A stretch of DNA of 64,000 bases, from NCBI GenBank assembly GCA_964505525.1, contig CAZDIQ010000001.1, positions 5,544 through 69,543 of the forward strand, in the 5' to 3' direction. The notes under the pieces are model-generated. The model saw nothing but the letters and a program-made list of their open reading frames with translations, was not told where the DNA came from and searched no databases. Both the position numbers and the translations under genes were made by a program. Source of the stretch: an uncultured Acidimicrobiaceae bacterium. Its GTDB lineage: Bacteria; Actinomycetota; Acidimicrobiia; Spongiisociales; UBA5794. Positions 1 through 64,000 of this stretch are shown one piece after another (the stretch's first letter is position 1; each line of letters starts with the position of its first letter).

Positions 1-42
1 GACCGAGAACGTCGACATGCTCAACATGGCGACAGCCTACGA

Positions 43-3000
43 TCAGCCGCCAAGCTGTGCGAGGATGCCCGGCAGTTGCACATTGACCCGGTCGTCGACC
101 GTAGCAACCATCCGCGTCCGGACCGGGTCGCTGATACCAGCAGCAGCGAGCCGCCGATCGAACCCGGCGACGTCGAAACCCTGCAACTTCGACAACTGGA
201 ACGCCGCCTCCTGATCCGACATGTCGCCATACAGGCGCCGACCCTGAGTCGACGACCGCAACGTCGACGGTTCCACCCACGTCTTGCCCGGAGCGAACGA
301 CGGCTTGTCGGCACCCATCGCCCGGTACTGGCCGGAGCCGCCGACGTCAATCCGGTACAAGGTGCCACCAGACGTGAGGACGTTGTCGCCGCCCATCCCG
401 TACGCATCCCACGACGACGCCAACGCGTCAGCGTGGAACCCGTTACGTGCCTGCATCTGAATGTCCGGGGTCACGTCCGAACCGACGATCTTGCCGAGCG
501 AACCGTCCGGTTCCTGGATCGCCTTCTTCGCGATGAACGACCGGCCCTCATGATCGAAGATGGCGGTGTCGTCCACCGGGACGCCCAGCTGCCGGTACAG
601 CATCTGTGATGCCAACTCGGACTCGGCGTGCTGACGGGACTGGGCGGGCTTCACAAGATACTTCTGGCCGTCCTCGTCGCGGTACCAGCCGCCGCCGTTC
701 GAGCCGAGAGGGCCACCCGTCTTGTGCATCGCGTCGAACTCGGCCATCGACGACGGCATCGACGAGACAGGCGCATGAACCGCCTCCATCTCCGCTGCGG
801 CCGCCTTCTGCTTCTTCGTGTACGCCGCCTTCTGCCCCGGTGTCATCGAGTTGTAGTCGGTGGGCGGAACGGCCCCGCCGCTCTTGGTCCACTTCCCGTT
901 CGCGTCGCGAGGGACATCCCCCCCAGCAAACGCGAACGACACCGGGATACCCGACATCGCGATCCGTTGCGTCAACGACATCCCATGCCGTTTGCTGTCG
1001 ATCGACTCGCGGGCACCGAACAGACGGGCCTGGCCGAGCAGCTGAGTCATCGGCACCGAAACTTCAACGACACGCATCCGGCGCGGAGACTCACCGACCG
1101 ACAGCGTCGCCTCCGCCGCCCAACGATGATGCCCGTCGAGAATGAACCCGTCCGCTGACACCATGACCGGCTTATCGCCGGGCTCCATCCGGCCGGAATG
1201 AATCGCTGTGATCATCTGGCCGACCTTGCGGCCGTCCAGCTGGTTCTGCGTCGCACGCAGTTCGGCCGGGTCCTTCGTCGTCACCCGGCTAGTGATCCCC
1301 CGCTCACCGAGGTAACCGACGAAGTCATCAACCCGGTCCGACGGGATCTGCGGCATGTCATGACGAGCCAACTGATTGTCGGCCACCGCCCCGAACAGAT
1401 TCGGGTGACCGTCGATCGTCACCTTCGTCAAGTCGGACGAACCTGGCCGGGTACCCAACTCCTCGATCAACGGGACAGCAGCAGCCGAACCGACGGTCAC
1501 CTTGCCGCCGTCGATGATGACGTCTGCGTCACCGACTGCCGAGGCGTGAGCAACGCCACCGCCCCTCGCCCAGCGGCCCCACGAATCGCGGGGGACGTCC
1601 GACGACTTGAACACGACCGTCCCGGTGGCAGCAAACTCGCCGAGCCCAGACCCGCTCTCCACGATCGTCGCGCGCGGTTCCCGCTTCGAGATACCGGTGT
1701 TGTCGATCACGATCCACTCGTCCATCAAGCCGCGGGACGACCGGAAGTTCTCGAAGTTCTTCGTCGACCCGTTCGGCAGACGCGACTGTTCGATGTACGA
1801 ACCCGGCACGTAACGGCCGCCGTCCTGCCACCGCTTGAACGCGGACGCCTTCGACTCGGACACCGGGACCTTCACGAACACGCCACGCACCGAGTAGCCG
1901 TCGTTACGGAAGTTGCCGATATCACGGGCCGGACTCGACGCCATCGTCTTGTCGATGACGACGTTCATGCCACGAGCACGAGCCTCGATCACCATGCGGT
2001 CAGCGATGTGACCGGACTCGACATGCAGCAATGCGGCATGTTCCCCGTCCGTCATGCCCGGCACCCGTCGCACCATCCCCCGGTCCAACATCTCCTGCTT
2101 CACGCCGTCCGGGTCGATATGCAGGAAGCCGTCCGAGTCGACGAACGAACCACGCGTCTCGCGGCCACGATGGAAACCGTCAGGATGATTCAAGGCCGAA
2201 CCCTTACCTGCCCCCGGAGGCCCACCCAGGAACACGACCTCACGGTCGTAACGTGCGTCGCCGGACATCATCTTGTCGATGATCTCGTTGTGTTGTGCTG
2301 TGCGTTCAGCCGTCCATTCGTTGCCCGGCAACGCGTCATGTTGAGCGACCGTCGAAGCCGGGCCGTGCATATCCAGGTTCTCCAACACGGCGCTCCGGGC
2401 GTCGCCGACATCCGGGGCCGCAGCCAACCGATCGGAAAGATCGGAGATCGCCACATCAGTCTGAGCCGACGTAGCCCGACCAATCTGAGCGTCGCCGTGC
2501 AAGTCCGGGGCGCCGACCCCGCCCGCAGTCGGACCCTGCTGCGGTGCGCCCGGCGCCGAAGCGCACCCGGCACCCTTACACCACTTGCCGTCCGGTGCAC
2601 GCGGGACACCAGCCGTCGGGCCACCACCACGGTTACCACGGAACTCGGCGCGCTCGCCGCCGCAGGTAGGGCACACCGCGAACAACCGGAACGTGCGGAC
2701 CTGGTCACCCTCCCAGAACATGATCTCGTCGAACTCGACACGGCCGGAACCGTCACCGAGCGTCACGCCCCGAGACTTCTCGACGGTGAGCCCGGCCGCT
2801 GCCAGACTCGCAACCAACACCGACTGGGCGTCGCCCATCTCAACGAGCGGCCCCATCACGCCCTGACCGATCACGTCGCAGGAGAACGGGGCGACCCCCG
2901 CCGAGAACTCGTCCAACGACGCGGCGAGCACAGCAGCGTCGGCGTCGACAACAGCCGCCAGCGCAGTCACCTGATCGGATCGGAACGCGACGGTGAGCAC
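43..3000 (-). CDS. Polyvalent virion/cargo protein: zeta-toxin-like P-loop kinase + ParB-type nuclease + C-terminal kinase-like domain
   Basis: 985-aa ORF. Walker A 'VVFLGGPPGAGKGS' in a zeta-toxin/AAA-kinase-like context. 'ILDGHHRWAAEA' matches the ParB N-terminal nuclease DGHHR motif. C-terminal 'GGDNVLTSGG..YRIDVGGSG' resembles the HxDNxL / DFG catalytic loops of PI3/4-kinase or HipA-like kinases (weak). Carries three 'VPRDxxGKW' motifs and one 'TPGQKAAYTKK' motif shared with the neighbouring MuF protein. Confidence 0.6.
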   Translation of the reverse strand: MLTVAFRSDQVTALAAVVDADAAVLAASLDEFSAGVAPFSCDVIGQGVMGPLVEMGDAQSVLVASLAAAGLTVEKSRGVTLGDGSGRVEFDEIMFWEGDQVRTFRLFAVCPTCGGERAEFRGNRGGGPTAGVPRAPDGKWCKGAGCASAPGAPQQGPTAGGVGAPDLHGDAQIGRATSAQTDVAISDLSDRLAAAPDVGDARSAVLENLDMHGPASTVAQHDALPGNEWTAERTAQHNEIIDKMMSGDARYDREVVFLGGPPGAGKGSALNHPDGFHRGRETRGSFVDSDGFLHIDPDGVKQEMLDRGMVRRVPGMTDGEHAALLHVESGHIADRMVIEARARGMNVVIDKTMASSPARDIGNFRNDGYSVRGVFVKVPVSESKASAFKRWQDGGRYVPGSYIEQSRLPNGSTKNFENFRSSRGLMDEWIVIDNTGISKREPRATIVESGSGLGEFAATGTVVFKSSDVPRDSWGRWARGGGVAHASAVGDADVIIDGGKVTVGSAAAVPLIEELGTRPGSSDLTKVTIDGHPNLFGAVADNQLARHDMPQIPSDRVDDFVGYLGERGITSRVTTKDPAELRATQNQLDGRKVGQMITAIHSGRMEPGDKPVMVSADGFILDGHHRWAAEATLSVGESPRRMRVVEVSVPMTQLLGQARLFGARESIDSKRHGMSLTQRIAMSGIPVSFAFAGGDVPRDANGKWTKSGGAVPPTDYNSMTPGQKAAYTKKQKAAAAEMEAVHAPVSSMPSSMAEFDAMHKTGGPLGSNGGGWYRDEDGQKYLVKPAQSRQHAESELASQMLYRQLGVPVDDTAIFDHEGRSFIAKKAIQEPDGSLGKIVGSDVTPDIQMQARNGFHADALASSWDAYGMGGDNVLTSGGTLYRIDVGGSGQYRAMGADKPSFAPGKTWVEPSTLRSSTQGRRLYGDMSDQEAAFQLSKLQGFDVAGFDRRLAAAGISDPVRTRMVATVDDRVNVQLPGILAQLGG

Positions 3001-3013
3001 GACCAGATGCTAG

Positions 3014-3256
3014 TCAGACGGCATCCGGGAGAGCGTCGTACACGGCCCGCGCTTCCTCCTCGGTCATCAACCCGAGATGCTGCGCCGACGTGATCGTCGC
3101 GTTCGACACGTTGTTCACCACGTCAGCGCCGCCGTCCGTCTCCGGATACTGCGGGGTGTCCCGATACACGAACTGGGCTGCCGCCGCAGCACCAAACTCC
3201 TCCAACGTGAACTCGCCGTCATGCAACCGTTCGAGCAGAGCGAGGAGCTTGTTCAC
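3014..3256 (-). CDS. hypothetical small acidic protein (80 aa); possible immunity/chaperone for adjacent toxin proteins
   Basis: ORF with non-Arg-rich composition, sandwiched between the MazF-like and polyvalent genes and 3 nt upstream of the polyvalent gene. No recognisable motif. Confidence 0.35.
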   Translation of the reverse strand: MNKLLALLERLHDGEFTLEEFGAAAAAQFVYRDTPQYPETDGGADVVNNVSNATITSAQHLGLMTEEEARAVYDALPDAV

Positions 3257-3990
3257 GAATCCAGTGTACGAGAACGACCGACACGGAACCGGCGCATCCT
3301 CAGCTGCACCTTCGGTGCCCCCTGCCGTTCGGTCAGATTGTCGATGATGTCCTGGAACACCGGCTTCTTCACGTAGGCACCCTCACGCCGATAGTTGACG
3401 TCGTCGATCTGCACGAACCGGTCCAGCTTCAAGAACGACTCCCGCTCCGACTTGTCCCAGTCACCCGAACCGATCGACGGTCGGTCACCGTCACGCCCAG
3501 CCTTCGACGTCAACTGCACACCGACCAGGTTCTTGCCGTCCTTCGTCCGTCCGATGATCAGCACCGGACGGTCCTTCGACTGGCGCGGGTCCTCCTCGAA
3601 CGGCACCCTGGCCCACACGATCTCGCCGGGGTCGGCGTGACCGTCCGGGTGGCGCGGCCGGTACGCGATCCGAACGTCCTCGAACGGGACATCCGGAAGA
3701 ACACCAGCCGGACGCGTCGGACCGCCAGGCGGCGGCGGGATACGACGACCAGGCGGCGGCGGGATCGGACGACCGGAACCGCCCGGCCCACGAGTCCAGC
3801 GGCCATCCGAGTCGCGTGGCACATCAGCCGACCCGGCAGCGACCAAAGCCTCCTCGACCGGCGGATAGACGTACGGGTCGAAGTCCGGGTCGTCGTCAAC
3901 GATGTCCGCCCACCACTCGATCACCGTCGACGCGGCACCGTCGCTGACGATCTCCAACTCGGTGTCAGCCATCCGCGCTTGCGTACTCAT
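3253..3990 (-). CDS. MazF/PemK (Kid)-like mRNA-interferase toxin domain protein with N-terminal 'VPRD..GRW' motif and Pro-rich linker
   Basis: C-terminal 'GEIVWARVPFEEDPRQSKDRPVLIIGRTKDGKNLVGVQLTSKAG' aligns to the Kid/PemK core 'GEIWLVSLDPTAGHEQQGTRPVLIVTP...VVPVTSGG'. N-terminal ~110 aa contain 'ADVPRDSDGRWTRG' and 'RPIPPPPGRRIPPPPGG'. ATGA overlap with upstream MuF gene. Confidence 0.55.
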   Translation of the reverse strand: MSTQARMADTELEIVSDGAASTVIEWWADIVDDDPDFDPYVYPPVEEALVAAGSADVPRDSDGRWTRGPGGSGRPIPPPPGRRIPPPPGGPTRPAGVLPDVPFEDVRIAYRPRHPDGHADPGEIVWARVPFEEDPRQSKDRPVLIIGRTKDGKNLVGVQLTSKAGRDGDRPSIGSGDWDKSERESFLKLDRFVQIDDVNYRREGAYVKKPVFQDIIDNLTERQGAPKVQLRMRRFRVGRSRTLDS

Positions 3991-6900
3991 CAGTCGACCA
4001 ACTCCACTTCCATGTACCGGTAATGGCGTCCCTGGTTGCCGTAACTGTCGCCCGGCGTGATGTGATCAGAGATCATCGTCACTCGATACTTGCTGTTCGC
4101 GGGCATGATCGTCTCCGACTCGTGCGTGTAGGACACCAATGATGGCACCCGCCGCGAATCGGTGAGCTTCACGATGACACGACGGTTGCCATGATCGGAG
4201 AACGACTCGGCGATGTTGAGGTCAACCGACCATGACCCGAACCCCTTGTCGACGTAGACGTCGCCGACCTTCAAGTCCAATTCCTGCATCGTCGAACCCG
4301 AACCGGAACCCTTGCCCCGATACATCTGCCGGGGAGCCGGTGTCGCCGCAGGCCCCTTGTACGCCGACTTCATGTCGGCGACCTTCTTGGTCACAGCAGG
4401 GCCGTGACTCTCGCCGCGTTTCATCGTGCCGTTCATCGGCCCGTACCCGGACCCGCCATACGAGTCGATGGCATACCGCTGATCCGTCGTCAGCTTCGCT
4501 GATTGAGCCGACTGACGTTGCGAATGGTGACCCTTACCGACGTCCTCGCCCTTCAACGGTCCGGCAGCCTTCACCGAGTTCATGAACGACTCGCGCGCGG
4601 CGCCCCCGGTGTAGGTGTGGACCTCGTGCGCTCCAGCCGGACCGGACGTCTTCGCGCCCTTCAAGTTCTGGCCCTTCGTGTACGCCGCCTTCTGCCCGGA
4701 CGTCCACGAATCCCACTCCGGAGGCTTCGGAGTTTCGAACTTGTTCGGCTGCTTCGGGTTGTTCTTCTTCGTCCACGCCGCCTTCTGACCCGGAGACATC
4801 GACGACCAGTTCGCTGGCTTACCGACCGCGCCCGGCGCGGCGACAACCGGCACAGCCGTCGGCTTCGCCGGGAACCCGGAGGCCACCCCGTTCTGCATCT
4901 TCGCCGTCGCCAGATGCGAACGAGGGATCTGTTCGTCCTGATAACCGGACGCTTTCAAAGCAGAGACGTTCGCCTGATAGTCGGCCTCATGAAACTTGGC
5001 AAGCGACGCCCGTTCTTCCGGGGTGTGACTCGCCTTGACCTGATCGACGGACTTGCCGGAGTGGTGAGCGATCAGAGCGGCCCGCTTCTCATCCGACATG
5101 GCGTCGATCTGGTCATCGGTGAACATGACCCGAGCCCCCGTCGGGTTCGGGCCACCCGTCGGTCGACGTTCCCCCGTCTCACGCAACACGGCACGACGAG
5201 ACTCCCTCGGCCCGGCCGCGTGCCCGTCGTTGTAGCCCAACTGTTCGTTGAGCACCTTGCGGTCAGCGATGTGCTGATCGTTCATCGCGCGCATGGCGTC
5301 GCGACGCTCGTCCGGAGTTGACGGCGTCAGCTTCGGAGCGTTCTTCGCCAGGTAGGCGTCGACCGTCGCGTCCGACGCCCCGTCCACGTCCGGCTTGTCC
5401 AACGTCCTACCACCGTCGATCTTCGAGGAGATGTGGAACTGCTTCATCTCCTCCAATTCGGCGGCCTTCGCCAGCTTCTCCTGTTCGGCGTCGTACGCCG
5501 CCTGCTTCGCCGCGGCAGCCATAGCAGCGTTCTTCTTCTTCGTGGCGGCCGCCTTCTGCCCCGGCGTCATCGGAGACATGTCCATCTCCAACTGGCCGTT
5601 GCACTGTGCGCCTTTGCACCACTTCCCGGTCGGGTCGCGAGGCACCGCGGCAGCCGACGCGGTCACCGCCTCGATCCAGCCACCACAGTCCGGGCACATC
5701 ATCGACGCCGACGCGACCAACGGATCATCCAAGTCGTAGATGTGATCCGGGTCAACGACCTCACCGCCGACGATCCACTGGTCATACGCACCGAAGAACG
5801 GCGACACCCGCCGCGTCGCGAGGAGCCCCTGGACGGGCTGATCGAAGACGTCCAAGTCCGGGTCGTCCCAGCCAAGTGGGAACGCCACCACTTCGTCGTC
5901 GATCCGGTCAGTCGCCTCGGCCTCCGTGAGCGCGGCGAACCGGACACGAATCACCGACAGGCCAGCAGCCTCCCAGGACGGCCGTACCGGATACGGCTTC
6001 TCCCCGCGATGCTTGTTGCAGCCCGAGCATGACGGGATCAGGTTCGGGAACGACTTGATTCCACCGTACGATCCGCCTTCGTTCAACGTCAGGATCTTGT
6101 CCTGCTCCATCGACGCGTGACCGCCGCGTCCCTTCGGGGACGTCTTGATCCCGCAGTGAGTGCACGGCACATACCCGCGCTTGTTACCGCCGTACTCGTC
6201 GAACAAGGCTTCGCCGCGGGCGCGGCGTGTCGCCGCCGAACCACGGTTGTCGCCACCCGCCCGGCCCTTACCTTCCTTCGCTTTCTGGGCCTGCTCCTTA
6301 TTGTGGGCGATCTTCTCCGCTGACGGCTGCGGCACATCGCGGGCCTTCTGATTCGACAGGGCCTGCGTCTCGGCTAGCTCGGCTTCCGACGCGAACCATT
6401 CGGCCGGGGCCGACACACGAGCCTGCGGCGACTTCTTCGCGAACTCGGCCGCGTCCATCGTCTCCAACATCTGGCCTTCGTTGCACTGTGCGCCTTTGCA
6501 CCACTTCCCGGTCTGGTCGCGTGGCACCGCAGCGATCCCGGCAGCGAACTCCGACGGCACTTCTGGCAGGCCGCACCGGGCACATACCGAAACGGTCGAA
6601 GCGATGAGGACCTCGCCTGGCAGTGAGATGGGCTGAATGGTGTCTGAATCGACCGGTATGCCGTTCACGACGTACTGCGTGTAGTCCAGGTCATCGACAT
6701 AGTTGACGGTGAGAGGACCGACGAGAGTGGTCAACCGTGGCAGGTCGTCACGGGTGAGAGCGAAGTCGCCTCCGCCGATCATGTCCCAGCCGTAAGCCCG
6801 AGCCGACACGGTCTGACCGTCGACCCATCCGGCAGCGGCCACGAGCCCGCTAGCAGCCCGGAAACAGGACGTGCACGACGGCAGCAGATTCCCGGCAGCG

Positions 6901-8228
6901 AGCGACCCTCCCGCCGACCACGGCACGATCGGTTCCGGGACGATCATCGCCATCCCGGCCGTCGGGTCATCAGTCAGCTTCAACCCGCAATGCACACACG
7001 GCACGAAGCCACGGTCGTTCCCCCCGAACTCGGCGTACAGGTCCGAACGAGCCCGGTTCCGGGCAGTGACCGACGGTGCCCGCGTCGACCCGGACAACTC
7101 GACCCGGCCAGCACGGCCCCGCTTGTACCGGGCACGCTTCTGAGCGGCACCGAACACGGCCCGCGGCGAATAACCCTGCGCGGTGAGAACCGTGTCCGAG
7201 CCGCGCATCGTCGCTCGTAGCTGCTGGATCAGCTGACCACGAGTCATCGAATGACGACCGACAATCCCTTCACCGCGGGCGTAGGCGAGCAAGGTCGAAC
7301 GGTTCATCTGATCGAACCGGTCCGGGCAGTCCGGGCCTCCCGCCAACCCTTGCAGGCAGAGGGCGCGCAGCACCGCGGCTTGCAGTTCGCCACGGTTCAT
7401 CGTCGACCGGCCGTCGATCGACAAGGTTTGCGCCTTCGCTGTCAGTTCGGCCTTCGTCGCGCCGATCACGCGGCGGGCCTCGGAGCCTTCGACGTAGCCA
7501 AGCTCGCACCGGCAGTTCACCCTCAACTCGAACGGCAGCAGCGGGTCGCCGGGGTAGCGGGCCTGGTAGCCGCCGACTGTGAACGTCGACCCGAACGGGA
7601 CCGTTTCCTGGTCGGCTGCGGCATGCTCGAACCTGACCCGGATATCTCGTTGCGTGATCCAACGCAACGCCGCGGGCTGCGCGTCCTGCATCCCTTCGAA
7701 CAGGCCGCCGTTCGCTGCGCCCTGCAACTCGGTGCGAGCCACCTGATCGGCGATCGCGTCAGTGAACGGCCCGTCCGTCGTCAGTCCCTCGCGGACCGAG
7801 GCAGCATCCCATGCCAGCCCGGACTGTTCACGAGCAGCGATCCATTGATCGAGTCGCAACCGGATCGACGGGGCATAGTCGATCAGGCCAAGCAGTTCCG
7901 ACGCGGCATGACCTACCCGCAAACCGAGCACACCGAGCACACCGAACGTGAGCACCCCGGCCATCAGACCGTCCAAGGTGGCGTCGCCCATCTCGTCGGA
8001 GATGTGCTCGGTGATGATCTCCTCCCACTCGTCGTCGGTGATCAGCTGCTCGTCGTTCGCTGCGGCCGTGAGCGTGCCATGCCGGGCAGCGATCCGCGGG
8101 GCCACCAGGTCCGCGGCAGCCTGGTAGGCGCGCCGGAACGCTTCGAGGCCGACCAGCCATGTCTCGTCGTCGAGCAGCTGGACTGGTTCGGAGTCGACCG
8201 CTTCGGCCAAGTCCATCGCCACGGTCAC
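3990..8228 (-). CDS. MuF-like minor capsid protein / polymorphic toxin with C-terminal ADP-ribosyltransferase (exoenzyme R-S-E type) domain
   Basis: 1412-aa ORF immediately downstream of portal. 'ELRVNCRCELGYV' matches the MuF/SPP1 gp7 CRC signature. Two Cys-rich 'YVPCxHCG...NLxPSCxxC' modules. C-terminal ~200 aa carry 'YRG' (Arg), 'GFGSWS' (STS-like) and 'THESETI' (ExE), the ordered catalytic triad of C3/Vip2-type ARTs. Repeated 'VPRDxTGKWCKGAQCN' and 'PGQKAA(A/W/Y)TKK' motifs. Confidence 0.65.
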   Translation of the reverse strand: MTVAMDLAEAVDSEPVQLLDDETWLVGLEAFRRAYQAAADLVAPRIAARHGTLTAAANDEQLITDDEWEEIITEHISDEMGDATLDGLMAGVLTFGVLGVLGLRVGHAASELLGLIDYAPSIRLRLDQWIAAREQSGLAWDAASVREGLTTDGPFTDAIADQVARTELQGAANGGLFEGMQDAQPAALRWITQRDIRVRFEHAAADQETVPFGSTFTVGGYQARYPGDPLLPFELRVNCRCELGYVEGSEARRVIGATKAELTAKAQTLSIDGRSTMNRGELQAAVLRALCLQGLAGGPDCPDRFDQMNRSTLLAYARGEGIVGRHSMTRGQLIQQLRATMRGSDTVLTAQGYSPRAVFGAAQKRARYKRGRAGRVELSGSTRAPSVTARNRARSDLYAEFGGNDRGFVPCVHCGLKLTDDPTAGMAMIVPEPIVPWSAGGSLAAGNLLPSCTSCFRAASGLVAAAGWVDGQTVSARAYGWDMIGGGDFALTRDDLPRLTTLVGPLTVNYVDDLDYTQYVVNGIPVDSDTIQPISLPGEVLIASTVSVCARCGLPEVPSEFAAGIAAVPRDQTGKWCKGAQCNEGQMLETMDAAEFAKKSPQARVSAPAEWFASEAELAETQALSNQKARDVPQPSAEKIAHNKEQAQKAKEGKGRAGGDNRGSAATRRARGEALFDEYGGNKRGYVPCTHCGIKTSPKGRGGHASMEQDKILTLNEGGSYGGIKSFPNLIPSCSGCNKHRGEKPYPVRPSWEAAGLSVIRVRFAALTEAEATDRIDDEVVAFPLGWDDPDLDVFDQPVQGLLATRRVSPFFGAYDQWIVGGEVVDPDHIYDLDDPLVASASMMCPDCGGWIEAVTASAAAVPRDPTGKWCKGAQCNGQLEMDMSPMTPGQKAAATKKKNAAMAAAAKQAAYDAEQEKLAKAAELEEMKQFHISSKIDGGRTLDKPDVDGASDATVDAYLAKNAPKLTPSTPDERRDAMRAMNDQHIADRKVLNEQLGYNDGHAAGPRESRRAVLRETGERRPTGGPNPTGARVMFTDDQIDAMSDEKRAALIAHHSGKSVDQVKASHTPEERASLAKFHEADYQANVSALKASGYQDEQIPRSHLATAKMQNGVASGFPAKPTAVPVVAAPGAVGKPANWSSMSPGQKAAWTKKNNPKQPNKFETPKPPEWDSWTSGQKAAYTKGQNLKGAKTSGPAGAHEVHTYTGGAARESFMNSVKAAGPLKGEDVGKGHHSQRQSAQSAKLTTDQRYAIDSYGGSGYGPMNGTMKRGESHGPAVTKKVADMKSAYKGPAATPAPRQMYRGKGSGSGSTMQELDLKVGDVYVDKGFGSWSVDLNIAESFSDHGNRRVIVKLTDSRRVPSLVSYTHESETIMPANSKYRVTMISDHITPGDSYGNQGRHYRYMEVELVD

Positions 8229-10312
8229 ACTCCGACAGGAGCGAGGACAGCCTGCTCGACGATCCCCGCGACCATTGCCTGCGGGACGCGCAGCCCGTTG
8301 ACCGGACGGATATCACGCAACAGGTTGTCTTCGGCGTACTGCTGCATGTCCTCGGCCAGCCGGAACGCTGCGAACGATGCCCGGTCAGCAGCGTCGCGCG
8401 GTTCGAACCCGACTCCTTCCAGATAGTCGGACATCCAGGCCCGAGTCTGAATGGACAGTTCATCCCACGCGTCCTTCAACAGCACCTTCGGCGTCAGGGA
8501 GAACTCGGTCAACTCGCCAGCGGTGACCATCGACATGACCTGCGTCGCACGGACGTGCTTCACCCGGTCACGCAGGATCGGGTTCTTCGTCTTCGCCAGA
8601 TTCACGATCCGGTTCCCGGCGCGTTCCATCGCCCGGCCGAGAGCGGCGTCAGCGGCAGTCGTCAACCGTTCAACCATCATCGACGCGACCACAGCCTCAT
8701 CAACGTTCGCCGGTTCCTCCGAACCGGTAGCAGGCACAGTCTCATCGGGTGCCACCGGATCGTTCTCCGTCGTCTCGTTGTCGAGCGGGGTGCCGACCTG
8801 GCCGATCTGCTCCGCGTCGACGTCCTCCATGCCAGAGATCAACGGCAGCAACTTCGCGTACACCGCTGGCTGCGTCGACACCAGCTGCCACAGACGACGC
8901 TGACGGATCGTGTCCTTCGACGCCAGGTCGGCCTTGCTGAACCCGTTGGCCGTGAGAATCGCCTCGTCCGACAGCCAGTCAGCAAGGTCACGGGCCGACT
9001 TCGCTTCGTCATTCCGGGCGATGACCGGCGACGGATCAAACTCAACCTTGAACCCGGCGGCCTCCTCCTCAGACATGCCCTCGAACGCCATCAGCATCGG
9101 ACGCAGATACGAGTTCGTGATGAAGTCGGCGATCAGCTGCCCGATCGGCTGGATGTGCTTGACGATGAACTCGGCGTCGATGTTCGCTGCGGTCCAATGA
9201 TTCGCCGTCGACTTGCCGGACACGATCTCCGGAGGGGCGTCCAAGCCTGCCGCCAACCGGCCGAGCGCCTCTTGACGGAGCGACTGCAACGACAAGGCAT
9301 CCAGGTCGCGGGCCAGCACGATGATCTCAATCCCGGAGCCGCCCTCGCGGCGTGGCCCGGTGATCGCCAACGGCATTACCCGTGACGCCGACGTCGGGTC
9401 GAGCAGCGGGGCCGTCATGTGTTCGAACAGTTCGTCGACGAAGTCCGGTTCGCCGTCCTCGACGTCAGGGTCCGAGTCGTCGAGCGGCGTCGCGCCCATC
9501 ACCTGCAAGTCGTCCGGGATGTAGATGAGGTTCGCCGGGATACGCGACTTAGCGATGGCGTCGACCACCTGTGTGAGCGTGACGATCTCCTGCAAGATGG
9601 GCAGAACCCGGCGAACCTCAGAGTCAGCCAGATCCGAGTAACGCGGCGACGACCGCCAGATACGAGCCGTGTACGACTCGTCGTCCATCGGGACGGCCTC
9701 TGTGAAGTTCGCCCGCTTCCGCATCAACTTGCCTTCGGCGTCAACGTAGACCTCGTCGACCGACAGGAACTCCCACACCAAGTCCTGGTTCTCGTCGTTC
9801 GTGCCGCACAGATGCGCCTCACCCGTGCAGTACAAGTTCCAGGCGCAGCGGCGCACAAGGTCTTCCATGCCGCCCTGCGGGCCGACGAACGCCCGCATCA
9901 CGTTCGACGGCCGGTCGTCGTAGTCGTCGTCGGTTTCGTCCTTGTCGTCGATGGCCGGGTCGTTCGCCAGCCAGCTGGCCTGTTCCTTCGACCACTTCCG
10001 GACCGGGAACGAGCACAACGACACAGTGTTCGCCTGCAAGTTCAGCACCGCCCCGAGTTCCCCGACCTCGATCGCGAAGTCCATCGACTTCTGCTGCCAC
10101 GTCCGGTCGGTCTTCGACATGAGCCGACGCCGCGAACGGATGACCCGATCCTCGTCGCTGATCTTGCGGAGCGCCGACGACGACACTTTCGGGTTCCGGG
10201 ACGGTTGCTGCATCGCGAACTCGACCGGCTTCGTGGAGAACAGACGCTTCTTGCCCTCATCCAACGACACAGGCTTCTTCGGTTGACGCGCCATCGGCGT
10301 CACGCTACTCAA
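8225..10312 (-). CDS. portal protein
   Basis: 695-aa acidic protein directly upstream of the MuF gene; size, position and composition typical of portal proteins. No motif-level proof. Confidence 0.5.
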   Translation of the reverse strand: MSSVTPMARQPKKPVSLDEGKKRLFSTKPVEFAMQQPSRNPKVSSSALRKISDEDRVIRSRRRLMSKTDRTWQQKSMDFAIEVGELGAVLNLQANTVSLCSFPVRKWSKEQASWLANDPAIDDKDETDDDYDDRPSNVMRAFVGPQGGMEDLVRRCAWNLYCTGEAHLCGTNDENQDLVWEFLSVDEVYVDAEGKLMRKRANFTEAVPMDDESYTARIWRSSPRYSDLADSEVRRVLPILQEIVTLTQVVDAIAKSRIPANLIYIPDDLQVMGATPLDDSDPDVEDGEPDFVDELFEHMTAPLLDPTSASRVMPLAITGPRREGGSGIEIIVLARDLDALSLQSLRQEALGRLAAGLDAPPEIVSGKSTANHWTAANIDAEFIVKHIQPIGQLIADFITNSYLRPMLMAFEGMSEEEAAGFKVEFDPSPVIARNDEAKSARDLADWLSDEAILTANGFSKADLASKDTIRQRRLWQLVSTQPAVYAKLLPLISGMEDVDAEQIGQVGTPLDNETTENDPVAPDETVPATGSEEPANVDEAVVASMMVERLTTAADAALGRAMERAGNRIVNLAKTKNPILRDRVKHVRATQVMSMVTAGELTEFSLTPKVLLKDAWDELSIQTRAWMSDYLEGVGFEPRDAADRASFAAFRLAEDMQQYAEDNLLRDIRPVNGLRVPQAMVAGIVEQAVLAPVGV

Positions 10313-10326
10313 CCGCGGACAGAGAT

Positions 10327-11022
10327 TCAGCGACCGGCGACCAGCAGATCGCGGGCTTCGACCAGACGACGGAAGTCGTCGGCCGAACCGCCCGCGTCAG
10401 GATGCAACCGTTTCGCCGCCGTCCGGAACGCGGCCTCTACCTCATCGGCGTGGAACAACGCCGAGAACAGGACGTCGGCTTCCGTTTCCATGAACCGCTT
10501 CGCTTCGTCGTACGACATCGCGGCGGGCATCGGCATGCCCGAGCCGAGTTCGTTCCAGCCCTTGTACTGCTGACCGTCACGGGCGATGCCGTACCGGTCC
10601 ACGAGCCGCAGAGCTTCCAGTCCGAGAGCGACAGCGCGGACGTTGTCCTGCCACACAGGCCGCCCGCTGCCCCAAGGTGAGTGGATGAACTTGTCCGACG
10701 CATACCGCAACGGCCCGTACTGCGACTGGAACGAAACGATCACACCGTGATAGCCGGGCGGGCGGGCGTCGGCCCGGATGCCGCCGTCTCGACGGAAGTC
10801 CTTCGGACGGATGTCGACCTGCAACACGATCTCGCAACCCGCGGTGGCGATCATGTCGACCTCGCGGAACAGCAGGGACTTCGTCTGCGTCCACGTCGAG
10901 TCGAACCGGGACCGTTGCGGGTTCGGTTCACGCTTGAACGGCCACCCGGATTCGAACGGCCGGGCTACCAGCCGGTCAGTCACCGTCGTCCTTGCGGGCC
11001 TCGGCTTCGTCCGGTGTCTCAA
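10327..11022 (-). CDS. J-domain (DnaJ-like) protein
   Basis: C-terminal 'MSYDEAKRFMETEADVLFSALFHADEVEAAFRTAAKRLHPDAGGSADDFRRLVEARDLL' contains the invariant HPD tripeptide in J-domain helix II/III context. Confidence 0.6.
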   Translation of the reverse strand: MRHRTKPRPARTTVTDRLVARPFESGWPFKREPNPQRSRFDSTWTQTKSLLFREVDMIATAGCEIVLQVDIRPKDFRRDGGIRADARPPGYHGVIVSFQSQYGPLRYASDKFIHSPWGSGRPVWQDNVRAVALGLEALRLVDRYGIARDGQQYKGWNELGSGMPMPAAMSYDEAKRFMETEADVLFSALFHADEVEAAFRTAAKRLHPDAGGSADDFRRLVEARDLLVAGR

Positions 11023-11383
11023 CCACGATGTGTAGTTCGTCCTCGTCCAGTTCCTCCAAGTCGAAGCCCGGATACCACTGCACGAACGTCGACAGCAGCA
11101 GCGACCCGGCCAACGCGTTCAACACGACGCGGGGAAGCGGCAGCCGGTACAGGACGACGCAGCCGAGCGTCACCCAGAACCCGAGGCAGTGCGGGCAGCC
11201 GGTCAGATCGCCGAACCAGAACCGGATGCGAGTCCTCCGCATGTCGATCGAGCCGTCCTCACGGACCGATACCTCCGACAGCTTCTTCTCCAACACGGCG
11301 CGCGGCTTCTTGCCGATCTCCTCGAAGAACCATGCCCGGATGAGACGGGTAGCCGCCAACGCGGCCATCGCCGTGCGGATCAC
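10976..11383 (-). CDS. putative membrane protein
   Basis: Hydrophobic segments 'FWVTLGCVVLYRLPLPRVVLNALAGSLLLSTFVQW'; ATGA-type coupling to upstream gene. Confidence 0.35.
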   Translation of the reverse strand: MIRTAMAALAATRLIRAWFFEEIGKKPRAVLEKKLSEVSVREDGSIDMRRTRIRFWFGDLTGCPHCLGFWVTLGCVVLYRLPLPRVVLNALAGSLLLSTFVQWYPGFDLEELDEDELHIVVETPDEAEARKDDGD

Positions 11384-11820
11384 TTCGACCTGCCCTTCGT
11401 GGACTTGGTCTTCGGTTGCGGATTGAACCGTCGTTCGGTCTTCGGCTTCGACGGCAACACGGGCAGACCAGGGTCGTCGTCTTCCAACACGACGACCCCG
11501 ACCTGACGAGACTTCGACGGGACAGGCGGGTTCTCACCAAACATGGTGACGTACGCCGCCTGCGATTCGGGGGTGCGGAGCCGGTCGGTTTCACCGGCCC
11601 ACCACAGAATCGTCCGCCACTCCCAGGCACGGACACCGTTCACGTTGTCGTAGTCCGGTGGCGGCAACACACCACGACGGCGCATCATGTGCACCGACCG
11701 TTCCTGGACGCCGAGACGAGGCCCGATCTCCAACGCTCCGACCGGGTCCGGGTCACACGTCGGCGACGGTGGCACCGGTCGGTCGAATGGTCGCCACGTG
11801 CCGTTCGTGTCGTCGCTCAT
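11380..11820 (-). CDS. hypothetical protein, possible HTH DNA-binding
   Basis: Start placed at ATG with strong SD (GGAGGGAG) about 8 nt upstream. 'LEIGPRLGVQERSVHMMRRRGV' resembles an HTH. Confidence 0.4.
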   Translation of the reverse strand: MSDDTNGTWRPFDRPVPPSPTCDPDPVGALEIGPRLGVQERSVHMMRRRGVLPPPDYDNVNGVRAWEWRTILWWAGETDRLRTPESQAAYVTMFGENPPVPSKSRQVGVVVLEDDDPGLPVLPSKPKTERRFNPQPKTKSTKGRSK

Positions 11821-11859
11821 GGTGCTCCCTCCATCGGCCCGGCAATGTAGCACATCATG

Positions 11860-13935
11860 TCACGCCTCTCCGCCCAATGCTCGTTTCAGCAGACGGGCAA
11901 ACACTTCGCCGTAGGTCGACGTCGCAGCGATCTTCGCCTTGTCGCCGTCCGTGACAAACCGCATCTCCGCACGTTTCGTCGCCAGGACATCCATCCGGAT
12001 CTCGTCGATCGTGTCGACGCACACCAGATAGTGAGCGGCGATCGGATGCGGGTCGTTCATCCGCCACGCCGCCCGAGCATCAGCCTGATCGTGCTGGCCC
12101 GGTGTCCAGCACAGCTGCGCGTGCAGCACATTGTGCGCCTCAGTCAATGTGAGCCCCTCGCCCGCGGCGTCGATCTGTAGGACGATCGCCTGCAACGGCT
12201 CCAAGCCTTCGACGCCCTGGAACCGGTCGACGATCACGTCCCGGTCAGCGCGCTTCACCGACCCAGCGATGCGCGGTATCGGCGGGTCGACCGCCGTCGT
12301 CAACGCGTCGATCATGTCGATGTTCTCGGCGAACACCAGCAGCTTCTCCCCCGAGTCGAGGAAGTCGGCCGTCCATTCCTTCGCCGCGTGGATCTTCGCC
12401 TGCCCAGCCAACCGGCACAAGGTGTTCACCAGCATCAGCTGCGCCGCTGACCCCGCCTTCATCGCCGCGGCGACCGCCGCCGACTCCGGGTCCTGACCGA
12501 GTTCGATCGCCTTCTCGCGGGCCTTCGCCACGAGGAACTCCAGGAAGTTCTCCTCCGCCGCCCGATACTCGGCCAGCACAGCCGGGTCACCGTCGACGTA
12601 AGTGACCTGCGGGACGATCTCCGAAGTCCCGTCCTCGTTCAACACGCCGAGAGCCTTCAACACTTCGTCCGGGTCGGGACGCCAAGCGCACACCGTCCGC
12701 AACCGGCGCGACAGACGTTCGTCGGCGCGCAGCTGCTTCTTCGTTCCGAACTGGCCGCCCCGACCGATGATCGTCAACTGCGGGTGAACCTCATCCCGCT
12801 TGTTCCGGACCGGTGTCCCCGTCAACAGGTAACGGGGGGAGGCCATCGGCATCGACGCCGACACCGCCGCGACACCCTTCGTGCGACGGGTCCGCAGATT
12901 GATACAGCGATGACCCTCGTCGACGATCAACGACTTCACGCCGAGCGCTATGAACTGGTTCGACCAGGACGAGTCGCGGTCAGGGTCCCCGATGATGTCG
13001 TAGTTGCAGACCCAGTAGTCGGCCAGACGGTCGCCGAGCAGTTCCTTCGCCCGGCCGAGCCGATCCGCCTTGATCCCCTCACACACAACCGACGACCGGT
13101 GCGGGGTGATCGCCTTGATCTCGCGCGTCCAGTTCGTCTTCAACCCGGACGGTGGCACCACCAGACATGGGAACACGTCCTCACCCTGCGAGGCCAACTG
13201 TTCGAGAGCGGCGATCGCTACGGTCGTCTTGCCTGCGCCCATCGTGGCCCACGAGAAACACTGCCGCGCCGTGGCGAGATACTCGACACCGGGATGTTGG
13301 AACGGGCGAAGCTCGCGGACGACCTTGTCGGTCAGCAGCCAACCCTCCGAAGGTTCCAACGCCCGCGACAAGGCCAGCATCCGTTCGGCTTCCTCGATCG
13401 CCCGCGTCAGGTTCGACGCGTTCCCGACGAACTGCACCCTCGCTAGGACGCGCAGGTCGAGAACGACATCAGTGGCGTTCTCGTTCGGGATGAACCAACG
13501 GCCTGTCGCCATCTCCTGACGGCCGTCAGCCTTCTCCAACATCTGCCAGACGTCCTTACGGAACGGTCCCTCGACGATCAGTTGATCGCCCTCTGCTGAC
13601 ACCCGGTAAGGGAACTCGTCGGGTGACAGTTCAGGGATGGCCTTCACCGCTTGCGAGAGAACCCAGCCGTGTATGTGGGCCAGGTGGCGGATCTGTTGAA
13701 CGTTGCCGATGTGGATGGCCCACCGGTTCGCTTCCCGGTCGTATCGGTAGCCGGGGATCGACTTGATCGCCGTGATGTAGCCGTGGTGCTTCTCGGAGAA
13801 CTTGACGAACAACCACTGGCCGTCGCGGGTCACCACTCCGGCAACCCGGCGAGATCCGGTCTTCGTCGGCGCGGCGCGGCGCGTCGTACCGCCGCGTCGT
13901 GGAGTGCTGAACGGGAGAGCCTGACGGTTGTTCAT
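11860..13935 (-). CDS. SNF2-family DNA helicase
   Basis: Motifs 'GAGKT' (I), 'DEGH' (II), 'LTGTPVRN' (III) and C-terminal helicase motifs. Start moved to internal ATG (MNNRQ...) because the upstream 100 aa are Arg-rich overlap with the preceding gene. Confidence 0.75.
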   Translation of the reverse strand: MNNRQALPFSTPRRGGTTRRAAPTKTGSRRVAGVVTRDGQWLFVKFSEKHHGYITAIKSIPGYRYDREANRWAIHIGNVQQIRHLAHIHGWVLSQAVKAIPELSPDEFPYRVSAEGDQLIVEGPFRKDVWQMLEKADGRQEMATGRWFIPNENATDVVLDLRVLARVQFVGNASNLTRAIEEAERMLALSRALEPSEGWLLTDKVVRELRPFQHPGVEYLATARQCFSWATMGAGKTTVAIAALEQLASQGEDVFPCLVVPPSGLKTNWTREIKAITPHRSSVVCEGIKADRLGRAKELLGDRLADYWVCNYDIIGDPDRDSSWSNQFIALGVKSLIVDEGHRCINLRTRRTKGVAAVSASMPMASPRYLLTGTPVRNKRDEVHPQLTIIGRGGQFGTKKQLRADERLSRRLRTVCAWRPDPDEVLKALGVLNEDGTSEIVPQVTYVDGDPAVLAEYRAAEENFLEFLVAKAREKAIELGQDPESAAVAAAMKAGSAAQLMLVNTLCRLAGQAKIHAAKEWTADFLDSGEKLLVFAENIDMIDALTTAVDPPIPRIAGSVKRADRDVIVDRFQGVEGLEPLQAIVLQIDAAGEGLTLTEAHNVLHAQLCWTPGQHDQADARAAWRMNDPHPIAAHYLVCVDTIDEIRMDVLATKRAEMRFVTDGDKAKIAATSTYGEVFARLLKRALGGEA

Positions 13936-13954
13936 CGCAAGCGACGAGCGTAGG

Positions 13955-14698
13955 TCATCGTGCGACAGATTCGCAGAGTTCGATGGGGACGAGCAACGGG
14001 CCACTGCCAGTGTCCGGTTCGTTGCCCCAGCCTCGCGAACGGACGTCCACGGCGACGCCGATCCGTTCGCCTTCGTACATGATCCTGCCGACCGCTGGTC
14101 GTGGCTGCATCGCTCCCAACTGACCGTGGTCGGTGCCGTGCGGGGTCCGCCACCGGACCAGGCCGACGTCGTCAGCTTCGACGGTGGCGTGGCCGAGTTC
14201 GACCATCTCCGCGATCGACGCGTACTGGGCGTACATCCAGGCATCCTCGGCGTGGCGTTCGGCGGCGAGCTTCATGCCGTTCGAGGTCCGGTATTGGGAC
14301 TGGTCGTCACGGTCGTAGAACCCGAACTTGCCGTCGAACGCTGCCGGGTGCTGCTCGGCAAGTTCCGTCGCTGTGGTGACGGCCCAGGCATGTACCTTCG
14401 TGCGGACAGATTCCGATGCATCCTCGTAGCCGCAGTGACTGTCGTTCAGGCGACGGACCGCGCCGTACGACGAGACGTGCCATCCTCGTTCGCTGTCGAC
14501 CACGGTCAGCGAAGCGATGTCGTGGACGATGCCGTTCACTTCGATCGTGTGGCCGAGCCCGAACCGGTAGCCTCCGAACCGGACAGAACGTGTGAGCGCC
14601 GAGGTCAGGGCGTAGGCGACCGGCAGTGCGCCGAGCATCCGGTTGCCGACGACAAGGACTTCGGTCGGGGCGATGTCGCCCGCCAGCAGGACGTTCAT
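13955..14698 (-). CDS. hypothetical protein (247 aa)
   Basis: Clean ORF in operon, ATGA-coupled to neighbours; no recognisable motif. Confidence 0.4.
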   Translation of the reverse strand: MNVLLAGDIAPTEVLVVGNRMLGALPVAYALTSALTRSVRFGGYRFGLGHTIEVNGIVHDIASLTVVDSERGWHVSSYGAVRRLNDSHCGYEDASESVRTKVHAWAVTTATELAEQHPAAFDGKFGFYDRDDQSQYRTSNGMKLAAERHAEDAWMYAQYASIAEMVELGHATVEADDVGLVRWRTPHGTDHGQLGAMQPRPAVGRIMYEGERIGVAVDVRSRGWGNEPDTGSGPLLVPIELCESVAR

Positions 14699-14925
14699 TG
14701 TGGTTGCTCCATCAGGTCGGTTCGGTGGACGCGGGCTTCGTGGAACGTGACGTCACCGTCGCCGGTTGACGACGTCGCGCCGACCGAGCCGGTCACCGAA
14801 GCGGTGAGCGCAGCGGAACGGGCTTCGGCCAGGCAGTCGAGGCAGTCGTCGTGGAGCCAGGAGACGACCGTCCAGTAGTCCGGTTCAGTGCCGTCGTCGT
14901 TGTATTTGCCGATGCCGAACGTCAT
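14698..14925 (-). CDS. hypothetical small protein (about 76 aa)
   Basis: In-frame real-looking C-terminal part of track ORF 14695..15465; start ATG overlaps stop of upstream gene (ATGA). Confidence 0.35.
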
Positions 14926-16340
14926 GCTGCAACTCGATTCTTGCGTGTCCAGGCGGCCTTGCGGCCAGCGGTCCAGGTGTCGAAGTCGGCGGGCTTCTCG
15001 CCAGCGACGGTGACCGGAGCGGTCACGGCGACGGTGTGCTCCGGGCAGTGCGGCGTGTATCCCTTCGTGTCGGCGGTGGCGTACACGTCGTTGCGACAGC
15101 CCGACTGTTCGCACTGGTGAGCGACGAACGGGATCAGGTTCCCGTCGGCGTCGACCGGGGCCAGCTTGACCAGCTTGCATTCGGTCTGCTTGCCCCACTT
15201 CGGGTCGTCGATGTGGTTCTTCACCTTGCCGGTCCAACGGACCCGGTCGCCGACCCTGACGCCCCACAGGTCGTTGCCTGAACCGAACGTCGTGACGACG
15301 CCTTCGTCGGTCTGGACCGTGACCCGCTTCGAGGCGCCGTACGCCGTTTCGACGGTCAGTTCCACGATCACTTCGCCGATGACGACGATCTTCTCGCCGA
15401 CCTGGCCGATGAAGTTCTGGGGCCGTTCGGCCTTCGTCTCGGCCTCCTCGGTGTCCTTCCGCCACACGAACGGCAGAGCAGCCAGCAGGCCCGTCATGCG
15501 ACGGGAAACCTTCCCGGCGCTCAATGCCAGTTTGGCGTTGTAGATGAAGTCGCTGTCGTTCGCCGACTTCGTTTCCAGCCAGGCGACGACCTGATCGGCG
15601 TCGGCCCGACCGGCCGAGAGGTCGAAGCCATGAAACACTTCCGCCATCCGCTTCGCGGTCGTGCCGTAAGCGATCTCATCGGCCCGGTCACGGGTCGGCC
15701 AACCCTCGCTGGTCTTCGTGAAACCGTGGATGCGGGTCACCGCGGCGGCGATCGCGAGGTACTCCATCGGAAGAACGACGGGCTTCGCATGCCCCTGGAA
15801 GTCGTCGTCGTCGAAGAACCCGACGACCGCTTCACGGAGCCACAGGACGTTGGCCGGGTCGACACCGAGGAACTCCAACACGCAGGTCGTGCCGACAGCG
15901 AGCCACCGTTCGTCGTCGTGGCGGAACACGATCGTCGTGTTCCGTTTGACGTTGATCCCGCAGTGATCGCACAGCGAACCACGGAACCGGAACTCGTCCG
16001 GCAGGGCGATCTCGTCGGTGATCGCGCCGGGAAACAAGGCGACCCAGGCTTCACCGTCGACCAGAGTGTGGTCCAGGACGGCGATCGGAGCCCATCCGGC
16101 GTGGCGGGCTTCGAAGCCGTGGACGGTGACCTCGTCGTACTCGGTCCAGGTGCGCTTGATCCCGGTGACTTCGTCGTGTTCCTCGACGGTGACGATCTCG
16201 CCGAAGGTGACGGTGGCGGCCGGGGCGCCCAGTTTGGCGAGCCGCTTGTTCATCTTGACCAGCTTCTCGTTCACCTTCGCCGTGGCATCCGTGCGGATGC
16301 CGCGGACGGTGTGATCCACGGGGAACAGTTCAATCGTCAT
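14922..16340 (-). CDS. hypothetical protein (about 473 aa), Cys cluster, C-terminal 'TWTAGRKAAWTRKNRVAA' motif
   Basis: Long clean ORF preceded by conserved leader copy A (SD GAGAGGAAG). 'CDHCGINV...TTCVLEF' Cys motif. C-terminus shares the PGQKAA-TKK motif family. Confidence 0.5.
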   Translation of the reverse strand: MTIELFPVDHTVRGIRTDATAKVNEKLVKMNKRLAKLGAPAATVTFGEIVTVEEHDEVTGIKRTWTEYDEVTVHGFEARHAGWAPIAVLDHTLVDGEAWVALFPGAITDEIALPDEFRFRGSLCDHCGINVKRNTTIVFRHDDERWLAVGTTCVLEFLGVDPANVLWLREAVVGFFDDDDFQGHAKPVVLPMEYLAIAAAVTRIHGFTKTSEGWPTRDRADEIAYGTTAKRMAEVFHGFDLSAGRADADQVVAWLETKSANDSDFIYNAKLALSAGKVSRRMTGLLAALPFVWRKDTEEAETKAERPQNFIGQVGEKIVVIGEVIVELTVETAYGASKRVTVQTDEGVVTTFGSGNDLWGVRVGDRVRWTGKVKNHIDDPKWGKQTECKLVKLAPVDADGNLIPFVAHQCEQSGCRNDVYATADTKGYTPHCPEHTVAVTAPVTVAGEKPADFDTWTAGRKAAWTRKNRVAA

Positions 16341-16346
16341 GGGCAC

Positions 16347-16407
16347 TTCCTCTCTCGATCCGACAAAGTAAGTGTACCACGATCTGCTACAGAACGCAAC
16401 GGTCGGG
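16347..16407 (-). promoter_or_regulatory. conserved promoter/leader module copy A
   Basis: About 80% identical over 55 bp to 19680..19740; contains GTAcCA-N5-TGCTAC and SD GAGAGGAAG. Confidence 0.55.
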
Positions 16408-16770
16408 TCAGCGTTTCACGGCACCCGGTAGCTGTTCGATGTCGAGCAGGTCACGCCACACCCGGTGGAGAATCTGAGCGAACCCTCTCGAATGCTTCCG
16501 GAGGACCGCATCCTTGAAGTTGTCGTAGTCGATGTCCGCGGCTAGCTCGACGAGAGCAGCCTGCCACACGGTCCGTGGGATCGTAATGCGGTAGCGGTAG
16601 TCGGACTGACCGGGCTTCGATTCGACGATCTCGTCATCCCGATCGTCGAGCGCCTCGGTCTGCGTGAGAAAGACCAGGTCGGTGTACGACCTGGCCCGCA
16701 CCATGATGAGGTCAGGGTCGTCGCGGTGCTCGACCGCCGAGTACATGCCGAGAGTAGTGATGATCCACAT
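16408..16770 (-). CDS. hypothetical protein (120 aa)
   Basis: ORF between clamp gene and 473-aa gene. Confidence 0.4.
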   Translation of the reverse strand: MWIITTLGMYSAVEHRDDPDLIMVRARSYTDLVFLTQTEALDDRDDEIVESKPGQSDYRYRITIPRTVWQAALVELAADIDYDNFKDAVLRKHSRGFAQILHRVWRDLLDIEQLPGAVKR

Positions 16771-16783
16771 GTGTTTGAGCCTC

Positions 16784-17839
16784 TCAGTTCGGGCACCGGA
16801 CAGGCATCTGCAACAGAGTCCAGCCGGGGGCAGAGGGGTGGATCAGGACGGGCTTCAACTCGTCGAACACGGTGACCGTCACCGTGTCAGCGTCAGCCTC
16901 GGCCAGTACCTGACGGAGCAGTTTCGGGTTCAACGACACGGTCGGAACCTCCCGGTCAGTCTCAACGGGGATACCGGACTTCGATCCGGCGACGTCGCGC
17001 ATCGTGACCACCAGTTCGTCGTCAACGACAACGAACCTGGCCGACGCCCCTCCGGCCAGTTCCAGCTTGCCGAGACGGGCAGCGAGTTGACGACGGTCGA
17101 CCGTGAACGACGAACCGTACCCGGTCGGGATCAAGGCCTGCCAACTCGGGAACTCGCCGATCGTCTGACGGACCACAACAGACGTCGTGGCGTTGAAGAA
17201 GTGCACGGTGTCATTCGTTGCGAAGTCGACGTTCAGGTCGTCCCCGTCGAACATGGCGGCCACGATCTGGACACCGTCGCTGGGCAGCAGGACCGGCCTG
17301 CCGAAGTCGACGACATCGTCAACAACCATCAGACGGTACGAGTCCGTCGCGACCGCACGACCGGCGTCGAACAGCACCGACGTCAAGACAGCACGAGTCG
17401 GGTCAATCGACGCGGCCGTCGCGGCGAGACGGGCAGCCCGAGCGAACCCGGTCGAATCGACCTCAATGGGATCGTTCCGGTCCGGGATGACATACACCGG
17501 GTTCTCCATGAACGACAGCGAGTATTCCAAGTCGCCTGCGACCATGACGACCTCGTCGGACGTCACGTCGAGCGAGACACGTCCGGCGTGAGCCATCGCC
17601 CTCGCGAACCGCTTCAACAGCCCGGCGTCGACTGTGATCGTCGTCGCCTTCTTCCCGGCGACCGGGATCTTCGCCGACGCGGTCGTCATGTAGTCGGTCG
17701 CCGTGACCGTAACCCGTTGGTCACGGAACGCGAGAGTGATCGAACCGGCAGACGCCCTGCCGACAAGTGTCACCGCCTTAGCGAACGCGGTTGCGTCGGT
17801 AGTGAACGTGGCCGTCTTCACGGCGAGAGAAGTAGACAT
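16784..17839 (-). CDS. dnaN: DNA polymerase III beta sliding clamp (DnaN) homolog
   Basis: 'DSYRLMVV', 'FPSWQALIP', 'LNPKLLRQVL', 'KPVLIHP' correspond to conserved DnaN blocks. Start set at ATG (MSTSLAV) with AAAGGA SD. Confidence 0.65.
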   Translation of the reverse strand: MSTSLAVKTATFTTDATAFAKAVTLVGRASAGSITLAFRDQRVTVTATDYMTTASAKIPVAGKKATTITVDAGLLKRFARAMAHAGRVSLDVTSDEVVMVAGDLEYSLSFMENPVYVIPDRNDPIEVDSTGFARAARLAATAASIDPTRAVLTSVLFDAGRAVATDSYRLMVVDDVVDFGRPVLLPSDGVQIVAAMFDGDDLNVDFATNDTVHFFNATTSVVVRQTIGEFPSWQALIPTGYGSSFTVDRRQLAARLGKLELAGGASARFVVVDDELVVTMRDVAGSKSGIPVETDREVPTVSLNPKLLRQVLAEADADTVTVTVFDELKPVLIHPSAPGWTLLQMPVRCPN

Positions 17840-17853
17840 GGGTTGGGGTCCTT

Positions 17854-18657
17854 TCATTGCATGGATTGAGCTTCGGTGAGAAGCGGACCGTCGTAACCGA
17901 GTTCGGTCAACGTGTCCGACATTCTTCGAGTGAGATCGAGCAGCGCCGCAACGGATCGCTTCTGTCCGGTCATGGCTTTCGCCTTGTCGATCCACGGTTC
18001 AGGTTGCAACGCGAACCCGAACTGCATCTCGGCAGACTTGGCCTGTTCGGCGGCGATCTCGTCGACCAGTTTCCGGAAACGGACGGCCCCCATCCGAGGG
18101 TTCGCCAGCCACGCTTTCAAGCCGACCGACTGGTGGGCCGAGTCGAGTCGACGTAGCTCCAACGCTGCGGCAGGAGTGACCGCCTCAGCGTCGATCGCGG
18201 CTTGAACGTCGGAACCGAGTTCGAGCAGGTCGAGTCGCCACCGGACACGGAACTCGGCGACCCCCGCGATCGCAGCGATCTGTTCGACGGTCTGCCCGGC
18301 GTCGCGTCGTTTGCCGTAGGCGCGGGCTTCCTCCATGATCGACAAGTTCACGCGGCCGGTGTTCTCGGCGAGCATCAAATCGGCCTCGGCCTGTTCGTCG
18401 ACGTCGCGGATCGTCGCTTCGATCGTTACCCGGCCGAGCAGCTGATAGGCGCGCCAGCGGCGTTCCCCGGCGATCAGCCGGAAGCGGCCGTCGTCGAGTG
18501 GGCGCACCGCGATCGGTTCGGCGAGTCCGACCGCGGCGATCGACGCGGCCAACTGTTCGAGTTCGGCCAGGTCGAACACCTTCCGGTCGTTCGTGCCGGT
18601 GACGATCTGGTCGACCGGGATCGTGTCGACGTTCACTGGACGGTCACCATTCGGCAC
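17854..18657 (-). CDS. parB: ParB-like partition/nuclease-domain protein
   Basis: 'FRLIAGERRWRA' matches the ParB-N GERRxRA box, plus 'NLSIMEEARAY' in an HTH region. Confidence 0.6.
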   Translation of the reverse strand: MPNGDRPVNVDTIPVDQIVTGTNDRKVFDLAELEQLAASIAAVGLAEPIAVRPLDDGRFRLIAGERRWRAYQLLGRVTIEATIRDVDEQAEADLMLAENTGRVNLSIMEEARAYGKRRDAGQTVEQIAAIAGVAEFRVRWRLDLLELGSDVQAAIDAEAVTPAAALELRRLDSAHQSVGLKAWLANPRMGAVRFRKLVDEIAAEQAKSAEMQFGFALQPEPWIDKAKAMTGQKRSVAALLDLTRRMSDTLTELGYDGPLLTEAQSMQ

Positions 18658-19054
18658 CGTCGCGTTCGCCGAAGTGGTTGGGGCCGGAGCAGTTGATCGC
18701 CGACATGCCGTGCTCGCACTCCGCGAGTTCTTCGGCGGTGAGTGGGGGAGGTTCGTACCCTTCGGCGAGCAGGATGTCAGCGATCGCGTCGTACGCCGAC
18801 CACGGCGCGTACGGGAACACGGTCCGGTCGTCTACCGTGGTCCCGTCGGCCACAGCGACGATCAGGTACCGCTGCGGTGGACGCTGACCTGGTTCCTCCG
18901 GGAACCATGCGTCGTCGAAGTAGTCCTCGTCGTCGGCCGGGACGTACGGCTCGAACGCGACCGGCTTGATCGTGACCGGCACTCCGGCCGGGCTAACCCA
19001 CGTTTCGGTGGCAGGCATGCTCACCAGCCTTTCTGGTCGCACACGGCGACCCAC
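18644..19054 (-). CDS. hypothetical protein
   Basis: ORF, GTG or internal ATG start. Confidence 0.3.
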   Translation of the reverse strand: MGRRVRPERLVSMPATETWVSPAGVPVTIKPVAFEPYVPADDEDYFDDAWFPEEPGQRPPQRYLIVAVADGTTVDDRTVFPYAPWSAYDAIADILLAEGYEPPPLTAEELAECEHGMSAINCSGPNHFGERDGAEW

Positions 19055-19332
19055 TTGTCGATGGTCACACGGGCCAGGTTCTCGGCGTCGAGGCCGTACC
19101 CGCCGTGACCGGCCTCGGCGAGAACGGACGTCTTCGCACCGCGGGTCTTGCTGATGCGGACGGCGTACTCGTCCGACGGGAGGAGTTCGACGAACAGGTG
19201 GGCTGTCGCGTGGGCGAAGCCCATCTTGAAGCGGACGGTGTTGGCGTCGACAATCGTCGCCTCACGCAGTCCGAGTTCCATGAACGTCCGGATGCCCAGC
19301 TGGGCTTGAAGTTGGGCGTAGTCGATGCTCAT
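19021..19332 (-). CDS. hypothetical protein
   Basis: ORF in operon. Confidence 0.35.
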   Translation of the reverse strand: MSIDYAQLQAQLGIRTFMELGLREATIVDANTVRFKMGFAHATAHLFVELLPSDEYAVRISKTRGAKTSVLAEAGHGGYGLDAENLARVTIDKWVAVCDQKGW

Positions 19333-19673
19333 GCTGCGGCCCGCAGCTTCTTCGTGAGGGCGGCCTTCTGACCGGGGGTCAGTCCTTCGTACAGGTTGCT
19401 GACGTCCTCCTGGACGGCGACGAGACGCAGATTGACACCGACGGTGATCCGGTCGTCGTTCCGGAACGAGCGGGTCTTCTCGCGGCCGGGCTGCCCGCCG
19501 AACACGGTGAGTTCGGTGCCGCCGTGACGGGCGTACCGGAACTTGAATGGGAACTGTTCGCCGTCGACGTTGATCAACGCTCCGAGGGTCATCAGGTCAC
19601 CGGTCGTGGTGCTGGCGGTGGCCTCGTGGCCGAGGTTGACCTTCCCCATCTTGCGACTGGTTATTGCGGTCAT
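19329..19673 (-). CDS. hypothetical protein ending in 'LTPGQKAALTKKLRAAA'
   Basis: First gene after conserved leader copy B (SD GAAGGAG 7 nt from ATG); C-terminal shared motif. Confidence 0.5.
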   Translation of the reverse strand: MTAITSRKMGKVNLGHEATASTTTGDLMTLGALINVDGEQFPFKFRYARHGGTELTVFGGQPGREKTRSFRNDDRITVGVNLRLVAVQEDVSNLYEGLTPGQKAALTKKLRAAA

Positions 19674-19679
19674 CTGCAC

Positions 19680-19740
19680 TCCTTCTCTCTCGATCCGACA
19701 AGTTCAGTGTAGCAGGTCATGCTACGTAACGCAAATCGTG
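19680..19740 (-). promoter_or_regulatory. conserved promoter/leader module copy B
   Basis: Contains perfect GTAGCA-ggtca-TGCTAC (19709..19725) and SD GAAGGAG. Confidence 0.55.
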
Positions 19741-19822
19741 ATGCGAGAGAGCCCGCCCGGCCTGCCGGGTACAAACCGGCAACCGGACGGGCTCGACTCC
19801 CAGCGGACTGGGAGGAAGTTGC

Positions 19823-19858
19823 CTCCGGGGCGGTAGCGGGCGGACGCCACCCCGGAGG
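19823..19858 (-). terminator. GC-rich stem-loop (9-bp stem CCTCCGGGG/CCCCGGAGG), likely terminator of gene 19866..20135
   Basis: Perfect 9-bp inverted repeat 8 nt downstream (minus sense) of the stop codon; no U-tract, as is common in actinobacteria. Confidence 0.45.
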
Positions 19859-19865
19859 CGATCTG

Positions 19866-20135
19866 TCAGACGGACTTCCGTCGACGTGCAGCCACCGTAG
19901 CCGCGGCCCCGACACCGAGCACCAACGCCCCGGCCAGAGAGACGATCCGGGTCGCGTCAGAACCCGACGTCGCCAACTCGGCGGGAACGGTCGTCGGGGG
20001 AACAGTCGTGGTCGACACGGACGTCGCCGGGCATTCCGGGGACGGAACGTACGACTCGCAGTCGGCAGCAGAAACCGTCGGGGCCGCGACGAACGTGGCC
20101 ACCGCGGTGAGCAGGATCAGGATGCGGTCCATCAC
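19866..20135 (-). CDS. small secreted protein with sortase-type (LAxTG-like) C-terminal sorting signal
   Basis: N-terminal signal peptide 'ILILLTAVATFVAAPTVSA'; Thr/Pro-rich middle; C-terminal 'LATSG' + hydrophobic stretch + 'RRRKSV'. Confidence 0.45.
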   Translation of the reverse strand: MMDRILILLTAVATFVAAPTVSAADCESYVPSPECPATSVSTTTVPPTTVPAELATSGSDATRIVSLAGALVLGVGAAATVAARRRKSV

Positions 20136-20968
20136 AGCAATGTTGCCTGACCCACCGACACGGCCGTCCCGGCGATCGAATGACGGCCAGTCCAGCGGCC
20201 GACGACATCTTCTGTCCGGTCATCCGGATGCACCAACGGGTACTCCTCGATCAGCTGACCGTCCAACGTCATGCCCATCTCGGTGCGTGGGGCGGCGGAC
20301 TGTTTGAAGTAGAACGCGATCTCGGCAGCCGCGCATCGGTCGCGGACGTCGCGTGCCCAGTCATGATCCATCGGCCGGTAGCCGGGGCCGGACTCGCCGC
20401 CGACGATCACCCACTGGATGTTCGTCAGGTCAAGCGACGGGACCGGGCCGAGCATCGGCTCCACACTGAGGAAGTGAACGACCGCGGGGATCGACGTCAG
20501 GCTCTTGGTCCGGAACGTGTACCGGTCGTTCTCGATCGACGTCCCAACCCAGATGTTCGCCGGGACTTGTTTGAGGCCGTTGCGTGCCAGCCAGCCTTCC
20601 GAGTCTTCGGTGCCGTTGAAGTACGCGGCCATCAGCTGCGGCCGTTTCGTCAACACAAGATAGTCATGCTGGACGCGGAGCATCTGAGCGAAGATCGTGT
20701 CGCGCTGCTCGTCGTTGAAGTCGACGTGGAACAGATCCGACATCGAGTTGACGAACACACGAGACGGGCCAGACTTGCGAAGGAACTTCGACGGCTCACC
20801 GATCTTGTTCTCTTTGTAGGTCGGCGTGAACCCGTTGGGGAACGACCCCTTCCCGAACTTCGTGGTGATCGTCTCGGCGTAACAGTTGTCGCAGCCAGGC
20901 GAGATCTTGTCACATCCCGTCGTCGGATTCCAGGTGTGCTCCGCCCAGCGGATGCGAGTGTCTTTCAT
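20132..20968 (-). CDS. phage Gp37/Gp68 family three-Cys-motif protein (DUF5131)
   Basis: 'TWNPTTGCDKISPGCDNCYAE' and 'VFVNSMSDLFH' are the family signatures. Confidence 0.7.
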   Translation of the reverse strand: MKDTRIRWAEHTWNPTTGCDKISPGCDNCYAETITTKFGKGSFPNGFTPTYKENKIGEPSKFLRKSGPSRVFVNSMSDLFHVDFNDEQRDTIFAQMLRVQHDYLVLTKRPQLMAAYFNGTEDSEGWLARNGLKQVPANIWVGTSIENDRYTFRTKSLTSIPAVVHFLSVEPMLGPVPSLDLTNIQWVIVGGESGPGYRPMDHDWARDVRDRCAAAEIAFYFKQSAAPRTEMGMTLDGQLIEEYPLVHPDDRTEDVVGRWTGRHSIAGTAVSVGQATLL

Positions 20969-20998
20969 GGACCAAGTGTAGCACCACGGGCGACAGCA

Positions 20999-21583
20999 TC
21001 ACGACGGAGTGAATCCTTCGGGAATGAGAAGCTCGTACCGTTTGACCATGCCACCGTGAGAGAAGAACAGCAGCCGCGACTTCCGGTAGCCAAGCTTGTA
21101 CAGCCACGCCTCCCACAACTCGTCGGCGATTGTCGTGATCAACGTGACCGGTGCACCCTTCGGCAACGTGATGCCCAAGTCTTTCAAGATGATGTGCGGG
21201 ACAGGTCCGAGCGCACGAGCGATCCGTGTTGTCAACACCGGGGTCGTCGGAGCCTTCGCTGCGACGGTATTCAACTGGGTCGTCGGCCAGCCGTAAGCGT
21301 CCAAGTCGATCAGGTCGAACTTCGACAAGTCGAGCGCAACAAGCAGGCGAGCGTTGTCGACCTTCAACGTCCCGGCCCCACGTTCCTTGTGATCCGACCG
21401 ATACAGCTTCACGTCCCAACCGTCCGGCAGCACCGCCCTCGTCATGTCCCACAGACGGCCGTGGCCGTGGAACGCGTCCAACACCCGGATCGGCCGCGGA
21501 GTTCCGAGCAGTTCGACCGCCTCAACTCGGAGCGCGACCTTCGACGCGATGTGATCGTTGTCGGTCAGAGTCTGTTCGGTCAT
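20999..21583 (-). CDS. three-Cys-motif partner protein (TcmP-like, methyltransferase fold)
   Basis: Immediately upstream of and co-oriented with Gp37/Gp68. 'VLDAFHGHG' (SAM motif I-like) and 'LIDLDAYGWP' (motif IV-like). Confidence 0.5.
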   Translation of the reverse strand: MTEQTLTDNDHIASKVALRVEAVELLGTPRPIRVLDAFHGHGRLWDMTRAVLPDGWDVKLYRSDHKERGAGTLKVDNARLLVALDLSKFDLIDLDAYGWPTTQLNTVAAKAPTTPVLTTRIARALGPVPHIILKDLGITLPKGAPVTLITTIADELWEAWLYKLGYRKSRLLFFSHGGMVKRYELLIPEGFTPS

Positions 21584-22161
21584 CAGTTCACCGTCGAGCG
21601 GACCGTCACGCCGTCGATGCCGTCCAACTGGTCGAGGATCTCCGACACCCGATCCCACTCGTCGAGGTCGACCGACACGAGCACATGGGCACGCTTCAAC
21701 GGTTTCAAGTCGACCGACTTCGGCTTCTCGGCTGGCTCGTCGTCGGCTTCGGGCAGCAGGTCAGCGATCACCGCCGACAACGAGTCCGACAAGGTGCCCT
21801 GATCGACAAGTTCGTTCAACAGGTCCGAGTTGATCTCGGCCATGCTTCCGATCGGGTCCATCAACGCCAGCATCTCATTCTCCTCAGCCTCCGACAGTTC
21901 CACCCAAGCAACCGGGATCGGACCGTCCTGTGCGAGCCCGACACGCATGTGGCCGTCCACGACCAAGCCTGTCGTCCGGTTCACGATGACCGGCGCGACC
22001 CAGCCGACATCATCCAGCACCGACGTCATCGCAGCCTTCTGCTGATCGCCGTGCACCCGCGGGTTCCGCGGGTTGGCTTCCAACTCCGACGCGGTGATCT
22101 CGCCGTACTCGACGATCCGATTCCGCCACTTGGCGTCAACCTTCGGTTTGCGTACTGCCAT
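21583..22161 (-). CDS. ParB/Srx-like nuclease-domain protein
   Basis: 'VVDGHMRVGLA' resembles the ParB-N DGHHR core; acidic C-terminus. Confidence 0.45.
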   Translation of the reverse strand: MAVRKPKVDAKWRNRIVEYGEITASELEANPRNPRVHGDQQKAAMTSVLDDVGWVAPVIVNRTTGLVVDGHMRVGLAQDGPIPVAWVELSEAEENEMLALMDPIGSMAEINSDLLNELVDQGTLSDSLSAVIADLLPEADDEPAEKPKSVDLKPLKRAHVLVSVDLDEWDRVSEILDQLDGIDGVTVRSTVN

Positions 22162-22945
22162 CGCCCCATCTCACTTCTCTCATGGCGGCCTCATCACCGG
22201 CCGCCGCCTTGTATCGCTCCGCCAACTCGTACTGCTCCTGATGCCGGTCATGCCCGTACGTCTGCGTCAACGGCTGAGGATGCCACAGATGCCAGCAGGC
22301 GCCTTCAAGCCGGGTGTGCGGCCCCCACAGGGTGTCGACGGACAGACCGAACGACGTGTCGTCAGAACCCCACTTCGCGAACCGTTCGTCGTAGCCGGTC
22401 ACCGTCGCGAACGCGCCGCGCGGTACGACGACCATCCCGGACCAGGCGACGTTCTCGCCCACCCATTCGCAGTCCTCATCCGGCCACCGGATCGGCCTCG
22501 ACGGATGATCGCGCAGGACCCGTTCCGAAGCTCGACGGTTCAGCTTGACGTAGAAGCGGGGCATCACCCACGACGCCGCCCCGGACAGGACGAGGTCGGC
22601 GGCATGAACAATCCAATCCGGGTCGAACACGGTGTCCGCGTCGGCGATGACGAACACGTCACGCGCCGCCCTCGACGCCGCAAGGTTGATCGCCTTCGGA
22701 TGATTGAAGTCACCAGGATCTTGCCGACGCCCACCGCCGTCATCGGCGACGATCACTTCGACCGACGGCAACAGCGCCGCCCATCGCCGCGCCAGCCAAC
22801 GCCACGACGTAGTGCGATGCCCGCGATCCGGACGGTACGGGACCAGCACCGAGACATGAGGCTGGCTCACGCTACGCCCTTCGCCTGATTCCACCATTCC
22901 GGATGAGGACGGTCCGGGGAGTTCCGCCAGAACGTCGCCGCGCAC
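22136..22945 (-). CDS. family-2 glycosyltransferase
   Basis: 'VIVADDGGG', 'IADADTV', 'GYDERFAKWGSDDTSF' are GT-A signatures. Confidence 0.6.
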   Translation of the reverse strand: MRGDVLAELPGPSSSGMVESGEGRSVSQPHVSVLVPYRPDRGHRTTSWRWLARRWAALLPSVEVIVADDGGGRRQDPGDFNHPKAINLAASRAARDVFVIADADTVFDPDWIVHAADLVLSGAASWVMPRFYVKLNRRASERVLRDHPSRPIRWPDEDCEWVGENVAWSGMVVVPRGAFATVTGYDERFAKWGSDDTSFGLSVDTLWGPHTRLEGACWHLWHPQPLTQTYGHDRHQEQYELAERYKAAAGDEAAMREVRWGDGSTQTEG

Positions 22946-23457
22946 GACGGACAGAGCGGTCCGTGCCAGCCGCGGGCGTTCGTCTCATTCCCACAGTCCG
23001 GGGTCATGCACACCGTCGCCCACGGATCGAAACCCGCAGGCAGCACGATGTGAGCGTTCCGTTCGACGATCCACTGACACATGCCGACCAACTGTGCATG
23101 GATCAACGTCGACGACGGTGCATGCTTCCACGCCTTGAACAGAGCCTTCGTGTGCTTCCGGCACAGGCCGATCGTCTCGGCCCCGTTCTCGCAGTCCGAC
23201 ACGAGACACAACACCACAGGCGGCTCGCCGGAGAGAGCCCGGTCGACGACCTGCTCAATCGAGGACTCATCGACGAACAGGCCCGAAACGAGTTCGTGCA
23301 TGTTCCAGGTATGCCGGTTCGAGATCTTGCCGAGATAGCCCTTGCCGATGACCGGATCACCCCGCTTCAACCGGCGACGGGTCGTCGCTTCGGTCAAGCC
23401 AAGGAGATGGGCGACGGTGTCAATCCCAACGATGCGAGGCGGTGAGACAATCGGCAT
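22867..23457 (-). CDS. putative DNA-binding protein (N-terminal HTH, C-terminal Cys-rich)
   Basis: 'VAHLLGLTEATTRRRLKRG' HTH-like; 8 Cys in C-terminal half. Confidence 0.4.
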   Translation of the reverse strand: MPIVSPPRIVGIDTVAHLLGLTEATTRRRLKRGDPVIGKGYLGKISNRHTWNMHELVSGLFVDESSIEQVVDRALSGEPPVVLCLVSDCENGAETIGLCRKHTKALFKAWKHAPSSTLIHAQLVGMCQWIVERNAHIVLPAGFDPWATVCMTPDCGNETNARGWHGPLCPSCAATFWRNSPDRPHPEWWNQAKGVA

Positions 23458-23460
23458 AGC

Positions 23461-24516
23461 TCACAGAGGTTCTTCGCCGTTGTCGTCTTCGAGGTCGTCG
23501 AGGTCGTCGAACAACGGGCCGTCCAAGATGCAGACGTACTTGTCGTCTTCGAGAGCGATGGCGTTCAACTCAACCAGTTGATCGAGCAGCTGCTGGGCAC
23601 GTTCCGCCGACAAGTCCAAGTCGTCGGTGATGACCTGGACGGTCAAATGTCCGACCGTCGCGCCGTGGGCGTACACCTTCGCCAACTGGGCCTTCTCGGC
23701 TTCGGCCAGCATCCCATCATCGGATGCGTCCTCCGCGCCGAGGACCGAAGCAAGGAAGTCGTCGATCACGTCGCCGTAGTCCGATTCGATTATCAGGTCG
23801 ATGCCTTCCATCGACGGCATCGCGTTCACCGTCTCCTCCGACAGCTTCACCGGCATCACCAGGCCCGAGACGTTCACGTCGCCGGTCGCGTTGATCGAGA
23901 TCTTCGCGACGCCGTTCTGGCCGCCCAACGCGAACTCGATCGAAGCCTTGTCCCACAGGGCCGACAGCTTCCCGAGACGGAGGATGCCGTCCGCTCCGAA
24001 CCCGATCAGGCCGGTCGGCTTCCAGTCATGCCCGAACCACAACGCCCGCCACTCTGGGAACGCCCCCTCGAAGCGGGGAGTTTCGATCCGTTCGTCATAG
24101 GCGTTGTTCATCTGGAACCACACCGACGCCTGCGTCATCCCTTCGAACGAGCCCTGCGTCGACGCGTCGGACATCTCGCCGAAGCCGAGCGTGATCGACA
24201 CCGGAGTGTCCTCGCCGTCCTGTTTCGTCATCTGCTGCGCGTACTTCATCAGCCCCAGGACCCGTTGATCCGGGTCCGAGCAGATGGCAACCTCGTCGGG
24301 CAGGACGTCCGCTCCGGGCTCGGGGTCGTCGTAGCCGAGGACCGGAACCCACGCCTTCAACAGCAGATAGCCGTCCGTCGCGACCAGCCGGATGCCTTCG
24401 CCGTACATCTCGATCAGCGTCGACCGGTACAACGCCGGACGCTTCTCCTCGTTGCCGCAAGCGAGAGCTACCGAGTGCCAGGAACGGCCAAGCACCCAAG
24501 CGTTGAACTGCATCAT
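23461..24516 (-). CDS. second beta-clamp (DnaN)-like protein
   Basis: 'GIRLVATDGYLLLKAWV' matches the DnaN 'ATDGHRL' block. Start at tandem ATG with GAAGGAGA SD; first gene leftward from divergent promoter region. Confidence 0.45.
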   Translation of the reverse strand: MMQFNAWVLGRSWHSVALACGNEEKRPALYRSTLIEMYGEGIRLVATDGYLLLKAWVPVLGYDDPEPGADVLPDEVAICSDPDQRVLGLMKYAQQMTKQDGEDTPVSITLGFGEMSDASTQGSFEGMTQASVWFQMNNAYDERIETPRFEGAFPEWRALWFGHDWKPTGLIGFGADGILRLGKLSALWDKASIEFALGGQNGVAKISINATGDVNVSGLVMPVKLSEETVNAMPSMEGIDLIIESDYGDVIDDFLASVLGAEDASDDGMLAEAEKAQLAKVYAHGATVGHLTVQVITDDLDLSAERAQQLLDQLVELNAIALEDDKYVCILDGPLFDDLDDLEDDNGEEPL

Positions 24517-24604
24517 GTCTCCTTCGTCGGATTCCGGTCGGACGACAGGACCGTAGCACGAGTTGCGACATGTAGCATCCGGTGCTGCTACCGTCGCGTC
24601 GGTC
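24517..24604. promoter_or_regulatory. divergent promoter region between clamp-like operon and terS/terL with two GTAGCA palindromic sites
   Basis: GTAGCA-cgagt-TGCGAC (24553..24569) and GTAGCA-N8-TGCTAC (24572..24591). Confidence 0.5.
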
Positions 24605-25216
24605 ATGGCGAACAGGAAACGGAAGACGAAGGCGGAGCTTCAAGCCGAGGCCAAAGCCGCCGAGCAGGAACGGGTCGTGGTCTGGGCCGAACAGTTCGGG
24701 GCACCGATCGCGATTCTGCAAGGCTGGAACATCGACGACGGGACATGGCATCCTCAGTCACCGGTCGGGCTCATGTTGCAGGCCATCGCCTCACGAGGGG
24801 CGCATATCACGACCGCCGCACAACTCGGAGGGCTGCGGAACATCATGCAGCTGATCGCCCGTGGTCACGAGTACATGGTCGACGCCGCCGAAGACCGGGC
24901 CTACATCCCGATCGACGTGCGTGTGTTCGTCGACCTGGTCGTTCAGATTGAGCAGGCCGAAGCGTTGATCGAAGTCGAACTCGTGAAGACGGTCCGGGAC
25001 GGGGCGAAGACCGACCCGAAGATCGCGTTGGCGATGCTGTCGCGACGGTTCGGTCAACGCTGGCGTGAACAGCAGGCCATCTTCACCGCCGACGAACACG
25101 ACGAACGTGACGCCGCCGTGTCGAAGGTGCTCGCGAACCCGGACGCGGCGTTGGCGCTCGCCGAGATCGCCCACGAAGTCGAAGACACGGTGCAGGAGCA
25201 CGAACGCGGTAGCTGA
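24605..25216 (+). CDS. terS: terminase small subunit (putative)
   Basis: Basic N-terminus 'MANRKRKTKAEL', about 200 aa, stop overlaps terL start (TGATG). Confidence 0.5.
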   Translation: MANRKRKTKAELQAEAKAAEQERVVVWAEQFGAPIAILQGWNIDDGTWHPQSPVGLMLQAIASRGAHITTAAQLGGLRNIMQLIARGHEYMVDAAEDRAYIPIDVRVFVDLVVQIEQAEALIEVELVKTVRDGAKTDPKIALAMLSRRFGQRWREQQAIFTADEHDERDAAVSKVLANPDAALALAEIAHEVEDTVQEHERGS

Positions 25217-26742
25217 TGCGTACCCACGACCTGGCCTCACGGGCGTGGAAGGCAATGCCCGACACGATGGGCCGCCGACTGTCCGACGGCACCTACACGG
25301 CACCGGAGCACGTCAAGCTCATCTCATGGCTGCTGACGTTGAACGCGAACCGGTACGTCCCGCGGCTCGGGATCTCGATGCCTCCGGGTTCAGGGAAGTC
25401 GGAGGTCATCGACTACTACGACTCGATCCACCTGTTGGAACACGACCCGCGACGAAGGATCATTCTCGCCTCCTACTCCGGTGAACTGGCCGAGGAACAA
25501 GGCAAACGGGTCCGCAACACGATCGAGTCGAACTATGACCTGCTCAACCTCCGGCTCATGCAAGACAGCCGGGCCGCTGACCGGTGGCGTACCACGATGG
25601 GCGGCGGGATGTGGACCGTCGGCATCGGCGGTTCGATCACCGGTCGCCGCGCGTCGAACTTGAAGATCGACGACCCGCACAAGAACTTCGCCGAAGCCAT
25701 GTCGATCAAGAACCAGGTCGACACCTGGAACTGGTACGGGTCCGTGGCCCGCACCCGCATGCTGCCCCGCTCGTCGCTGGCAGTCGTCCAAACCCGGTGG
25801 GCTGAGGGTGACCTGATCGGCCGGTTGAAGTCGAACGACGAAGGCAAAGACGACTGGCTGTTCGTGTCGCTCCCGGCGATCGCCGAGAAAGACGAGACGA
25901 TCGTCACCGTCCTCGGCGACTGGTATTACAAGCTCACCGCGATGGGCGTCACCCGGTTCCCGGTATGGGAACGGGAGAAAGGTCAAGCCCTGTGGCCCGA
26001 GTTGGAACCGGGGGTGCCGTGGTTCGACGAAACGGAGTACGCCGAGATCCGCGCCGACGTCGGCGAAGTCGTCTGGGCTGGGCTGTACCAGCAACGCCCG
26101 TCGCCCGCCGAGGGCAACCTGTTCAAACGATACGACTGGCGGCGTCTCGACGGGCCGATGCCAGCAGGCACCTACACGTACGTTCGGCGTTGGGACTTGG
26201 CGTCAGTCGAAGGGGGCGGTGACTGGACGGCCGGGATGCTCATGGCGATCAATCACGAGACACGGCACATCTACATCATCGACGCCCGCCGTGCCCGGCT
26301 CGGCCCGACCGAAGTCGAAGCGTTCGTGCACATGACCGCTGTGGAGGACCGCGACAACTACGGCACCGTTCTCACCCGCGTTGAACGCGAACCGGGATCG
26401 TCCGGCAAGAACGTCGAGACGAACTACATGGCGAACGTCCTCGCCGGGTTCCCCGCCAAGTTCCTGCCGTCAACCGGAGCGAAGGAGGTTCGAGCCCTGC
26501 CGTTGTCCGGTCAGGTAGGTGCCCGCAACGTGTACCTGTGCCGACGGGTCCGAGCGAACGGGGAGACGACGATCCCGGACTGGTGGGAGTGGCTGATCGA
26601 GGAAGCGGCCGTGTTCCCGAACGGCACACACGACGACCTCATCGACGTCGCCTCACTCGCCTACGTCGATCTGATCGAGGAACAACCGCGCCGGTCACGG
26701 ACGAAGGTCGGGTCGTCGGCCCGCAAGCAACTCGGGTTCTGA
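25216..26742 (+). CDS. terL: terminase large subunit
   Basis: Walker A 'GISMPPGSGKS', Walker B 'LKIDDPH', 'LYQQRP', C-terminal nuclease 'THDDLIDVASLA'. Confidence 0.9.
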   Translation: MRTHDLASRAWKAMPDTMGRRLSDGTYTAPEHVKLISWLLTLNANRYVPRLGISMPPGSGKSEVIDYYDSIHLLEHDPRRRIILASYSGELAEEQGKRVRNTIESNYDLLNLRLMQDSRAADRWRTTMGGGMWTVGIGGSITGRRASNLKIDDPHKNFAEAMSIKNQVDTWNWYGSVARTRMLPRSSLAVVQTRWAEGDLIGRLKSNDEGKDDWLFVSLPAIAEKDETIVTVLGDWYYKLTAMGVTRFPVWEREKGQALWPELEPGVPWFDETEYAEIRADVGEVVWAGLYQQRPSPAEGNLFKRYDWRRLDGPMPAGTYTYVRRWDLASVEGGGDWTAGMLMAINHETRHIYIIDARRARLGPTEVEAFVHMTAVEDRDNYGTVLTRVEREPGSSGKNVETNYMANVLAGFPAKFLPSTGAKEVRALPLSGQVGARNVYLCRRVRANGETTIPDWWEWLIEEAAVFPNGTHDDLIDVASLAYVDLIEEQPRRSRTKVGSSARKQLGF

Positions 26743-26844
26743 CGCGGCAGAGCCCCCGCACACCTACGGGGACTCTGGTGCCGTGATGGGGAGGAGTCGA
26801 ACCTCAACGGCTGGAGCCGTCTACGACGCATCTACGTCGCGGCA

Positions 26845-26876
26845 GGCACACCGTCAGCCTGCTGCCGCATCCGGCG
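26845..26876. terminator. imperfect GC hairpin in convergent region between terL and 26878..27096
   Basis: GGCAGGC...GCCTGCtGCC inverted repeat directly after minus-strand stop. Confidence 0.3.
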
Positions 26877-26877
26877 A

Positions 26878-27096
26878 TCAGTGATCGGAACCGACCGCTA
26901 CCCGCGACCGCAACGTCGCGACGTACTTCCCGTCGATCCGGTCCGGGTAGACGTGGAACGTGCAACCCGGCCACGCGTCGACGACACGCGTGCAGGCGTC
27001 GACCAGGGCGTCCCGGTCAGAGTTCGCTACGTCGACGGTCTGCGACGTGGCGAGTTCCGCGCACAGCCGTGCGACCTGTTCGTGAGTCATCGTCAT
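26878..27096 (-). CDS. hypothetical protein (72 aa)
   Basis: ORF 'MTMTHEQVARLCAEL...'. Confidence 0.4.
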   Translation of the reverse strand: MTMTHEQVARLCAELATSQTVDVANSDRDALVDACTRVVDAWPGCTFHVYPDRIDGKYVATLRSRVAVGSDH

Positions 27097-27167
27097 TGTG
27101 CACCCCCTCAGAATCCATGTCGTTCACCATGCTACATGCGGTAGCGGTTCATGGCAATGGGGATTCG

Positions 27168-27485
27168 TCAGTACGACCAGCCGGGCTTGTCGACCACGTC
27201 CGCCCACGCCCGCGCGCCGTGGCGTTGACCGGCGCCGAGGCCGAGGATGCGGGAACAGTCCACGCAGCGCCGGTCGATCGGTGGAGGCCACGTCGCGGTG
27301 ATCGACATGTCCGGCTGCCCGGCGATGTCCCACAGCAACGGGAACGCGTCGGAGCCGCACACGGTGCGCTGCTCGCGGCGCGACCTGTCCCAGTCGATCG
27401 GTGGCCGCAGCGACGCGTGGATCGTCGTATGGGACGTCAACGCCAGACACACATGGTCGTCGAGGATCGGAAACAACAGGCCCAT
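27168..27485 (-). CDS. hypothetical protein (105 aa)
   Basis: Low-Arg ORF coupled 3 nt after upstream gene. Confidence 0.3.
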   Translation of the reverse strand: MGLLFPILDDHVCLALTSHTTIHASLRPPIDWDRSRREQRTVCGSDAFPLLWDIAGQPDMSITATWPPPIDRRCVDCSRILGLGAGQRHGARAWADVVDKPGWSY

Positions 27486-27500
27486 GTTTCACGTGGCACA
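27485..27500. promoter_or_regulatory. parS-like site TGTTTCACGTGGCACA (14/16 to TGTTTCACGTGAAACA)
   Basis: Direct comparison to the canonical chromosomal parS. Confidence 0.4.
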
Positions 27501-27944
27501 TGAAGGGGCAGGGGGTGCCGACGGTGGGCTGGACGGTGGCGGCCAGTTCGACGGGCGACGCGGGGACCGCGGGTCGATCGCCCAACCCAACCATCCGGAC
27601 GTGACCCCCAACTCGTCTGGAGGGTCAAGGTTACGCAACGTCGGTTCGGCCAGGCCGTTGCCGTCATCGTCGATCTGCTGCACTTGGATCGTCACGGACC
27701 CGGACGCCCGCCACTCGTTGCGTTGCGTTGTGAACGGGACGCCGTGCTCGTCCTCGTTCAACGTGCCGATCGTGACGAGCGTCTCCTCCAACCCGAAGTC
27801 GAGCACCTTGTACCGGGACAAGCCGTAGACGAGATGATCTTCGCGCCACAGGTTCTCGAAGGTGACCTTGCCGTCGACGGACCGGAGCGGGATGTCGATG
27901 TGTGGCAGGTTCAATCGCTGTACACGGCGGGTCGGTTTAGCCAT
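27489..27944 (-). CDS. hypothetical protein (151 aa)
   Basis: ORF. Confidence 0.4.
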   Translation of the reverse strand: MAKPTRRVQRLNLPHIDIPLRSVDGKVTFENLWREDHLVYGLSRYKVLDFGLEETLVTIGTLNEDEHGVPFTTQRNEWRASGSVTIQVQQIDDDGNGLAEPTLRNLDPPDELGVTSGWLGWAIDPRSPRRPSNWPPPSSPPSAPPAPSCAT

Positions 27945-27971
27945 GATCGAAGCGTACGACCCGGCCCGACA

Positions 27972-28655
27972 TCACCGAGCGGTGCCCCATGCCGGGACGG
28001 CAGCATCGCAGCGTAGAGCGGCGATGCAATGCTCGGTGCGGTCGGCGCGGATGACCCACACGGTCCAGCCGACCGGTTCGCCGTCGCGGCTGTGGCAGCG
28101 CATCTCCATCGTCCACGACCCGGCGCGCCACAAACGGCCGATGACATCAATCCAGGACTGCCATTCGTCGTCTGATTCCCACGGGACGGTCCGGCCTAAT
28201 GCTGCGACCTCGCCGCTCGTCATGGACCGGAAGCGGCGATAGTCGACGCCTTCGAGAGACGCCGCGATGGCGGCGATCTCGGCCAGCTGATGGTCGTCGG
28301 ACAGGACCGCGATCTTGTGGATGCCGGTCAACGGGCGGGGGACGTCGCGTTGGCGGCGGGCGACCGTCAGGAACAGGGCAGTCGGATCGCCGACCGGTGT
28401 GCCCGACAGGACGGTCGGGGCGGTACGTGGCGTGTTGAACCAGCGGGTGTCCACCCGGATGACAGGGCAGCCGATCAGGGTGTCACCGGACCAGATTCGG
28501 GCGTAGCCGGAGACGATGAGCGCACGAGCGGTCCGTCGGATGCGGGCTGTTGACTGTTCAGTCCAGGCCGGTTCGTGGTAGACGGAGCCGGACAGGTTCG
28601 ACAACGACAGCCACTCCCACATGGATTGCACGAGGCGGAAGTCGTCTACCGGCAT
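27972..28655 (-). CDS. hypothetical protein (227 aa)
   Basis: ORF. Confidence 0.4.
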   Translation of the reverse strand: MPVDDFRLVQSMWEWLSLSNLSGSVYHEPAWTEQSTARIRRTARALIVSGYARIWSGDTLIGCPVIRVDTRWFNTPRTAPTVLSGTPVGDPTALFLTVARRQRDVPRPLTGIHKIAVLSDDHQLAEIAAIAASLEGVDYRRFRSMTSGEVAALGRTVPWESDDEWQSWIDVIGRLWRAGSWTMEMRCHSRDGEPVGWTVWVIRADRTEHCIAALRCDAAVPAWGTAR

Positions 28656-28833
28656 CGCACCAGGACGCTACTTGACGTCGGAAGTGGAGTGTGGCCCGGC
28701 GCAACCCTGCGGTCACGCCGAGCCTCACTCGGCACTGGGTTCCGGCTCTGAAACTGAGCTTGTCGGATCAGAAGTCAGGAGCCGTAGGCCCAGTGACAAC
28801 AGTGTAGGCGTGGGGGCGACAGTGTCGTCAACG

Positions 28834-30183
28834 TCAGAACACTTCGTCCTGATTGTGCGGCCGGTAGTCGCTCGCCGGGACGCCGCCGTATCGGGCACCG
28901 AACAGCGTCGAGCCGTAACGGAGCGGGTCGTTGCGGTCCTCGACCGACCAAGGCAGCCGTTTGTCGGCACCGCGGATCACAGTCGACGGCAGCCAGATGT
29001 CCGAGTCGCGGGGGACACGGAACTGTTTGACGGTCATCTCGACCCCGGTGCCGCCAGGGACGATCCTGGTCGACGTGTCGTCGTCGGGCGGATGAATCGA
29101 GAAACCGACGTCAGGCCAGTCAACCCATCGTTCGGAGCCTCCCGGCGCGCCGTGGTCACCGCGGGAGAAGTGGGCTTCCAACGCGATCGCGAAGCCGTAC
29201 CGGGCCGACAAGGTATTCAGCGTGGCATGCAACGCGAGGGCGGCTGTCTCATAGTTCTCGCCGGGTTTCATCATCGACATGTACTTGATCGGCCCCATGA
29301 CAAGCACCTGCGGCTGGGACCGTTGGATCGCGGCTTCGAGCGCGGCGAGTCCTTCCGGGGATCGGATGTCGATCCCGCCAGGCCGGTGCAGCAACGCGGG
29401 CCGTCGAAGGTCGAACACGGAGTGCGAGTCGACTGAGCGTTGCAGCCCGAACAGGATGGTCCGAGTCGACGACGTGATATCCCAAGCCCCCGCTTCTAGC
29501 TCGACGATCAAGGCGCGGCGTTCCTGTTCGGTTCGTTGCCCCGTCCACGGGTGCACGCCATTCTCGGCGCAGTACCCGATCTGGCGGAGCAGCGTCGACT
29601 TGCCGATCCCTGCCTTCGCGACGACGAGCAGGCGTTGCCCGCGGCGCAGGAGGCCACGCGCGATCCACGGTTGGACTTCGTCTCGGTCTTCGCCGGAGTC
29701 CAAGGTCGCCATGTCGTCGTAGTAGCCGTGGATGATCGAGTCGGCGTGACGGCGTAACAGTTCTGACTCGGCCAACTGATCCGACACGGTGCGGGCCACG
29801 TCGACGGCTTGTTCTTGTGCGTATCCGGCGTCGGTGAGACGTGCCCCGATGACGATGAGCGCCCGCGACTTCGAATGGTCGAGCACGACCTGCGCGTATC
29901 GGCCGACGTTCGACACCGCTGGCGTTTCGTTCATCAGTTCCGTCAGCCAAACGATCGCGTCGTGCTGGTCCGGGATGCCAGCCGCGACGACAACCTGGTC
30001 CACTCGTTCGCCTGCGGCGGTGAGCGTGGCGATCGCATGGAACGCTGCCTGGTGTTGCGGGGCGTAGAAGTCGGCTGACGTCAACGCTGCTGTCGCTGTC
30101 TCGCAGGCTTCTCGTGCTATCAGGCACGACCCGATGACGGCACGTTCGGCGTTGAGGTCGTGCGGTGGGATGCGGTCAGCCAT
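28834..30183 (-). CDS. dnaB: DnaB-like replicative helicase
   Basis: N-terminal 'IPPHDLNAERAVIGSCLI' (DnaB N domain), Walker A 'VVAKAGIGKST', RecA-fold C-terminal. Confidence 0.65.
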   Translation of the reverse strand: MADRIPPHDLNAERAVIGSCLIAREACETATAALTSADFYAPQHQAAFHAIATLTAAGERVDQVVVAAGIPDQHDAIVWLTELMNETPAVSNVGRYAQVVLDHSKSRALIVIGARLTDAGYAQEQAVDVARTVSDQLAESELLRRHADSIIHGYYDDMATLDSGEDRDEVQPWIARGLLRRGQRLLVVAKAGIGKSTLLRQIGYCAENGVHPWTGQRTEQERRALIVELEAGAWDITSSTRTILFGLQRSVDSHSVFDLRRPALLHRPGGIDIRSPEGLAALEAAIQRSQPQVLVMGPIKYMSMMKPGENYETAALALHATLNTLSARYGFAIALEAHFSRGDHGAPGGSERWVDWPDVGFSIHPPDDDTSTRIVPGGTGVEMTVKQFRVPRDSDIWLPSTVIRGADKRLPWSVEDRNDPLRYGSTLFGARYGGVPASDYRPHNQDEVF

Positions 30184-30709
30184 CCGCGGGAACGAGTTCG
30201 ATCGTCAGCGGGCCGTGCACGATCCGATGCTCGATGCCGACCATCACCGAGATGAACTTCGCGAGGTCGATCGCTTCGAGCCGTCCGTCGAGTTCCAGGT
30301 CGTTCCTGATCCCTGCGATGTCGTCGGCCAGCTGGGAGGCAGCGAGCGCCGGGTCGGACTGGACGATGCGCTTGTATCGCTCCTCCTGCTCGATCAGCAG
30401 GTTGTCCCGGTGGTCGGATTCCATCACCCGGATCAGCAGATCGACTCGCCTCGCTCGGCGTGCCCCCATGTCGGCGGCATGCTCGATGATCGCTGACGGC
30501 AAGATGTCCTGCGGGGACGTGGTCAGCATCATCGCCTTGATCGCGGTCATCACGTCATCGACGATGATCCGGCCGTGCTTCGTCCCGGCGATCAGATGCT
30601 GCCACACCTTGCGTTGCAAGTCCTTGCGGGCCGGGTCCAACCAGCTGGGCCGGTTGAGCATCACAGCGTACGCCTGGACGGACTGGTCGATCACGAGTGT
30701 GTCATTCAT
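30176..30709 (-). CDS. hypothetical protein (177 aa)
   Basis: ORF between initiator and helicase; could be a helicase loader. Confidence 0.35.
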   Translation of the reverse strand: MNDTLVIDQSVQAYAVMLNRPSWLDPARKDLQRKVWQHLIAGTKHGRIIVDDVMTAIKAMMLTTSPQDILPSAIIEHAADMGARRARRVDLLIRVMESDHRDNLLIEQEERYKRIVQSDPALAASQLADDIAGIRNDLELDGRLEAIDLAKFISVMVGIEHRIVHGPLTIELVPADG

Positions 30710-31787
30710 CGTTGGCCTCCGGAAGCTGATGGAAGCTAGAGCTTCGCGCTCGTTCCGACATCACTTGCCGCAATGCCCGAACCTTCGCCACCTGCTCTAC
30801 GGACACGTCAGCGATGATCGCCACGGTCGCATCGTCGCCTCCGCGGGCGATCTGGTTGTCGGCGGTGATGAACCACTTCTCGCCGCGGGCCTGGGCTTTG
30901 TCTCGCACGATCTGCCAGGCCCCGTCGAAGTCGCCGCGGGCGATCGCGGCGTCCATCTCGTCGACCTGGGCCATCTCGATCGCCTTGTCGATCCCGGCCG
31001 CCGTGATCGCCGCGACCTCAACCGAACCAATCTCGTCGGTCCAGCGACGATCGTTCAGCCACGTCGAAGCATGCGGCCGTTTCGAGTGCGGGGTCTTCGC
31101 CTGCTCCCACCAGCGGCCCCGCGCGATGGCCGCGTCGATGATCACCTGCGGGTCCACCTTGTCCTTCATCGCCTTCGCCCACGCGCGCTGAGCCGGAGCC
31201 TTACCATCCTTCGTCCGCGGATAGATCGACCAGAACTCATCAAACCGATCAGCAACTTCAACACGCTCCACCGCAGGTGGAGCAAGCCCCAAGTCCAACG
31301 AAGGAGCCGCGGTGTTGTTCTCCTGATCTTCTTCTGTTGTTCTAGTAGAAGCGGTCACCACATGACCAGGCCCTGGTCGTGCCATGACCGGGGCCTGGTC
31401 ACCACATGACCGGGCTTCGTCGACCCTGGTCACCACATGACCAGGGTCGCCTTCCCATACAGCGTGGTCGAACCAGATGACCCATCGCTTGCCGCCCTCG
31501 CCCTGCGGTATCTGAATCGTCTCTAACTCGATGATGCCCGCAGTGACCAGCGTGGCGACAGCCGCGCTCACCTTGCCCGACGAGATCTTCAATCTGGCGG
31601 CGATGGAGTTCCTGGTGACGTTCTCCTCGTACCCGTCAGCGTGCGACGCGAGCCACACAGCGATACGGAACGCGTACGGATCGAGCGACATGTCCTCGGT
31701 CCGCCAATTGGGGGTGCTCGTCCAGCCTCGACGGCCCTTCGATCGGATAGCACCTGGCGTAGAGGCGGGGCGGATGTTAGAGTTCAT
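30702..31787 (-). CDS. putative replication initiator (winged-HTH) containing iterons
   Basis: N-terminal 'NSIAARLKISSGKVSAAVATLVTAGIIE' wHTH; gene sits upstream of dnaB-like; the coding sequence contains 4-5 GGTCACCACATGACC repeats. Confidence 0.5.
   Translation of the reverse strand: MNSNIRPASTPGAIRSKGRRGWTSTPNWRTEDMSLDPYAFRIAVWLASHADGYEENVTRNSIAARLKISSGKVSAAVATLVTAGIIELETIQIPQGEGGKRWVIWFDHAVWEGDPGHVVTRVDEARSCGDQAPVMARPGPGHVVTASTRTTEEDQENNTAAPSLDLGLAPPAVERVEVADRFDEFWSIYPRTKDGKAPAQRAWAKAMKDKVDPQVIIDAAIARGRWWEQAKTPHSKRPHASTWLNDRRWTDEIGSVEVAAITAAGIDKAIEMAQVDEMDAAIARGDFDGAWQIVRDKAQARGEKWFITADNQIARGGDDATVAIIADVSVEQVAKVRALRQVMSERARSSSFHQLPEANDE
31354..31483. repeat. iteron array: GGTCA-N5-TGACC palindromes at 31354, 31376, 31398, 31429 (+ variant 31467)
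   Basis: Three exact copies of GGTCACCACATGACC, one GGTCGTGCCATGACC, one GGTCGAACCAGATGACC; first three spaced 22 bp. Confidence 0.7.
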
Positions 31788-31867
31788 CTGTTCCTTTCGA
31801 TCTCATCGGGTACGGGTCCTCCCACGCTCATGGATTGGTTGGAGTGCCATGCGGATGGCTTCTGTCA

Positions 31868-31906
31868 GCGAACCCCGGTCGGCCTCGAAGCCCGGCCGGG
31901 GTTCGC
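31868..31906. promoter_or_regulatory. 11-bp perfect inverted repeat GCGAACCCCGG/CCGGGGTTCGC (17-nt spacer) in divergent region
   Basis: Seen directly in sequence between initiator start (31787) and plus-strand small genes (32005). Confidence 0.5.
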
Positions 31907-32004
31907 TCGTTCTCACGAGCTTCCGAGCATCGCGCGAGCCACGACGGGATGCAAGAACAACACACCTGTAGTTCACATGTCGCCATGACAGATACGGTTC
32001 CGAC

Positions 32005-32199
32005 ATGCAGCCACTCGTCGTCGTACCCCACCACGTCGGCATCGGCGAAACCAGCCTCGACGGCAAGAAACTCGGTGTGCTCTGCATCAAAGGCGCCGAC
32101 ATCACCGGCCGCATCTCCATCGACGTCGTCCTCGACATGCCCACACTCGGCCAAGTCGTCGCCGCTCTCGACGAACTACGAATGAGCATGATCGAGTGA
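32005..32199 (+). CDS. hypothetical small protein (64 aa)
   Basis: ORF, first of three plus-strand genes. Confidence 0.35.
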   Translation: MQPLVVVPHHVGIGETSLDGKKLGVLCIKGADITGRISIDVVLDMPTLGQVVAALDELRMSMIE

Positions 32200-32417
32200 T
32201 GTGGTGCATCCACACCAACGACGACGGCCGGTTCCGGTTCGCTACCAGCGGCCCCCTCACCGTCACGTCCGTCGACGCATGGCTCCACGCCGATACCGCC
32301 GCCGCGCAACAATGGCAGGTACCGGACGACAACGACCGCACCGTGCAGTTGAAGTTCATGCACGCAACCGGGCTCACGGCAAACGTCGGAGCAGTCATCA
32401 CACATGAGGGAGCCTGA
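32196..32417 (+). CDS. hypothetical small protein (73 aa)
   Basis: ORF, ATGA-coupled. Confidence 0.35.
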   Translation: MMWCIHTNDDGRFRFATSGPLTVTSVDAWLHADTAAAQQWQVPDDNDRTVQLKFMHATGLTANVGAVITHEGA

Positions 32418-32778
32418 CATGGCAGCATTCCGAACCGGCACCGGCAAGACCGAAGACGCACCGAAGGTGCTCGGCCAACCAGACGGCCGCCCACCGATCT
32501 TCGTCGAAGCGACCGGCAGCTACGAAAGCCTCCGCGTCCGCGACCGGCGCTGGGTCACCGGCAGCGCCGTCCCACGAGGACTCGCGGTCGGTGTGCTCGT
32601 CGAGATCCAAGTCCAAACAGCGAAAGCCAAGCCCGTCGACGTCGACGTCGTGATCACACCAGCCAAGCAGGCCCCCGCCAAGGCCGCAGCGAAGGCACCC
32701 GTCAAGAAGGCTGCGCCGGTCAAGAAGGCGGCAGCGAAGAAGACTCCGGCGAAGAAGGCGGCTCCTCGATCGAAGTGA
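32404..32778 (+). CDS. DNA-binding protein with Ala/Lys/Pro-rich histone H1 / HupB-like C-terminal tail
   Basis: C-terminal 'PAKQAPAKAAAKAPVKKAAPVKKAAAKKTPAKKAAP' repeats. Confidence 0.5.
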   Translation: MREPDMAAFRTGTGKTEDAPKVLGQPDGRPPIFVEATGSYESLRVRDRRWVTGSAVPRGLAVGVLVEIQVQTAKAKPVDVDVVITPAKQAPAKAAAKAPVKKAAPVKKAAAKKTPAKKAAPRSK

Positions 32779-33937
32779 GATAGGACGCCGCGCTGGCCTC
32801 CATCTCGCCGACAGCATTCATCAGTTCGACCCGCGACGGCTGTTCCACCCGCCATACCACCGCGGACGGGACACGCTTCTCAGTCGGCGCGGACGGCATC
32901 ACGTCGTCGAAGATCGGTTCCTCACGCAACGTGACCTCGTACAGCATCGGCCGTTCGTGCCGTGCCGCGTACATGAGAGCGTTCTTCCGGTCCGTCGTGA
33001 TGTACACCATCGTCTTGTCCGACGCGTCGAGGCCAGGCCACACACCAGTCTCTGACGGTGGCAGCAGAATGTCACCGCGCTTCAAGCCGTGGCGACCGCC
33101 ATGCCACCAACGGACCCGCTGCCACCACTCCATCGCGTTCGTGCCGTCGCGGCGTTCCATGAACACGCCCATCGCTTCACGGATCGCCGCCAACGGATCA
33201 GTCCCCGTTGGCACCCGGAGATGCACGCCAGAATGCGCCCATTCGGCCTGTGGGGCCGGTGAGGCGTCGACCGCGTCATCCGGGTCGTGTGAGAGCGGAG
33301 TGAACTCCACGACCTCCACCGGTCGTCCACCGGATACGCCGTTCTGAGCAGCCCAGGCGGTCGCCCACGCCTCACCCGCGGCTTGGCGCATCGCTTCGGC
33401 CTGCCACGGCGACACGATCAGCCGCAACGGTTCGAACGGGTCCGTCGGCTTCGAGAACATCGCGAGCGTCTTCGCGACCTCCTCGACGATGTCGATGTTC
33501 GTCGTGTCGTCGTACACGAACTGGTGCACCCACCAGCCTTCATCCCAGTCATCGTCGACCGGCTGCGAGTAGCGGCGCAGGATCGCCTTGCCCGGCCGTC
33601 GCGGTGGAGGCCCGTACTGGTCAGCGAGACTGCCGACAACAATGTCGCGTTCCGTCTCCGACAGTGCGAGCAGCGCGTCGACCAGCTGCTTCATCAAAGG
33701 TTCGTTCAACGGCGTCCAGTCGTCGCTGCCCGCCTCGGCCCAACTGTTCCACGAGGCCCGTTCCTTCCAACACCATTCGATGTGATGGTCCTCGGTGTTG
33801 TCGTCGTCCACGACGCTGTGCAACGCGCCACCGACCCCGTTGCCGGGCTGGTCATACCACTCGCGGACCAGCATGGCGCAGTCCCACATCGCGTCGGTGA
33901 CGTCGATGTCCATGAACTCCATGTCATCCTCGCTCAT
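32720..33937 (-). CDS. Arr-family (rifampin ADP-ribosyltransferase-like) domain fusion protein
   Basis: C-terminal 'WWHGGRHGLKRGDILLPP...VYITTDRKNALMYAARH...PMLYEVTLREEPIFDDV' aligns with Arr blocks 'FYHGTKANLAIGDLL...IYFSALMEPAVWGA...GYIYIVEPTGPFEDDP'. N-terminal about 270 aa unknown. Confidence 0.55.
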   Translation of the reverse strand: MSEDDMEFMDIDVTDAMWDCAMLVREWYDQPGNGVGGALHSVVDDDNTEDHHIEWCWKERASWNSWAEAGSDDWTPLNEPLMKQLVDALLALSETERDIVVGSLADQYGPPPRRPGKAILRRYSQPVDDDWDEGWWVHQFVYDDTTNIDIVEEVAKTLAMFSKPTDPFEPLRLIVSPWQAEAMRQAAGEAWATAWAAQNGVSGGRPVEVVEFTPLSHDPDDAVDASPAPQAEWAHSGVHLRVPTGTDPLAAIREAMGVFMERRDGTNAMEWWQRVRWWHGGRHGLKRGDILLPPSETGVWPGLDASDKTMVYITTDRKNALMYAARHERPMLYEVTLREEPIFDDVMPSAPTEKRVPSAVVWRVEQPSRVELMNAVGEMEASAASYLTSIEEPPSSPESSSLPPS

Positions 33938-34626
33938 GACAGCACAATGTGAATGTTGCGGCCGCAGCCGTCCGTGCCCGAAGGCGCCCACGTGACACCA
34001 GGCAGATACTCGCCGCCCGGCGCGACCTCACCAGTCTCCGTGTCGACCACAGGCGGCCGCCAGAACTGGCCGGACTCGAACTGGCCGAACGGCTTCCGCC
34101 ACGCAGCACCGGCCGGGATGACCACATGCTCACCGCTGGTCGACACGATCACCTGTTCCAACTCGCCGTCGGCGATCATCCGATCAAGTTTGGCCCGCAG
34201 CTTCTTCACGTCGACCTTCGGTTTCCACGACACGAGATCCGGGTCCAGATCCTCCCAGTAGTTCCCGGCCCGTTCGTCGTCGACGGTCAACACCGGTTTC
34301 GTCTGGTTCGACGAGATCGTCCCGTTCGGGGTACCAATCTTCGTCTTGTCGAAGTCGAGGAACGACCGGACCGCGTACTGTTCGACCGTCGACCGCAACC
34401 AATCCAACCGGCGCCGGGTCGGCCCCACGACTCGTTCCTTCTGCTCCGACAAGCGGGCCAGTTCGTTCTGATGCAGGATCTCGTACTCGGCGATCCGGTT
34501 CGTCAACCGGCGCATCGCCGCCAACATGCGCGACACCGTTTCCAGGTTCGCTTCGGATGCGTCAGGGATGGATGGTTCGGCGTCCGGGTCGTCCCAGTCG
34601 ACGTCGTCGAACAGTTCGTACGTCAT
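33934..34626 (-). CDS. hypothetical protein (230 aa)
   Basis: ORF, ATGA-coupled to Arr-like gene. Confidence 0.4.
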   Translation of the reverse strand: MTYELFDDVDWDDPDAEPSIPDASEANLETVSRMLAAMRRLTNRIAEYEILHQNELARLSEQKERVVGPTRRRLDWLRSTVEQYAVRSFLDFDKTKIGTPNGTISSNQTKPVLTVDDERAGNYWEDLDPDLVSWKPKVDVKKLRAKLDRMIADGELEQVIVSTSGEHVVIPAGAAWRKPFGQFESGQFWRPPVVDTETGEVAPGGEYLPGVTWAPSGTDGCGRNIHIVLS

Positions 34627-34655
34627 CGCCTCATCATGCCCGCGAGGGCGACAAG

Positions 34656-34862
34656 TCAGGCTTCGACAAGATGGATCGTCGCGCCCGGATGCGCCTTCAC
34701 CAACGCAGCCGCGCCAGTCACCGTCGAGAACGAGTCGAGCAGTTCGTCACCCAACCGGACGTCATACTTCGGATGGGCAATCCCTGCGGTCGCCGCCGCC
34801 AACGCCGCCTTCCGAGCAGCGGCCCGCTTAGCACACGTACTGCAATCACTGCCTTTAGCCAT
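34656..34862 (-). CDS. hypothetical small protein (68 aa)
   Basis: ORF. Confidence 0.3.
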   Translation of the reverse strand: MAKGSDCSTCAKRAAARKAALAAATAGIAHPKYDVRLGDELLDSFSTVTGAAALVKAHPGATIHLVEA

Positions 34863-34924
34863 CGCCGCGAGGATACCGCGGAGGCCGTCGACGCATCGTG
34901 ATCGTCACAGACCACAGACCGGCT

Positions 34925-35323
34925 TCACTCGACCGGCCACGCGTGCGACCCCGGATGATCCTTGATCGACGCCGCCGCCTCAGAGATCGTGTCGAACGTG
35001 CCCCACACCGTCCCCGACGTGTCGTCACGGACCTGATAACGGGCAGGGACTTCCACCTGCACACTCGACCACATCACCAGACGACCCCCAGCGACAGCGC
35101 GAGCCTCCGCCACCGTGTCGAACATGACGTCGAGCCCGGCCACCGAGTACGCCGACCGGTTGACCGTCACCGTAGTCGGCAGTTTCCGTTTCCGCTTGGC
35201 ACAGTCCGCGCACTCCACGACGTTGACCGTACCCGACAACCCGTCAGTCCTGTCGTTCGTAACGAACGACCAGACCTCCAGACATGCCCTGCACCAGAGT
35301 TGGAGAGGAGTTGGCGCCATGCG
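34925..35323 (-). CDS. hypothetical Cys-motif protein (start uncertain)
   Basis: 'VECADCAKRKRK' region real-looking; upstream part overlaps tail gene so start may be a GTG/TTG near 35225-35237. Confidence 0.25.
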   Translation of the reverse strand, partial: RMAPTPLQLWCRACLEVWSFVTNDRTDGLSGTVNVVECADCAKRKRKLPTTVTVNRSAYSVAGLDVMFDTVAEARAVAGGRLVMWSSVQVEVPARYQVRDDTSGTVWGTFDTISEAAASIKDHPGSHAWPVE

Positions 35324-36623
35324 CCCCATACCCCAGACCACGCGGCTCCGAGAACGCGCCGATCGTTGCCCCCGATCCGCGCCCAGCACCACCACCGCAG
35401 TGATACACAACGGCCCCGGACCAGTGCCATGCCGATGGATACCCGTCCCCCCCTGCGCCTGGAGTCGTCCCGGTATTATCGCCACCGTCGCTCAATGCCC
35501 CGCCGCCGCCACCACCGGCCTGGCTGGCGGTGCCAGTGCCACCCAAATGGTAGTAGGGGCCGCTGGAAGCATTGGGGGCAACATTGCCGCCGTTGACACT
35601 TGCCGAGAACGACGTGAAGTTCGGGGTGAACCCATCGGCGGTGTACCCCTCGAACGAGTTCCGCTTGTTCACGATGGAGGCCACACCGACTCCCTTCACG
35701 AGAGACGTGGTGCTGGTGGGTGCTGGGTGTCCGAACACGGGAATGATCTCTCCGGCCCCGCCGCCGCCACCACGGTTCACGTTGGTGCCGCCCCGCGACT
35801 GCTCACCGCCGCCGATCAGGAGAAAGTCAATCGTGGCTGGAAGGGCGGCCCCCGAGATCGGGTTCATGTGCGCGGTGAAGTTCGCCTTGTCGGCGTTGGT
35901 GTTGCCGGTGTTGATCCAGTGGTAGCAATAGTCGGAGTCGTACCATGTGCGAATCCCGGCAGATTGACTCGTGAACACGTACGAGAACGGGTTGTAAGCG
36001 GGCGCAGCGAAGTACGCATCCCAGTAGGCGAACGTGGCCGGATCGGGCTCCCCTCGGGCGAAGACGAACCCGACAAGACCCGCCTCTGGTGGGCTGTCCG
36101 GGGCAGCGAAGGTGCTTGTGAGCCCGAACTGCACATTCACTCCGTTCGCGTTCGGTACCAACGCGCACGAATTGACCCCTCCCGTCCTGGTGGGACTGAC
36201 AGGAGTGTCGTCGACCCATATGGTCGATCCGCCATCGACTGGGTCGTAGGTTGCGACCCACGAGTCCCAGTTCGTGCCCGAGATGACGTTACTGATGACC
36301 GAGCCGCCCGCCTGGAAGTTGATCCCGACGTTCGACGCTGCGAGGAACCCGATCCGCGACGATGTGCCGGTGTTGACGTCAGGCCACCCCAGCGCCGCTC
36401 GCTGTAGCGTGGCCCCGTTGGCCTTCCTGAACGCCATCACAGTGAACGGGCCGTCGCATGGTGGACCTCCGAAGTGGTTGGTCCAGTTCCCGACGATGTT
36501 CCCCAAGGCGACCACCGAGTTCAGGGTGTCGTTGTTGCCTGAGATGATCAGATCGAAGTCCGACCCAGCGATTCCTTGATTCTCAATGACCTGATCGTCG
36601 GTCATCCCGTTCCAACTGCGCAT
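35244..36623 (-). CDS. Gly-rich minor tail protein
   Basis: Poly-Gly tracts 'GGGGGAGE', 'GGGGGGALSDGGDNTGTTPGAGGDGY' typical of actinophage minor tail proteins; N-terminal 124 aa of track ORF are Arg-rich and excluded. Confidence 0.5.
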   Translation of the reverse strand: MRSWNGMTDDQVIENQGIAGSDFDLIISGNNDTLNSVVALGNIVGNWTNHFGGPPCDGPFTVMAFRKANGATLQRAALGWPDVNTGTSSRIGFLAASNVGINFQAGGSVISNVISGTNWDSWVATYDPVDGGSTIWVDDTPVSPTRTGGVNSCALVPNANGVNVQFGLTSTFAAPDSPPEAGLVGFVFARGEPDPATFAYWDAYFAAPAYNPFSYVFTSQSAGIRTWYDSDYCYHWINTGNTNADKANFTAHMNPISGAALPATIDFLLIGGGEQSRGGTNVNRGGGGGAGEIIPVFGHPAPTSTTSLVKGVGVASIVNKRNSFEGYTADGFTPNFTSFSASVNGGNVAPNASSGPYYHLGGTGTASQAGGGGGGALSDGGDNTGTTPGAGGDGYPSAWHWSGAVVYHCGGGAGRGSGATIGAFSEPRGLGYGAHGANSSPTLVQGMSGGLVVRYERQD

Positions 36624-36703
36624 GTCCCAGACGATCAGAGCGTCGCGGAGCGGTTCGATCGGATGCACAACCAGAGGGTCGCCAGCGTTGAAGCGTTGCC
36701 GTC

Positions 36704-37114
36704 TCACGCCAAGCCGATCCACATTCCGCGTGACGCGCCGCCCCCGAAACTGGCGACATCCAGCGACACCAACGCGCCCGGCGGGACGGAGACAGACAGC
36801 GCGCCGCCCCCGTTGCCGCTGATCGACAGCGTCTGCGCGGTCACACCGTTGACTCGAACGTTCACCGACAATGCCGACGTGTTGACGATCAGCGATGCAT
36901 ACCAGATCGACAGGCTCGTCCCAGCGAACGACAGGATGCCCGGCGACTCGTCGGTGTAGTTGATCAGCCCCGGCCACGAAAACTGGAACGGCCACTCCGA
37001 CCCGCCGCCACCGCCGCCACCGGCCTGTTGACGAATACGACGATCGGCCCTGTTCGGTGCCGGATCGAACAGAGGCTCCGACGCCGGAGAGAACCGCGAC
37101 GACCGGCCGCTCAC
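36704..37114 (-). CDS. Gly-rich minor tail protein (136 aa)
   Basis: 'QQAGGGGGGGSEW', ATGA-coupled to upstream tail gene. Confidence 0.4.
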   Translation of the reverse strand: MSGRSSRFSPASEPLFDPAPNRADRRIRQQAGGGGGGGSEWPFQFSWPGLINYTDESPGILSFAGTSLSIWYASLIVNTSALSVNVRVNGVTAQTLSISGNGGGALSVSVPPGALVSLDVASFGGGASRGMWIGLA

Positions 37115-39036
37115 TCCGTCACCCCCAACGCCTTCGAGAACGCCATCTGCGAGTTCCGGTACTTCGTGTCACCCACAAGCCCTTGCCCGATGCCCTTCAA
37201 CAATTCGAACTGCTCACGCTGCTGCAAATTGATCCGGGCGTTCAACTCCAACGTGATGTCCGCCCGACCCATGTCGGTCTGGACGACCGTGATCGCATGC
37301 ACCTGATACTGGGTCAGGACACCAGTCGGACCGGGACACCCAACCTGATTCCCGACCGAGTACGCGTCGTACGGTGAGTCCGCTTCGCCGAGCGGGTCGA
37401 TCGCGACCACGACCGCATACTTCGGGTTGGCGTTCTCCTCCAACATCACTCCCGCCTGGGACAATGCGTCGTTCAACGTCGGAGCGTCGACGGTCATGAA
37501 CCCCTCGTACTGACCCCACAACGCCTGCGACGCCACATCCTCAATCTCGAAGTAGCCGGACGTCCACTTCACCAGATACCTGTTCCGAGGCTGCACCTGC
37601 GGCACGAACGACAACGACCGGATCGTCTGCGTGTCGACGTCATGCGTGACCTGATAATCGATACCGGAGGGCGTAGCGATCGACCCCTGCACGAACATCT
37701 GCAACAACTTCGTGCCCGGCCTGACCCGCCAATCCACCCACCCTTGATCGACCAGACCGCCAAGCAGATCGAGGACACTGTTCCCGATCGCGATCGAGTA
37801 GCCAGGCAGATACTCCCACGGGTTGCCGAGCGAATCGTTCCAGTCGGTGAAGTCGGTAGCGAACCCGGACAACGCACCGCGGGCCTGTACCTCGCCGATC
37901 GCGTCAAGCATGATCTGGCCCGGCGTCCATCCCGGATCAGGCACCGGATACGGCAACGCGATCCACGACCCGTCGGTGACAACGATGTTCTCAACCGGGT
38001 CAGCGTGATCGTCCAGCCGGGCGACTGCGCACATGAACCCGCCAGGGTTGTAGAACTCCGGAGGCCATTCCGAGTTCACTACCAACGCCGCCAACGTGTA
38101 CGTCCCTGCGGGCAACGTCATGTCGACCCGCTTGTATTCCTGCCAGCAGTGCATGTTGACCAGTTCACCGAGGATCGGCGTGCCGTCGAGGTACAGCGTG
38201 TAGTAGTTGTCGCCGGTGACGAAGATGCCGACGTTCGTTTCGCTGGTCAAGGTGAACACCCGTCGGAAGTAGTTCTTGCCGGGCGGCTGCAAGTCGTCCT
38301 GCCCCCAGATCCAGTAGGCGTCCGGGATCGGCCAGCCGATCGGTGCAGGCACCGGAACGATCTCGACGACGTCCTCCTCACCGTCAAGTTCGGTCGTGTA
38401 TTCCAGGAACGAGAACCGGCCAGGGTCGATCACGTTCGCCTTGTATCCGACAGTGGCCGGGACCCAACCGCCGAGGTTGGGGTAGTCCGGCGACGCGAAC
38501 GTGTACAGCCGATGCTGCGCGTTGACTGGATTCTCCAACCCCTTCGGCGGGTAGACGATCGCCTCGTCTAGCAGGGTGGCCCGGCCCTGCCCGGCCGCCG
38601 TAATCCGCTCACCGGCTTCCTCGCTTTCCGTCAACGCCACAATCTGTGGAGGTTGAAGGATCTCCCAGGTGAACACGACGTCACCGAACATGTAGCAGCG
38701 AACCTCACGGCCGGGGACCAGCTGCGCGGCGTCTGGATCGTCACGTTGGATCGTGAGCCGCCCTGAGCCGACGTCGTTCAACGTGTCCTGGAACTGCACC
38801 CCCGTCTGGGTCGACAACGTCGAGATGAACGTCCCTGACGCGGACCACAGTTCGGCGTACATCGACGGCACGAACGGGTCAGGATCAGGGTCGGCGTTAC
38901 GGACCGAGATACCAGCCACCGGGGTAGCCCCGTCGAACGAGGCCAAGTCGAGAATGTTCGTCTGTGGTGGCCCGACCGCAATCGGGCCGACGACCGCGGT
39001 TTCACCGTCGAATGACGCCAGATCAAGCTCGACCAT
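37111..39036 (-). CDS. minor tail protein (641 aa)
   Basis: Large ORF downstream of tape measure. Confidence 0.5.
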   Translation of the reverse strand: MVELDLASFDGETAVVGPIAVGPPQTNILDLASFDGATPVAGISVRNADPDPDPFVPSMYAELWSASGTFISTLSTQTGVQFQDTLNDVGSGRLTIQRDDPDAAQLVPGREVRCYMFGDVVFTWEILQPPQIVALTESEEAGERITAAGQGRATLLDEAIVYPPKGLENPVNAQHRLYTFASPDYPNLGGWVPATVGYKANVIDPGRFSFLEYTTELDGEEDVVEIVPVPAPIGWPIPDAYWIWGQDDLQPPGKNYFRRVFTLTSETNVGIFVTGDNYYTLYLDGTPILGELVNMHCWQEYKRVDMTLPAGTYTLAALVVNSEWPPEFYNPGGFMCAVARLDDHADPVENIVVTDGSWIALPYPVPDPGWTPGQIMLDAIGEVQARGALSGFATDFTDWNDSLGNPWEYLPGYSIAIGNSVLDLLGGLVDQGWVDWRVRPGTKLLQMFVQGSIATPSGIDYQVTHDVDTQTIRSLSFVPQVQPRNRYLVKWTSGYFEIEDVASQALWGQYEGFMTVDAPTLNDALSQAGVMLEENANPKYAVVVAIDPLGEADSPYDAYSVGNQVGCPGPTGVLTQYQVHAITVVQTDMGRADITLELNARINLQQREQFELLKGIGQGLVGDTKYRNSQMAFSKALGVTE

Positions 39037-39048
39037 GCCAGCCTTCGT

Positions 39049-39459
39049 TTACAGTCGGAACATCTTCGTCGTGCCGTTCGACCAGCGGACGATCACATCC
39101 CCACCGTCCGTTTCGACGTCGATCATCGCCGCCGACGCGAGCGTGTCGTAGAAGATCACCACCCGCGACGTCGCCGCGGAACCGGTCCACTGATAGACGA
39201 TGATCGACCGGATGTCATCACCTGCGCCGACCGCGGTGAACGTGACGTCGTTCGCGTCGCACACACCGTGCACGTTCGTCTTGCCGGACAGGTTGGCCGA
39301 GGCGACGATGACGCTGCCCGACACATCGTCGTAGAACTCGTCGGCGGCGTCGTAGCTGTAGGTGTCGTCCATGAGGGCGCACCGCCAGTCGCTGCCGGTG
39401 AAGTCCAGGTCGCCGTCGGCGAACGCCTGCCGCGACAGCGGGTACATCTGGTTGGACAT
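39049..39459 (-). CDS. minor tail protein (136 aa)
   Basis: Position after TMP. Confidence 0.4.
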   Translation of the reverse strand: MSNQMYPLSRQAFADGDLDFTGSDWRCALMDDTYSYDAADEFYDDVSGSVIVASANLSGKTNVHGVCDANDVTFTAVGAGDDIRSIIVYQWTGSAATSRVVIFYDTLASAAMIDVETDGGDVIVRWSNGTTKMFRL

Positions 39460-39495
39460 GGCCGCAGCCTATGCGATCGGCCGACGAGGGCCGGG

Positions 39496-39996
39496 TTACG
39501 AGCCGACGAGCACGAACCGGCCAGCCGGAACGGTCAACGTCACCCGATACACGGCGTAGCCGGGGTCCTCGACTGGGTTCACAGCACGAGGCAACGTGAA
39601 CTTGACGTCGGCCTTCATCTTCGTGGCCCCGTCCGGCAACGTCAACGTCGCCGGGATCGTGCCACGCCCCGTCGTGACCGGCCCGAAAGCGCCCGAGATG
39701 AGGGTCTGCAAGTTGGCCCACAATCCCATCCACGCGTCGTCGTGTGCCACCCCGTTCTGGTCGGCGTACCCATTCACGAACAAAGTCAACTCGTAGTCCG
39801 ATTCGTCATACCGCGACGGATACGACCGTTGACCGGCCGCGGTCGGCAACAGCACCGAGTCCGCCCGGATCGCATGCTCAACCCACAAGGCTTGCAGGTC
39901 AGTGATGTCCCAGGCCGGGCAGTTCAACGGGAAGTCGTCATCGCCGACGTCGAGCGCGCCGAGGCACCCGTACTCGTTCTCACACCACCCGGCCAT
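39496..39996 (-). CDS. minor tail protein (166 aa)
   Basis: Start overlaps TMP stop. Confidence 0.4.
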   Translation of the reverse strand: MAGWCENEYGCLGALDVGDDDFPLNCPAWDITDLQALWVEHAIRADSVLLPTAAGQRSYPSRYDESDYELTLFVNGYADQNGVAHDDAWMGLWANLQTLISGAFGPVTTGRGTIPATLTLPDGATKMKADVKFTLPRAVNPVEDPGYAVYRVTLTVPAGRFVLVGS

Positions 39997-42900
39997 CAGA
40001 ACTCCTCATCCCAGTCGATCCTGCCCGCGCCCAGGTCGGACAGCTGCGACACGATACGCGTCGCCGTCTTATGTGCGTTCTTCGCTTCGTTCACCGTGAT
40101 CTGCTCGACGTTCACCGACCGGTCCATCGAACGCGATACCGCCTGACGTGCCGCCGCCGACGGCACCAAAGGACGTCCCCCACGGGAACCGTGCGCGACG
40201 TCAGCGGACACCGGGTCCCTACGAGACAAGGCCAGCCCGAACATTTCGGCCACCTGCGACAGCACCTTCTCAGATTGGCGACGCTTCCGCACCCCCAACG
40301 GGATGTACGCCTCGCCACCGGTTTCCGGCTCGGCAAAGACCCGCCACGCCCCGGCCGGTGCCATGTGGGCCGTATGGTTCTCGCGGACCCCACCGTTCCG
40401 GAAGAACAGGAGGCCACCGTCAGCGAACGGGATGCCACCACCGTTTGCCGAGACACGCTGGTTCCGTCCCGCGCTCTCAACTTGCAACGCTTCAAGGATC
40501 TGCCGGTCCCGTTCGGAGATGACGACGTTCACGTTCACCGGCACTTCGATCCCCGCGGCAGCCGCGATGTTCGCGGCTGTGATCGCCGCCTCAACAGCTT
40601 CCTGCATCTTCGTCGACAGCAGGTCCGGTTGGATCAGATTGTCGACCAGCTGCTGCGCGATCGCCGGGTCGAGCCCACCAGCCGTCAACTGGTTCGTCAA
40701 GTCCTGCGACGCCGACGCCAGGAACAGCTGGGCGGCGGTCGCGCCTTGCGTCTCGAAGATGCCCTGAGCCTGAGACAGAATCCCGTTGATCGTCGGCGCG
40801 AGCGTGTCCTGGAACAGCTGCTTCGATTCTTCGGTCGGCGCGGCCAGGATGAACTGGTACAGGCCGATCCCGGCCTCAGCGGCCTGCTGCTTCACGATGT
40901 CGAGCAGCCCGCCAGGGTTCGACAAGTCGATGCCACCGAGCCGGGCTTCCAACTCGTCCAGTTCCCGCAACGCGTCATCAAGGTTGCGTTGAGCCTTCTC
41001 AGCGTCCTGGAACACGAGCGCCCGTTCACGTTCAAGCGCCGCCGCGCCGACCGTCGCGCCAGCGGCACGGGCCGCTTCGATCCGGGCGTCGAGAATGTCG
41101 GCTTCGGTCTGGGCGTCGGCCTGTTCGCGGGCGACGTCCGCGCGTAGATCGGCGATCGTGTCGCGCTGATCGTTGATATCTTCGATCAGCCGCTTGGCTT
41201 CCTCCTGAGCCTTCTTGAATCCGTCGGAGTCGACCAACCCGAGCAACGCCGATGAGATCCCAGCGATGTCCGTCTCGATGTTCTGGCGGGCGACGGTGAG
41301 CGACAGGTTCTTGTCGAGCCCGGAGAACGCTGTCGACACCAACTTCGTCGCGGCCTCAACCCCCTTCAACGCCTCCTCGTATGCCTCCTCCAAGTCTTTG
41401 ACGCTCTTGGCTTCGTCGTCGAGCAGCTGCTGCCGTTCCTTCGCGACCCCGGCCATGTACCGCTGGTTCGCCGCGTAGGCGTCGGCCATCGTCTTGTAGG
41501 ACTTACCGGTCTGGTCGGCGTCAAACTCGGCGCGGGTTCGCAGGGAGTCGAGCACAGGGGAAACGACCCGGTCAATCTCATCAAGTCGTCCAGCGATACG
41601 GGCGACGTCCTCGACGTTGACGATGCGGTTGGCCAACCCTCCCTCGTAGACGTACAACGAGTCGAGGAACGCTGCAATGTCGGCGTCGGTGCCTGCCAGA
41701 AGCTCCTTCAACTCGTCACGATTGATCCGCACCCCGTTCGGCAGCCCGGACAGCAGTTCCTCCATGAAGTCGGTGTCCAGCTGCTGGGACAGGAACTCGT
41801 CGAACGACTCGGTGTCAATGACGTCCTCGGCGGTCAGCTTCTGGGCTTCGGTGATACCGAAGGCTTCACCGAACTCGGTGCGGATCGTGTCGGCGAGCGT
41901 TTCGACGGTCGCCTGGAACTCCTCGGCTTCACGCTTCCCGGCTTGCAGCTGACCGACGATCGCACCGATCGCGGTCGCCCCGACAGCCAACCCCAGCCCG
42001 ATCGGTCCACCGGCCGCGAACCCTGCGGCGGCCGACCCGACCGCCGACACGAACGACGTCACCTTCCCTGCGGTGTCATCGGCGGCGAACCCGATCCCGG
42101 AGATGGCCCCGACGATCGCGGCCGACCCGACGACCGCGGCCGACGAGAACTTCTTGACCGCACCACCAGCGGTATCCATCGACGTCGTCGTCGTCTCCAC
42201 AGCGGCGCCTGCTTCGCTCGCGGCCTTCGCCGTGCCAGGCAGCACCGCCGAGAACCGGGAGAACGACGCCGTGATCGACGTGATCGTCCCAGCGACCCCT
42301 TGTGCGGCCTTGAACGCGACGAAGGCAGTCACCATCGAGGTCAGTACAGGGACTGGGATGATCTCCAAGACGTCGGCGAGAGCGGTGAGCCCCGGCACCA
42401 GAATTGACGCCAACGTCGTACCGGTCTGGGCGACGGCGGGGCCAAGCTCAGCGATGATCCGACCGATCTCTGGCAGCACCCGCCCCATCAACGGCAACAG
42501 TTGAGTGATAACCGGCACGACCCCTTCGAGGGCTGAGCCGAGCCCCGTGAACAATCCTTCGAACGCTGGCGCGAGAGCGAGGCCGAGGTCGTCGACCAAC
42601 GGAAGGATCTGGGGGATGAGCCCCTCGAACGACCGGGCCAGGGCAGGCCCGATGGCCTTCAACGCAATGTCGACCTGACCCTCCAACGGGCCGAGAGCGT
42701 CCGCGACCAAGGTCGACACACCAGAAAACGCGGAGATCAGGTTCAGCTGGATCGTGTCACCGAACGCGGACAGCTTGCCTTGCAAGGTTTCAGCAGCCGC
42801 TTCGATCGACCCGGCGACACCAGGGAACTCCTGCATCCGTTCGAGCAGAATGTCGACGGCGTCTTCCCCGGTGATCGCCCCGTCCTTGATCTTCTCCTGA

Positions 42901-44159
42901 GCCTCCTGGAACGACACTCCAAACCGCTCAGCGACCCCTTCGGCCAGCTGCATCTCGGTGTTGAAGCCAGGCAGAGTCGACGTGATCTGGCGCAGGTCCT
43001 GCGTCAACGGCTTGACACTGGTACGAATCTGGCCGAGCGCGAGCGTCAGCCGACCGAACGCCTCCGGGCTGCTGTTGCCGAGCAACGCGACGATCGCCCC
43101 CAGATCCTTGACGGTCGGGACGACCTCCTCAGCGGTGATACCAATCGCGAGCAGCTGACGGGCAGTGTTCGCGAGGGTTTGCGTGTCGAACGGTGACGGG
43201 ATCGCGAACGCTTGCAGTTCCTTGAACAAGACGTCGGCCTGTTCCGCGGAGCCGAGGATGTTCTCGAACGACTTGATCGTCCCTTCGAGCGCGGCCGCCG
43301 ACTGGACACCCATGACAGTGATCGCTGCGCCAGCCGCGCCGATCGCCGCGACCCCGCCGACTGCCAGGAACCCGAGACGACTGACGAGTCGCCCGATCCC
43401 ACCATTATTCGACGCGGCCTTGTCAGCGACCGCGTCGACCGCTTCGATCTGTGCGGCAGCCGACGCGATCCCGTTGACATCGAACTGAATGTCGATATCT
43501 CGACCGTCCAACGCGGCGACAGCCGCGGTGACCGTCGACAATTGAGACAACGCCGTCGCCGCGTCGACGTCCACGTCGATGTCGACCGGCTGGCCGGACA
43601 CGGCCGTGATGAGCGTCGAGATACGAGCCAGTTCCGCCCGTGCCCCAGCGTCACGGACGATCGGATCAATGATGATCGTGTCCGACTCGACCGACTTCGC
43701 GATAGCCGCCAACCGGAGCAGAGCGGCGTTGGCTTCCTCGATCTGGTCCGTGCGGAGATCGGCCTGCAACTTGATCGTGTCGAACGCGTTGAGGCCAGCG
43801 ACAAGCTGGGCGATGTCACCGCGGGCGGTAGCCAGGTCAAGCTTGACCGGGATATCAATCCCGACTGCCTCGGCCGCCGCCTTGACCCCGGCGATCTCGC
43901 GGGCCATCGGCGCGGTGTCGGCATCGACCGGGACCGTGATCCCACCGGCCGCAGCAGTCCGTTGCAGGACGGCAAGCTCACGACGAATCTCGGCCCGCAC
44001 CTTCGACAAGTCAACGGTGACACCGATGTTGACCTTCGCCTGCTCCTCCAACGTCCGCATCTCTTGCAGCAGACGTCGACGGATAGCGGCGATGTCCCGC
44101 AGCAGCTTCTCGTCAGAGAGCCGAAGGTCACCGGTTGCGGTCGCCAGCGGATCTGCCAC
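39996..44159 (-). CDS. tape measure protein
   Basis: 1387 aa, Ala/Gly/Leu-rich coiled-coil-like, internal hydrophobic segment, GVT start; largest tail gene. Confidence 0.8.
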   Translation of the reverse strand: MADPLATATGDLRLSDEKLLRDIAAIRRRLLQEMRTLEEQAKVNIGVTVDLSKVRAEIRRELAVLQRTAAAGGITVPVDADTAPMAREIAGVKAAAEAVGIDIPVKLDLATARGDIAQLVAGLNAFDTIKLQADLRTDQIEEANAALLRLAAIAKSVESDTIIIDPIVRDAGARAELARISTLITAVSGQPVDIDVDVDAATALSQLSTVTAAVAALDGRDIDIQFDVNGIASAAAQIEAVDAVADKAASNNGGIGRLVSRLGFLAVGGVAAIGAAGAAITVMGVQSAAALEGTIKSFENILGSAEQADVLFKELQAFAIPSPFDTQTLANTARQLLAIGITAEEVVPTVKDLGAIVALLGNSSPEAFGRLTLALGQIRTSVKPLTQDLRQITSTLPGFNTEMQLAEGVAERFGVSFQEAQEKIKDGAITGEDAVDILLERMQEFPGVAGSIEAAAETLQGKLSAFGDTIQLNLISAFSGVSTLVADALGPLEGQVDIALKAIGPALARSFEGLIPQILPLVDDLGLALAPAFEGLFTGLGSALEGVVPVITQLLPLMGRVLPEIGRIIAELGPAVAQTGTTLASILVPGLTALADVLEIIPVPVLTSMVTAFVAFKAAQGVAGTITSITASFSRFSAVLPGTAKAASEAGAAVETTTTSMDTAGGAVKKFSSAAVVGSAAIVGAISGIGFAADDTAGKVTSFVSAVGSAAAGFAAGGPIGLGLAVGATAIGAIVGQLQAGKREAEEFQATVETLADTIRTEFGEAFGITEAQKLTAEDVIDTESFDEFLSQQLDTDFMEELLSGLPNGVRINRDELKELLAGTDADIAAFLDSLYVYEGGLANRIVNVEDVARIAGRLDEIDRVVSPVLDSLRTRAEFDADQTGKSYKTMADAYAANQRYMAGVAKERQQLLDDEAKSVKDLEEAYEEALKGVEAATKLVSTAFSGLDKNLSLTVARQNIETDIAGISSALLGLVDSDGFKKAQEEAKRLIEDINDQRDTIADLRADVAREQADAQTEADILDARIEAARAAGATVGAAALERERALVFQDAEKAQRNLDDALRELDELEARLGGIDLSNPGGLLDIVKQQAAEAGIGLYQFILAAPTEESKQLFQDTLAPTINGILSQAQGIFETQGATAAQLFLASASQDLTNQLTAGGLDPAIAQQLVDNLIQPDLLSTKMQEAVEAAITAANIAAAAGIEVPVNVNVVISERDRQILEALQVESAGRNQRVSANGGGIPFADGGLLFFRNGGVRENHTAHMAPAGAWRVFAEPETGGEAYIPLGVRKRRQSEKVLSQVAEMFGLALSRRDPVSADVAHGSRGGRPLVPSAAARQAVSRSMDRSVNVEQITVNEAKNAHKTATRIVSQLSDLGAGRIDWDEEF

Positions 44160-44385
44160 GCTGGAACACTAACCGCCTCGGTGCCAGGCCGGATGGAGCG
44201 TCACCCGAACAGGTCGTCGGCCTGCTTCAACTGGGCCTGCTTGCGTTGCTCGACGAGGAACTCGTCTTCGACGATCGGGATTCCGAACTTCTTCGCCATG
44301 TCCTTCCACATGCGGCGACGTTCGGCTTCCTTCGGGTACACCCGTTCCATCTGGTAGACGGCGACGATCGCCGCGTCGCGCAGAG

Positions 44386-44949
44386 TCAGTCCGTGGAGGT
44401 TGATTCCGTGGAGTCGCCATCTAGCCCAGATGCCGGGGTTCCCGACGAGGGCGATGGCGGTGGCAGCAACGTAGGGTCCACGGACGCGACGGCCTCTACC
44501 TCCTTCTGCACCCGTCCGAGAACGACTTCTTCAAGCCAAACTCGGAGGGCTCGAACCTCGGCCGGGTCACCGTTGAGTAGCAGCGGGCCGAGTTCGTCCA
44601 CGTCTCGTTCGTCGATGAGCAGAAGACTCTGGTTGACCACCTTGCGCCATTCCTCGGCTTCCTCCTTGACGGCGAGTTCCCGAGAATCGTTCAGCATCTT
44701 CATCAGTTCTTCGTCCGTGACAGAGTCGTCCGCGGCCATCGCCAGTTCACGCCGGGCGCGCCGGGCACGTTCCACGACATGGGCTTGCAGTTGCGCGGAG
44801 ATCGACTCGTATTCCAAGTGCCCGTCGTAGCTGTACGACGCCTTCGCCCGGAACTGCTTCACGCTGACTTCATGCGTGGCCGGGTCGACGACACCCCACT
44901 CGAACGTCTTGCCTACGAACTTGACACCGAACTTTGGGATATCTGCCAT
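44386..44949 (-). CDS. tail assembly chaperone (G); -1 frame continues open to about 44201
   Basis: Directly upstream of TMP; the -1 frame is open from about 44530 to a stop at about 44201-44203 and encodes 'AIALVGNPGIWARWRLHGINLHGLTLRDAAIVAVYQMERVYPKEAERRRMWKDMAKKFGIPIVEDEFLVEQRKQAQLKQADDLFG'. Confidence 0.5.
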   Translation of the reverse strand: MADIPKFGVKFVGKTFEWGVVDPATHEVSVKQFRAKASYSYDGHLEYESISAQLQAHVVERARRARRELAMAADDSVTDEELMKMLNDSRELAVKEEAEEWRKVVNQSLLLIDERDVDELGPLLLNGDPAEVRALRVWLEEVVLGRVQKEVEAVASVDPTLLPPPSPSSGTPASGLDGDSTESTSTD

Positions 44950-44979
44950 GCCGGGATCGTAGCATCGGCTGCGACAGTG

Positions 44980-45288
44980 TCAGCGAGGGTGGCGTTGCAC
45001 CTTCCGGAAGCCGAGCCGACGGAACGTCGAGTAGAAGAACGGCCGCGCCTTCACCGGCCGCACACGACGAGCGAACACGACCACCCCCGCCTTGTTCACC
45101 CACCGCAACGCCTTCGCCTTCTTCGGGAAGATCCATCCGTGCCCCTCATGCACGTACACCCCATACTTCACGCGGGTGTAGAACGTGACGACGAACCCCC
45201 CGGCGACACGAACCGGCCGCAAGATGCCGGACTGATCACGCATGCGTCCGGTGTCGTACGGCTCCTCGGCGCGCAGCACCGCCAACAT
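44980..45288 (-). CDS. putative head-tail connector/tail completion protein (102 aa)
   Basis: Small basic protein in structural operon. Confidence 0.3.
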   Translation of the reverse strand: MLAVLRAEEPYDTGRMRDQSGILRPVRVAGGFVVTFYTRVKYGVYVHEGHGWIFPKKAKALRWVNKAGVVVFARRVRPVKARPFFYSTFRRLGFRKVQRHPR

Positions 45289-45341
45289 CTGCTTGTTATT
45301 CGCGACCCACCAGGCGTCGGCGAGTTCGCGTTCGAACTGCT

Positions 45342-45590
45342 CTACGGCCCGCTGGTCGATGTCGACTCTGGCGATGGCTCGGCTCCTTCCACGACGACCA
45401 CAACGTCGGCCGCTGCGTCCGGTACGGCACGCGTGCGCGGCTTCCGTTCTTTCGGTAGCACCAGTTCAACGGCGTGCCCCGCGGCGATGAACCGGTCAAC
45501 TCGATCGTCGTCCCACGACTTCGCGTCGAATATCGACCCGACCGGGCCTTGCGTCAGGAACGGCCGTTGAATTATCAGACGTCTGCCCAC
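45342..45590 (-). CDS. hypothetical structural protein (82 aa)
   Basis: ORF. Confidence 0.3.
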   Translation of the reverse strand: MGRRLIIQRPFLTQGPVGSIFDAKSWDDDRVDRFIAAGHAVELVLPKERKPRTRAVPDAAADVVVVVEGAEPSPESTSTSGP

Positions 45591-45605
45591 AGAACTCTCC
45601 TTCTC

Positions 45606-46094
45606 TCAGGAACCAGTGTTGCACGGATCGCAGAACGTGACGTCGACTGACAGACGCATCGTCCACCCGGCGCAGTTCCCCATCGGCGGGTCGTCAGTCA
45701 ACGACACGAACCTGATCCACTGGTTCCACGGCGCGCAACACTTGATCGCCGCCAAGGCTTCCCAGCCGGACGCGACGAGTTCCATGCCGTCGATCGACAG
45801 TTTCTCCGCTGACCGTGCCTTCCCGGACTTCGTGTTCGACATGAAGCACTGCGAGTAGATGACGTCAACTTCGGTGCGTAGCTGCATGCACTTCGTCGAC
45901 ATCGCCGCCTCACCACCGGCCGGTGACGTCGACACTTCCTCAACGCGCAGCACGCACGGCGCCGAGCAGCATTCGATCGTCTCGCCGGAGCCAGTGGACC
46001 CGGTATGAACTTCCATACCGGGGCACAATTCTCCGAGGCAGTCGACGATGCGAGCCAACGCGTGCGCCGGGGACGGGAAACCCTTGACTGCCAC
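45606..46094 (-). CDS. Cys-rich hypothetical protein (162 aa, 12 Cys)
   Basis: ORF. Confidence 0.4.
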   Translation of the reverse strand: MAVKGFPSPAHALARIVDCLGELCPGMEVHTGSTGSGETIECCSAPCVLRVEEVSTSPAGGEAAMSTKCMQLRTEVDVIYSQCFMSNTKSGKARSAEKLSIDGMELVASGWEALAAIKCCAPWNQWIRFVSLTDDPPMGNCAGWTMRLSVDVTFCDPCNTGS

Positions 46095-46177
46095 GGGGGA
46101 ACCTTACCCTCGGACGCGACGTGCCCCCGGCATCAGTCAGGCCGGGGGCACGTCTGTAGTCGCTAGGAGGCGAAAGG

Positions 46178-46897
46178 TCAGCTGCCGGTTTCAATCGGCG
46201 AGAACACGCACGCCGACTCGGTGTCTTCTGGCGGGCAGTCAATGAACCGGGTGTACTGCCATCCGACGCCGTCGTTGATCGCCTCGAACGTGTCCTCGTC
46301 GGCCCACGCCGACAGGTAAGTCGGCAGTTCACCGACCGTCGAGTAGTTCCCGAAGATGGACGCCGAAACGGCCGACTGGCCGGTCATCACGAGGTCCGGG
46401 ACGTCGTCACCGTTGTACGTCGCGGCCGTGGTCTGCGCCCACTGTTCGAGGCGAGGGATGAGCACCGCCCGGCACTGCGGCTGCTCGCCGGGAACGCAGG
46501 AGTCCGACGTCGGCTCGAAGATGATCTCCAACGCGACCGAGGTCGTACCGGCGATGTTCACGTCGATGAACCCGACGATGTCCTCACCGTCGTACTGGAT
46601 CGTCTTGTATCCGGTCGCGGCTTCGAACAGCGGGTTCGACCCACAGAACGTGATCGCGTACGAGAACCCGTTGTCGGTCGGGTTCGGACGAGGCTTGTTA
46701 CAGGTCCGGCCCGACACGACCTTCGTGGGGGTCGTCGTCGGGATGTCGACGTTGCGGGTGATCTCCAACGTCTGGATCGCGTCAGCGAGGCCCTTCAACG
46801 CTGGCGTGTCGTTCTCGATGTCGGTCGGGATACGACCGCACTCGTCGAGGACGAACACCGTCATGCGACGGATCACCTGGGAATCGAAACAGGTCAC
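46178..46897 (-). CDS. putative major tail protein (239 aa)
   Basis: Size/position only. Confidence 0.3.
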   Translation of the reverse strand: MTCFDSQVIRRMTVFVLDECGRIPTDIENDTPALKGLADAIQTLEITRNVDIPTTTPTKVVSGRTCNKPRPNPTDNGFSYAITFCGSNPLFEAATGYKTIQYDGEDIVGFIDVNIAGTTSVALEIIFEPTSDSCVPGEQPQCRAVLIPRLEQWAQTTAATYNGDDVPDLVMTGQSAVSASIFGNYSTVGELPTYLSAWADEDTFEAINDGVGWQYTRFIDCPPEDTESACVFSPIETGS

Positions 46898-46967
46898 GGT
46901 TGTACCTCCGAGTTACGGCCGTTCATGGACGGCATCTTAGACACGGCCAACAGGCCGATCGCGGACT

Positions 46968-47783
46968 TCACGACCCGCCGCTCGCTGGACGGACAAGGCG
47001 GCCACGCTTCGGTGCGTCAGCGCGACGAACCCTCGGCCGCTTCTTCACGCCGTGCGGGTTGACGGCACGAATCCAGTAGTCGACGAGCAGCAGGCCGGTG
47101 AGTCCTTGATCGAGGAACGACATCGGGTCGAGAAACCCGACGGTCACACCCTGCCGGGTGACGGTCGCTACCCGTTCCGGGAGCCCACACTCGTCGGGGC
47201 AGACAACCGCTTTCGTGATCTCACAGGCCAGTCTGGCGGCAGCGAGTTCACCACCGGCTGGGACGTCGCGACCCCAAACGTAGGTGACTTCCCACGAGCC
47301 GGGCTGTCCCGGTTCGGCTTCCTGGTCTTGGCAACGCGGCCACGGGTCGCCGTCGACGCGGATCAGCAGCGGCCCCAGCTTCGACGTGCCGAGACGGTAC
47401 GCGGCAGGATCGAGAGTGTCGCCGTCGATGACGACCGACACGATCTCGGTGATCCGCTTCGACGGGAGCAACAGCTTCTCGACCCGCCCACACGAGCAGT
47501 TCCCGTATCCACAACCTCCGCACAGGTATGGGTACAACTGGAAACCTTCGACCAACGGCCAACCGGTCGGGGCCGGGCACGGCTCCGGAGTGTCGCACGG
47601 CTGGATCGTTTCGGTGCACAGCCCGAACCGGCGTCCGGTCGCAGCCCACAGGATCTCGATCGCGAACTGGGTTGCCAACTCGACGAGCAACGGGTCCGGG
47701 TCGTCGCAGTCTTCGCAGGCGATGTCAGCGACCGGCCACCAGCACGGCGCAGTGCCGTCGTCCTCGGCGCTCCATGTCGTCAC
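46968..47783 (-). CDS. Cys-rich hypothetical protein (271 aa), possible Zn-binding structural protein
   Basis: 'YLCGGCGYGNCSCG', 'CPDECGLPE'. Confidence 0.4.
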   Translation of the reverse strand: MTTWSAEDDGTAPCWWPVADIACEDCDDPDPLLVELATQFAIEILWAATGRRFGLCTETIQPCDTPEPCPAPTGWPLVEGFQLYPYLCGGCGYGNCSCGRVEKLLLPSKRITEIVSVVIDGDTLDPAAYRLGTSKLGPLLIRVDGDPWPRCQDQEAEPGQPGSWEVTYVWGRDVPAGGELAAARLACEITKAVVCPDECGLPERVATVTRQGVTVGFLDPMSFLDQGLTGLLLVDYWIRAVNPHGVKKRPRVRRADAPKRGRLVRPASGGS

Positions 47784-47793
47784 ACGGGTGACG

Positions 47794-48495
47794 CTACTCG
47801 GATTCGATCGGGTCCTCGCGGAACTCGTTGAGCAGGGCTTCCATCATCTCCGGTTTGCGGCGGGCGAGCCGATACCTGTTCCGCAGAGCGAGGCCGACGT
47901 CGGAACCGACGGCCCGGTCGCGGCGAGGCGGCGTCGGATGCCACAGATGGATGCAATCTCTCGGTGCCCGGTGGACCGGTCCGGCGAGCGTCGTGAGCGC
48001 CATCCCCCACGCTTCGTCCTCCTGACCCCAGCCAACGAACCGCGAGTCGAGCGGCACCTGCTGGTACAGGTTGGCGCGCATCACGACGCAGCCGCCCCCG
48101 GTGACCGCCGTGTACGGACGTTCGGCGTGATGCTTCGGTCCGATCTGATGCAAGCCGAGCGTCCCCGCGAGCAGCTGTTCAGTGGCGGCACGGGTGAGCC
48201 GAACGACACGACGGTGAGGCATGGCCCAACGAGATGAACCCTGACGGACCGCGGTGATCGCCTGGTCGATGGCAGGAACAACGACATCGGCGTCGGTGAT
48301 GACGAGCACGTCGTCAGGGTCCGGTTCGATCACCGAGAGCGCGGCGTCGACGGCGAGCGCCTTGCACCACGGTTCGTCATGCAGGTTGCCGACCGACACC
48401 TGGAACCCGGCGTCCATCCATCTGGCCCCGACGAAGTTGAGGGCGTCGGCCCGGTGCCGGTCGTCGCCGCCGTACGGGATGACCACTCGGATCAC
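47794..48495 (-). CDS. glycosyltransferase (GT-A fold), GTG start
   Basis: 'VIRVVIPYGGDDRHR', 'VITDADVV'; N-terminal 70 aa of track ORF are antisense-like and excluded. Confidence 0.5.
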   Translation of the reverse strand: MIRVVIPYGGDDRHRADALNFVGARWMDAGFQVSVGNLHDEPWCKALAVDAALSVIEPDPDDVLVITDADVVVPAIDQAITAVRQGSSRWAMPHRRVVRLTRAATEQLLAGTLGLHQIGPKHHAERPYTAVTGGGCVVMRANLYQQVPLDSRFVGWGQEDEAWGMALTTLAGPVHRAPRDCIHLWHPTPPRRDRAVGSDVGLALRNRYRLARRKPEMMEALLNEFREDPIESE

Positions 48496-48710
48496 GGCAC
48501 GACATCCAGGAAACCGGGGATGTCCTCGGTGAACTTGACGCCGTGCCGTTCGAGGATGGCTTCGACGTCGATACCGCACAGGCAGACGTCCCGGTCGGTG
48601 GCCCAGTCTTCCCACGGTTCCCAGTCCCAGTCGGCTTCGGTCACCGGCCAACCAGCCGCGGCCATTCCGTGCACCCCTGAGATCCACTGGCCGCCAGGCA
48701 GCACCACCAT
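48492..48710 (-). CDS. hypothetical small protein (72 aa)
   Basis: Real-looking C-terminal part of ORF 48492..48920. Confidence 0.3.
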   Translation of the reverse strand: MVVLPGGQWISGVHGMAAAGWPVTEADWDWEPWEDWATDRDVCLCGIDVEAILERHGVKFTEDIPGFLDVVP

Positions 48711-48720
48711 CGTGCACACG

Positions 48721-49536
48721 TCAGAACCCTTGCACCGGGGCCGGGTCGTAGATGAGCGGCGGCTGAACATCACCGTCAATTTCGATCGCTGCGCGGGGAC
48801 GGTCCCGGTAGAACCAGCGGTGGAACAGTTCGTCGATCGTTTCGTCGTCGAACTGGCCCCACTGCCGCCAGTGTGCACCGTACATCGGGTCGAGGTCGGT
48901 GGCCTGATAGGCGGCAGCACCGTTACGGATCTTCGACAGGACCTGCTCGACCGAACGGTACGGGAAGTGACGGACGACGAGCGCCGGATTGAACAACGGC
49001 TGCCACTGGTCGTAGACAGCGCCGTGGTTGCCCATCTCGATCACCAGAGACTCGTGCCAGCGCACCGCGACCTTCGGGAACTTCCCTGGAGTGGTGCGCC
49101 GCCAACCGATGCGGAGCACCGGGTCGGGTTCGTCCGGGTCTTCGGCGGTGCACACATGGTCGTACAAGTCGGCGGGCACCACCATGTACGGGTTCGGGAT
49201 GCCAGCCAACGTGTCCGCGATCCGAGGAGCGAACGGCGAGTACCAGATCTCGTCGGCGTCGAACGGGACGATCCAGTCGGCGTCGAACATGTCGTGAGCC
49301 ATCCGGGCGAGGCCGGTCATCTTCGTCGACTGGTAGTAGCCGACTTCGTCGTCAAGCAGCTGCATCGACGGGATGTTGAGGTCGGCCAACGTTTCTTGGA
49401 TGATCTCCCCGGTGCCGTCGGTCGACATGTTGTCGGCGACGATCAACGCGTCGACCTGCGTCGCCATGTGCCGGATCGTCGTCGCGATGACATCGGCTTC
49501 ATCCTTCACCATCGTGCAACCGACTGTCGTCGTCAT
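48721..49536 (-). CDS. family-2 glycosyltransferase
   Basis: 'TMVKDEADVIATTIRHMATQVDALIVADNMSTDGTGEI'. Confidence 0.6.
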   Translation of the reverse strand: MTTTVGCTMVKDEADVIATTIRHMATQVDALIVADNMSTDGTGEIIQETLADLNIPSMQLLDDEVGYYQSTKMTGLARMAHDMFDADWIVPFDADEIWYSPFAPRIADTLAGIPNPYMVVPADLYDHVCTAEDPDEPDPVLRIGWRRTTPGKFPKVAVRWHESLVIEMGNHGAVYDQWQPLFNPALVVRHFPYRSVEQVLSKIRNGAAAYQATDLDPMYGAHWRQWGQFDDETIDELFHRWFYRDRPRAAIEIDGDVQPPLIYDPAPVQGF

Positions 49537-50174
49537 CGGCCTGCCTTCCGGACGTGGTCCCACAGGACCGGGTGGACCATCGGCAGCACGTAGCTGCTGT
49601 TGAGGTCGAAGACCAAGTCCTGGCGCCAGGCGATCAGCAGGTTCTGCCGATACCAGTTCTCGATCTCGTCGTCGTCCCATATCTCGTATCGCAGGTCACC
49701 GGACACACGGAAACCCGACACGTGGAACTGGGACTGCCAGTAGCCGGGCCATTGCTCGTTCAGATGACCGGTGCCACCCTGACCGGGGATCGCAGCCGAG
49801 AAGACGACGACCGGGGCAGCAGCGCACAGTTCACGGATGAACGAGTCGGCCCTGGACCGGTGCAGGTGTTCAGCGACCTCCAAGCAGACGGCCACATCGA
49901 ACGAGTCGGCGAGCCAGTCAAGCGAACCCTTCTTGCCGAGGTCGGCCCGATAGTACCGGTCGCCGAGCGGTGAGCCGTCACCGTCATGACCGTCGACACC
50001 GACGACCTCCCAGCCATGTCCGGCGAACTCGTGAGCCCACCATCCTTCGCCACAACCGACGTCGAGCAGACGCCCAGGTTCCAATGCCAGCCGGTCGATG
50101 AGGAACGGGACCAGCGCCGCCGCCGACGACTTGATCCCCTCTCGGATCACGTCATAGAAGTGTGCGTCGTACAT
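49533..50174 (-). CDS. class I SAM-dependent methyltransferase
   Basis: 'LLDVGCGEGWW' motif I, 'AVCLEVAEHL' motif II/post-I. Confidence 0.65.
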   Translation of the reverse strand: MYDAHFYDVIREGIKSSAAALVPFLIDRLALEPGRLLDVGCGEGWWAHEFAGHGWEVVGVDGHDGDGSPLGDRYYRADLGKKGSLDWLADSFDVAVCLEVAEHLHRSRADSFIRELCAAAPVVVFSAAIPGQGGTGHLNEQWPGYWQSQFHVSGFRVSGDLRYEIWDDDEIENWYRQNLLIAWRQDLVFDLNSSYVLPMVHPVLWDHVRKAGR

Positions 50175-50836
50175 CAGAGTCCTCTCGCTTCGTGGGTTTG
50201 CCGGTAATAGTCGTCGCCGTCCTCGGTGACGTTGAGGTATTCCATCGTCGGACGACTAGAGAACACACGGGTATAGCCGCGAGCCCAGACGTCACGCGTC
50301 AACTGCTGATCTTCTCCCGAGGCTTCCGGCGTCCAGATGATCTCCTCGTAGCGGAGGCCCTCATCCCACAACGAACGCCGGATGATCGAAGCCCCACCGA
50401 CCGGCCACGTCGGCCAGAACGCCGTCTCCTCGTCGCCGGACGCGATCAACCCGTACTGGCCGACTCCCGGATCTTTGAACGCTTCCACGACGTCGTCGCA
50501 CCAGCCGGGCAGGAACCGGGTGTCGTTGTCGATCCGATGCAGCAGCGTGGCTTCTGGCGGTGCAAGGTCGAACCCACGGTTAGTGGCATAGCCGGGGTAC
50601 ATGTTGACGCGCAGCAACAACACACGGACGGGGAGGGAGCCGAGCCATTCCTGGACGTCGCGGCGGGAACCGTTGTCGACGATGACCAACGAGTACGGCA
50701 ACGTGACAGTCGCCAGGTACGACTCCAACGTCTCAGCGGTCAAGTCGCGCCGGTTGTACGAGACGATCACCGAGTGGATGTGATGGACGGTCAATAGCCG
50801 GTTCCGTTCCGTTCGAGGCCGGTGTGATGAACCCAC
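50174..50836 (-). CDS. family-2 glycosyltransferase
   Basis: 'HSVIVSYNRRDLTAETLESY', 'LVIVDNGS'. Confidence 0.6.
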   Translation of the reverse strand: MGSSHRPRTERNRLLTVHHIHSVIVSYNRRDLTAETLESYLATVTLPYSLVIVDNGSRRDVQEWLGSLPVRVLLLRVNMYPGYATNRGFDLAPPEATLLHRIDNDTRFLPGWCDDVVEAFKDPGVGQYGLIASGDEETAFWPTWPVGGASIIRRSLWDEGLRYEEIIWTPEASGEDQQLTRDVWARGYTRVFSSRPTMEYLNVTEDGDDYYRQTHEARGL

Positions 50837-51486
50837 GGGGCGTCGTTACGGGCACCCCAGTACGCGAACCGGTATCCGGCTTCGCGCAACATCATCGTGA
50901 ACTGGCCTTCGGACTGTTCCCCTTCGGGCCAAGCGAAGTCGAACAGACTCTTGCGGTAGATGCACGGGTTCGTGGTGAAGAACAGGCTGTGCTCCAACCA
51001 GCGGTCGCCGTACATCGTCAGCAGTTCCAGGAACGCTTCCGGGTTCGCTTCGACCACGCCGCCAGCGGCCTTCTCGACCGGGTTCCACGCTTGCCGTCGC
51101 AGCGCGACCTGCGCGATGTTGGGATACGAGTCGAGGAGTTCGATCATGCCGTCCAACGGGATCAGCCGGTTGAACGTGAAGTCGTCCTCCAAGTGGAAGA
51201 TGTAGTCGGCTTCCGTCTCGGTTTGCAACACGGACCAGGCGGTACGGATCGCTCCACCGAACCCTTGACGACCGCGGGCATGGAACACGAGCGTCCATGT
51301 CGGGAACATCGACCGTAGCCAACGGTGGTTCTCCTCGTCACCGGAGTCGTCGTACAACCAACGTTCAGTGACCGCCCCGTACGGGACGTTCAGTTCGAAC
51401 GATGCGATCGTGTCGGCGATGTGCTCGCGGCGGCCGTCGGTGATCACCAAGGCTGCGACGTTCCGCCTCGGCCCGTCAATGGTCAT
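50791..51486 (-). CDS. glycosyltransferase-like protein
   Basis: 'YIFHLEDDFTF' DxD-like. Confidence 0.45.
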   Translation of the reverse strand: MTIDGPRRNVAALVITDGRREHIADTIASFELNVPYGAVTERWLYDDSGDEENHRWLRSMFPTWTLVFHARGRQGFGGAIRTAWSVLQTETEADYIFHLEDDFTFNRLIPLDGMIELLDSYPNIAQVALRRQAWNPVEKAAGGVVEANPEAFLELLTMYGDRWLEHSLFFTTNPCIYRKSLFDFAWPEGEQSEGQFTMMLREAGYRFAYWGARNDAPWVHHTGLERNGTGY

Positions 51487-52144
51487 GTCGCTCCTGTCTC
51501 TTCTGTTCGAGGGCTTGGCCGTCAGCAACACCCTTGTCGTAGGCCCGTTGCCGGACCATCACCCCGGCATCCGCTGCGCCCCTCAACAGGGCGACGCATT
51601 CCTCCTGGGTCAACGGGTCCGGGTGGTTGGTGACAGCCTTCACGACGGCCCGACACCGGGCCCCGTTCACGGCGAGCAGTCCCCAACCTTCCGGTAGTTC
51701 CGGGACGATGCGGTCAGCGAGCGGCTTCGGCGCGGCGATCCAGAACCGGTGTGCCCGGCGTCGCCATTCCTCGTTCTTCGTCAGGTCCGGGGTGACCACG
51801 CGGGCGACGGTTCCAGGTCCTCCGTGGTGGTTCGCCATCCAACTGTCAGCGGCGATCTGCTTCAACGCTGCGACCGTCACCCGACTGTGATGGTTCTCGA
51901 CACGCCCGTCCGGCCAGGTCGTCGTGTAGGTGATCGACTCGATCTCCTTCCGCCAGTCCGAATAGGAAACCTTCACTTCCACCGCGTCCATCTCGTACCG
52001 GTTCGATCGCCACAACGCGAGGACGAGCACATCAATCTTCGCCCGATACGACAACGTCGGATGCAGGCAGGCTTCCCGCAGGTGCAGGTACTTGCCGTCC
52101 GGCCAACGGCCGACCAGGGCGGCCTTCACGTCCTCCGCGGTCAT
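51476..52144 (-). CDS. MmcB-like PD-(D/E)xK nuclease family protein
   Basis: 'VGRWPDGKYLHLRE...RAKIDVLVLALW...DAVEVKVSYSDWRKE...RFWIAAP' follows the MmcB pattern. Confidence 0.45.
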   Translation of the reverse strand: MTAEDVKAALVGRWPDGKYLHLREACLHPTLSYRAKIDVLVLALWRSNRYEMDAVEVKVSYSDWRKEIESITYTTTWPDGRVENHHSRVTVAALKQIAADSWMANHHGGPGTVARVVTPDLTKNEEWRRRAHRFWIAAPKPLADRIVPELPEGWGLLAVNGARCRAVVKAVTNHPDPLTQEECVALLRGAADAGVMVRQRAYDKGVADGQALEQKRQERHDH

Positions 52145-52764
52145 CTTGCTAGCGGCCATCGACCCTCCGCCAGCCAGGCGTCGTGCGACGCGATGATCTT
52201 GTCGCGCAGCTTGCGGTCGCCAGCCGCCGACCTGTTCCTGCCGCCCTCACGGGGCACCTGATAGACCGAGTCCACGAACATCAGGTTCGCTCCGGTGATG
52301 AACGCGCGGCGGAACAGCGACCAGTCCTCCCATGCCTCCTCATCCCAGAAGCCTCCGACATCGTCGAACACGGACCGGTGGATCGCTGTGCCGATCGGGC
52401 ACGGGTTCATCGTCCGAATGTCCCGCTCCTGGAAGTGCACAGGCTTCCCGCCACGATGCTGCAAACGGGGGACCATGAGACGACCCCACGGTCCGCCGAC
52501 CTTCTCCATCGTCGCGATATAGCCGGGGGCGAGCGCGTCGTCGGCGTCGAGGAACACGATCCAACCCTGCGGGTCGAACTCGGCCACCGCCTGATTACGG
52601 GCCTGACCGCAGGACTCCGGTTGGTCATGGTGGTACACGCGGACCGGGACCGGCCGGTCGCCTTTGTGGCGGGTCTGTGTAGCCGCTGACGGCACAGCCC
52701 GCCCCATCGCCAGGTCATGCCACTTGCGGTCGCCGTACGTGGCGACGATGACGGTCACGTCCAT
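52141..52764 (-). CDS. family-2 glycosyltransferase
   Basis: 'VTVIVATYGDRKW', 'IVFLDADDAL'. Confidence 0.6.
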   Translation of the reverse strand: MDVTVIVATYGDRKWHDLAMGRAVPSAATQTRHKGDRPVPVRVYHHDQPESCGQARNQAVAEFDPQGWIVFLDADDALAPGYIATMEKVGGPWGRLMVPRLQHRGGKPVHFQERDIRTMNPCPIGTAIHRSVFDDVGGFWDEEAWEDWSLFRRAFITGANLMFVDSVYQVPREGGRNRSAAGDRKLRDKIIASHDAWLAEGRWPLAR

Positions 52765-53007
52765 CTAGAGCCACGTCTCCATGATGACCGGGTCGTCGCT
52801 GGGGGCACGTTCGATCCTCGTCAGGCCCATGTGCCGCATCTCGTCGCGTATTACCTCGACGTCGCCTGCCAGCACGAACTCGCCGTCGCTGGTTCGTGCC
52901 CCGTCAGCAGTGATCGTCCAACGTCGGGCGACGAACCATTCCGGGGCGTCACTCGGATGATCGTAGACCGTCCAGAGTGCCATCGCATCCGGGTCCTCGT
53001 CGCTCAT
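52765..53007 (-). CDS. hypothetical small acidic protein
   Basis: ORF. Confidence 0.3.
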   Translation of the reverse strand: MSDEDPDAMALWTVYDHPSDAPEWFVARRWTITADGARTSDGEFVLAGDVEVIRDEMRHMGLTRIERAPSDDPVIMETWL

Positions 53008-53687
53008 GCCCACAGATGCTTCCGTTTCGCGTAGACAATCCTCCCGGTCCGCATCCGACGTGGCTCGTCCCGGTACATCTTGTCGAGCGGGGCCTTACCC
53101 CACGACGGGTGCAGATGCTCGACGACCGAGTCGTCGGCGAACACCCACGCACCACGCGACTTCGCTGTTTCAACGAACTCGTCGTCGACGAACTCGTGCG
53201 GATACCCCTCGTGCAACACGAGGCCACACCGGTCGATCGTGCCGAACTGGTCGGCGTAGGAACGACGCACGAACGAATGTGTGGCGTGCTTCCCGGCGAT
53301 CACCCGCGGTGACCCGAGATCCTGTGTGCCGACGACACCGACCGTCGGGTCGTCGAAGTAGGCGAGCCCGGCTTCCAGCCAGCCCTCATGGAAGTGCAGG
53401 TCGTCGGCGGCCAGGAACAGGACCGGTTCGACGGTGGCCCGGTATCCGTGGTTGATCTTCTTCGCGTAGTCGCCGATGTGGGCGGCCTTCATCGTCGACT
53501 GACCGACCGAAGTCCTGTTCTCGGCGATGACGTCGTCCACTTCTGCGATCACCGCCGTGTCACCGCTGGTCGTCAGGAACTCGACATGCACCCGACGTAG
53601 ATCGGTGGCATCGGCGAGCGAATCGAAGAACGGGCGGACTCGATGCGGCCGTTGCAACAGAGGGACCAGGATCGCGACGTCAGGCAC
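53004..53687 (-). CDS. glycosyltransferase-like protein
   Basis: 'VAILVPLLQRPHRV', 'FLAADDLHF'. Confidence 0.5.
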   Translation of the reverse strand: MPDVAILVPLLQRPHRVRPFFDSLADATDLRRVHVEFLTTSGDTAVIAEVDDVIAENRTSVGQSTMKAAHIGDYAKKINHGYRATVEPVLFLAADDLHFHEGWLEAGLAYFDDPTVGVVGTQDLGSPRVIAGKHATHSFVRRSYADQFGTIDRCGLVLHEGYPHEFVDDEFVETAKSRGAWVFADDSVVEHLHPSWGKAPLDKMYRDEPRRMRTGRIVYAKRKHLWA

Positions 53688-53717
53688 GACGTCAGTGTGG
53701 CATGTCGACCGACAGCA

Positions 53718-54131
53718 TCATCCGTCGTTGAGACGGCGTTGCATGTCGGCGATCGTCGCTTCGTGCCGTTCGATCGTGGCTTCCATGTCCCGGATCTGTC
53801 GAGACGACGTGACCTCGTACGCCAAGAACTCGCGGCGCGTCAACATGTACTTCTCGTCCTTCGCTATCGCCTCGGCCTCCAACTGGTCGATACGGGCGCG
53901 GAGCTTGTTGTTCTCCTCGACGTAGAAGTTCGTGAACTCCCGCTGGTACTTCATCATCCACCGGACGATGAAGAACACGCCGGTCACACCGGACGTGGCA
54001 AGCAGGACGATCGCGGGAAGGTTGGCGTCCTGCAACGTCTCGGTCAGCCCCCCAGGATCAGCGGTCGCCGTGGTAAGGATCAGATGGGCGACGTCAATCG
54101 GGTTCACCGCGGGCACCCCACACCTGCACAT
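53718..54131 (-). CDS. membrane/coiled-coil protein
   Basis: TM 'AIVLLATSGVTGVFFIVRWMM' then coiled coil. Confidence 0.3.
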   Translation of the reverse strand: MCRCGVPAVNPIDVAHLILTTATADPGGLTETLQDANLPAIVLLATSGVTGVFFIVRWMMKYQREFTNFYVEENNKLRARIDQLEAEAIAKDEKYMLTRREFLAYEVTSSRQIRDMEATIERHEATIADMQRRLNDG

Positions 54132-54531
54132 CGGCTTGGCGGCGGGAGATCGCGACAAGGTTCAGGAACCCGAACACGAGAGTGGTCCCCCCGATCAACG
54201 TCCACACCGACGCGGCTGTCATCCGTGCCCGCATGTCGTAGTCCACTCCGAACAGCAGCACTTCGGAAGCGCGCAGCAGCAGCCCGACGGCGATCGTCGC
54301 CGACGAGAAGATCGTCATGTCGATCGACGTCGTACGGAACCACCAGAGCCCGGCGACGATCGCGAGAACCATGAACGGGATCGGCCGGAGCCAGCCGTCG
54401 AGCAGCACACCGTTCGCGACGACAGCGTTCCAGGCGAGCATCACACCGATCATCGCGATCCACACTCTCAGCCCGGTGTTCACCCGATGCAACGGGTGTT
54501 CCATTGGCAGGTGGTCGGCCGGGTGTTCCAT
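54094..54531 (-). CDS. multi-pass membrane protein (holin candidate)
   Basis: Four hydrophobic helices; follows endolysin. Confidence 0.4.
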   Translation of the reverse strand: MEHPADHLPMEHPLHRVNTGLRVWIAMIGVMLAWNAVVANGVLLDGWLRPIPFMVLAIVAGLWWFRTTSIDMTIFSSATIAVGLLLRASEVLLFGVDYDMRARMTAASVWTLIGGTTLVFGFLNLVAISRRQADVQVWGARGEPD

Positions 54532-54947
54532 CAGTCCGTTTCGCATGCGATCACCGCGTCCGCTCGTTCGAGGGCGAGCGTTTCGAGTTCGCCCGTCACT
54601 TGGTCCAGTTCGGCTGCTATCGCATCGAGAGGTTCGCCACGAGCCAGCAGCACCAGTCCCTCGGCGATGAGGGCGTCCATCTCGCCGTGCTTGATCGCGA
54701 AGTCCGACGCGATCTGTGACCGGCATCCCAGTTCGATACGTAGTTCGCCGTTGATCTTCTGTTGCTCGTCGACGTCGTTCTGGGCTGACGACGCGATCTG
54801 TAACACGCCGACCAGAGATATGACCATCACCAAGATGACCACGACCAGGCAGAACACCGAGAAGTACATGGTGCGCTGCCCGATGTGGCGCAGCTGCTCG
54901 TTCTCGGCGATCGGATCATGCCCATCCGACCGGGGGGTCACCGACAT
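54531..54947 (-). CDS. single-pass membrane protein (holin/spanin candidate)
   Basis: TM 'FSVFCLVVVILVMVISLVGVL' + coiled coil. Confidence 0.4.
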   Translation of the reverse strand: MSVTPRSDGHDPIAENEQLRHIGQRTMYFSVFCLVVVILVMVISLVGVLQIASSAQNDVDEQQKINGELRIELGCRSQIASDFAIKHGEMDALIAEGLVLLARGEPLDAIAAELDQVTGELETLALERADAVIACETD

Positions 54948-54989
54948 GCCCTCACCCTACCCACCACGCTCGGTGGGCAAGCGGACCCG

Positions 54990-56021
54990 TCAGGACACCC
55001 GCGGGTACACGCCGATCAGGTCCACCAGGACATGGATCGGAGTCGGCTGACCGTTGCCGCCGTCGTTCGCTCCCATCAGGATCGTGCCGTCCGGTTGAAG
55101 CGGGAACGGGCGGGCGTTGTCGACGACCTGCCACGGCTGAAAGTTGTTGAACGACGTCGACGCGTTCACACTCATGTAGCCGGGCCGGGCCTGGGCGATG
55201 GCGGTGACGTTCACCATCACCGCCGAATGCTTGACCGGGTCGACTCCGGTCGGCACAGCGAACAGGGCGGCCGGAAGCCGGTTCCCTGCGGTCCGCGAGT
55301 CGTAGATGCGGCGTTCGTCGGTCATGATGATGTCTCCCAGTTTGAGAACGATGCCAGGGTCCGGGCCAGGACCAGGGTCGGGCGGGATCGGCGGTGAGAG
55401 GTACTCAGACAGCCGCAGACGCCACATGGAGGCGTTCCACGGGTCGTACAGGCCGTTGAACGGCTCAGCGTCCCACGCGCCGGACGGGTCGATCTTGCGG
55501 CCACGCGGGGTCGCGTACTCGAAGTGGGTTGTGACCTGGCCGACATGCCAGCCACGGTTACGGAGCAACGCTGTGGAGACGCGGCCCCGGAAGTCGATGA
55601 GCCCGTCCGGCCAGTCCTCGAACGGCCCGCACCCTTCGATCCCGATCGACGAGCCGTTCCCGGCTGGCGCACCCCAGACGTAGCTGCCTACCCCGGCGTG
55701 GTTGCTGCGGCCCGCAGCGATGAGGATGACGTGCGGGTCCAAGTTCTTACCGGTCCACTTCACACCCGGCCGAGTCGCGGTGACCAGCAGCTGCGAGATC
55801 GGGCCCGGCGCGACCGTGTTCCCGGCGATGATCCCGTTGATACAGGACTGCGGGTCGTGACCGACCCGGCACATGCAGGCGGTGTGATGCTCGACGATCC
55901 CGGACGGGAAGAACGCGCCGGGCCGGTAGCTCGACGCCCATCCGGGCACGGTGATGATCTTCGGCTTCACGACCGGGTCCGCCTGCAACGCGGGCAGCAT
56001 CCACAACGCCAGATCAGGCAT
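54990..56021 (-). CDS. endolysin, N-acetylmuramoyl-L-alanine amidase (Amidase_2/PGRP) domain
   Basis: 'VEHHTA', 'RSNHAGVG', 'SSIGIEGCG', 'THFEYA..RKIDP' correspond to Amidase_2 zinc-binding blocks. Confidence 0.65.
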   Translation of the reverse strand: MPDLALWMLPALQADPVVKPKIITVPGWASSYRPGAFFPSGIVEHHTACMCRVGHDPQSCINGIIAGNTVAPGPISQLLVTATRPGVKWTGKNLDPHVILIAAGRSNHAGVGSYVWGAPAGNGSSIGIEGCGPFEDWPDGLIDFRGRVSTALLRNRGWHVGQVTTHFEYATPRGRKIDPSGAWDAEPFNGLYDPWNASMWRLRLSEYLSPPIPPDPGPGPDPGIVLKLGDIIMTDERRIYDSRTAGNRLPAALFAVPTGVDPVKHSAVMVNVTAIAQARPGYMSVNASTSFNNFQPWQVVDNARPFPLQPDGTILMGANDGGNGQPTPIHVLVDLIGVYPRVS

Positions 56022-56232
56022 GCGGGAACTCCACCGTCTGGCCGGTCGTACGGCCAGGGACGTAGTCGATCTCCGGGAGCGTGTCGGGCACGTCCGGGAC
56101 CGGCACCCCGAACGCCTCCGCGGCCTCGTGCAGTTCGGCCTTGTACGCCTCGACAGCTACGGAGTCATCGACATCCTCGTCGAAGTCGTCGAACGTGTTC
56201 TCGTCGGTCACGGAGAGCACGCTACCCGTCAC
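56014..56232 (-). CDS. hypothetical small acidic protein
   Basis: ORF. Confidence 0.3.
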   Translation of the reverse strand: MTGSVLSVTDENTFDDFDEDVDDSVAVEAYKAELHEAAEAFGVPVPDVPDTLPEIDYVPGRTTGQTVEFPHA

Positions 56233-56279
56233 CCGACAGCGCCCGCTCGTCCTCGAACAAGCGGGCGCGCCGTGGAACG

Positions 56280-56742
56280 TCAGTCAGGCGATGGACCGAT
56301 ACCGAAGTTCGGGAACAGCTTCGGGTCTGGTTGACTCGGTCCGGTCGTCGAAGATGTGACACCGAACGGCTTGTAGATGCCGAGGTACATGCCGACCGAG
56401 ATGACGAAGCCGATCAGCCAGGTGATGATCACAGGTTCGGTCAGGGCGAGGGAGCCGTCACCGACGGTGTTGTTCACGATGAGAGCGTTCAAGGCGTTCA
56501 ACGCGAGAGTGATCAGCGCCTTCCATTTCGCGGCGAGCGCAGCGGTCGTGGCGATGCCGTTGACGATCGGGATGACCGCGGCGACGAGCAACGACACCGC
56601 CAACGCGGACAGGCGTAGCTCGGCGACCGTGTCACCCGGATCGACGTCAGCCGCCGACGCGACGAGCGGCGCGGCGCACCAGGCGACGAAGGCCAGCAGG
56701 AACGCTGCGAGCAGCATCCGCCAGCGGGTGGTGAGGTTCATG
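56280..56742 (-). CDS. membrane protein with signal peptide
   Basis: 'MLLAAFLLAFVAWCAAPLVASA' + 3 TM. Confidence 0.4.
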
Positions 56743-56802
56743 GTCGAGACTCCTTCGGTAGATGGTTCGACGAGAACCAGCATGACACGCGAAGCGGTCA
56801 GG

Positions 56803-58479
56803 TCAGGTGAACTCCATCGTGTACGAGATCCGCATCGCATCATCCACCGTCTTCTCGATCGGATCAGGCAGCAGGGAACGGGACGCGAAGTTCGGTTCGT
56901 CGGTGAACGCGTGGAAGCTGACGTTCGCGACACCGTTCGCGGGACCTTGCGTAGCGTCTTGCACCCAGATTGCCCCGTCCATCGCGACAAGCCGAGGCCC
57001 CGCGATGCTGATTCCTACCGGTTCCGTGGTCGGGGTGAAGGACGCAATCGGGGACCACGGGTCCGTTGCGACAGACGAGTTGTTGTTGGCGACGGACGGA
57101 ACGAAGGTATCAACGTCGTATGGGCCACGGTTACTTTGGATACTGGTGGTCCCTGATTGGGGTGAAGCCAACGTCAGTGATGCACTCGCCTGCGCGTAGA
57201 CGACGAGCACCCCAGCCCACGCTCCGGTCTGATCGACGTTGAAGATGAACCCATCCAACGTCTTGATCCACAGGAATGTGCCGTCCCATTCGACGCCGGT
57301 CATCTGGCGGGCGGCTGCATCAACCGTCGGGAAGCTGGCGGGAAGACCGGTCACAGCGATCGTTGAGATGATGCTCCCGTCGGAAGCATCAATCTTGTAC
57401 AGCCGAGACGTCGTACCTGCGGCGACGGAACCGACAGCCCAGATGTCGGTGCCGTCGTAGGTGACGTCCAGCAGGTATGACTCAGTAGTAAACGTCGCTG
57501 CGTTCGCGTTGGAGTAGGTCAACGATCCACCGTTGGTGACACGTCGCACGAAAGGTCGGCGGCCGGTCGTCGAACCGGTCGAACCGACTGCGATCCAGTC
57601 TGTGCCGATGCGGTGCAACCCGAGGGTCGTGAACGTTGCTGCGGCGATGGCGTTCCCACCGACTCCGGCAGCGAAAGCGGCGGCGCTCTCATCGGCGGCT
57701 GCGTCGACGGTGTAGTTGCCGTTGACGTCGAACGTCACGTTGTAGGAGATCAGCTTACGACCCGACGCGGAGATCGAAAGCTGGTACAGCTTCCCTGATC
57801 CCGGATCATAGTAGGAAGCCATGTCATTGATCGCTGTCCCGAGAGTCAGGAATTGAGTCGAACTACCCGAGAGGACGCCGTTGGACCATCCAACTGTCGA
57901 CGAGTACCGGCGCGAGTACAGGGCGACGTCACAGATGAGCGGGTCACCGGACGCTGACGACCAATAGAGACGTCGCCAGCCGACCGACTGGAAGATGCCG
58001 TTGCCGTTCCCGGTGGTCCATTCCCACGCGAACCCTGCCGAGTCCGGACCGACCGTGCACAACGACGGCACAACCAAACCCTGCTTCGCCGACGGTGCTG
58101 CCTGCCCCCACTTGTGTGCCCACGCGATGACATCACCGAACGCGAACATGTCCGTCGGGTCTTCCGCCGTGTCATCAGTCCAGCAGGCAAGATGATCATT
58201 CGAGAGCCGTTTCGCTGACCGCGGGTCGCGGCCCTTCTCATCCAACGTGATCCCGTCCAGTGGCGCGGCCAGCCCCCACGTCCACGCCAGACGTTGCAGG
58301 GCCTTCGCGTACCGTTCCCACTGGACGGTGTTGACGTAGTTGTCGGCCTCTTGTCGTTCCTTCACGCGGCCACGCGAGTCGAGTAGTTCGACCCGGACGC
58401 GGCCCTTGACGCGCAGGTTCGGGGTGTTGACGATCTCGGCGATCTGTCCTGCGGCACGGCGGTCATCAAGCTTCATGGA
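56803..58479 (-). CDS. putative tail fibre/receptor-binding protein
   Basis: Ser/Thr/Gly-rich beta-rich sequence; start at MKLDDRRAAG. Confidence 0.4.
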   Translation of the reverse strand, partial: SMKLDDRRAAGQIAEIVNTPNLRVKGRVRVELLDSRGRVKERQEADNYVNTVQWERYAKALQRLAWTWGLAAPLDGITLDEKGRDPRSAKRLSNDHLACWTDDTAEDPTDMFAFGDVIAWAHKWGQAAPSAKQGLVVPSLCTVGPDSAGFAWEWTTGNGNGIFQSVGWRRLYWSSASGDPLICDVALYSRRYSSTVGWSNGVLSGSSTQFLTLGTAINDMASYYDPGSGKLYQLSISASGRKLISYNVTFDVNGNYTVDAAADESAAAFAAGVGGNAIAAATFTTLGLHRIGTDWIAVGSTGSTTGRRPFVRRVTNGGSLTYSNANAATFTTESYLLDVTYDGTDIWAVGSVAAGTTSRLYKIDASDGSIISTIAVTGLPASFPTVDAAARQMTGVEWDGTFLWIKTLDGFIFNVDQTGAWAGVLVVYAQASASLTLASPQSGTTSIQSNRGPYDVDTFVPSVANNNSSVATDPWSPIASFTPTTEPVGISIAGPRLVAMDGAIWVQDATQGPANGVANVSFHAFTDEPNFASRSLLPDPIEKTVDDAMRISYTMEFT

Positions 58480-58531
58480 CGTCTCCTTGGATGTGAATCG
58501 TACGGTGCCCGAACAGGCATGGTGGTGATCG

Positions 58532-61500
58532 TCATTCCGGGAACCCAGGGAAGCCGTCCGCCACCCGCAACGGCCCGTAGTAATCGAACCACACGGTCTG
58601 ACCGTTGATATAGGCACCGTTCAGCACCTGGGTGACCCCCTCGTGCTCGAATGACGCGGACAGGGACTCGCGGTCGCTGATGTTCAGGTAACACATCCCC
58701 ACCAAATAATCTTCGATGCCTTCGTCGTACAGTTCGGCCGGGATCGGGATGACATCAACGAACGTCTGATACTTGTAAGGCCGTCGCTGACCGTTGGCGT
58801 ACACGACACCCGAGGTCGACATACCGCCAAACGGCTGATCCAGCAAGTTGAGGAAGTTGAAAATCGACGATTCCTTGATCACATCGACCACAACAGGCGA
58901 TTCCGGATCGGACAGGTCGATCGAGGCGATGCTGGAGCCGACGTCTTCGCAGCGCACCACGGCCCAGCCCGGCCCATCAATCATCACGTACGAGTTATCG
59001 TTCAAGCTGATCGTGACGTTCTCGGTTGCGGCCACGAACGGGGCGGTGGGGTCGGACACGTCGATCAACAGCAGGATGCCGTCATCGTTGGAGTCCGCGC
59101 CACAAGCGATGTAGATGTGGCCGTCCATGACGTGCATGCGGGAGAGGTCGCCATCCGCGAGCGGCACGGTGGTGAGCGACCCGATAATCGACATGTCGGC
59201 CGGGTCCGAGACGTCGACAACGAACAACACTCCACCGTCTTCGGCAAGGTTCGAGTCGACGACCCACAGGTATGCGAGCCCCGCGTGGAGGCCGAACGCG
59301 ACCGACTTGATCACCGCGTAGAAGCCCGTCGCAGCATCCATGTCGATCTCCGACAGAACGATCCCGTCGGCGTCGTATGCGGACAGCATGGACGCGTAGT
59401 CGTTGTCTGTGTCCCAACGTTGGATGAACGCGACCTGCTCGGTCGCCGCGAGCAGCAGCCCGTCGGATGGTCCCGCCCCGATAGAGAACGTGACCTCCGT
59501 GATCGGGTCATCGTCCGGCAGCAACTGGGTGAAGCTGACCGTAACGGGATCGCCCCACTCAGCGGTGATCACCTTGCCGCCAGGCGTGATACCCAACCAC
59601 CGCCAGTCCTCCGGCATGTCCCACGACCCGACCTTGAACCCGGAGCCGCCCCCCACTTCGACGGGGATCGGCGCGGACCATTCCGACTTGCCTCCGGCGT
59701 TCACCGACCGAATCCGGTAGGCGTACGAACCGGGCGGAACTTCTGCTGACGAGAAGATCGGCCCCCACCAGATCGGTCCACCCGGTGCAGGCACATACGT
59801 CCCGCCACCCGTCGACACTTCAACCTCGTACCAGACGGCACCCGGCACCGGAGGCCATTCGATCGTGACTGTCGACCCGTCGACATCGACCACAGCTTCG
59901 GACTCGTCGACCGGGATCGGCGCGATCCAACCGTCCACCTGCGCTGCTTCCATCAACGAACCGATCTGTTCCTCTGTGAGCACACCCGTGAAGATGGCGA
60001 AGAAAGCGTGACCGCCCGCCACCGAGTTGTTCAGGGAGTACGACGAGGCGAGCCACAGATCCGCCGTGTCGTTGGGGACGGTACCCGTAGCTCCGGAGAA
60101 GTCGGTCTTGCCGAGCGGCGTGTTCGAGTTCTTGTACTGCTCAATCGTGGCGGCGTCGGTGTTGCCGTCCATCGTGACGCAGAATGCCTGCCACGCGTTC
60201 AAGCCAACTGCGGCAGTGGGCGCCGTCGCGCGCCGCAGGATGCCGCCGTTCGCGATCATGAGTTCGCTGATCAGCTGGCCGGTCGGATTGAGTCGAACAG
60301 CGAACTCGTTGCGTTGGTTGGGCGCCACACCCTTGCCCCAGAACCGCTTGTCGTCGAGCGTGATCGGCCGTGACAGCCAGAACAGGGTGATGCCCGAAGA
60401 TCCCGGCGTCCAGGCGTCGGCATCCGGGATGACGACGGCCGACGAGATCATTTGCACAAACCGATCGGAGATCGGCCCCTGCACCGCCCGGTAGGTCACC
60501 CCCCCGGCCGTGGTGCTGTGTCGGGCGTTGCCGGAGGAGTCCTGCATTTGCCCTGAGGCGTCGTTCAGCTTCCAGAACCCGGTCGGCGTCAACGCCAGGA
60601 TGGCGGCGCTCAACGCGGGTGAGAACACGTCGACCTGCGGTTCGTCGTCGACGTCCAAGACGGTGTAGTCGATGTTCTCGGTCGCGTCGACGTCGATCAC
60701 ATCCAACAGTTCCACGACAGCCGTATCGTCCACCGCGAGCACGTCGTACGGAACCTCATCGTCCACGTCGAAGTCGATCTCCGGTGGAATGACCAACTCG
60801 AACGTGCAGATGCCACGGAGGCTGTTGGAGGAAGGGCCGAACTGCATCGTCCGTATCGGCGCGGCCCCACCATCCGGATCTTCTTCCCACGCAATCAGGG
60901 TTCCGTAGCCATCCGACAGTGAGTTCTGCTTCAACAGTTCGGTCGCCACGTCGAAGCTCGTGAACGTCAAGGTGTTGTATCCGTGCGCGAAGTACATGAC
61001 GGTGCTCGGCGCACGCTGCAACGCCAACGCAGGGGATGACGCAAGGTTGACGTTCGCGCGCCGCGCGTCAACCGCCGCACCCAACTGTGCCGGAGAAGTG
61101 CGAATGCACACCGCTCCGGACGAGGCTGTGGTTCCCGACGCGATCGGGACCGGTCCCGTCTCGTCGCCGACCGCGCTGGGCAGATGGCTGATCGTCATGA
61201 CGTAACCCGAGCCGTACGACGTCTGCGTGAACACATCCGTGAACCCGACATAGGTCGGCAACGAGAACCCCCATTGAAGAACCCACAGCGACTCGCCGGG
61301 CTGGATTCCGTCCGGGTAGGAAAGCGTCCGGGGGGACGCCGGTCCGGATGTCGTGACGTCGTAGATGATCGGCGGATTCGGGAGCGTCTCAGCACAGACC
61401 GGGGCCGACCACGGCGACATGCTCTCCGGGCCGATGGCTCGGACCCGATAGCAGTATTCGGTGCCTTCGTCGAGGCCCGTCTCCTCGAACGACGTGCCCA

Positions 61501-61729
61501 CGAACGGTGACCCGGCCACAGCGTTCCAGGAGCCACCGTCGATCGACACCTGGACCGCGTAGCCGGTCGCGTCGTCGACCGCGTCCCAGGAGACGAATAT
61601 CTTGTCGTCGTCCTCGGCTATGACGGTCAGCCCGGCCGGTGTCGGGAACGGCGGCCCACTGGTGACCCCGGTGCCTTGTGACCCTTCACGGAGCCCGGTG
61701 CCGTTCGACCCCGCCCGTACGCCGGTCAC
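58532..61729 (-). CDS. large fibre-like protein with FN3, LamG/ConA-like and LVIVD beta-propeller repeats
   Basis: FN3 ('TGYAVQVSIDGGSWNA...EYCYRVRAIG', 'VWYEVEVSTGGGTYV...YAYRIRSVNAGGKSEWSAP'), LamG-like ('ITLFWLSRP...NEFAVRLNPTGQL'), LVIVD-like repeats ('LFVVDVSDP','LLLIDVSDP','SIASIDLSDP'). Confidence 0.55.
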   Translation of the reverse strand: MTGVRAGSNGTGLREGSQGTGVTSGPPFPTPAGLTVIAEDDDKIFVSWDAVDDATGYAVQVSIDGGSWNAVAGSPFVGTSFEETGLDEGTEYCYRVRAIGPESMSPWSAPVCAETLPNPPIIYDVTTSGPASPRTLSYPDGIQPGESLWVLQWGFSLPTYVGFTDVFTQTSYGSGYVMTISHLPSAVGDETGPVPIASGTTASSGAVCIRTSPAQLGAAVDARRANVNLASSPALALQRAPSTVMYFAHGYNTLTFTSFDVATELLKQNSLSDGYGTLIAWEEDPDGGAAPIRTMQFGPSSNSLRGICTFELVIPPEIDFDVDDEVPYDVLAVDDTAVVELLDVIDVDATENIDYTVLDVDDEPQVDVFSPALSAAILALTPTGFWKLNDASGQMQDSSGNARHSTTAGGVTYRAVQGPISDRFVQMISSAVVIPDADAWTPGSSGITLFWLSRPITLDDKRFWGKGVAPNQRNEFAVRLNPTGQLISELMIANGGILRRATAPTAAVGLNAWQAFCVTMDGNTDAATIEQYKNSNTPLGKTDFSGATGTVPNDTADLWLASSYSLNNSVAGGHAFFAIFTGVLTEEQIGSLMEAAQVDGWIAPIPVDESEAVVDVDGSTVTIEWPPVPGAVWYEVEVSTGGGTYVPAPGGPIWWGPIFSSAEVPPGSYAYRIRSVNAGGKSEWSAPIPVEVGGGSGFKVGSWDMPEDWRWLGITPGGKVITAEWGDPVTVSFTQLLPDDDPITEVTFSIGAGPSDGLLLAATEQVAFIQRWDTDNDYASMLSAYDADGIVLSEIDMDAATGFYAVIKSVAFGLHAGLAYLWVVDSNLAEDGGVLFVVDVSDPADMSIIGSLTTVPLADGDLSRMHVMDGHIYIACGADSNDDGILLLIDVSDPTAPFVAATENVTISLNDNSYVMIDGPGWAVVRCEDVGSSIASIDLSDPESPVVVDVIKESSIFNFLNLLDQPFGGMSTSGVVYANGQRRPYKYQTFVDVIPIPAELYDEGIEDYLVGMCYLNISDRESLSASFEHEGVTQVLNGAYINGQTVWFDYYGPLRVADGFPGFPE

Positions 61730-61732
61730 GGC

Positions 61733-62983
61733 TTACGGCTCCGTGATGTAAAGAACGCCGACGACGGAGCCTGCCTCGACAGTGACGAACAGATCCTGCG
61801 ACGGCAACGGCGTCGGGAACGCCCACGTGACCGTCTCACCGATCGCCAAGTTGATCGGGATGAACGGATCAGCCGAGCCGTCGACACCGAACCGAACGTA
61901 CACCGTCGACACATCCTCAGCCGTGTTCTCGATCGACCAGCCATGCAACGCACCCTCATAGGCCGTGTCATCCGAGACAGCGATGACCGACGCCACCCCC
62001 ATCCGACCCGACACCAACGTCTGCGAAAACAGTAGCTGCGCTTCGACGTCCTCGTCAGTCCAACCCTCCGACGTGTTCGCCAGCAACACTTCGATCTGAC
62101 CGGTCGTCCACGCCCCATCCCCGCCACCGCCGCCACCACCGCCGAGCGCGGAGACATCAACCAGGACACCGAAATGGCAGCACGGATCGAAGTTGGCTGC
62201 CGCGAACCGTTCCGCCCGATACTCGATCCGGTTGTGCCGGTAATCAGTCGCCTCCGTCAGCGTGTCCGGGTAGACGGTGATGTCACCGAGCCGATACTGG
62301 ACCGGGCCGGTCGCATAGACCCACATCGTCCCGGTTTCCGGGGTCGCGTTGTCCGGGCCGAGGCCCGGATAACCAGTCCCAGCGACGACAATGTCGCCAC
62401 GGTTCGGGGTGACGATACGTTGCCCGTCCGTCTCGACAGCGGAATCAGCGAACCAGGCGTCAGCGATCAACGTCGGGGCGTGGATCATCCCGCGGCCACC
62501 ATGCGCGCAATCCGACAGGGCCTGACTGAGCGTCGCGAGTGCCGTGACCGGGTCGAGCGGCGCTCCCCCGGCAAGGACTTCCGCGCCTGCCGTCAGGTGA
62601 GCATTGTCCGGCTTCAACGTGCCGGTCCACAGTTCGTACTCCAACGCCTTCGACGACGCCGCGTCCAGCTGGCGTCGGGCACGCCCGGCGTAGTCCTGTG
62701 TCGAGAACCCGACCGCCGAACATTCGAACGCCGACTCGACAATGAACGGGTCCGTGTCGTAGCAGTCCAAGTTCTCCGGGGCGGCCGACTTCGACGGCGG
62801 TTCGCCTTCGGGCCACGTGTCGCAGTCCGGGTCCCACAGGCCGACCTCGACACAGTTCTCCGGGCAGACAGTGAAACCAAGCTCCCAACGGGTCGGGTCC
62901 GTCGCGGCGACAGCCGACAACACCAGCCCATGCTTGGCTCCGGTCGCCGGGATCGGGTTGGCGATTGCGTACAGACCTGGCAT
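61733..62983 (-). CDS. structural protein with poly-Gly tract (416 aa)
   Basis: 'SALGGGGGGGGDGAW'. Confidence 0.35.
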   Translation of the reverse strand: MPGLYAIANPIPATGAKHGLVLSAVAATDPTRWELGFTVCPENCVEVGLWDPDCDTWPEGEPPSKSAAPENLDCYDTDPFIVESAFECSAVGFSTQDYAGRARRQLDAASSKALEYELWTGTLKPDNAHLTAGAEVLAGGAPLDPVTALATLSQALSDCAHGGRGMIHAPTLIADAWFADSAVETDGQRIVTPNRGDIVVAGTGYPGLGPDNATPETGTMWVYATGPVQYRLGDITVYPDTLTEATDYRHNRIEYRAERFAAANFDPCCHFGVLVDVSALGGGGGGGGDGAWTTGQIEVLLANTSEGWTDEDVEAQLLFSQTLVSGRMGVASVIAVSDDTAYEGALHGWSIENTAEDVSTVYVRFGVDGSADPFIPINLAIGETVTWAFPTPLPSQDLFVTVEAGSVVGVLYITEP

Positions 62984-63159
62984 CAGTAGTCCCCTACCCC
63001 GGTGACGTCGGCGTTCATGCGAGCGATCCTAACGACGCCGCACCGCTTCGGGTGGGAACCCTGTAGCCGACGGGACCCGACACGCGGGATGGCCCCGACA
63101 TTGCTGCCGGGGCCATCCACTCGCTGTGCAGCCTCTCGGCCGCTATGTGATGTCCAGGG

Positions 63160-63915
63160 TCAGCTGGACCCGCAAGCCCGCAGCGCCGAGGCGTACGGTG
63201 CACGGGCACCCGACGGGCAAACCACCGAGTCGATGCGGACCGATTCGCAACCGAGCATCGCGAAGCCGATCCACTCCTCCATGAACATGGCGAAGTCGTT
63301 CGTCTTGTTGAGCGTGTGGTCACGGACCAGGCCGAGGTCGAGAGTGCCGCCGTCGAGCCGGACGAACGTGCCCGGCGCAAACAGGAAGCTCGTGACTTCC
63401 AGCGGGAAGTCGTTGAGGTCACCCTCGATCTGCGGGTCGGCGAGCGTGTTCAACGCCTCGGTCGACGTCGGGTCGTCGTAGTAGAACGTGACGTCCAGGT
63501 TCCGGACCGAAAGCGCTTCGGTCACGGCCGAGTCCGGCACGTTCATGTAGTCGAGGCCCTGCGACCCGTCGTTGAACAGGTCGGCCTTGACCAGATCGAT
63601 CGACCAGTCCGGCATCAGAGCGTTGAGACGTGCCCCTCGCGGCATGTGGTGACGCTTCCGGTAGCCGACCGCTGCGACCGTCAGGTCGTAGAGCAGGCTA
63701 CGAGAAGCACCGTACGAGCCGATGCCGTTGGCGTGCGTCGAATGCGCGTCGATGGCGTCGAGGTAGTACCTCTGCTTCTTCAACGTGAACTGGACGGCGA
63801 CGTCCTCCTGGAAGTTCTCGATCAACTCCGGGAACGTCCGGTATTGGAGGTTGTCGAACAGCGTGCACTGCGTGATCGCCTCCACGAGCACTTCGTCGAT
63901 CTCCGGGCATGTCAC
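63160..63915 (-). CDS. hypothetical structural protein (possibly capsid-related; may extend beyond window)
   Basis: ORF at window edge. Confidence 0.25.
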   Translation of the reverse strand: MTCPEIDEVLVEAITQCTLFDNLQYRTFPELIENFQEDVAVQFTLKKQRYYLDAIDAHSTHANGIGSYGASRSLLYDLTVAAVGYRKRHHMPRGARLNALMPDWSIDLVKADLFNDGSQGLDYMNVPDSAVTEALSVRNLDVTFYYDDPTSTEALNTLADPQIEGDLNDFPLEVTSFLFAPGTFVRLDGGTLDLGLVRDHTLNKTNDFAMFMEEWIGFAMLGCESVRIDSVVCPSGARAPYASALRACGSS

Positions 63916-64000
63916 CCGGTCGCACGGCTTCTCGACGAGCGGGTTGGTCTGCGCCGAGTCCTCGCAGTCGTAGAAGCCGATCGCGCCAGCGCCTGCGATG

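What the first reader, a model, noticed from the sequence alone, without database searches (positions are those of the whole stretch)
27485..27500. Near-consensus parS site (TGTTTCACGTGGCACA)
It matches the canonical chromosomal parS TGTTTCACGTGAAACA at 14/16 positions. The chance expectation is roughly 0.03 per 64 kb, and lower in GC-rich DNA. It is embedded in a longer near-palindrome CATGTTTCACGTGGCACATG, which straddles the 3-nt junction between genes 27489..27944 and 27168..27485. A partial copy GTTTCACGGCAC occurs at 16413..16424 inside leader copy A. A ParB homolog is encoded at 17854..18657. Together these hint at partition-type maintenance, either an extrachromosomal prophage or hijacking of host ParAB, or at ParB-mediated regulation.
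Basis: partly seen in the sequence, partly recalled or inferred. Interest (0 to 1): 0.6.

Follow-up and report, generated by a model that had tools for sequence, protein, structure and literature searches.

The report
Lone near-consensus parS in a phage
A 16-base sequence that almost matches the bacterial chromosome "centromere" (parS) really does sit next to the replication and DNA-packaging genes of an uncultured ~100-kb phage and is rarer than chance predicts, but the phage's own ParB-like protein is not built to read it, so it can only work, if it works at all, by recruiting the host's ParB.

Summary
The sequence is confirmed. TGTTTCACGTGGCACA lies at 27485-27500 and matches canonical parS at 14/16. 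It matches the natural variant TGTTYCACGTGRAACA at 15/16. It is the only such site in about 83 kb of this phage.

The phage-partition reading fails:
- There is no ParA gene.
- The ParB homolog (17854-18657, minus strand) is an orphan CTPase-type ParB without the ParA-binding motif.
- Its recognition helix (GVAEFRVRWRLDLL) lacks the parS-contacting K171, R173 and N178.
- Its gene is 8.8 kb from the site.

The site is also not conserved at the same position in relatives. It sits at a junction made by a lineage-specific gene insertion, on a remnant of the phage's own promoter motif.

Three things keep a host-ParB reading alive:
- A syntenic relative without the ParB module (L158) carries TGTTTCATGTGGAACA 43 nt upstream of terS.
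- Many unrelated IMG/VR phages keep a perfect parS just upstream of a homologous terL, with no ParB gene nearby.
- The site lies 0.74 kb from terL and 3.9 kb from the likely origin.

Verdict: probably a weak host-type ParB loading site (about 0.4). A chance match is nearly as likely (about 0.4). Nothing here is experimentally shown.

The parts
27485..27500 (.). Near-consensus parS, TGTTTCACGTGGCACA. One perfect half-site (TGTTTCAC). The other half, read on the opposite strand, is TGTGCCAC.
   Evidence: It matches the strict consensus at 14/16 and TGTTYCACGTGRAACA at 15/16. It is the only such site in the window and in 19 kb of flanking genome.
27483..27502 (.). Extended near-palindrome CATGTTTCACGTGGCACATG.
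   Evidence: As RNA it has no significant structure (z = -0.83).
27489..27944 (-). 151-aa gene of unknown function. Its non-conserved proline-rich tail (...PSCAT*) and its TGA stop lie inside the site.
   Evidence: Homologs at 52%, 37% and 32% identity in L011, L014 and L158. The tail is not conserved.
27168..27485 (-). 105-aa gene whose ATG overlaps the site. It is a lineage-specific insertion.
   Evidence: It is absent from L011, L014, L016 and L158. It is a real family with 20 representatives. Its best homolog sits in an unrelated context with no parS.
27129..27157 (-). Promoter-like site TTGCCA-17-TAGCAT upstream of the 72-aa gene. It is a paralog of the sequence from which the parS-like site seems to derive.
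24605..26742 (+). terS (24605-25216) and terL (25216-26742). They form a plus-strand island between minus-strand blocks. The site is 743 nt beyond the terL stop.
28834..30183 (-). DnaB-type helicase, in the same minus-strand replication operon as the site.
30702..31787 (-). Replication-initiator gene. It contains 22-bp iterons at 31353-31445, the probable origin, 3.9 kb from the site.
   Evidence: (phrog_270).
17854..18657 (-). Orphan ParB/Noc-family CTPase with a divergent helix-turn-helix. It is considered here and rejected as the reader of the site.

Best explanation
The site is a solitary, slightly degenerate copy of the universal chromosomal parS. The phage's own ParB does not read it. 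If it acts, it acts as a nucleation site where the host's chromosomal ParB dimer binds, closes as a CTP-dependent clamp and slides onto neighbouring phage DNA. That would cover the junction between the replication operon (initiator/iterons, DnaB) and the terS-terL packaging island.

Shown here: the sequence, its rarity, its position, the unsuitability of the phage ParB, and the absence of ParA.

Inferred: that host ParB binds, and any downstream effect. Candidate effects are local silencing or timing of nearby genes, SMC or ParA-dependent positioning of phage DNA, help in packaging, and titration of host ParB.

The sequence seems to have arisen in the former intergenic spacer behind the 151-aa gene. 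Its sources would be a copy of the phage promoter motif (TGTAGCATG...GTGAAC) and the stop/start junction of an inserted gene.
For: 1. The match is rare. Expectation is 0.003-0.02 per 64 kb for 14/16 and 0.001-0.005 for 15/16 to TGTTYCACGTGRAACA, in a genome that under-represents CACGTG 3.6-fold.

2. One half-site is perfect. In the other half, one of the two deviations (T to C at the fifth base) is a natural variant: GTTCCAC and GTTTCAC are both used by ParBs (PMC7022226).

3. There is an independent replicate. L158 is syntenic (TerL 65%, SNF2 53%) and shows no ParB/DnaN module in the 21.5-kb stretch read. It carries TGTTTCATGTGGAACA in the 475-nt divergent intergenic region, 43 nt upstream of the terS ATG. 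This is the only site at 2 or fewer mismatches in 1.385 Mb of non-redundant comparison loci. The expectation in the ~110 kb of close relatives is about 0.006. The L158 site and the window site share 14/16 bases plus the next T.

4. There is a precedent. 211 IMG/VR stretches were fetched solely for carrying a parS match; the first 120 required a perfect TGTTYCACGTGRAACA, and the second pattern also allowed two near-variants, which account for 14 of 150 sites. Of the 211, 34 (24 sequence clusters, GC 34-62%) carry a TerL homologous to this phage's. In 6 clusters the parS is within 200 nt upstream of terL (P about 2e-6 under uniform placement). There the parS is an invariant island in an otherwise unalignable spacer. 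No ParB gene is found in the first 120 of those stretches, the only ones tested. So a host-type parS kept by phages without a local ParB is real.

5. The site is near the origin, 3.9 kb from the iterons, as chromosomal parS sites are.
Against: - It is not conserved at the orthologous position. L011 (TerL 88%), L014 (68%), L016/L017 (66%) and the Desertimonas provirus L019 (50%) have no site at 3 or fewer mismatches to the variant consensus in the stretches read, which reach up to 10 kb on each side of terL where the contig allows.
- There is a single copy in about 83 kb.
- The T to G change falls in the conserved GTT of one half-site.
- ChIP data summarised in PMC7022226 show no half-site binding for Corynebacterium or Streptomyces ParB, and the likely host is an actinobacterium.
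- The site overlaps an ORF end and a start codon, like the background perfect matches found inside coding DNA in IMG/VR.
The L158 P-value ranges from 0.006 to 0.08 depending on which loci count as relatives.
- The host is unknown.
Confidence: 0.42

Rival explanations
1. The match is fortuitous and has no function. On this reading the 16-mer is a by-product of local history. A copy of the phage's own promoter motif (CATGTAGCATGGTGAACGACATGG) decayed after a small gene was inserted behind it. It then fused with the TGA-AAC-ATG stop/start junction and happened to land two bases from parS.
For: - The site region aligns with the orthologous promoter-bearing spacer of L011 (CCCCTTC-TGT--CA-G, 14 of 18 bases) and with the paralogous promoter upstream of the 72-aa gene.
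- The 105-aa gene is an insertion absent from relatives.
- Four of the 16 positions are fixed by the stop and start codons.
- The site is not conserved in four relatives.
- It is a single copy.
- Background perfect parS matches inside coding DNA exist in IMG/VR.
- The window was chosen for this match, which is a selection effect.
Against: - The changes from the promoter-like ancestor run almost all toward the parS consensus. They include a 1-nt deletion that restores the CACGTG spacing.
- A second near-consensus site exists in relative L158, in a non-coding regulatory spacer next to terS.
- Both sites lie within 0.8 kb of the terminase island.
- CACGTG is otherwise avoided in this genome.
Confidence: 0.38
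2. The site is the loading site of the phage's own orphan ParB. That protein would then slide as a CTP clamp and regulate or organise phage DNA, in the manner of KorB or Noc.
For: The phage ParB keeps the CTP-binding boxes GERRWRA and ENTGR and a ParB-type helix-turn-helix. It scores above the TIGR00180 cut-off (92.6 against 58.45 bits). The family it belongs to is the one that reads parS-like palindromes.
Against: - The recognition helix is GVAEFRVRWRLDLL where canonical ParB has GK(S/E)RxxVANxLRLL. By alignment, K171, R173, N178 and R181 are replaced. PMC7383237 reports R173 as invariant in parS-specific variants.
- The altered helix is conserved across the whole phage clade, yet clade members' contigs carry no parS-like site.
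- L158 has a parS-like site but no ParB module in the stretch read.
- The parB gene is 8.8 kb from the site.
- No shared palindrome was found near the clade's parB genes.
Confidence: 0.06
3. The palindrome is an operator or recognition site for some other protein, such as TerS, the replication initiator or a host transcription factor with a CACGTG core. Alternatively it is a translational-coupling RNA element.
For: It lies at the position of an ancestral promoter, close to terS/terL and the replication genes. In L158 the related site lies about 15 nt upstream of the terS promoter-like element.
Against: - There is no second copy of the motif in 83 kb, which is unlike an operator set.
- RNA folding is not better than shuffles (z = -0.83).
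- Rfam finds nothing.
- Identity to the universal parS, rather than to any phage-specific motif, is unexplained on this reading.
Confidence: 0.08

Closest known systems
Chromosomal parS / ParB-CTP nucleation sites (TGTTNCACGTGAAACA; Bacillus, Caulobacter, Streptomyces, Pseudomonas)
   Same: A 16-bp palindrome that matches at 14/16 (15/16 allowing the natural T/C and A/G variants). One half-site is perfect. It is origin-proximal and may lie inside coding DNA, as some chromosomal sites do.
   Different: It is on a phage and is a single copy. One deviation falls in the conserved GTT. No binding data exist. No cognate ParA/ParB operon is next to it.
Phage and plasmid parABS cassettes (P1; mycobacteriophage RedRock and other Cluster A phages, PMC7157519)
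   Same: A phage genome that carries both a ParB-family gene and a centromere-like sequence.
   Different: RedRock-type cassettes have parA plus parB, flanked by parS-L and parS-R arrays of eight 8-bp direct repeats, and they replace the integrase. Here there is no parA. The ParB lacks the ParA-binding motif. The site is a single host-type palindrome 8.8 kb from parB.
Orphan ParB-CTPase proteins on mobile elements (Noc, KorB; survey in PMC12704722)
   Same: The phage ParB fits the survey's definition. It scores on TIGR00180, keeps the CTPase boxes, is encoded outside a parAB operon, has no ParA-binding motif and sits on a mobile element.
   Different: Its DNA target is unknown. It is always paired with a DnaN-like clamp gene. 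It is not the 5mYOX-activating phage ParB of PMC13229309, which lacks a DNA-binding domain.
Half-parS binding by Pseudomonas aeruginosa ParB (reviewed in PMC7022226)
   Same: One perfect heptamer (GTTTCAC) is enough for detectable ParB occupancy in some species.
   Different: Such binding gives narrow peaks without spreading. It was not seen for Corynebacterium or Streptomyces ParB, which are the closest models for the probable host.

Membership tests
Chromosomal-type parS (ParB nucleation site) | 16-bp palindrome within 1-2 mismatches of TGTTNCACGTGAAACA | tested here: met
   14/16 to the strict consensus and 15/16 to TGTTYCACGTGRAACA.
Chromosomal-type parS (ParB nucleation site) | Specific binding and CTP-dependent clamp loading by a ParB | not testable with these tools
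   Needs EMSA, BLI or ChIP. The host is unknown.
Chromosomal-type parS (ParB nucleation site) | Location near the replication origin, usually as several copies | tested here: inconclusive
   The site is 3.9 kb from the 22-bp iterons in the initiator gene. It is the only copy in about 83 kb.
Chromosomal-type parS (ParB nucleation site) | Conservation in related genomes | tested here: inconclusive
   The site is absent at the orthologous position and in the stretches read around terL (up to 10 kb each side) in L011, L014, L016/17 and L019. Relative L158 has a 14/16 site at a different position, 43 nt upstream of terS.
Phage/plasmid parABS partition cassette (P1, RedRock type) | ParA ATPase gene adjacent to parB | tested here: not met
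   No ParA-type family appears in the Pfam scans of the window genes or in the precomputed calls for the flanks. In all clade members the neighbours of parB are a DnaN-like clamp and small ORFs.
Phage/plasmid parABS partition cassette (P1, RedRock type) | ParB with an N-terminal ParA-interaction motif (L/F/I)G(K/R)G(L/F/I) | tested here: not met
   0 of 16 clade members have it. 4 of 6 chromosomal comparators do. The motif definition is from PMC12704722.
Phage/plasmid parABS partition cassette (P1, RedRock type) | Centromere repeats flanking or next to the par genes | tested here: not met
   The site is 8.8 kb from parB. No repeat arrays or shared palindromes were found around parB.
ParB/Noc CTPase family (for gene 17854-18657) | ParB_N plus ParB helix-turn-helix domains, with the GERRxRA and ENxxR boxes | tested here: met
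   PF02195 at 5e-19 and PF17762 at 2e-6. TIGR00180 at 92.6 bits against a 58.45 cut-off. GERRWRA and ENTGR are present.
ParB/Noc CTPase family (for gene 17854-18657) | parS-contacting residues of canonical ParB (G170, K171, S172, R173, N178; R173 invariant in parS binders) | tested here: not met
   Gapless alignments to Thermus Spo0J, Myxococcus ParB and Noc place G-V-A-E...W at these positions. Residue roles are from PMC7383237.
ParB/Noc CTPase family (for gene 17854-18657) | C-terminal dimerisation domain (PF23552) | tested here: not met
   It is not detected in the phage clade but is present in most chromosomal hits. A divergent C-terminal region does exist, so dimerisation itself is untested.

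The most novel reading that the evidence does not exclude
Phages of several unrelated lineages deliberately keep a host-type parS next to their terminase genes while encoding no ParB able to read it. The purpose would be to load the host's ParB-CTP clamp onto phage DNA. Possible roles are silencing or timing of the packaging genes, a host cofactor for packaging initiation (as IHF is at lambda cos), riding the host segregation machinery, or titrating ParB away from the host origin. On this reading, the window's site and the one in L158 are slightly degenerate members of that class.
Probability: 0.3. Interest if true: 0.8.

Novelty: new variant of a known kind. Interest (0 to 1): 0.45.

Why it matters
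parS/ParB is known as a system that a replicon encodes for itself. A phage that carries only the host's centromere sequence, and relies on the host's ParB, would be a cheap way to hijack chromosome-organising machinery.

The comparison set adds something independent of this window. A perfect parS is held invariant just upstream of terL in at least six sequence-unrelated IMG/VR phage clusters. I found no paper describing this. That makes the idea directly testable by ParB binding, ChIP during infection and site mutation.

The work also separates out a conserved phage clade of orphan ParB CTPases. These have a rewritten recognition helix and are always paired with a sliding-clamp gene. Their DNA target and role are unknown.

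Tried and rejected
- Cultured-phage database. A megablast of the region and a tblastn of the 151-aa protein found nothing, and the nearest TerL was 34% identical.
- IMG/VR searches with the 151-aa, 105-aa and DnaB proteins found no relatives.
- The large protein database returned only the 151-aa protein itself.
- RNA hairpin or translational-coupling element. The fold is not better than shuffles (z = -0.83). Rfam finds nothing in the window or in seven comparison loci.
- A family of degenerate parS-like sites in the window. Hits at 3-4 mismatches look like codon-driven GC-rich noise.
- The partial copy at 16413. It is not part of the repeated leader and counts are at chance level.
- A cognate palindrome for the phage ParB. 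No perfect 7-nt-arm palindrome recurs in the window. No arm is shared across six ParB loci beyond GC-rich codon motifs. No local repeats lie around parB.
- Positional conservation via homologs of the 105-aa gene. The best homolog lies in an unrelated context.
- tRNA genes as a host clue. There are none.
- Literature searches for parS on phages used by host ParB, or for parS next to terminase genes. Nothing relevant was found.
- Limits reached. 

Full report
**What the window is.** The window is a GC-rich (64%) stretch of an uncultured tailed phage.
- Exact copies of its proteins occur on an NCBI contig of 100,320 bp and on Logan assemblies.
- Nothing similar exists among cultured phages; the nearest TerL is 34% identical.
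- Around the finding the genes run on the minus strand as one replication operon. The order is a replication initiator (30702-31787, phrog_270) containing 22-bp iterons at 31353-31445, a 177-aa gene, DnaB (28834-30183), a 227-aa gene, a 151-aa gene, a 105-aa gene and a 72-aa gene.
- This operon converges on a plus-strand island of terS (24605-25216) and terL (25216-26742).
- The ParB homolog (17854-18657, minus strand) lies in another operon, directly upstream of a DnaN-like clamp gene. That operon is bracketed by two copies of a promoter/leader element.
- The best host hint is a related provirus in Desertimonas flava (Acidimicrobiia), with TerL 50% and ParB 46% identical.

- TGTTTCACGTGGCACA is at 27485-27500, two mismatches from TGTTTCACGTGAAACA. 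It is the only hit at up to 3 mismatches.
- It spans the last four codons and stop of the 151-aa gene, a 3-nt spacer, and the first base of the 105-aa gene's ATG.
- ParBs use both GTTTCAC and GTTCCAC half-sites (PMC7022226). The fairer consensus is therefore TGTTYCACGTGRAACA, from which the site differs at one base, with expectation 0.001-0.005.
- CACGTG is itself under-represented, 6 copies against 21.8 expected, in a genome that avoids many 6-bp palindromes.
- Another 19 kb of the same genome beyond both window edges has no further site.
- The 'partial copy' at 16413 is a lone heptamer plus five bases with a gap. It lies inside a gene's 3' end and is absent from the second leader copy. I regard it as noise.

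- The protein is a true ParB/Noc-family member. It has ParB_N and the ParB helix-turn-helix, scores 92.6 bits on TIGR00180, and keeps the GERRWRA and ENTGR boxes.
- It lacks the N-terminal ParA-interaction motif, as do all 16 members of its clade (motif definition from PMC12704722).
- Where canonical ParBs have GK(S/E)RxxVANxLRLLxLP, it has GVAEFRVRWRLDLLELG in gapless alignments to Thermus Spo0J, Myxococcus ParB and Noc. This places V, E, W and D at the positions of K171, R173, N178 and R181.
- PMC7383237 lists K171, S172, R173 and N178 among the parS contacts. It reports R173 as invariant among parS-specific variants.
- The rewritten helix is conserved across the phage clade (P0005-P0026). 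Those genes always sit beside a DnaN-like clamp gene, never beside parA, and their contigs carry no parS-like site.
- I found no ParA-type gene and no integrase in about 83 kb.
- RedRock-type phage parABS cassettes have parA, parB and flanking arrays of 8-bp repeats (PMC7157519). None of that is present here.

**History of the site.**
- The 151-aa gene has homologs in relatives: 52% in L011, 37% in L014, 32% in L158. Its proline-rich tail, which contains the site, is not conserved.
- The 105-aa gene is missing from those relatives. It is a real small-gene family, and its best homolog sits in an unrelated context.
- In L011 the 151-aa homolog is followed by a promoter-bearing spacer. The window's site region aligns with it (CCCCTTC[A/G]TGT..CA.G). 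It also aligns with the paralogous promoter now upstream of the 72-aa gene, CATGTAGCATGGTGAACGACATGG against CATGTGCCACG-TGAAAC--ATGG.
- So the 16-mer occupies a former regulatory spacer. It looks like a modified copy of the phage's own promoter motif joined to a stop/start junction.
- This history can be read two ways. It is a mundane origin. Yet nearly all the changes from the promoter-like sequence move toward the parS consensus.

**Conservation.**
- No relative has a site at the orthologous position or in the stretches read around terL, which reach up to 10 kb each side where the contig allows. This holds for L011 (TerL 88%), L014 (68%), L016/17 (66%) and L019 (50%).
- One syntenic relative differs. 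L158 has TerL 65%, SNF2 helicase 53% and replication initiator 37% identical, and no ParB/DnaN module in the stretch read.
- L158 carries TGTTTCATGTGGAACA in a 475-nt divergent intergenic region, 43 nt upstream of the terS start and about 15 nt upstream of its promoter-like element.
- That is the only site at 2 or fewer mismatches in 1.385 Mb of non-redundant comparison loci.
- The expectation is about 0.006 for the ~110 kb of close relatives and about 0.08 for everything scanned.

**A broader pattern found on the way.**
Together they returned 211 stretches.
- None of the first 120 encodes a ParB-family protein.
- 34 stretches, falling into 24 nucleotide-level clusters with GC 34-62%, carry a TerL homologous to this phage's (23-40% identity).
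- The parS lies upstream of terL in 18 of the 24 clusters. It lies within 200 nt of the terL start in 6 clusters (binomial P about 2e-6 under uniform placement).
- In those spacers the parS is an invariant block among unalignable, indel-rich flanks. That is the signature of selection on the site.
- Two of these loci have five perfect copies within 1 kb.
- Perfect matches downstream of terL lie inside coding DNA and look like background.
- Full-text searches found no description of parS beside terminase genes.
- Caveats. These phages are not close relatives of the window phage. TerL was the only probe that could have hit. The pattern is rare among the 80 closest IMG/VR TerL relatives, where only L158 shows it.

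**Weighing.**
- For function through host ParB: the rarity of the match, the replicate in L158, the proximity of both sites to the terminase island (0.74 kb and 0.04 kb), the origin-proximal position, and the demonstrated existence of selected host-type parS in phages with no local ParB.
- Against: no positional conservation, a single copy, a mismatch in the conserved GTT, overlap with coding sequence, no half-site binding by actinobacterial ParBs (PMC7022226), an unknown host, and the selection effect of how the window was chosen.
- My estimates are about 0.42 for a host-ParB loading site, probably weak; 0.38 for a fortuitous match; 0.06 for the phage ParB as reader; and 0.08 for another protein or an RNA role.
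- No binding, spreading or phenotype has been shown. Every downstream consequence is inference.

**Novelty and interest.** If functional, the site is a new variant of a known kind: a chromosomal-type centromere carried by a phage for the host's ParB, with no ParA and no matching ParB. On its own, a single degenerate site is of moderate interest. The terminase-adjacent parS pattern and the orphan ParB-clamp gene pair are the more surprising leads, and both are directly testable.

Noticed in passing
IMG/VR loci L034-L153 and L238-L328; examples L080:10808-10823, L093:4677-4692, L097:5557-5572, L268:11243-11258, L047:4391-4406, L039:5592-5607, L141:10535-11462, L071:2657-3444: A perfect host-type parS (TGTTYCACGTGRAACA) sits in the non-coding spacer just upstream of terL in at least 6 sequence-unrelated phage clusters. 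Two loci have 5 copies. The parS is an invariant island in otherwise unalignable DNA. No ParB gene was found in the 120 stretches that were tested. No paper describing this was found.
   Followed up: partly
L158:9223-9238 (IMGVR_UViG_3300007517_000007): A syntenic relative of the window phage, without the ParB/DnaN module in the stretch read, has TGTTTCATGTGGAACA 43 nt upstream of the terS ATG. The site lies in a 475-nt divergent intergenic region that the other relatives lack.
   Followed up: partly
window 16784-18657 (-); also L005, L009, L010, L001, L019: A conserved phage clade of orphan ParB CTPases has a rewritten recognition helix (GVAEFRVxWRLDLL) and no ParA-binding motif. Its gene is always directly upstream of a DnaN-like sliding-clamp gene, and a DUF5131 gene is often nearby. 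The DNA target and role are unknown.
   Followed up: partly
whole window: The window shows strong avoidance of many 6-bp palindromes. CTCGAG, GAGCTC, GGATCC, GAATTC, CTGCAG, CCATGG, GCCGGC and CCCGGG have 0 copies against 7-71 expected. GGGCCC, TGCGCA, TGGCCA, AGCGCT and AGGCCT have 1-2 copies. CACGTG has 6 against 22 expected. This is a restriction-avoidance signature.
   Followed up: no
window 16350-16407 (-) and 19685-19745 (-); related motif at 24560-24580 (+) and 27129-27157 (-): A promoter/leader element is repeated (TTGCGT-N17-TACACT followed by TTGTCGGATCGAGAGAG), and its two copies bracket the ParB-DnaN operon. A shared motif, (A/G)TGTAGCATG, recurs upstream of terS, of the 72-aa gene and in relative L011.
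   Followed up: partly
window 31353-31445, inside gene 30702-31787 (-): Three to four 22-bp iterons (GGTCACCACATGACCGGGCCCT) lie inside the replication-initiator gene and mark the probable phage origin. L158 has analogous 22-bp iterons at 15628-15708.
   Followed up: partly
L156:1218-4573 (beyond the right edge of the window); L154 (beyond the left edge): The same genome encodes Ku and an ATP-dependent DNA ligase, as mycobacteriophages Omega and Corndog are known to (from my own knowledge). The left flank has an AAA_24 ATPase. The precomputed gene calls for the roughly 19 kb of extra sequence show no integrase or ParA.
   Followed up: no
window 43-8228 (-), 22136-22945 (-), 48721-53687 (-): Two giant proteins carry toxin-type domains: a 985-aa protein with a Zeta toxin domain and a 1412-aa protein with ADP-ribosyltransferase and HNH domains. 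At least six glycosyltransferase-family genes are also present. These may serve virion or DNA glycosylation.
   Followed up: no
window 24605-26742 (+): terS-terL form a two-gene plus-strand island embedded between long minus-strand blocks. This arrangement is conserved in all relatives examined (L011, L014, L016, L158).
   Followed up: no
window 16312-16327: TGATCCACGGGGAACA has 2 mismatches to TGTTYCACGTGRAACA. It lies in the 5' end of the 474-aa gene next to leader A. Its individual expectation is about 0.06 per window, so I judge it to be chance.
   Followed up: partly

Follow-up and report, generated by a model that had tools for sequence, protein, structure and literature searches.

Inside a phage gene that resembles a replication initiator, at around 31.4 kb of the window (the whole 64-kb stretch of DNA that was analysed), inverted repeats of the form GGTCA-N5-TGACC are clustered, which raises the question of whether the gene carries an origin of replication within its own coding sequence. 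The phage has a GC content of 0.64 and is represented by a contig of ~100 kb, of which the 64-kb window was searched for an origin. The gene belongs to an operon that encodes, in order, the initiator, a 177-aa ORF and a DnaB-like helicase, as follows.

30702..31787, minus strand: replication-initiator gene, 361 aa, matching phrog_270 "replication initiation protein" (E 8.7e-28, aa 13-263)
31539..31580, minus strand: predicted recognition helix of the initiator (aa 70-83, SGKVSAAVATLVTA), varying in sequence class with the half-site among the homologues
30176..30709, minus strand: 177-aa ORF without family match, overlapping its neighbours at 30702-30709 and 30176-30183
28834..30183, minus strand: DnaB-like replicative helicase, 449 aa (Pfam DnaB N-terminal domain, E 4e-21; AAA_25, E 4e-16; phrog_19)

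The start of the initiator was placed at the ATG at 31787 because the public gene call, of 329 aa, begins too far downstream to include the conserved residues R19-N27. An AF2 model of moderate confidence (mean pLDDT 66) predicted an N-terminal winged helix (aa 14-112, 31452-31748), a disordered linker (aa 116-176, 31260-31442) and a helical C-domain (aa 172-346, 30750-31274). PDB sequence searches and Foldseek returned generic MarR-like winged-helix matches only. Phage_rep_O (PF04492) gave no match with the window protein (E <= 0.1) or with 10 homologues (E <= 1), and comparison with the 'O-like' phrog_678 (E 0.0057) gave no passing stretch. RepA_N (PF06970) and Rep_3 (PF01051) were matched by neither the initiator nor these 10 homologues, and the model contains a single winged helix rather than a WH1-WH2 pair. 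At blastn sensitivity the gene had no nucleotide match among 50,697 phage records, its relatives being found at the protein level only, and a search of 185,579 bacterial and archaeal species, with one genome per species, returned no relatives of the initiator and so no prophage or host clue. The initial annotation had placed the initiator directly upstream of the helicase; the two do share an operon, but the 177-aa ORF lies between them. This ORF belongs to no Pfam or PHROG family, is kept next to the initiator in the homologous locus L004 (37% identity, E 6e-20) and is a possible helicase adaptor or loader.

Within the initiator gene, four repeat sites and an adjoining tract were delimited. 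These are listed here in gene order and without strand.

31428..31442, no strand: site 1, GGTCACCACATGACC exact, read as G-H-V-V-T (aa 116-120)
31397..31411, no strand: site 2, GGTCACCACATGACC exact, read in the +1 frame as R-S-C-G-D-Q (aa 126-131)
31375..31389, no strand: site 3, GGTCGTGCCATGACC, read in the +2 frame as P-V-M-A-R-P (aa 133-138)
31353..31367, no strand: site 4, GGTCACCACATGACC exact, read as G-H-V-V-T (aa 141-145), adjoining the A/T-rich tract
31311..31352, no strand: A/T-rich tract, candidate DNA-unwinding element, directly after the last site and purine-rich on the coding strand

All of the repeats reported in the initial annotation are present, although each coordinate had been given 1 nt too high (true starts 31353, 31375, 31397, 31428 and, for a fifth variant treated below, 31466); the exact 22-bp spacing of the first three stands. 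In gene order, sites 1 and 2 are 31 bp apart (~3 helical turns), and sites 2 and 3, and 3 and 4, are each 22 bp apart. The units of the array are 21-nt repeats (CCTGGTCACCACATGACCRGG, 31350-31445) with arms of up to 9-12 bp, longer than earlier described; the palindrome at site 1 extends over 31421-31449 with 12-nt arms, and site 3 is a hybrid of GGTCG and TGACC half-sites. Given that each unit is itself an inverted repeat, binding by a dimer is implied, as for lambda O. The exact 15-mer GGTCACCACATGACC is absent from the rest of the 64 kb, where the nearest matches have 3 mismatches. A scan of the window for groups of three or more perfect 5-Nx-5 palindromes with a common arm, run at each spacer length from 0 to 9, returned this locus alone, and Tandem Repeats Finder independently called a 22-nt period at 31353-31415. 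No host DnaA boxes (TTGTCCACA, <=1 mismatch) were found near the array. The initiator gene carries four dyad-symmetric sites between the segments for its DNA-binding and C-terminal domains: as the initial annotation had stated, the array lies in the coding region of the winged-helix initiator, and its four sites (31353-31442) correspond to aa 116-145 of the predicted linker. This linker, of ~60 aa with pLDDT <35 in the AF2 model, is encoded exactly by the array plus the tract.

The array is conserved among the relatives of the initiator. All 19 of the distinct homologues in which the region is present (32-54% amino-acid identity) carry 2-4, mostly 3-4, 5-N5-5 palindromes at the same position in the gene, with four copies in eleven, three in seven and, under a strict filter, two in one. 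The arrays begin ~25-45 nt past the conserved FDxxxWE that ends the winged helix, and the commonest imperfect copy is GGTCA...CGACC. Spacings between copies are 21-24 bp in 42 of 48 cases and 31-32 bp in a further three; helical phase is thus kept even after insertions.

The half-site itself differs between lineages, and does so together with the predicted recognition helix. At least four classes were found among the homologues: GGTCA sites pair with helices of type xGKV(S/T), GGTCG sites with GERVSK, ASTVSK, GDKVSK and GTKVSS, GGACG sites with SRARVSS and SRTKTSE, and GGTAG sites with PSRVTKS. The helix SGTKVSSA is found with both GGTCG and mixed GGTCA/CGACC sites. Repeat and DNA-binding domain therefore change together, with four to five half-site classes following the helix classes, over ~4-5 lineages, counted without phylogenetic correction. 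Both arms change symmetrically, from GGTCA/TGACC to GGTCG/CGACC, GGACG/CGTCC or GGTAG/CTACC.

The tract directly flanking the repeats is one of the least GC-rich stretches of the window. Positions 31311-31350 have a GC content of 0.40 against 0.64 for the window, the second-lowest 40-mer of the 64 kb, and lie within a wider zone (31201-31350, GC 0.52) that is the joint-lowest 150-mer. Within the tract is a repeat with a period of 11 nt (TGTTGTTCTCC, 31313-31343), and its coding sequence is made up of the rare codons AGA, ACT, ACA and TCT. It is kept in the homologues, in which the 45 nt that follow the last copy have a GC content of 0.38-0.58 (the reference of 0.64 being that of this window, not of the homologues' hosts), are purine-rich on the coding strand in most cases (0.53-0.82) and retain the motif ...CTA.AGG...TAGAAGAACAG.

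The four palindromes and the adjoining A/T-rich tract are probably the replication origin of this uncultured phage, located inside its own initiator gene, a reading to which we assign a probability of roughly 0.8. An origin had been proposed in the initial annotation, and the proposal is supported computationally by the identity of the initiator, its operon with a DnaB-like helicase, the conservation at DNA level, the position in the linker, the A/T-rich neighbour and the co-change of half-site and helix. Each GGTCA-N5-TGACC would be bound by a dimer of the 361-aa initiator, contact being made by the recognition helix (aa 70-83) in the N-terminal winged helix; the centres of the two half-sites are 10 bp, or one helical turn, apart. 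Because the spacings of 22, 22 and 31 bp correspond to ~2, 2 and 3 turns, all dimers would lie on one face of the DNA and, so phased, could form a bent complex resembling the lambda 'O-some'. Such a complex may open the neighbouring tract (31311-31352), and the helical C-domain may then recruit the DnaB-like helicase of the phage, whose gene is the second one downstream. The 177-aa protein might assist in this step, and replication would initiate at the array.

Palindromes bound by Rep dimers serve as autorepression operators in iteron plasmids, and the best-placed alternative, although improbable, is that the sites are in-gene operators through which the initiator or another regulator represses or blocks transcription of the initiator and helicase genes, with replication starting elsewhere. 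The array does lie ~350 nt into a transcribed gene, and GC skew, put forward in the initial annotation as a check, lends the origin no independent support: at fine scale and over the 64-kb window it mainly follows gene orientation, does not switch cleanly at 31.4 kb and is not decisive. However, no copy of the site is present in the promoter region (31788-32004) or in the rest of the window, and the conserved, phased array is always joined to the A/T-rich, rare-codon tract. Given that such a tract is a hallmark of an unwinding element and would be needless for an operator, this counts against the operator explanation, as does the fact that known systems of this exact layout are origins (PMC7466680, PMC5703833). 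Scans of 30500-32500 for sigma-70 promoters and intrinsic terminators returned nothing.

Another possibility is that the palindromes act not as duplex sites for protein binding but as hairpins in RNA or single-stranded DNA, for instance to pause translation, to affect mRNA stability or to signal primosome assembly. The coding strand at the array folds far better than shuffled controls (z = -5.9), the symmetric arm changes between lineages preserve pairing, as is also expected of hairpins, and the GGTCA...CGACC copy retains a G-T wobble on the non-coding strand. Despite this, the explanation appears very improbable. Pairing alone would allow the arms to vary, yet their sequence is near-invariant within a lineage, across copies and across homologues of ~45% identity, and some copies (L006, L013) contain non-wobble mismatches. 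Neither the strict 21-24 or 31-32 bp phasing nor the co-change of the half-site with a DNA-recognition helix is explained by hairpins, and an Rfam search at a permissive threshold gave sub-threshold chance matches only, with no family reaching threshold.

Centromeres of phages and plasmids, and packaging (pac) sites, can be arrays of short repeats within genes. In mycobacteriophages, parS arrays adjoin repA (PMC7157519), and the array could accordingly be another cis-acting site of this type, a parS-like partition centromere or a pac site, that lies in the gene by chance. This is slightly less probable again, since the array accompanies the initiator gene in 19 lineages and co-changes with its helix, the terminase gene is 5 kb away and lacks such repeats, and a reading of the ORF lists and called-gene tables of the loci brought up no ParA- or ParB-like genes close to the array.

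The constraint on the array acts on the DNA. A PGHVVT peptide repeat had been noted in the initial annotation, and two copies do encode it, but the other two are read as RSCGDQ and PVMARP. The 22-nt spacing is not a multiple of 3, and over the arrays of the 19 distinct homologues the copies are divided 34/20/13 among the frames, the last copy being in the GHVVT frame of site 4 in 19/19. As copies are read in all three frames, selection is on the DNA and not on the peptide. Sites and tract also use minority codons (GGT 22%, CAT 31%, TCA 10%, AGA 0.2%, ACT 7%, ACA 6% and TCT 5%, by usage in nine other genes). That PGHVVT is a protein-level repeat or low-complexity linker whose DNA has no role is effectively refuted by the frame analysis for, although the peptide is found two times in the window protein and again in homologues, successive copies 22 nt apart fall in three different frames, the encoded segment is predicted to be disordered, other half-site lineages encode unrelated peptides there (QDATRPP, PGRVTT, VATRP) and the codon choice is atypical for the genome.

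The origin reading can be compared with several known systems. Lambda O binds DNA with its N-terminal part and is linked to the helicase-loading step by its C-terminal part. Ori-lambda and the origins of lambdoid and Stx phages lie in the middle of the initiator gene and consist of four (or six) dyad-symmetric binding repeats followed by an A/T-rich tract (PMC7466680). The parallel with lambda drawn in the initial annotation therefore holds for the layout, including the same polarity of repeats then tract along transcription. It extends to the intragenic repeats adding linker residues to the initiator and to the repeat type changing together with the initiator among relatives. In contrast to lambda, the window initiator has no detectable sequence homology to O, the sites, which are 5-N5-5 palindromes, are spaced 22 bp apart in DNA of 64% GC, the context is high-GC and actinophage-like, and the phage encodes its own DnaB-type helicase, whereas lambda hijacks that of its host via the P protein.

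The same intragenic layout is present in RepA_N of pSK41 (PMC5703833). The window initiator differs in having no PF06970 match, in belonging to a phage and not a plasmid, and in being partnered with a phage DnaB-like helicase and not with host DnaG; similarity of fold is at the generic winged-helix level only, for a model of mean pLDDT 66. Rep_3 initiators (RepA, RepE, pi) differ in that their iterons are direct, non-palindromic and bound by monomers, whereas each unit here is an inverted repeat. For the RepA prophage replicons of the mycobacteriophages Miko, Rachaly and Jeeves, no repeated motifs were identified (PMC7157519); those proteins form another family, akin to the RepA of pMSC262-type plasmids, maintain prophages extrachromosomally and are accompanied by parABS. 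Because the arrangement is a textbook one (lambda O/ori, RepA_N plasmids), it confirms a known design and reveals no new one.

Gordonia phage Cafasso encodes a 'RepA-like replication initiator' (gp47) that is homologous to the window initiator over both domains (BLASTP E 6e-16, 28% identity, aa 22-252). It is part of the same trio of initiator, small ORF and DnaB-like helicase, although the 177-aa ORF has no detectable similarity to Cafasso gp48. The homologous linker in Cafasso also contains four palindromic repeats followed by an A/T-rich tract, but these are 10-bp CCRGATCCGG repeats at 15-bp spacing, unrelated in sequence. Positions 32363-41013 of the Cafasso record contain CDS features only, with no origin annotated, and no papers on the repeats or origin of the phrog_270/Cafasso-type initiator family were found in the library searched. 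The array and tract thus offer a precise, testable candidate origin (~130 bp, 31311-31445) with its cognate initiator for an uncultured, high-GC phage lineage with contigs of ~100 kb and, by homology, a candidate origin for cultured Gordonia phages such as Cafasso. They also provide an example of a disordered linker that accommodates a cis element, with the copies of the element read in three frames.

It is conceivable, at somewhat under even odds, that the N-terminal winged helix and the in-gene site array travel together as a cassette that sets specificity and can be exchanged. In this reading the cassette is combined with two or more unrelated C-terminal/helicase-loading modules, one accompanied by a DnaB-type helicase and one by a DnaC-like loader. 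The family would then represent a readable helix-to-DNA recognition code and a natural source of orthogonal pairs of origin and initiator for phages and vectors of high-GC actinobacteria, for which we know of no defined phage origin of this kind. The series of half-sites and helices across lineages could guide the design of compatible replicons for Actinobacteria.

Two further candidates were rejected. The one other patch of very low GC in the window (58680-59000) was considered as a competing origin; it lies within a 1065-aa ORF and has no repeat structure. The fifth variant, GGTCGAACCAGATGACC (31466..31482, no strand), which the initial annotation had counted with the repeats, starts 38 nt past the 31428 site and was rejected as part of the array: its spacer differs, it does not keep the helical phase, and it is accounted for by codons of the conserved strand W-V-I-W-F-D, being present in 2/17 homologues and absent from 15/17. 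Its pattern, GGTC-N9-GACC, occurs nine times in the window.

The palindromic sites reside within the gene for a replication initiator, which is followed on the same strand by two further genes with overlapping stop and start codons. The initial annotation had placed the helicase gene immediately downstream of the initiator; it is near but not adjacent, lying two genes away with a 177-aa ORF between them. With a terminase gene approximately 5 kb away and a source contig of 100,320 bp, the element is taken to be a phage genome or a large phage-like contig (GC 0.64).

Features of the initiator locus
30702..31787, minus strand, initiator ORF of 361 aa, containing the array
30176..30709, minus strand, ORF of 177 aa without family match, downstream of the initiator
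28834..30183, minus strand, DnaB-like helicase (DnaB N-domain E 4e-21, AAA_25 E 4e-16)
31353, 31397 and 31428, site GGTCACCACATGACC (pattern search and reading of 30500-32100)
31375, site GGTCGTGCCATGACC (pattern search)
31466, variant site GGTCGAACCAGATGACC (pattern search)

Comparison with PHROG profiles assigned the initiator to phrog_270 ('replication initiation protein'; E 8.7e-28, aa 13–263) and linked its C-terminal half to further PHROGs of initiator, primosomal and DnaD-like type, whereas Pfam returned only sub-threshold winged-helix matches at aa 35–95. By sequence comparison the protein lies outside the lambda O (Phage_rep_O), RepA_N and Rep_3 families, and its family is phrog_270, the 'RepA-like' initiators of actinophages. 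In the public gene set the protein (P0001) has 329 aa and begins at M33, 32 codons short of an ATG at 31787 (31691–31787, minus strand). Because residues 14–32 are kept in all homologues, including I14, R19–G21 and P26–R29, and an AAGGA ribosome-binding site precedes this ATG, it is regarded as the true start. An AlphaFold2 model built from 17 sequences contains a confident winged helix at aa 14–112 (pLDDT 74–87) with a predicted recognition helix at aa 70–83, a 60-residue segment at aa 116–176 with pLDDT <35, and a helical C-domain at aa 172–346. The array (aa 116–145) and an adjoining A/T-rich tract (aa 146–160) are encoded wholly within this low-confidence linker.

The divergent intergenic region holds a strong hairpin at 31867–31907 (AGCGAACCCCGG ... 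CCGGGGTTCGCT; RNA fold -41.9 kcal/mol, z = -4.3), 80–120 nt upstream of the initiator start and with no T-run after it, which may be a 5'-leader or regulatory structure; a homologous locus (L002) has an inverted repeat in a similar upstream place (9871–9912). Among three small genes divergent from the initiator, the ORF at 32404–32778 (plus strand) ends in a lysine/alanine/proline-rich tail (PAKQAPAKAAAKAPVKKAAPVKKAAAKKTPAKKAAP) resembling those of histone H1 or actinobacterial HU/Lsr2-type proteins, and its product could be a DNA-coating protein beside the origin.

Pattern searches gave start-to-start distances of 22, 22, 31 and 38 across the five reported sites, and a repeat finder returned four 21-nt units (CCTGGTCACCACATGACCRGG) spanning 31350–31445, with palindromic arms of up to 12 nt at the 31428 copy. 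The sites listed in the initial annotation are present, each 1 nt lower than given there, and the variant at 31466, counted there as a fifth copy, is not a member of the array. The exact 15-mer of the array has no further occurrence in the 64 kb, scanning the window end to end for groups of three or more perfect 5-Nx-5 palindromes with a common arm (all spacers 0 to 9) returned this locus alone, and Tandem Repeats Finder independently called the 22-nt period; the array is therefore not a product of chance.

The same copies had been read as producing a peptide repeat, PGHVVT, which frame analysis excludes. In gene order, copies 1 (31428) and 4 (31353) read GGT CAT GTG GTG ACC on the coding strand and encode G-H-V-V-T, copy 2 (31397), C GGT CAT GTG GTG ACC AG, is read as CGG TCA TGT GGT GAC CAG (R-S-C-G-D-Q), and copy 3 (31375), CC GGT CAT GGC ACG ACC A, encodes P-V-M-A-R-P. 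Since one DNA word recurs in three frames with a 22-nt period, selection on a peptide repeat cannot explain the array. Measured against nine further window genes, its codons are minority choices (GGT 22%, CAT 31%, TCA 10%). The array is almost certainly a functional cis-acting DNA element.

The tract beside copy 4 (31311–31350) has a GC content of 0.40, the second-lowest 40-mer in the 64 kb (mean 0.643, sd 0.062), and 31201–31350 (GC 0.52) is the joint-lowest 150-mer of the window. Tract codons are rare in the same nine genes (AGA 1/413 Arg codons, ACT 7%, ACA 6%, TCT 5%). Tandem Repeats Finder also called an 11-nt-period repeat at 31313–31343 (TGTTGTTCTCC, 2.8 copies), and the coding strand carries AGAACAACA twice, 22 nt apart; the 11-nt repeat may be a strand-specific motif of an unwinding element. 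The lowest-GC patch of the window, 58680–59000 (GC 0.375–0.48 in 40–100-nt windows), falls inside a 1065-aa ORF (58532..61729, minus strand), and no repeat structure was found there.

No nucleotide-level relative of the initiator gene is present in the phage collection, and protein searches followed by locus retrieval gave 19 distinct homologous loci at 32–54% amino-acid identity. All 19 contain 5-N5-5 palindromes, with four copies in 11 loci, three in seven and, under a strict filter, two in one, and the arrays begin ~25–45 nt past the conserved FDxxxWE motif at the end of the winged helix. Of 48 spacings, 42 measure 21–24 bp (24 of these are 22 bp) and three measure 31–32 bp, so insertions preserve helical phase at ~2 or 3 turns. 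Over the 19 loci, 34 copies are in frame 0, 20 in frame 1 and 13 in frame 2. In the 45 nt past the last copy, GC is 0.38–0.58, the coding strand is purine-rich (0.53–0.82) in most loci, and a common recurring motif is ...CTA.AGG...TAGAAGAACAG. Within the GGTCA group, pairwise DNA identity is 0.61 in the linker, with gaps counted and copy numbers differing between loci, 0.62 in the winged-helix coding part and 0.33 in the next 150 nt, so linker DNA is conserved like the folded part and far above the sequence beyond it.

Half-sites and predicted recognition helices among the homologous loci (L numbers)
GGTCA/TGACC, window, L002, L004, L005, L010, L012–14 and L022, helix xGKV(S/T)
GGTCG/CGACC, L006, L007, L009 and L017, helices GERVSKS, ASTVSKA, GDKVSKS and GTKVSSA
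GGACG/CGTCC, L008/L018 and L023, helices SRARVSSS and SRTKTSES
GGTAG/CTACC, L024, helix PSRVTKS

The half-site varies by lineage and tracks the predicted recognition helix, albeit across few independent lineages, as would be expected if each protein read the sites through its own winged helix. L020 and L021 have mixed GGTCA...CGACC sites and share the helix of L017, so position 5 of the half-site is partly tolerant. The array is very probably bound by the product of the gene in which it lies. The C-terminal halves of the homologues sort into no fewer than two unrelated types: a DnaB-type helicase comes after one (window, L006 962–2698), and a DnaC-like AAA+ loader after another (L005 3791–4412). 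As they are joined to unrelated C-terminal types, the N-domain and sites behave as one module, and comparison of L005, L006, the window and L027 (3834–5624), a distant-initiator locus, indicates modular exchange of origin-recognition and helicase-recruitment parts.

The array is considered to be the replication origin, with a probability of roughly 80%; the origin proposed in the initial annotation is supported by the DNA-level array, the A/T tract, conservation among homologues and the helix link. A winged-helix dimer would occupy each site, for which half-site centres 10 bp apart are suitable, and the inter-site phasing of ~2 and ~3 turns would set every dimer on the same face of the double helix. 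Strands would open at the adjoining A/T-rich tract, and the helicase would be supplied by the C-domain and downstream genes; we infer binding, bending, melting and helicase recruitment as the steps. Palindromes acting as RNA or ssDNA hairpins would account for the strong folding of the array strand (z = -5.9) and for the symmetric arm changes between lineages, but not for the helical phasing or the recognition-helix link; moreover, arm sequence is conserved within lineages beyond pairing, some copies contain non-wobble mismatches, and no Rfam family matched. A purely regulatory operator would have no need for a conserved rare-codon A/T tract, and the promoter region has no copy of the site. 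A centromere or pac site lacks supporting gene context.

GC skew, named as a check in the initial annotation, spoke neither for nor against an origin at the array. DnaA-box-like actinobacterial 9-mers (TTGTCCACA, at most one mismatch) occur once in the window versus 11.75 +/- 3.3 expected from shuffles, a marked under-representation that possibly reflects avoidance of host DnaA binding.

The architecture of the locus is a classic, already known design. It resembles lambda O/ori, although the initiator is not a Phage_rep_O member, and is equally alike in layout to the pSK41 RepA_N scheme, again without RepA_N sequence membership; in pSK41, four Rep boxes lie mid-rep, and Rep has a winged helix at its N terminus, a middle segment it can do without and a helical C-domain with a DnaD-like fold (PMC5703833). 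Within the literature library covered, the sole text to bring together actinobacteriophage, origin and iteron is Wetzel et al. 2020, which detected no repeats in the repA replicons of mycobacteriophages and assigned the ori a place 'within or adjacent to repA' (PMC7157519). The present locus gives a little-known phage group a sharply delimited candidate origin that can be tested, together with a multi-lineage specificity series.

Gordonia phage Cafasso (L026; MZ322021) encodes gp47, a 'RepA-like replication initiator' whose alignment to the window initiator spans both domains (E 6e-16), in the same trio of initiator, small ORF and DnaB-like helicase. Its linker (L026:4253–4307) carries four palindromic 10-mers at 15-bp spacing (CCAGGTCCGG, CCAGATCCGG, CCGGATCCGG and CCGGATCAGG), of the unit CCRGATCCGG, followed by an A/T-rich tract (within L026 4253–4370). 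The part of the record examined has no origin annotated; judged from its sequence, the gene 47 array is likely the origin, and as Cafasso is a cultured phage this candidate is open to testing in culture. A distant initiator, P0017 (L027), shares only the C-domain with the window family and is followed by a primase-helicase. Inside its gene a TCACTGAGT-type repeat occurs seven times (L027 3050–3363), in pairs and triplets at 11-bp spacing and partly in the linker, so that arrays of sites within the gene seem to be common in initiators that have the same C-domain.

Follow-up and report, generated by a model that had tools for sequence, protein, structure and literature searches.

The gene at positions 32720..33937 (minus strand) of the window, the whole 64,000-nucleotide stretch of DNA analysed here, probably encodes an active ADP-ribosyltransferase (ART) of the Arr superfamily that modifies an acceptor other than a rifamycin, a reading to which we assign a probability of about 0.65 on the evidence of sequence profiles and a predicted fold. 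As judged by profile comparison and modelling, the C-terminal ~115 aa of its product are an Arr-superfamily ADP-ribosyltransferase domain that is homologous to Arr and is predicted to adopt the Arr fold; the relationship is secure only by way of intermediate sequences and the predicted fold.

The gene and its phage setting

The coding sequence comprises 405 codons and a stop. Its first ATG, at 33937, shares 4 bp (ATGA) with the stop codon of the upstream neighbour, a Mu Gam-like DNA-end protection gene (33934..34626, minus strand). A second possible start, the ATG at 33922, lies 15 nt downstream of the first, is preceded by GAGGA and is used as the start of a near-identical metagenomic protein (P0001), the N-terminus being uncertain by 5 aa. 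Within the frame, GC content is 0.80 at the third codon position as against 0.48 at the second, homologues were found among metagenomic phage sequences (11 in a set of 5.8 billion proteins and about 19 clusters among 1.84 billion representatives), and the same gene was called independently on a related contig. By these three observations the ORF is a genuine gene.

As the sequence-only reading had proposed, the gene is phage-encoded, with tail genes, the Mu Gam gene, a replication initiator, DnaB and a terminase around it. It occupies a conserved site, with the tail/Gam block on one side and the replication block on the other. Downstream lies a convergent three-gene cassette (32005..32778, plus strand; genes at 32005-32199, 32196-32417 and 32404-32778) that is kept in related phages at a varying distance and whose last protein has a Lys/Ala-rich tail. 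The ART gene overlaps this last gene by 59 bp through its own Ser/Pro-rich C-terminal tail (residues 386-405 plus stop, 32720..32782, minus strand), which is not conserved. The claim that the same phage carries a second, different ART also held: a 1412-aa protein (3990-8228, minus strand) ends in a PF03496 ADPrib_exo_Tox domain (E 6.7e-7) that is unrelated to the Arr-like ART, and also gives an HNH match below the Pfam cutoff. No macrodomain, ARH, NADAR or other ADP-ribosylhydrolase or immunity gene was seen among the ~30 window proteins scanned, out of ~56 likely genes.

No match to the locus came up in a megablast search of 50,697 phage records, and a tblastn search of phage records with the 405-aa protein matched its N-terminal domain only, in Gordonia phage MelBins. 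Scans with two conserved peptide patterns of the ART clade, that is, the window protein and its homologues, found no member in 185,579 GTDB species-representative genomes, and a pattern scan of IMG/VR was likewise negative. A literature search turned up no study of the protein's family.

Homology of the C-terminal domain to Arr

Single-sequence searches of Pfam, NCBIfam and PDB with the 405-aa protein gave no match, and the PF12120 HMM, with matches up to E 10 allowed, recognised neither this protein nor the C-terminal domain of any of 11 clade members. Searching PDB sequences with a clade HMM did not recover Arr, and the Arr-2 sequence on its own aligned with the clade in hhalign only at a non-significant E of 0.099. 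The clade profile did match ~120-aa phage proteins in the 1.84-billion-protein library, with E-values from 1e-12 to 1e-5, and alignment by hhalign of the clade with 117 of these small proteins gave a probability of 99.9% over 111 columns (E 3e-35 or 3e-33). The small proteins in turn lead to Arr: 47 of 60 match PF12120, their profile recovered Arr-ms (2HW2, E 7.5e-9) and Arr-2 (E 3e-4) from PDB, hhalign against true Arr gave 98.4% (E 7.7e-15), and the family is labelled 'ADP-ribosyltransferase' in 24 Microbacterium phage records. The 405-aa protein also matched phrog_17296 (E 3e-9), which may be the same family as these small ARTs.

Direct comparison by hhalign of the clade with the true Arr profile gave a probability of 56%, an E-value of 1.1e-4 and a score of 35.5 over 100 columns, with the His and Tyr aligned, while 31 shuffled or reversed controls scored at most 24.7. 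A profile check for Arr therefore came out divided, failing with the PF12120 HMM and passing narrowly with direct hhalign. The AF2 model of the C-terminal domain (pLDDT 80) points the same way as the profile chain. In a Foldseek search of PDB, 2HW2 and 9IAF ranked first (E 4e-6, prob 1.0), and the full-length model gave the same top match; the next matches were weak and all were ARTs, namely cholera toxin, LT, Tpt1 and pertussis S1. The model accordingly shows the ART fold, a split beta-sheet core that binds NAD+ in these enzymes. Of the earlier assignment of the C-terminal region to the Arr family, membership of the superfamily stands, over ~115 aa, whereas membership of the rifampin-ART family proper does not; by sequence, the domain falls within the former and outside the latter.

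Conserved putative active-site residues

The Arr-like core spans residues 271-385 (32783..33127, minus strand), as delimited by profile comparison and predicted fold. Its putative catalytic residues are His279, in WWHGG (codon 33101..33103, minus strand), which corresponds to Arr-ms His19 and is present in 100% of 19 clade members and 98% of the 117 small relatives, and Tyr312, in VYxT (codon 33002..33004, minus strand), which corresponds to Arr-ms Tyr49. Both are invariant in the 19 clade members and were paired with H19 and Y49 of Arr in every alignment, in keeping with the His closing strand 1 and the Tyr in strand 3 of the H-Y-[EDQ] (diphtheria-toxin-like) division of ARTs. In Arr, NAD+ is bound and activated by His19, Tyr49 and Asp84. 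The third is expected after strand 5, in the acidic loop E340-P-I-F-D344, followed by D345 (32906..32920, minus strand), where the catalytic Asp84 of Arr pairs with D344 in one alignment and with E340 in others, the register being alignment-dependent, with three registers in three alignments. Within the loop, E340 and D344 are conserved at 95-100% and D345 at 89%. A PPSxTG motif of the NAD loop is also conserved across the 19 clusters.

The motif blocks from which the Arr likeness had been read in the first place are present. H279-G is followed by G288-D-I-L-L-P293, and Y312 by seven residues and then A320-L-M-Y-A; the third block, Y333-E-V and then P341-I-F-D344-D345, matches YxVxPxxPxxDD only if one residue is inserted or deleted, and has Leu for the first Pro.

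One alternative is that the protein is not a transferase at all, but works as an NAD+ glycohydrolase or, being catalytically silent, only binds NAD or ADP-ribose. ART folds have reportedly been turned into NADases repeatedly, according to the Tne5 papers, no acceptor can be predicted for the window protein, and the register of its acidic loop is ambiguous. We regard this as quite improbable: the conservation of the His, Tyr and acidic residues and of PPSxTG across 19 divergent clusters argues for a working NAD+ site, and depletion of NAD+ would be of no obvious use to a replicating phage.

Loss of the rifampin-binding elements

Arr (Arr-ms, 2HW2/9IAF; Arr-2, 9IBA; PF12120) is the best structural match and, according to the model, has the same fold as the window domain. 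The two have in common the counterparts of His19 and Tyr49, a candidate counterpart of Asp84 (D344 or E340), the GDxLxP turn, the size of the core and a C-terminal beta-beta-helix topology. In contrast, several elements of the Arr substrate site are missing or altered. [LV]TK[KR]P, the loop that joins strands 5 and 6 and binds rifampin in Arr, is lost, positions 89-91, 95-96 and 98 being gapped in 19/19 members of the clade and in the majority of the small relatives. Helix alpha2, which in Arr carries M[RK][DE]XL and the pocket residues M126, L130 and L133, is gapped at positions 127-134, and what remains of the helix lacks the motif and is weakly conserved; Arr residues 112-115 are deleted as well. 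DPN[VL] is absent, its place in the window protein being taken by EEPIFDDV, and the hydrophobic residues of the pocket show no conservation. The motifs of true Arr also include HGT and, in the NAD loop, SN[YF] (PMC6092378); the former is HGG in the window protein (G in 79% of the clade) and the latter T297-G298-V.

The clade also has conserved residues beyond those of Arr, namely Glu334 on a strand (89% of the clade and invariant among 12 sequences) and, near the active site, the clade-specific invariant residues Arg276, Arg287, Arg317 and Arg363 together with four Trp. Unlike Arr, the window ART is phage-borne and joined to some 270 residues on its N-terminal side.

Rifampin is unlikely as a substrate, since the loop that binds it in Arr, the motif of helix alpha2 and SN[YF] are missing; this agrees with the expectation voiced in the sequence-only reading. 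It could still be asked whether the gene is a true rifamycin ADP-ribosyltransferase, carried by the phage as a resistance gene that shields the RNA polymerase of the host and, with it, the transcription of phage genes. The closest solved structures are of Arr-ms with rifampin bound, the putative catalytic triad is conserved, and the hosts are likely to be actinobacteria of soil, where they would encounter rifamycin producers, to judge from the 64% GC and a distant similarity to Gordonia/Mycobacterium phage helicases. Against this stand the lack of a PF12120 match, the absence of all four Arr motifs ([LV]TK[KR]P, M[RK][DE]XL, SN[YF] and DPN[VL]), the unconserved pocket hydrophobics and the form of the protein, a 405-aa fusion as against a stand-alone enzyme of ~140 aa, and we consider rifamycin modification extremely improbable.

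N-terminal modules

The N-terminal part had been described as a single domain of 270 aa; this description has to be replaced, as the N-terminal 272 aa consist of several modules. The first is an acidic helical domain (residues 12-106; 33620..33904, minus strand) with a pI of about 4 and the signature GGxLHxVxDDxNxEDxH. It occurs as a stand-alone protein of ~90-108 aa in many phages, among them Gordonia phage MelBins (gp66) and 14 further IMG/VR loci, and its fold matches in BFVD are MelBins and APunk proteins. Profile searches of Pfam, PHROGs and PDB returned nothing for it, and the fold searches yielded no function. A linker follows (residues 107-159; 33461..33619, minus strand) that is predicted to be disordered (pLDDT 29-46) and that homologues do not conserve, and then a small alpha/beta unit (residues 160-212; 33302..33460, minus strand) common to P0001 and P0002 only.

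Directly before the ART core lies a conserved 40-aa module (residues 233-270; 33128..33241, minus strand) with the pattern [FW]x[HN]xxVxxRxPxGTDPxxAxRxxMxVFMERxDGTNA. It is present in every member of the ART clade and also in proteins without the ART core, and in related phages such ART-less proteins occupy the syntenic place. The module has low pLDDT although it is near-invariant. A PDB profile search with it gave no significant match; EF-hand-like myosin light chain matches (E 0.2-0.5) were rejected as chance. It had no relatives in IMG/VR and only three in JGI metagenomes. Across the clade the module and the ART are constant, but the N-termini differ: some members have the acidic domain, others Zn-ribbons and others no such domain. 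The full-length model gives no confident domain arrangement (pTM 0.35). We also considered a polymorphic-toxin architecture, in which the module would precede diverse toxin domains; it was unsupported, as the module proteins without the ART have merely short C-terminal tails.

The modular build bears on a further alternative, in which the enzyme detoxifies a small molecule other than rifampin by ADP-ribosylating a diffusible compound that blocks phage development, such as an antibiotic or an anti-phage metabolite of the host or its competitors. Such a role was proposed for phage Arr-family ARTs by Iyer et al. 2022 (PMC9503650). The sole characterised members of the Arr fold modify a small molecule, the beta-beta-helix topology of the Arr substrate cleft is kept (Foldseek aligns 124-138 columns of 2HW2), and the ART core is near neutral. 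However, conservation does not extend to the hydrophobic residues of the Arr pocket or to its substrate loop, there is no known candidate compound, and resistance enzymes of this kind are usually stand-alone, whereas this one is fused to variable N-termini and to a module that is also found without an ART. We therefore hold small-molecule detoxification to be unlikely.

Charge, gene order and nucleic acids as acceptors

The ART core of the clade has a median pI of 6.2, whereas the whole window protein is strongly acidic (pI 4.5, net charge -37). As the core is not basic, it bears no electrostatic sign of nucleic-acid binding. DarT and RhsP2, by comparison, use electropositive grooves (PMC12340436). 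In all five related contigs the Gam gene lies upstream of the ART gene, 0-4 genes away. A functional pairing of Gam and ART was considered and rejected, since these distances fit shared synteny.

These data weigh against ADP-ribosylation of host or phage DNA or RNA, as by DarT, Tpt1 or RhsP2, to manipulate replication, repair or translation. In its favour, the gene is flanked by the replication module and by a gene for a Mu Gam-like protein that binds DNA ends, ARTs of the H-Y-[EDQ] type include nucleic-acid modifiers, with Tpt1 among the weaker fold matches, and the invariant arginines and tryptophans named above are placed near the active site. The fold similarity to Tpt1 is, however, weak (E 0.1), the gene order with Gam reflects synteny and no tight gene pair, and neither the core nor the whole protein has the charge expected, so that we consider a nucleic-acid acceptor distinctly unlikely.

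Proposed function

Taken together, these results suggest a multi-module accessory enzyme of the phage whose C-terminal ~115 residues would act as an Arr-fold mono-ADP-ribosyltransferase of the H-Y-[D/E] type. The protein would bind NAD+, free nicotinamide and pass ADP-ribose to a non-rifamycin acceptor, on which the modified group, by analogy with the chemistry of Arr, would probably be a hydroxyl. Our best guess for this acceptor, held at somewhat less than even odds, is a host macromolecule and most likely a protein. Recognition may be provided by the fused parts, the acidic N-terminal helical domain and the 40-aa module; the latter, invariant and structurally ill-defined, looks like a partner-binding segment.

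Extending this reading, we tentatively suggest, as a possibility that we would not favour over its negation, that phages have turned the Arr fold into an effector directed at macromolecules. The module and the swappable N-termini would dock it onto a defence complex or a conserved protein of the host, which would then be ADP-ribosylated. To our knowledge, the Arr fold has so far been known only as that of a small-molecule (rifamycin) modifying enzyme. If the suggestion is true, this would be the first Arr-clade ART aimed at a macromolecule, and actinophages would have in the 40-aa module a new element for binding to the host.

ARTs are recurrent weapons of phage-host conflict, and the clade, which routine Pfam annotation misses, shows the Arr fold persisting in phages after loss of every recognisable rifampin-binding element. 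Resistome surveys should accordingly be cautious in counting phage "Arr" matches as rifampin-resistance genes. An ART wired to other modules also offers experimental handles on its target, and until that target is found the practical gain is modest.

Comparison with known phage ADP-ribosyltransferases

Arr-family ('rifampin ART family') ARTs in actinophages have already been reported by Iyer, Burroughs and Aravind 2022 (PMC9503650). Small Arr-like ARTs of Microbacterium, Gordonia and Sinorhizobium phages were known before, their presence in phages is not new in itself, and the window protein is a variant of these known phage enzymes. The nearest relatives are the small stand-alone ARTs gp52-54 of Microbacterium phages, orf74 of Sinorhizobium phage PBC5 and gp70 of Streptomyces phage TurkishDelight, which correspond to the viral 'rifampin ART family' of Iyer et al. 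2022. They have YxHGG, LPPSxTG, VYxT and (V/L)YEV in common with the window clade, and the same rifampin-binding elements of Arr are deleted in both. In contrast, the small ARTs are of 110-150 aa, have no extra domains and mostly match PF12120, whereas the window protein has 405 aa and does not match it, and the clade adds the 40-aa module and the variable N-terminal domains. The clade has WWHGG and a shorter acidic loop, EEPxxDD, where the small ARTs have PxGxLExDPD, and pairwise BLAST found no similarity between the two groups. On sequence grounds we regard the window clade as a sister clade of the small phage ART family and not a member of it.

T4 Alt, ModA and ModB are phage NAD+-dependent ARTs that act catalytically on host proteins. 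AcrIF11, a small phage ART that is likewise NAD+-dependent and catalytic, targets a protein of host defence; it is sequence-divergent beyond annotation, diphtheria-toxin-like and uses an Asp (PMC12421852). All belong to ART families other than that of the window protein, and neither the Alt/Mod nor the AcrIF11 family was among the top 50 fold matches. Their targets are known, and any likeness to the window ART would be one of function only: by analogy with them, it may serve as a catalytic effector of host takeover or counter-defence.

The C-terminal domain is related to Arr

The ADP-ribosyltransferase (ART) gene lies on the minus strand (33937 to 32720) and encodes a protein of 405 aa. Its ATG shares ATGA with the TGA of the upstream gene, and an alternative in-frame ATG, which serves as the start of P0001, an almost identical protein from metagenomes, lies 15 nt downstream, after GAGGA. 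The GC content by codon position (0.66/0.48/0.80 at positions 1/2/3; 64% GC for the whole sequence) is typical of a real gene, and homologues were found in both metagenomic collections (11 in a collection of 5.8 billion proteins, and 19 clusters, formed at 50% identity, in a set of 1.84 billion representatives), bearing out the ORF proposed from the sequence alone. The first 227 aa, used alone as query, retrieved no homologue although P0001 has a near-identical sequence, so that negatives from that word-indexed search do not amount to absence.

The sequence-only reading had placed the C-terminus in the Arr family by its motif blocks, which are present, although the third needs a one-residue indel to match that of Arr. 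No match to the protein was obtained in Pfam, NCBIfam or PDB sequences, nor to 11 domains of its clade (the metagenomic relatives carrying a 40-aa module plus the ART) in a Pfam scan, nor to the clade HMM in PDB; the sole direct match was PHROG 17296 (function not annotated; E 3e-9, residues 275–336). The clade profile retrieved about 200 proteins, mostly of 110–150 aa, aligned at profile positions 47–155, and hhalign matched the clade to these small stand-alone phage relatives at 99.9% and E 3e-35 with the 11-member clade alignment and at E 3e-33 with the 19-member one. PF12120 was matched by 47 of 60 small relatives, and a profile of 60 small relatives with the window C-terminal domain as an extra row reached the true rifampin ARTs Arr-ms (2HW2, E 7.5e-9) and Arr-2 (E 3e-4); likewise, 117 small proteins aligned with 122 true Arr sequences at 98.4% (hhalign, E 7.7e-15). 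When the clade was compared directly with true Arr, profile against profile, the alignment covered 100 columns with the His and Tyr in register (E 1.1e-4, score 35.5), the top score of 31 reversed or shuffled controls being 24.7. An AF2 model of residues 228–385 (pLDDT 80) had 2HW2 (E 4e-6) and 9IAF (E 1e-5) as its best PDB fold matches, both with probability 1.0, while other ARTs gave E values of at least 0.07; the full-length model again had 2HW2 and 9IAF on top. Taken together, intermediate sequences, direct profile–profile comparison and fold are three independent lines that establish the Arr relationship, which profile methods recover without a direct PF12120 match. The sequence-only reading is thus supported with caveats: the clade belongs to the Arr superfamily rather than to the rifampin-ART family proper, the N-terminus is composite, and phage Arr-like ARTs had been reported before.

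Rifampin determinants are deleted

The defining features of true Arr enzymes (PMC6092378) were checked on one alignment, which combined Arr-ms and Arr-2 with 19 members of the clade and 117 of the small relatives; the Arr sequences used were verified in PDB. Arr His19 and Tyr49 correspond to H279 and Y312, both 100% conserved, and the GDxLxP turn and an invariant acidic loop residue are kept. The Asp84 equivalent is D344 in the global alignment, E340 in two others and between both in a third. HGT, SN[YF] and DPN[VL] of Arr are changed to HGG, TG[V] and EEPIFDDV, respectively, and the rifampin loop [LV]TK[KR]P, residues 112–115 and the alpha2 segment bearing M[RK][DE]XL are all deleted, as they are in the small phage relatives. 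Both phage groups therefore fall within the Arr superfamily, without the rifampin-binding features of Arr. The earlier doubt that rifampin is the substrate is upheld by the deleted loop and alpha2 motif segment and the changed SN[YF].

The N-terminal part is composite

The 270-aa N-terminal extension is not the single unknown domain it was taken for, since the N-terminal 272 residues are composite. Residues 12–106 (33620–33904, minus strand) form a helical, very acidic domain (pI ~4, net charge −21) with the signature GGxLHxVxDDxNxEDxH, which occurs as a free-standing protein of 90–124 aa in Gordonia phage MelBins (gp66) and 14 other viral contigs that differ in GC content. As a small stand-alone phage protein (91–124 aa; loci L006–L020, and 3956–4282 of L005) the domain is widespread, across phages whose GC content differs greatly, and carries no functional annotation. 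It is present in BFVD and has no relative in Pfam, PHROG or PDB. One loop holds invariant His, Asp and Asn residues that may serve as a binding or active site. Residues 107–159 are predicted to be disordered, and residues 160–212 form a small alpha/beta unit found otherwise only in P0001 and P0002, a further homologue.

Residues 233–270 constitute a 40-aa module (72% mean column identity, 25 clusters), which AlphaFold models poorly despite its high conservation. The module is found in every ART-clade member, while the N-termini vary (acidic domain, CPMCLGHG-type zinc ribbons, other Cys-rich segments or none), and thus the constant unit is the module plus the ART. It can also stand without the ART, in proteins that end soon after it. 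One such protein, P0036, takes the syntenic place of the ART gene in the related phage contig L022 (2293–3078), with Gam upstream and the cassette described below and DnaB downstream. A methyltransferase-like gene (motif ISTxEHVG) directly follows the ART-less module protein in two of two contigs, L022 (3075–3698) and the short L023 (1326–1862, after 530–1228), and the same family adjoins the ART gene in L004 (9099–9476).

Phage and gene neighbourhood

The window is from a phage of a high-GC actinobacterium. The proposed phage origin of the gene was confirmed by tail genes, which also surround it, and by nearby Mu Gam-like (33934–34626), replication initiator (30702–31787) and DnaB-like helicase (28834–30183) genes, with the large terminase, a beta-clamp-like gene and ParB at greater distance. 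Megablast found no cultured phage close to the window, and its helicase shares <30% identity with its counterparts in Gordonia, Mycobacterium, Arthrobacter and Rathayibacter phages. Five related metagenomic contigs share a layout in which tail and lysis genes are followed by Gam, 0–4 small genes and the ART gene, with the replication initiator and/or DnaB helicase beyond it.

Three plus-strand ORFs (32005–32199, 32196–32417 and 32404–32778) converge on the ART gene, the last overlapping its 3' end by 59 bp. They are real genes, homologous to a cassette kept in related phage contigs L002, L003, L021 and L022; among the five contigs it lies directly after the ART gene in L003 and L021, about 4 kb downstream in L002, and is not seen in the other two. 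None of the three proteins matched Pfam or PHROGs. The last (124 aa) has a Lys/Ala-rich terminal tail resembling that of histone-like proteins, AKKAAPVKKAAAKKTPAKKAAP.

The second ART expected in this phage is a C-terminal PF03496 domain (ADPrib_exo_Tox, C3/VIP2-like; E 6.7e-7) of a 1412-aa protein (3990–8228, minus strand), which also has an HNH match (E 9e-4) under Pfam's cutoff. Adjoining it on the minus strand are genes for proteins of 985 aa (43–3000; Zeta-toxin domain, E 7e-12) and 245 aa (3253–3990; PemK/MazF-like domain, E 4e-7), and the related 80-kb contig L001 encodes an 859-aa Zeta_toxin protein. The load of toxin-like domains is unusual.

The layout is also unusual in that the large terminase (Terminase_6N + 6C; 25216–26742) and the ORF upstream of it (24563–25216) form a plus-strand pair within an otherwise minus-strand region, far from the tail genes at 35–64 kb. 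Minus-strand genes at 16784–17995, 17854–18657, 20132–20968 and 22136–22945 encode beta-clamp-like (DNA polymerase III; weak matches to all three domains), ParB-like, DUF5131 (E 2e-76) and family-2 glycosyltransferase proteins. A glycine-rich tail-fibre-like ORF (35244–36995, minus strand; 583 aa from the first start codon) overlaps 34925–35485 (minus strand); in the near-identical contig L021 the corresponding genes are called at lengths of 487 and 104 aa, which places the true starts in the window probably further downstream.

Proposed function and comparison with known systems

The analyses establish that the protein is phage-encoded and modular, and that its Arr-fold domain retains the whole His-Tyr-acid set and has lost the rifampin pocket. 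Such a domain would bind NAD+ and transfer ADP-ribose to a non-rifamycin acceptor. We tentatively propose, with a probability of about 0.4, that this putative acceptor is a macromolecule of the host, with a protein the likeliest, and that the fused modules recognise it. Phage T4 directs its ARTs Alt and Mod at host proteins. A macromolecule is favoured because the domains fused to the ART are interchangeable, because the invariant, ill-structured segment resembles a partner-binding element, and because phages employ small divergent ARTs in this way, such as AcrIF11 (PMC12421852). The acceptor may also be a nucleic acid, but the ART core (residues 271–385) is not basic and the whole protein is strongly acidic, or it may be a small molecule, as Iyer et al. 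proposed for phage Arr-family ARTs (PMC9503650).

A 2022 study (PMC9503650) had already described Arr-family ARTs from Microbacterium and Gordonia phages and from Sinorhizobium phage PBC5, and small homologues are labelled 'ADP-ribosyltransferase' in 24 Microbacterium phage records. New here are a sister clade undetectable by Pfam, the fusion of the ART to a stand-alone phage domain and a conserved 40-aa module, and the explicit finding that rifampin determinants are lacking. The clade is rare: pattern scans of 185,579 species genomes and of IMG/VR gave no relatives, and those of JGI metagenomes three loci only, and a literature search found no paper on it. Compared with true Arr, the His19 and Tyr49 equivalents and the GDxLxP turn are common to both, whereas the rifampin-binding features are Arr's alone; with the small phage Arr-like ARTs, the window clade has the deletions of the rifampin elements in common.
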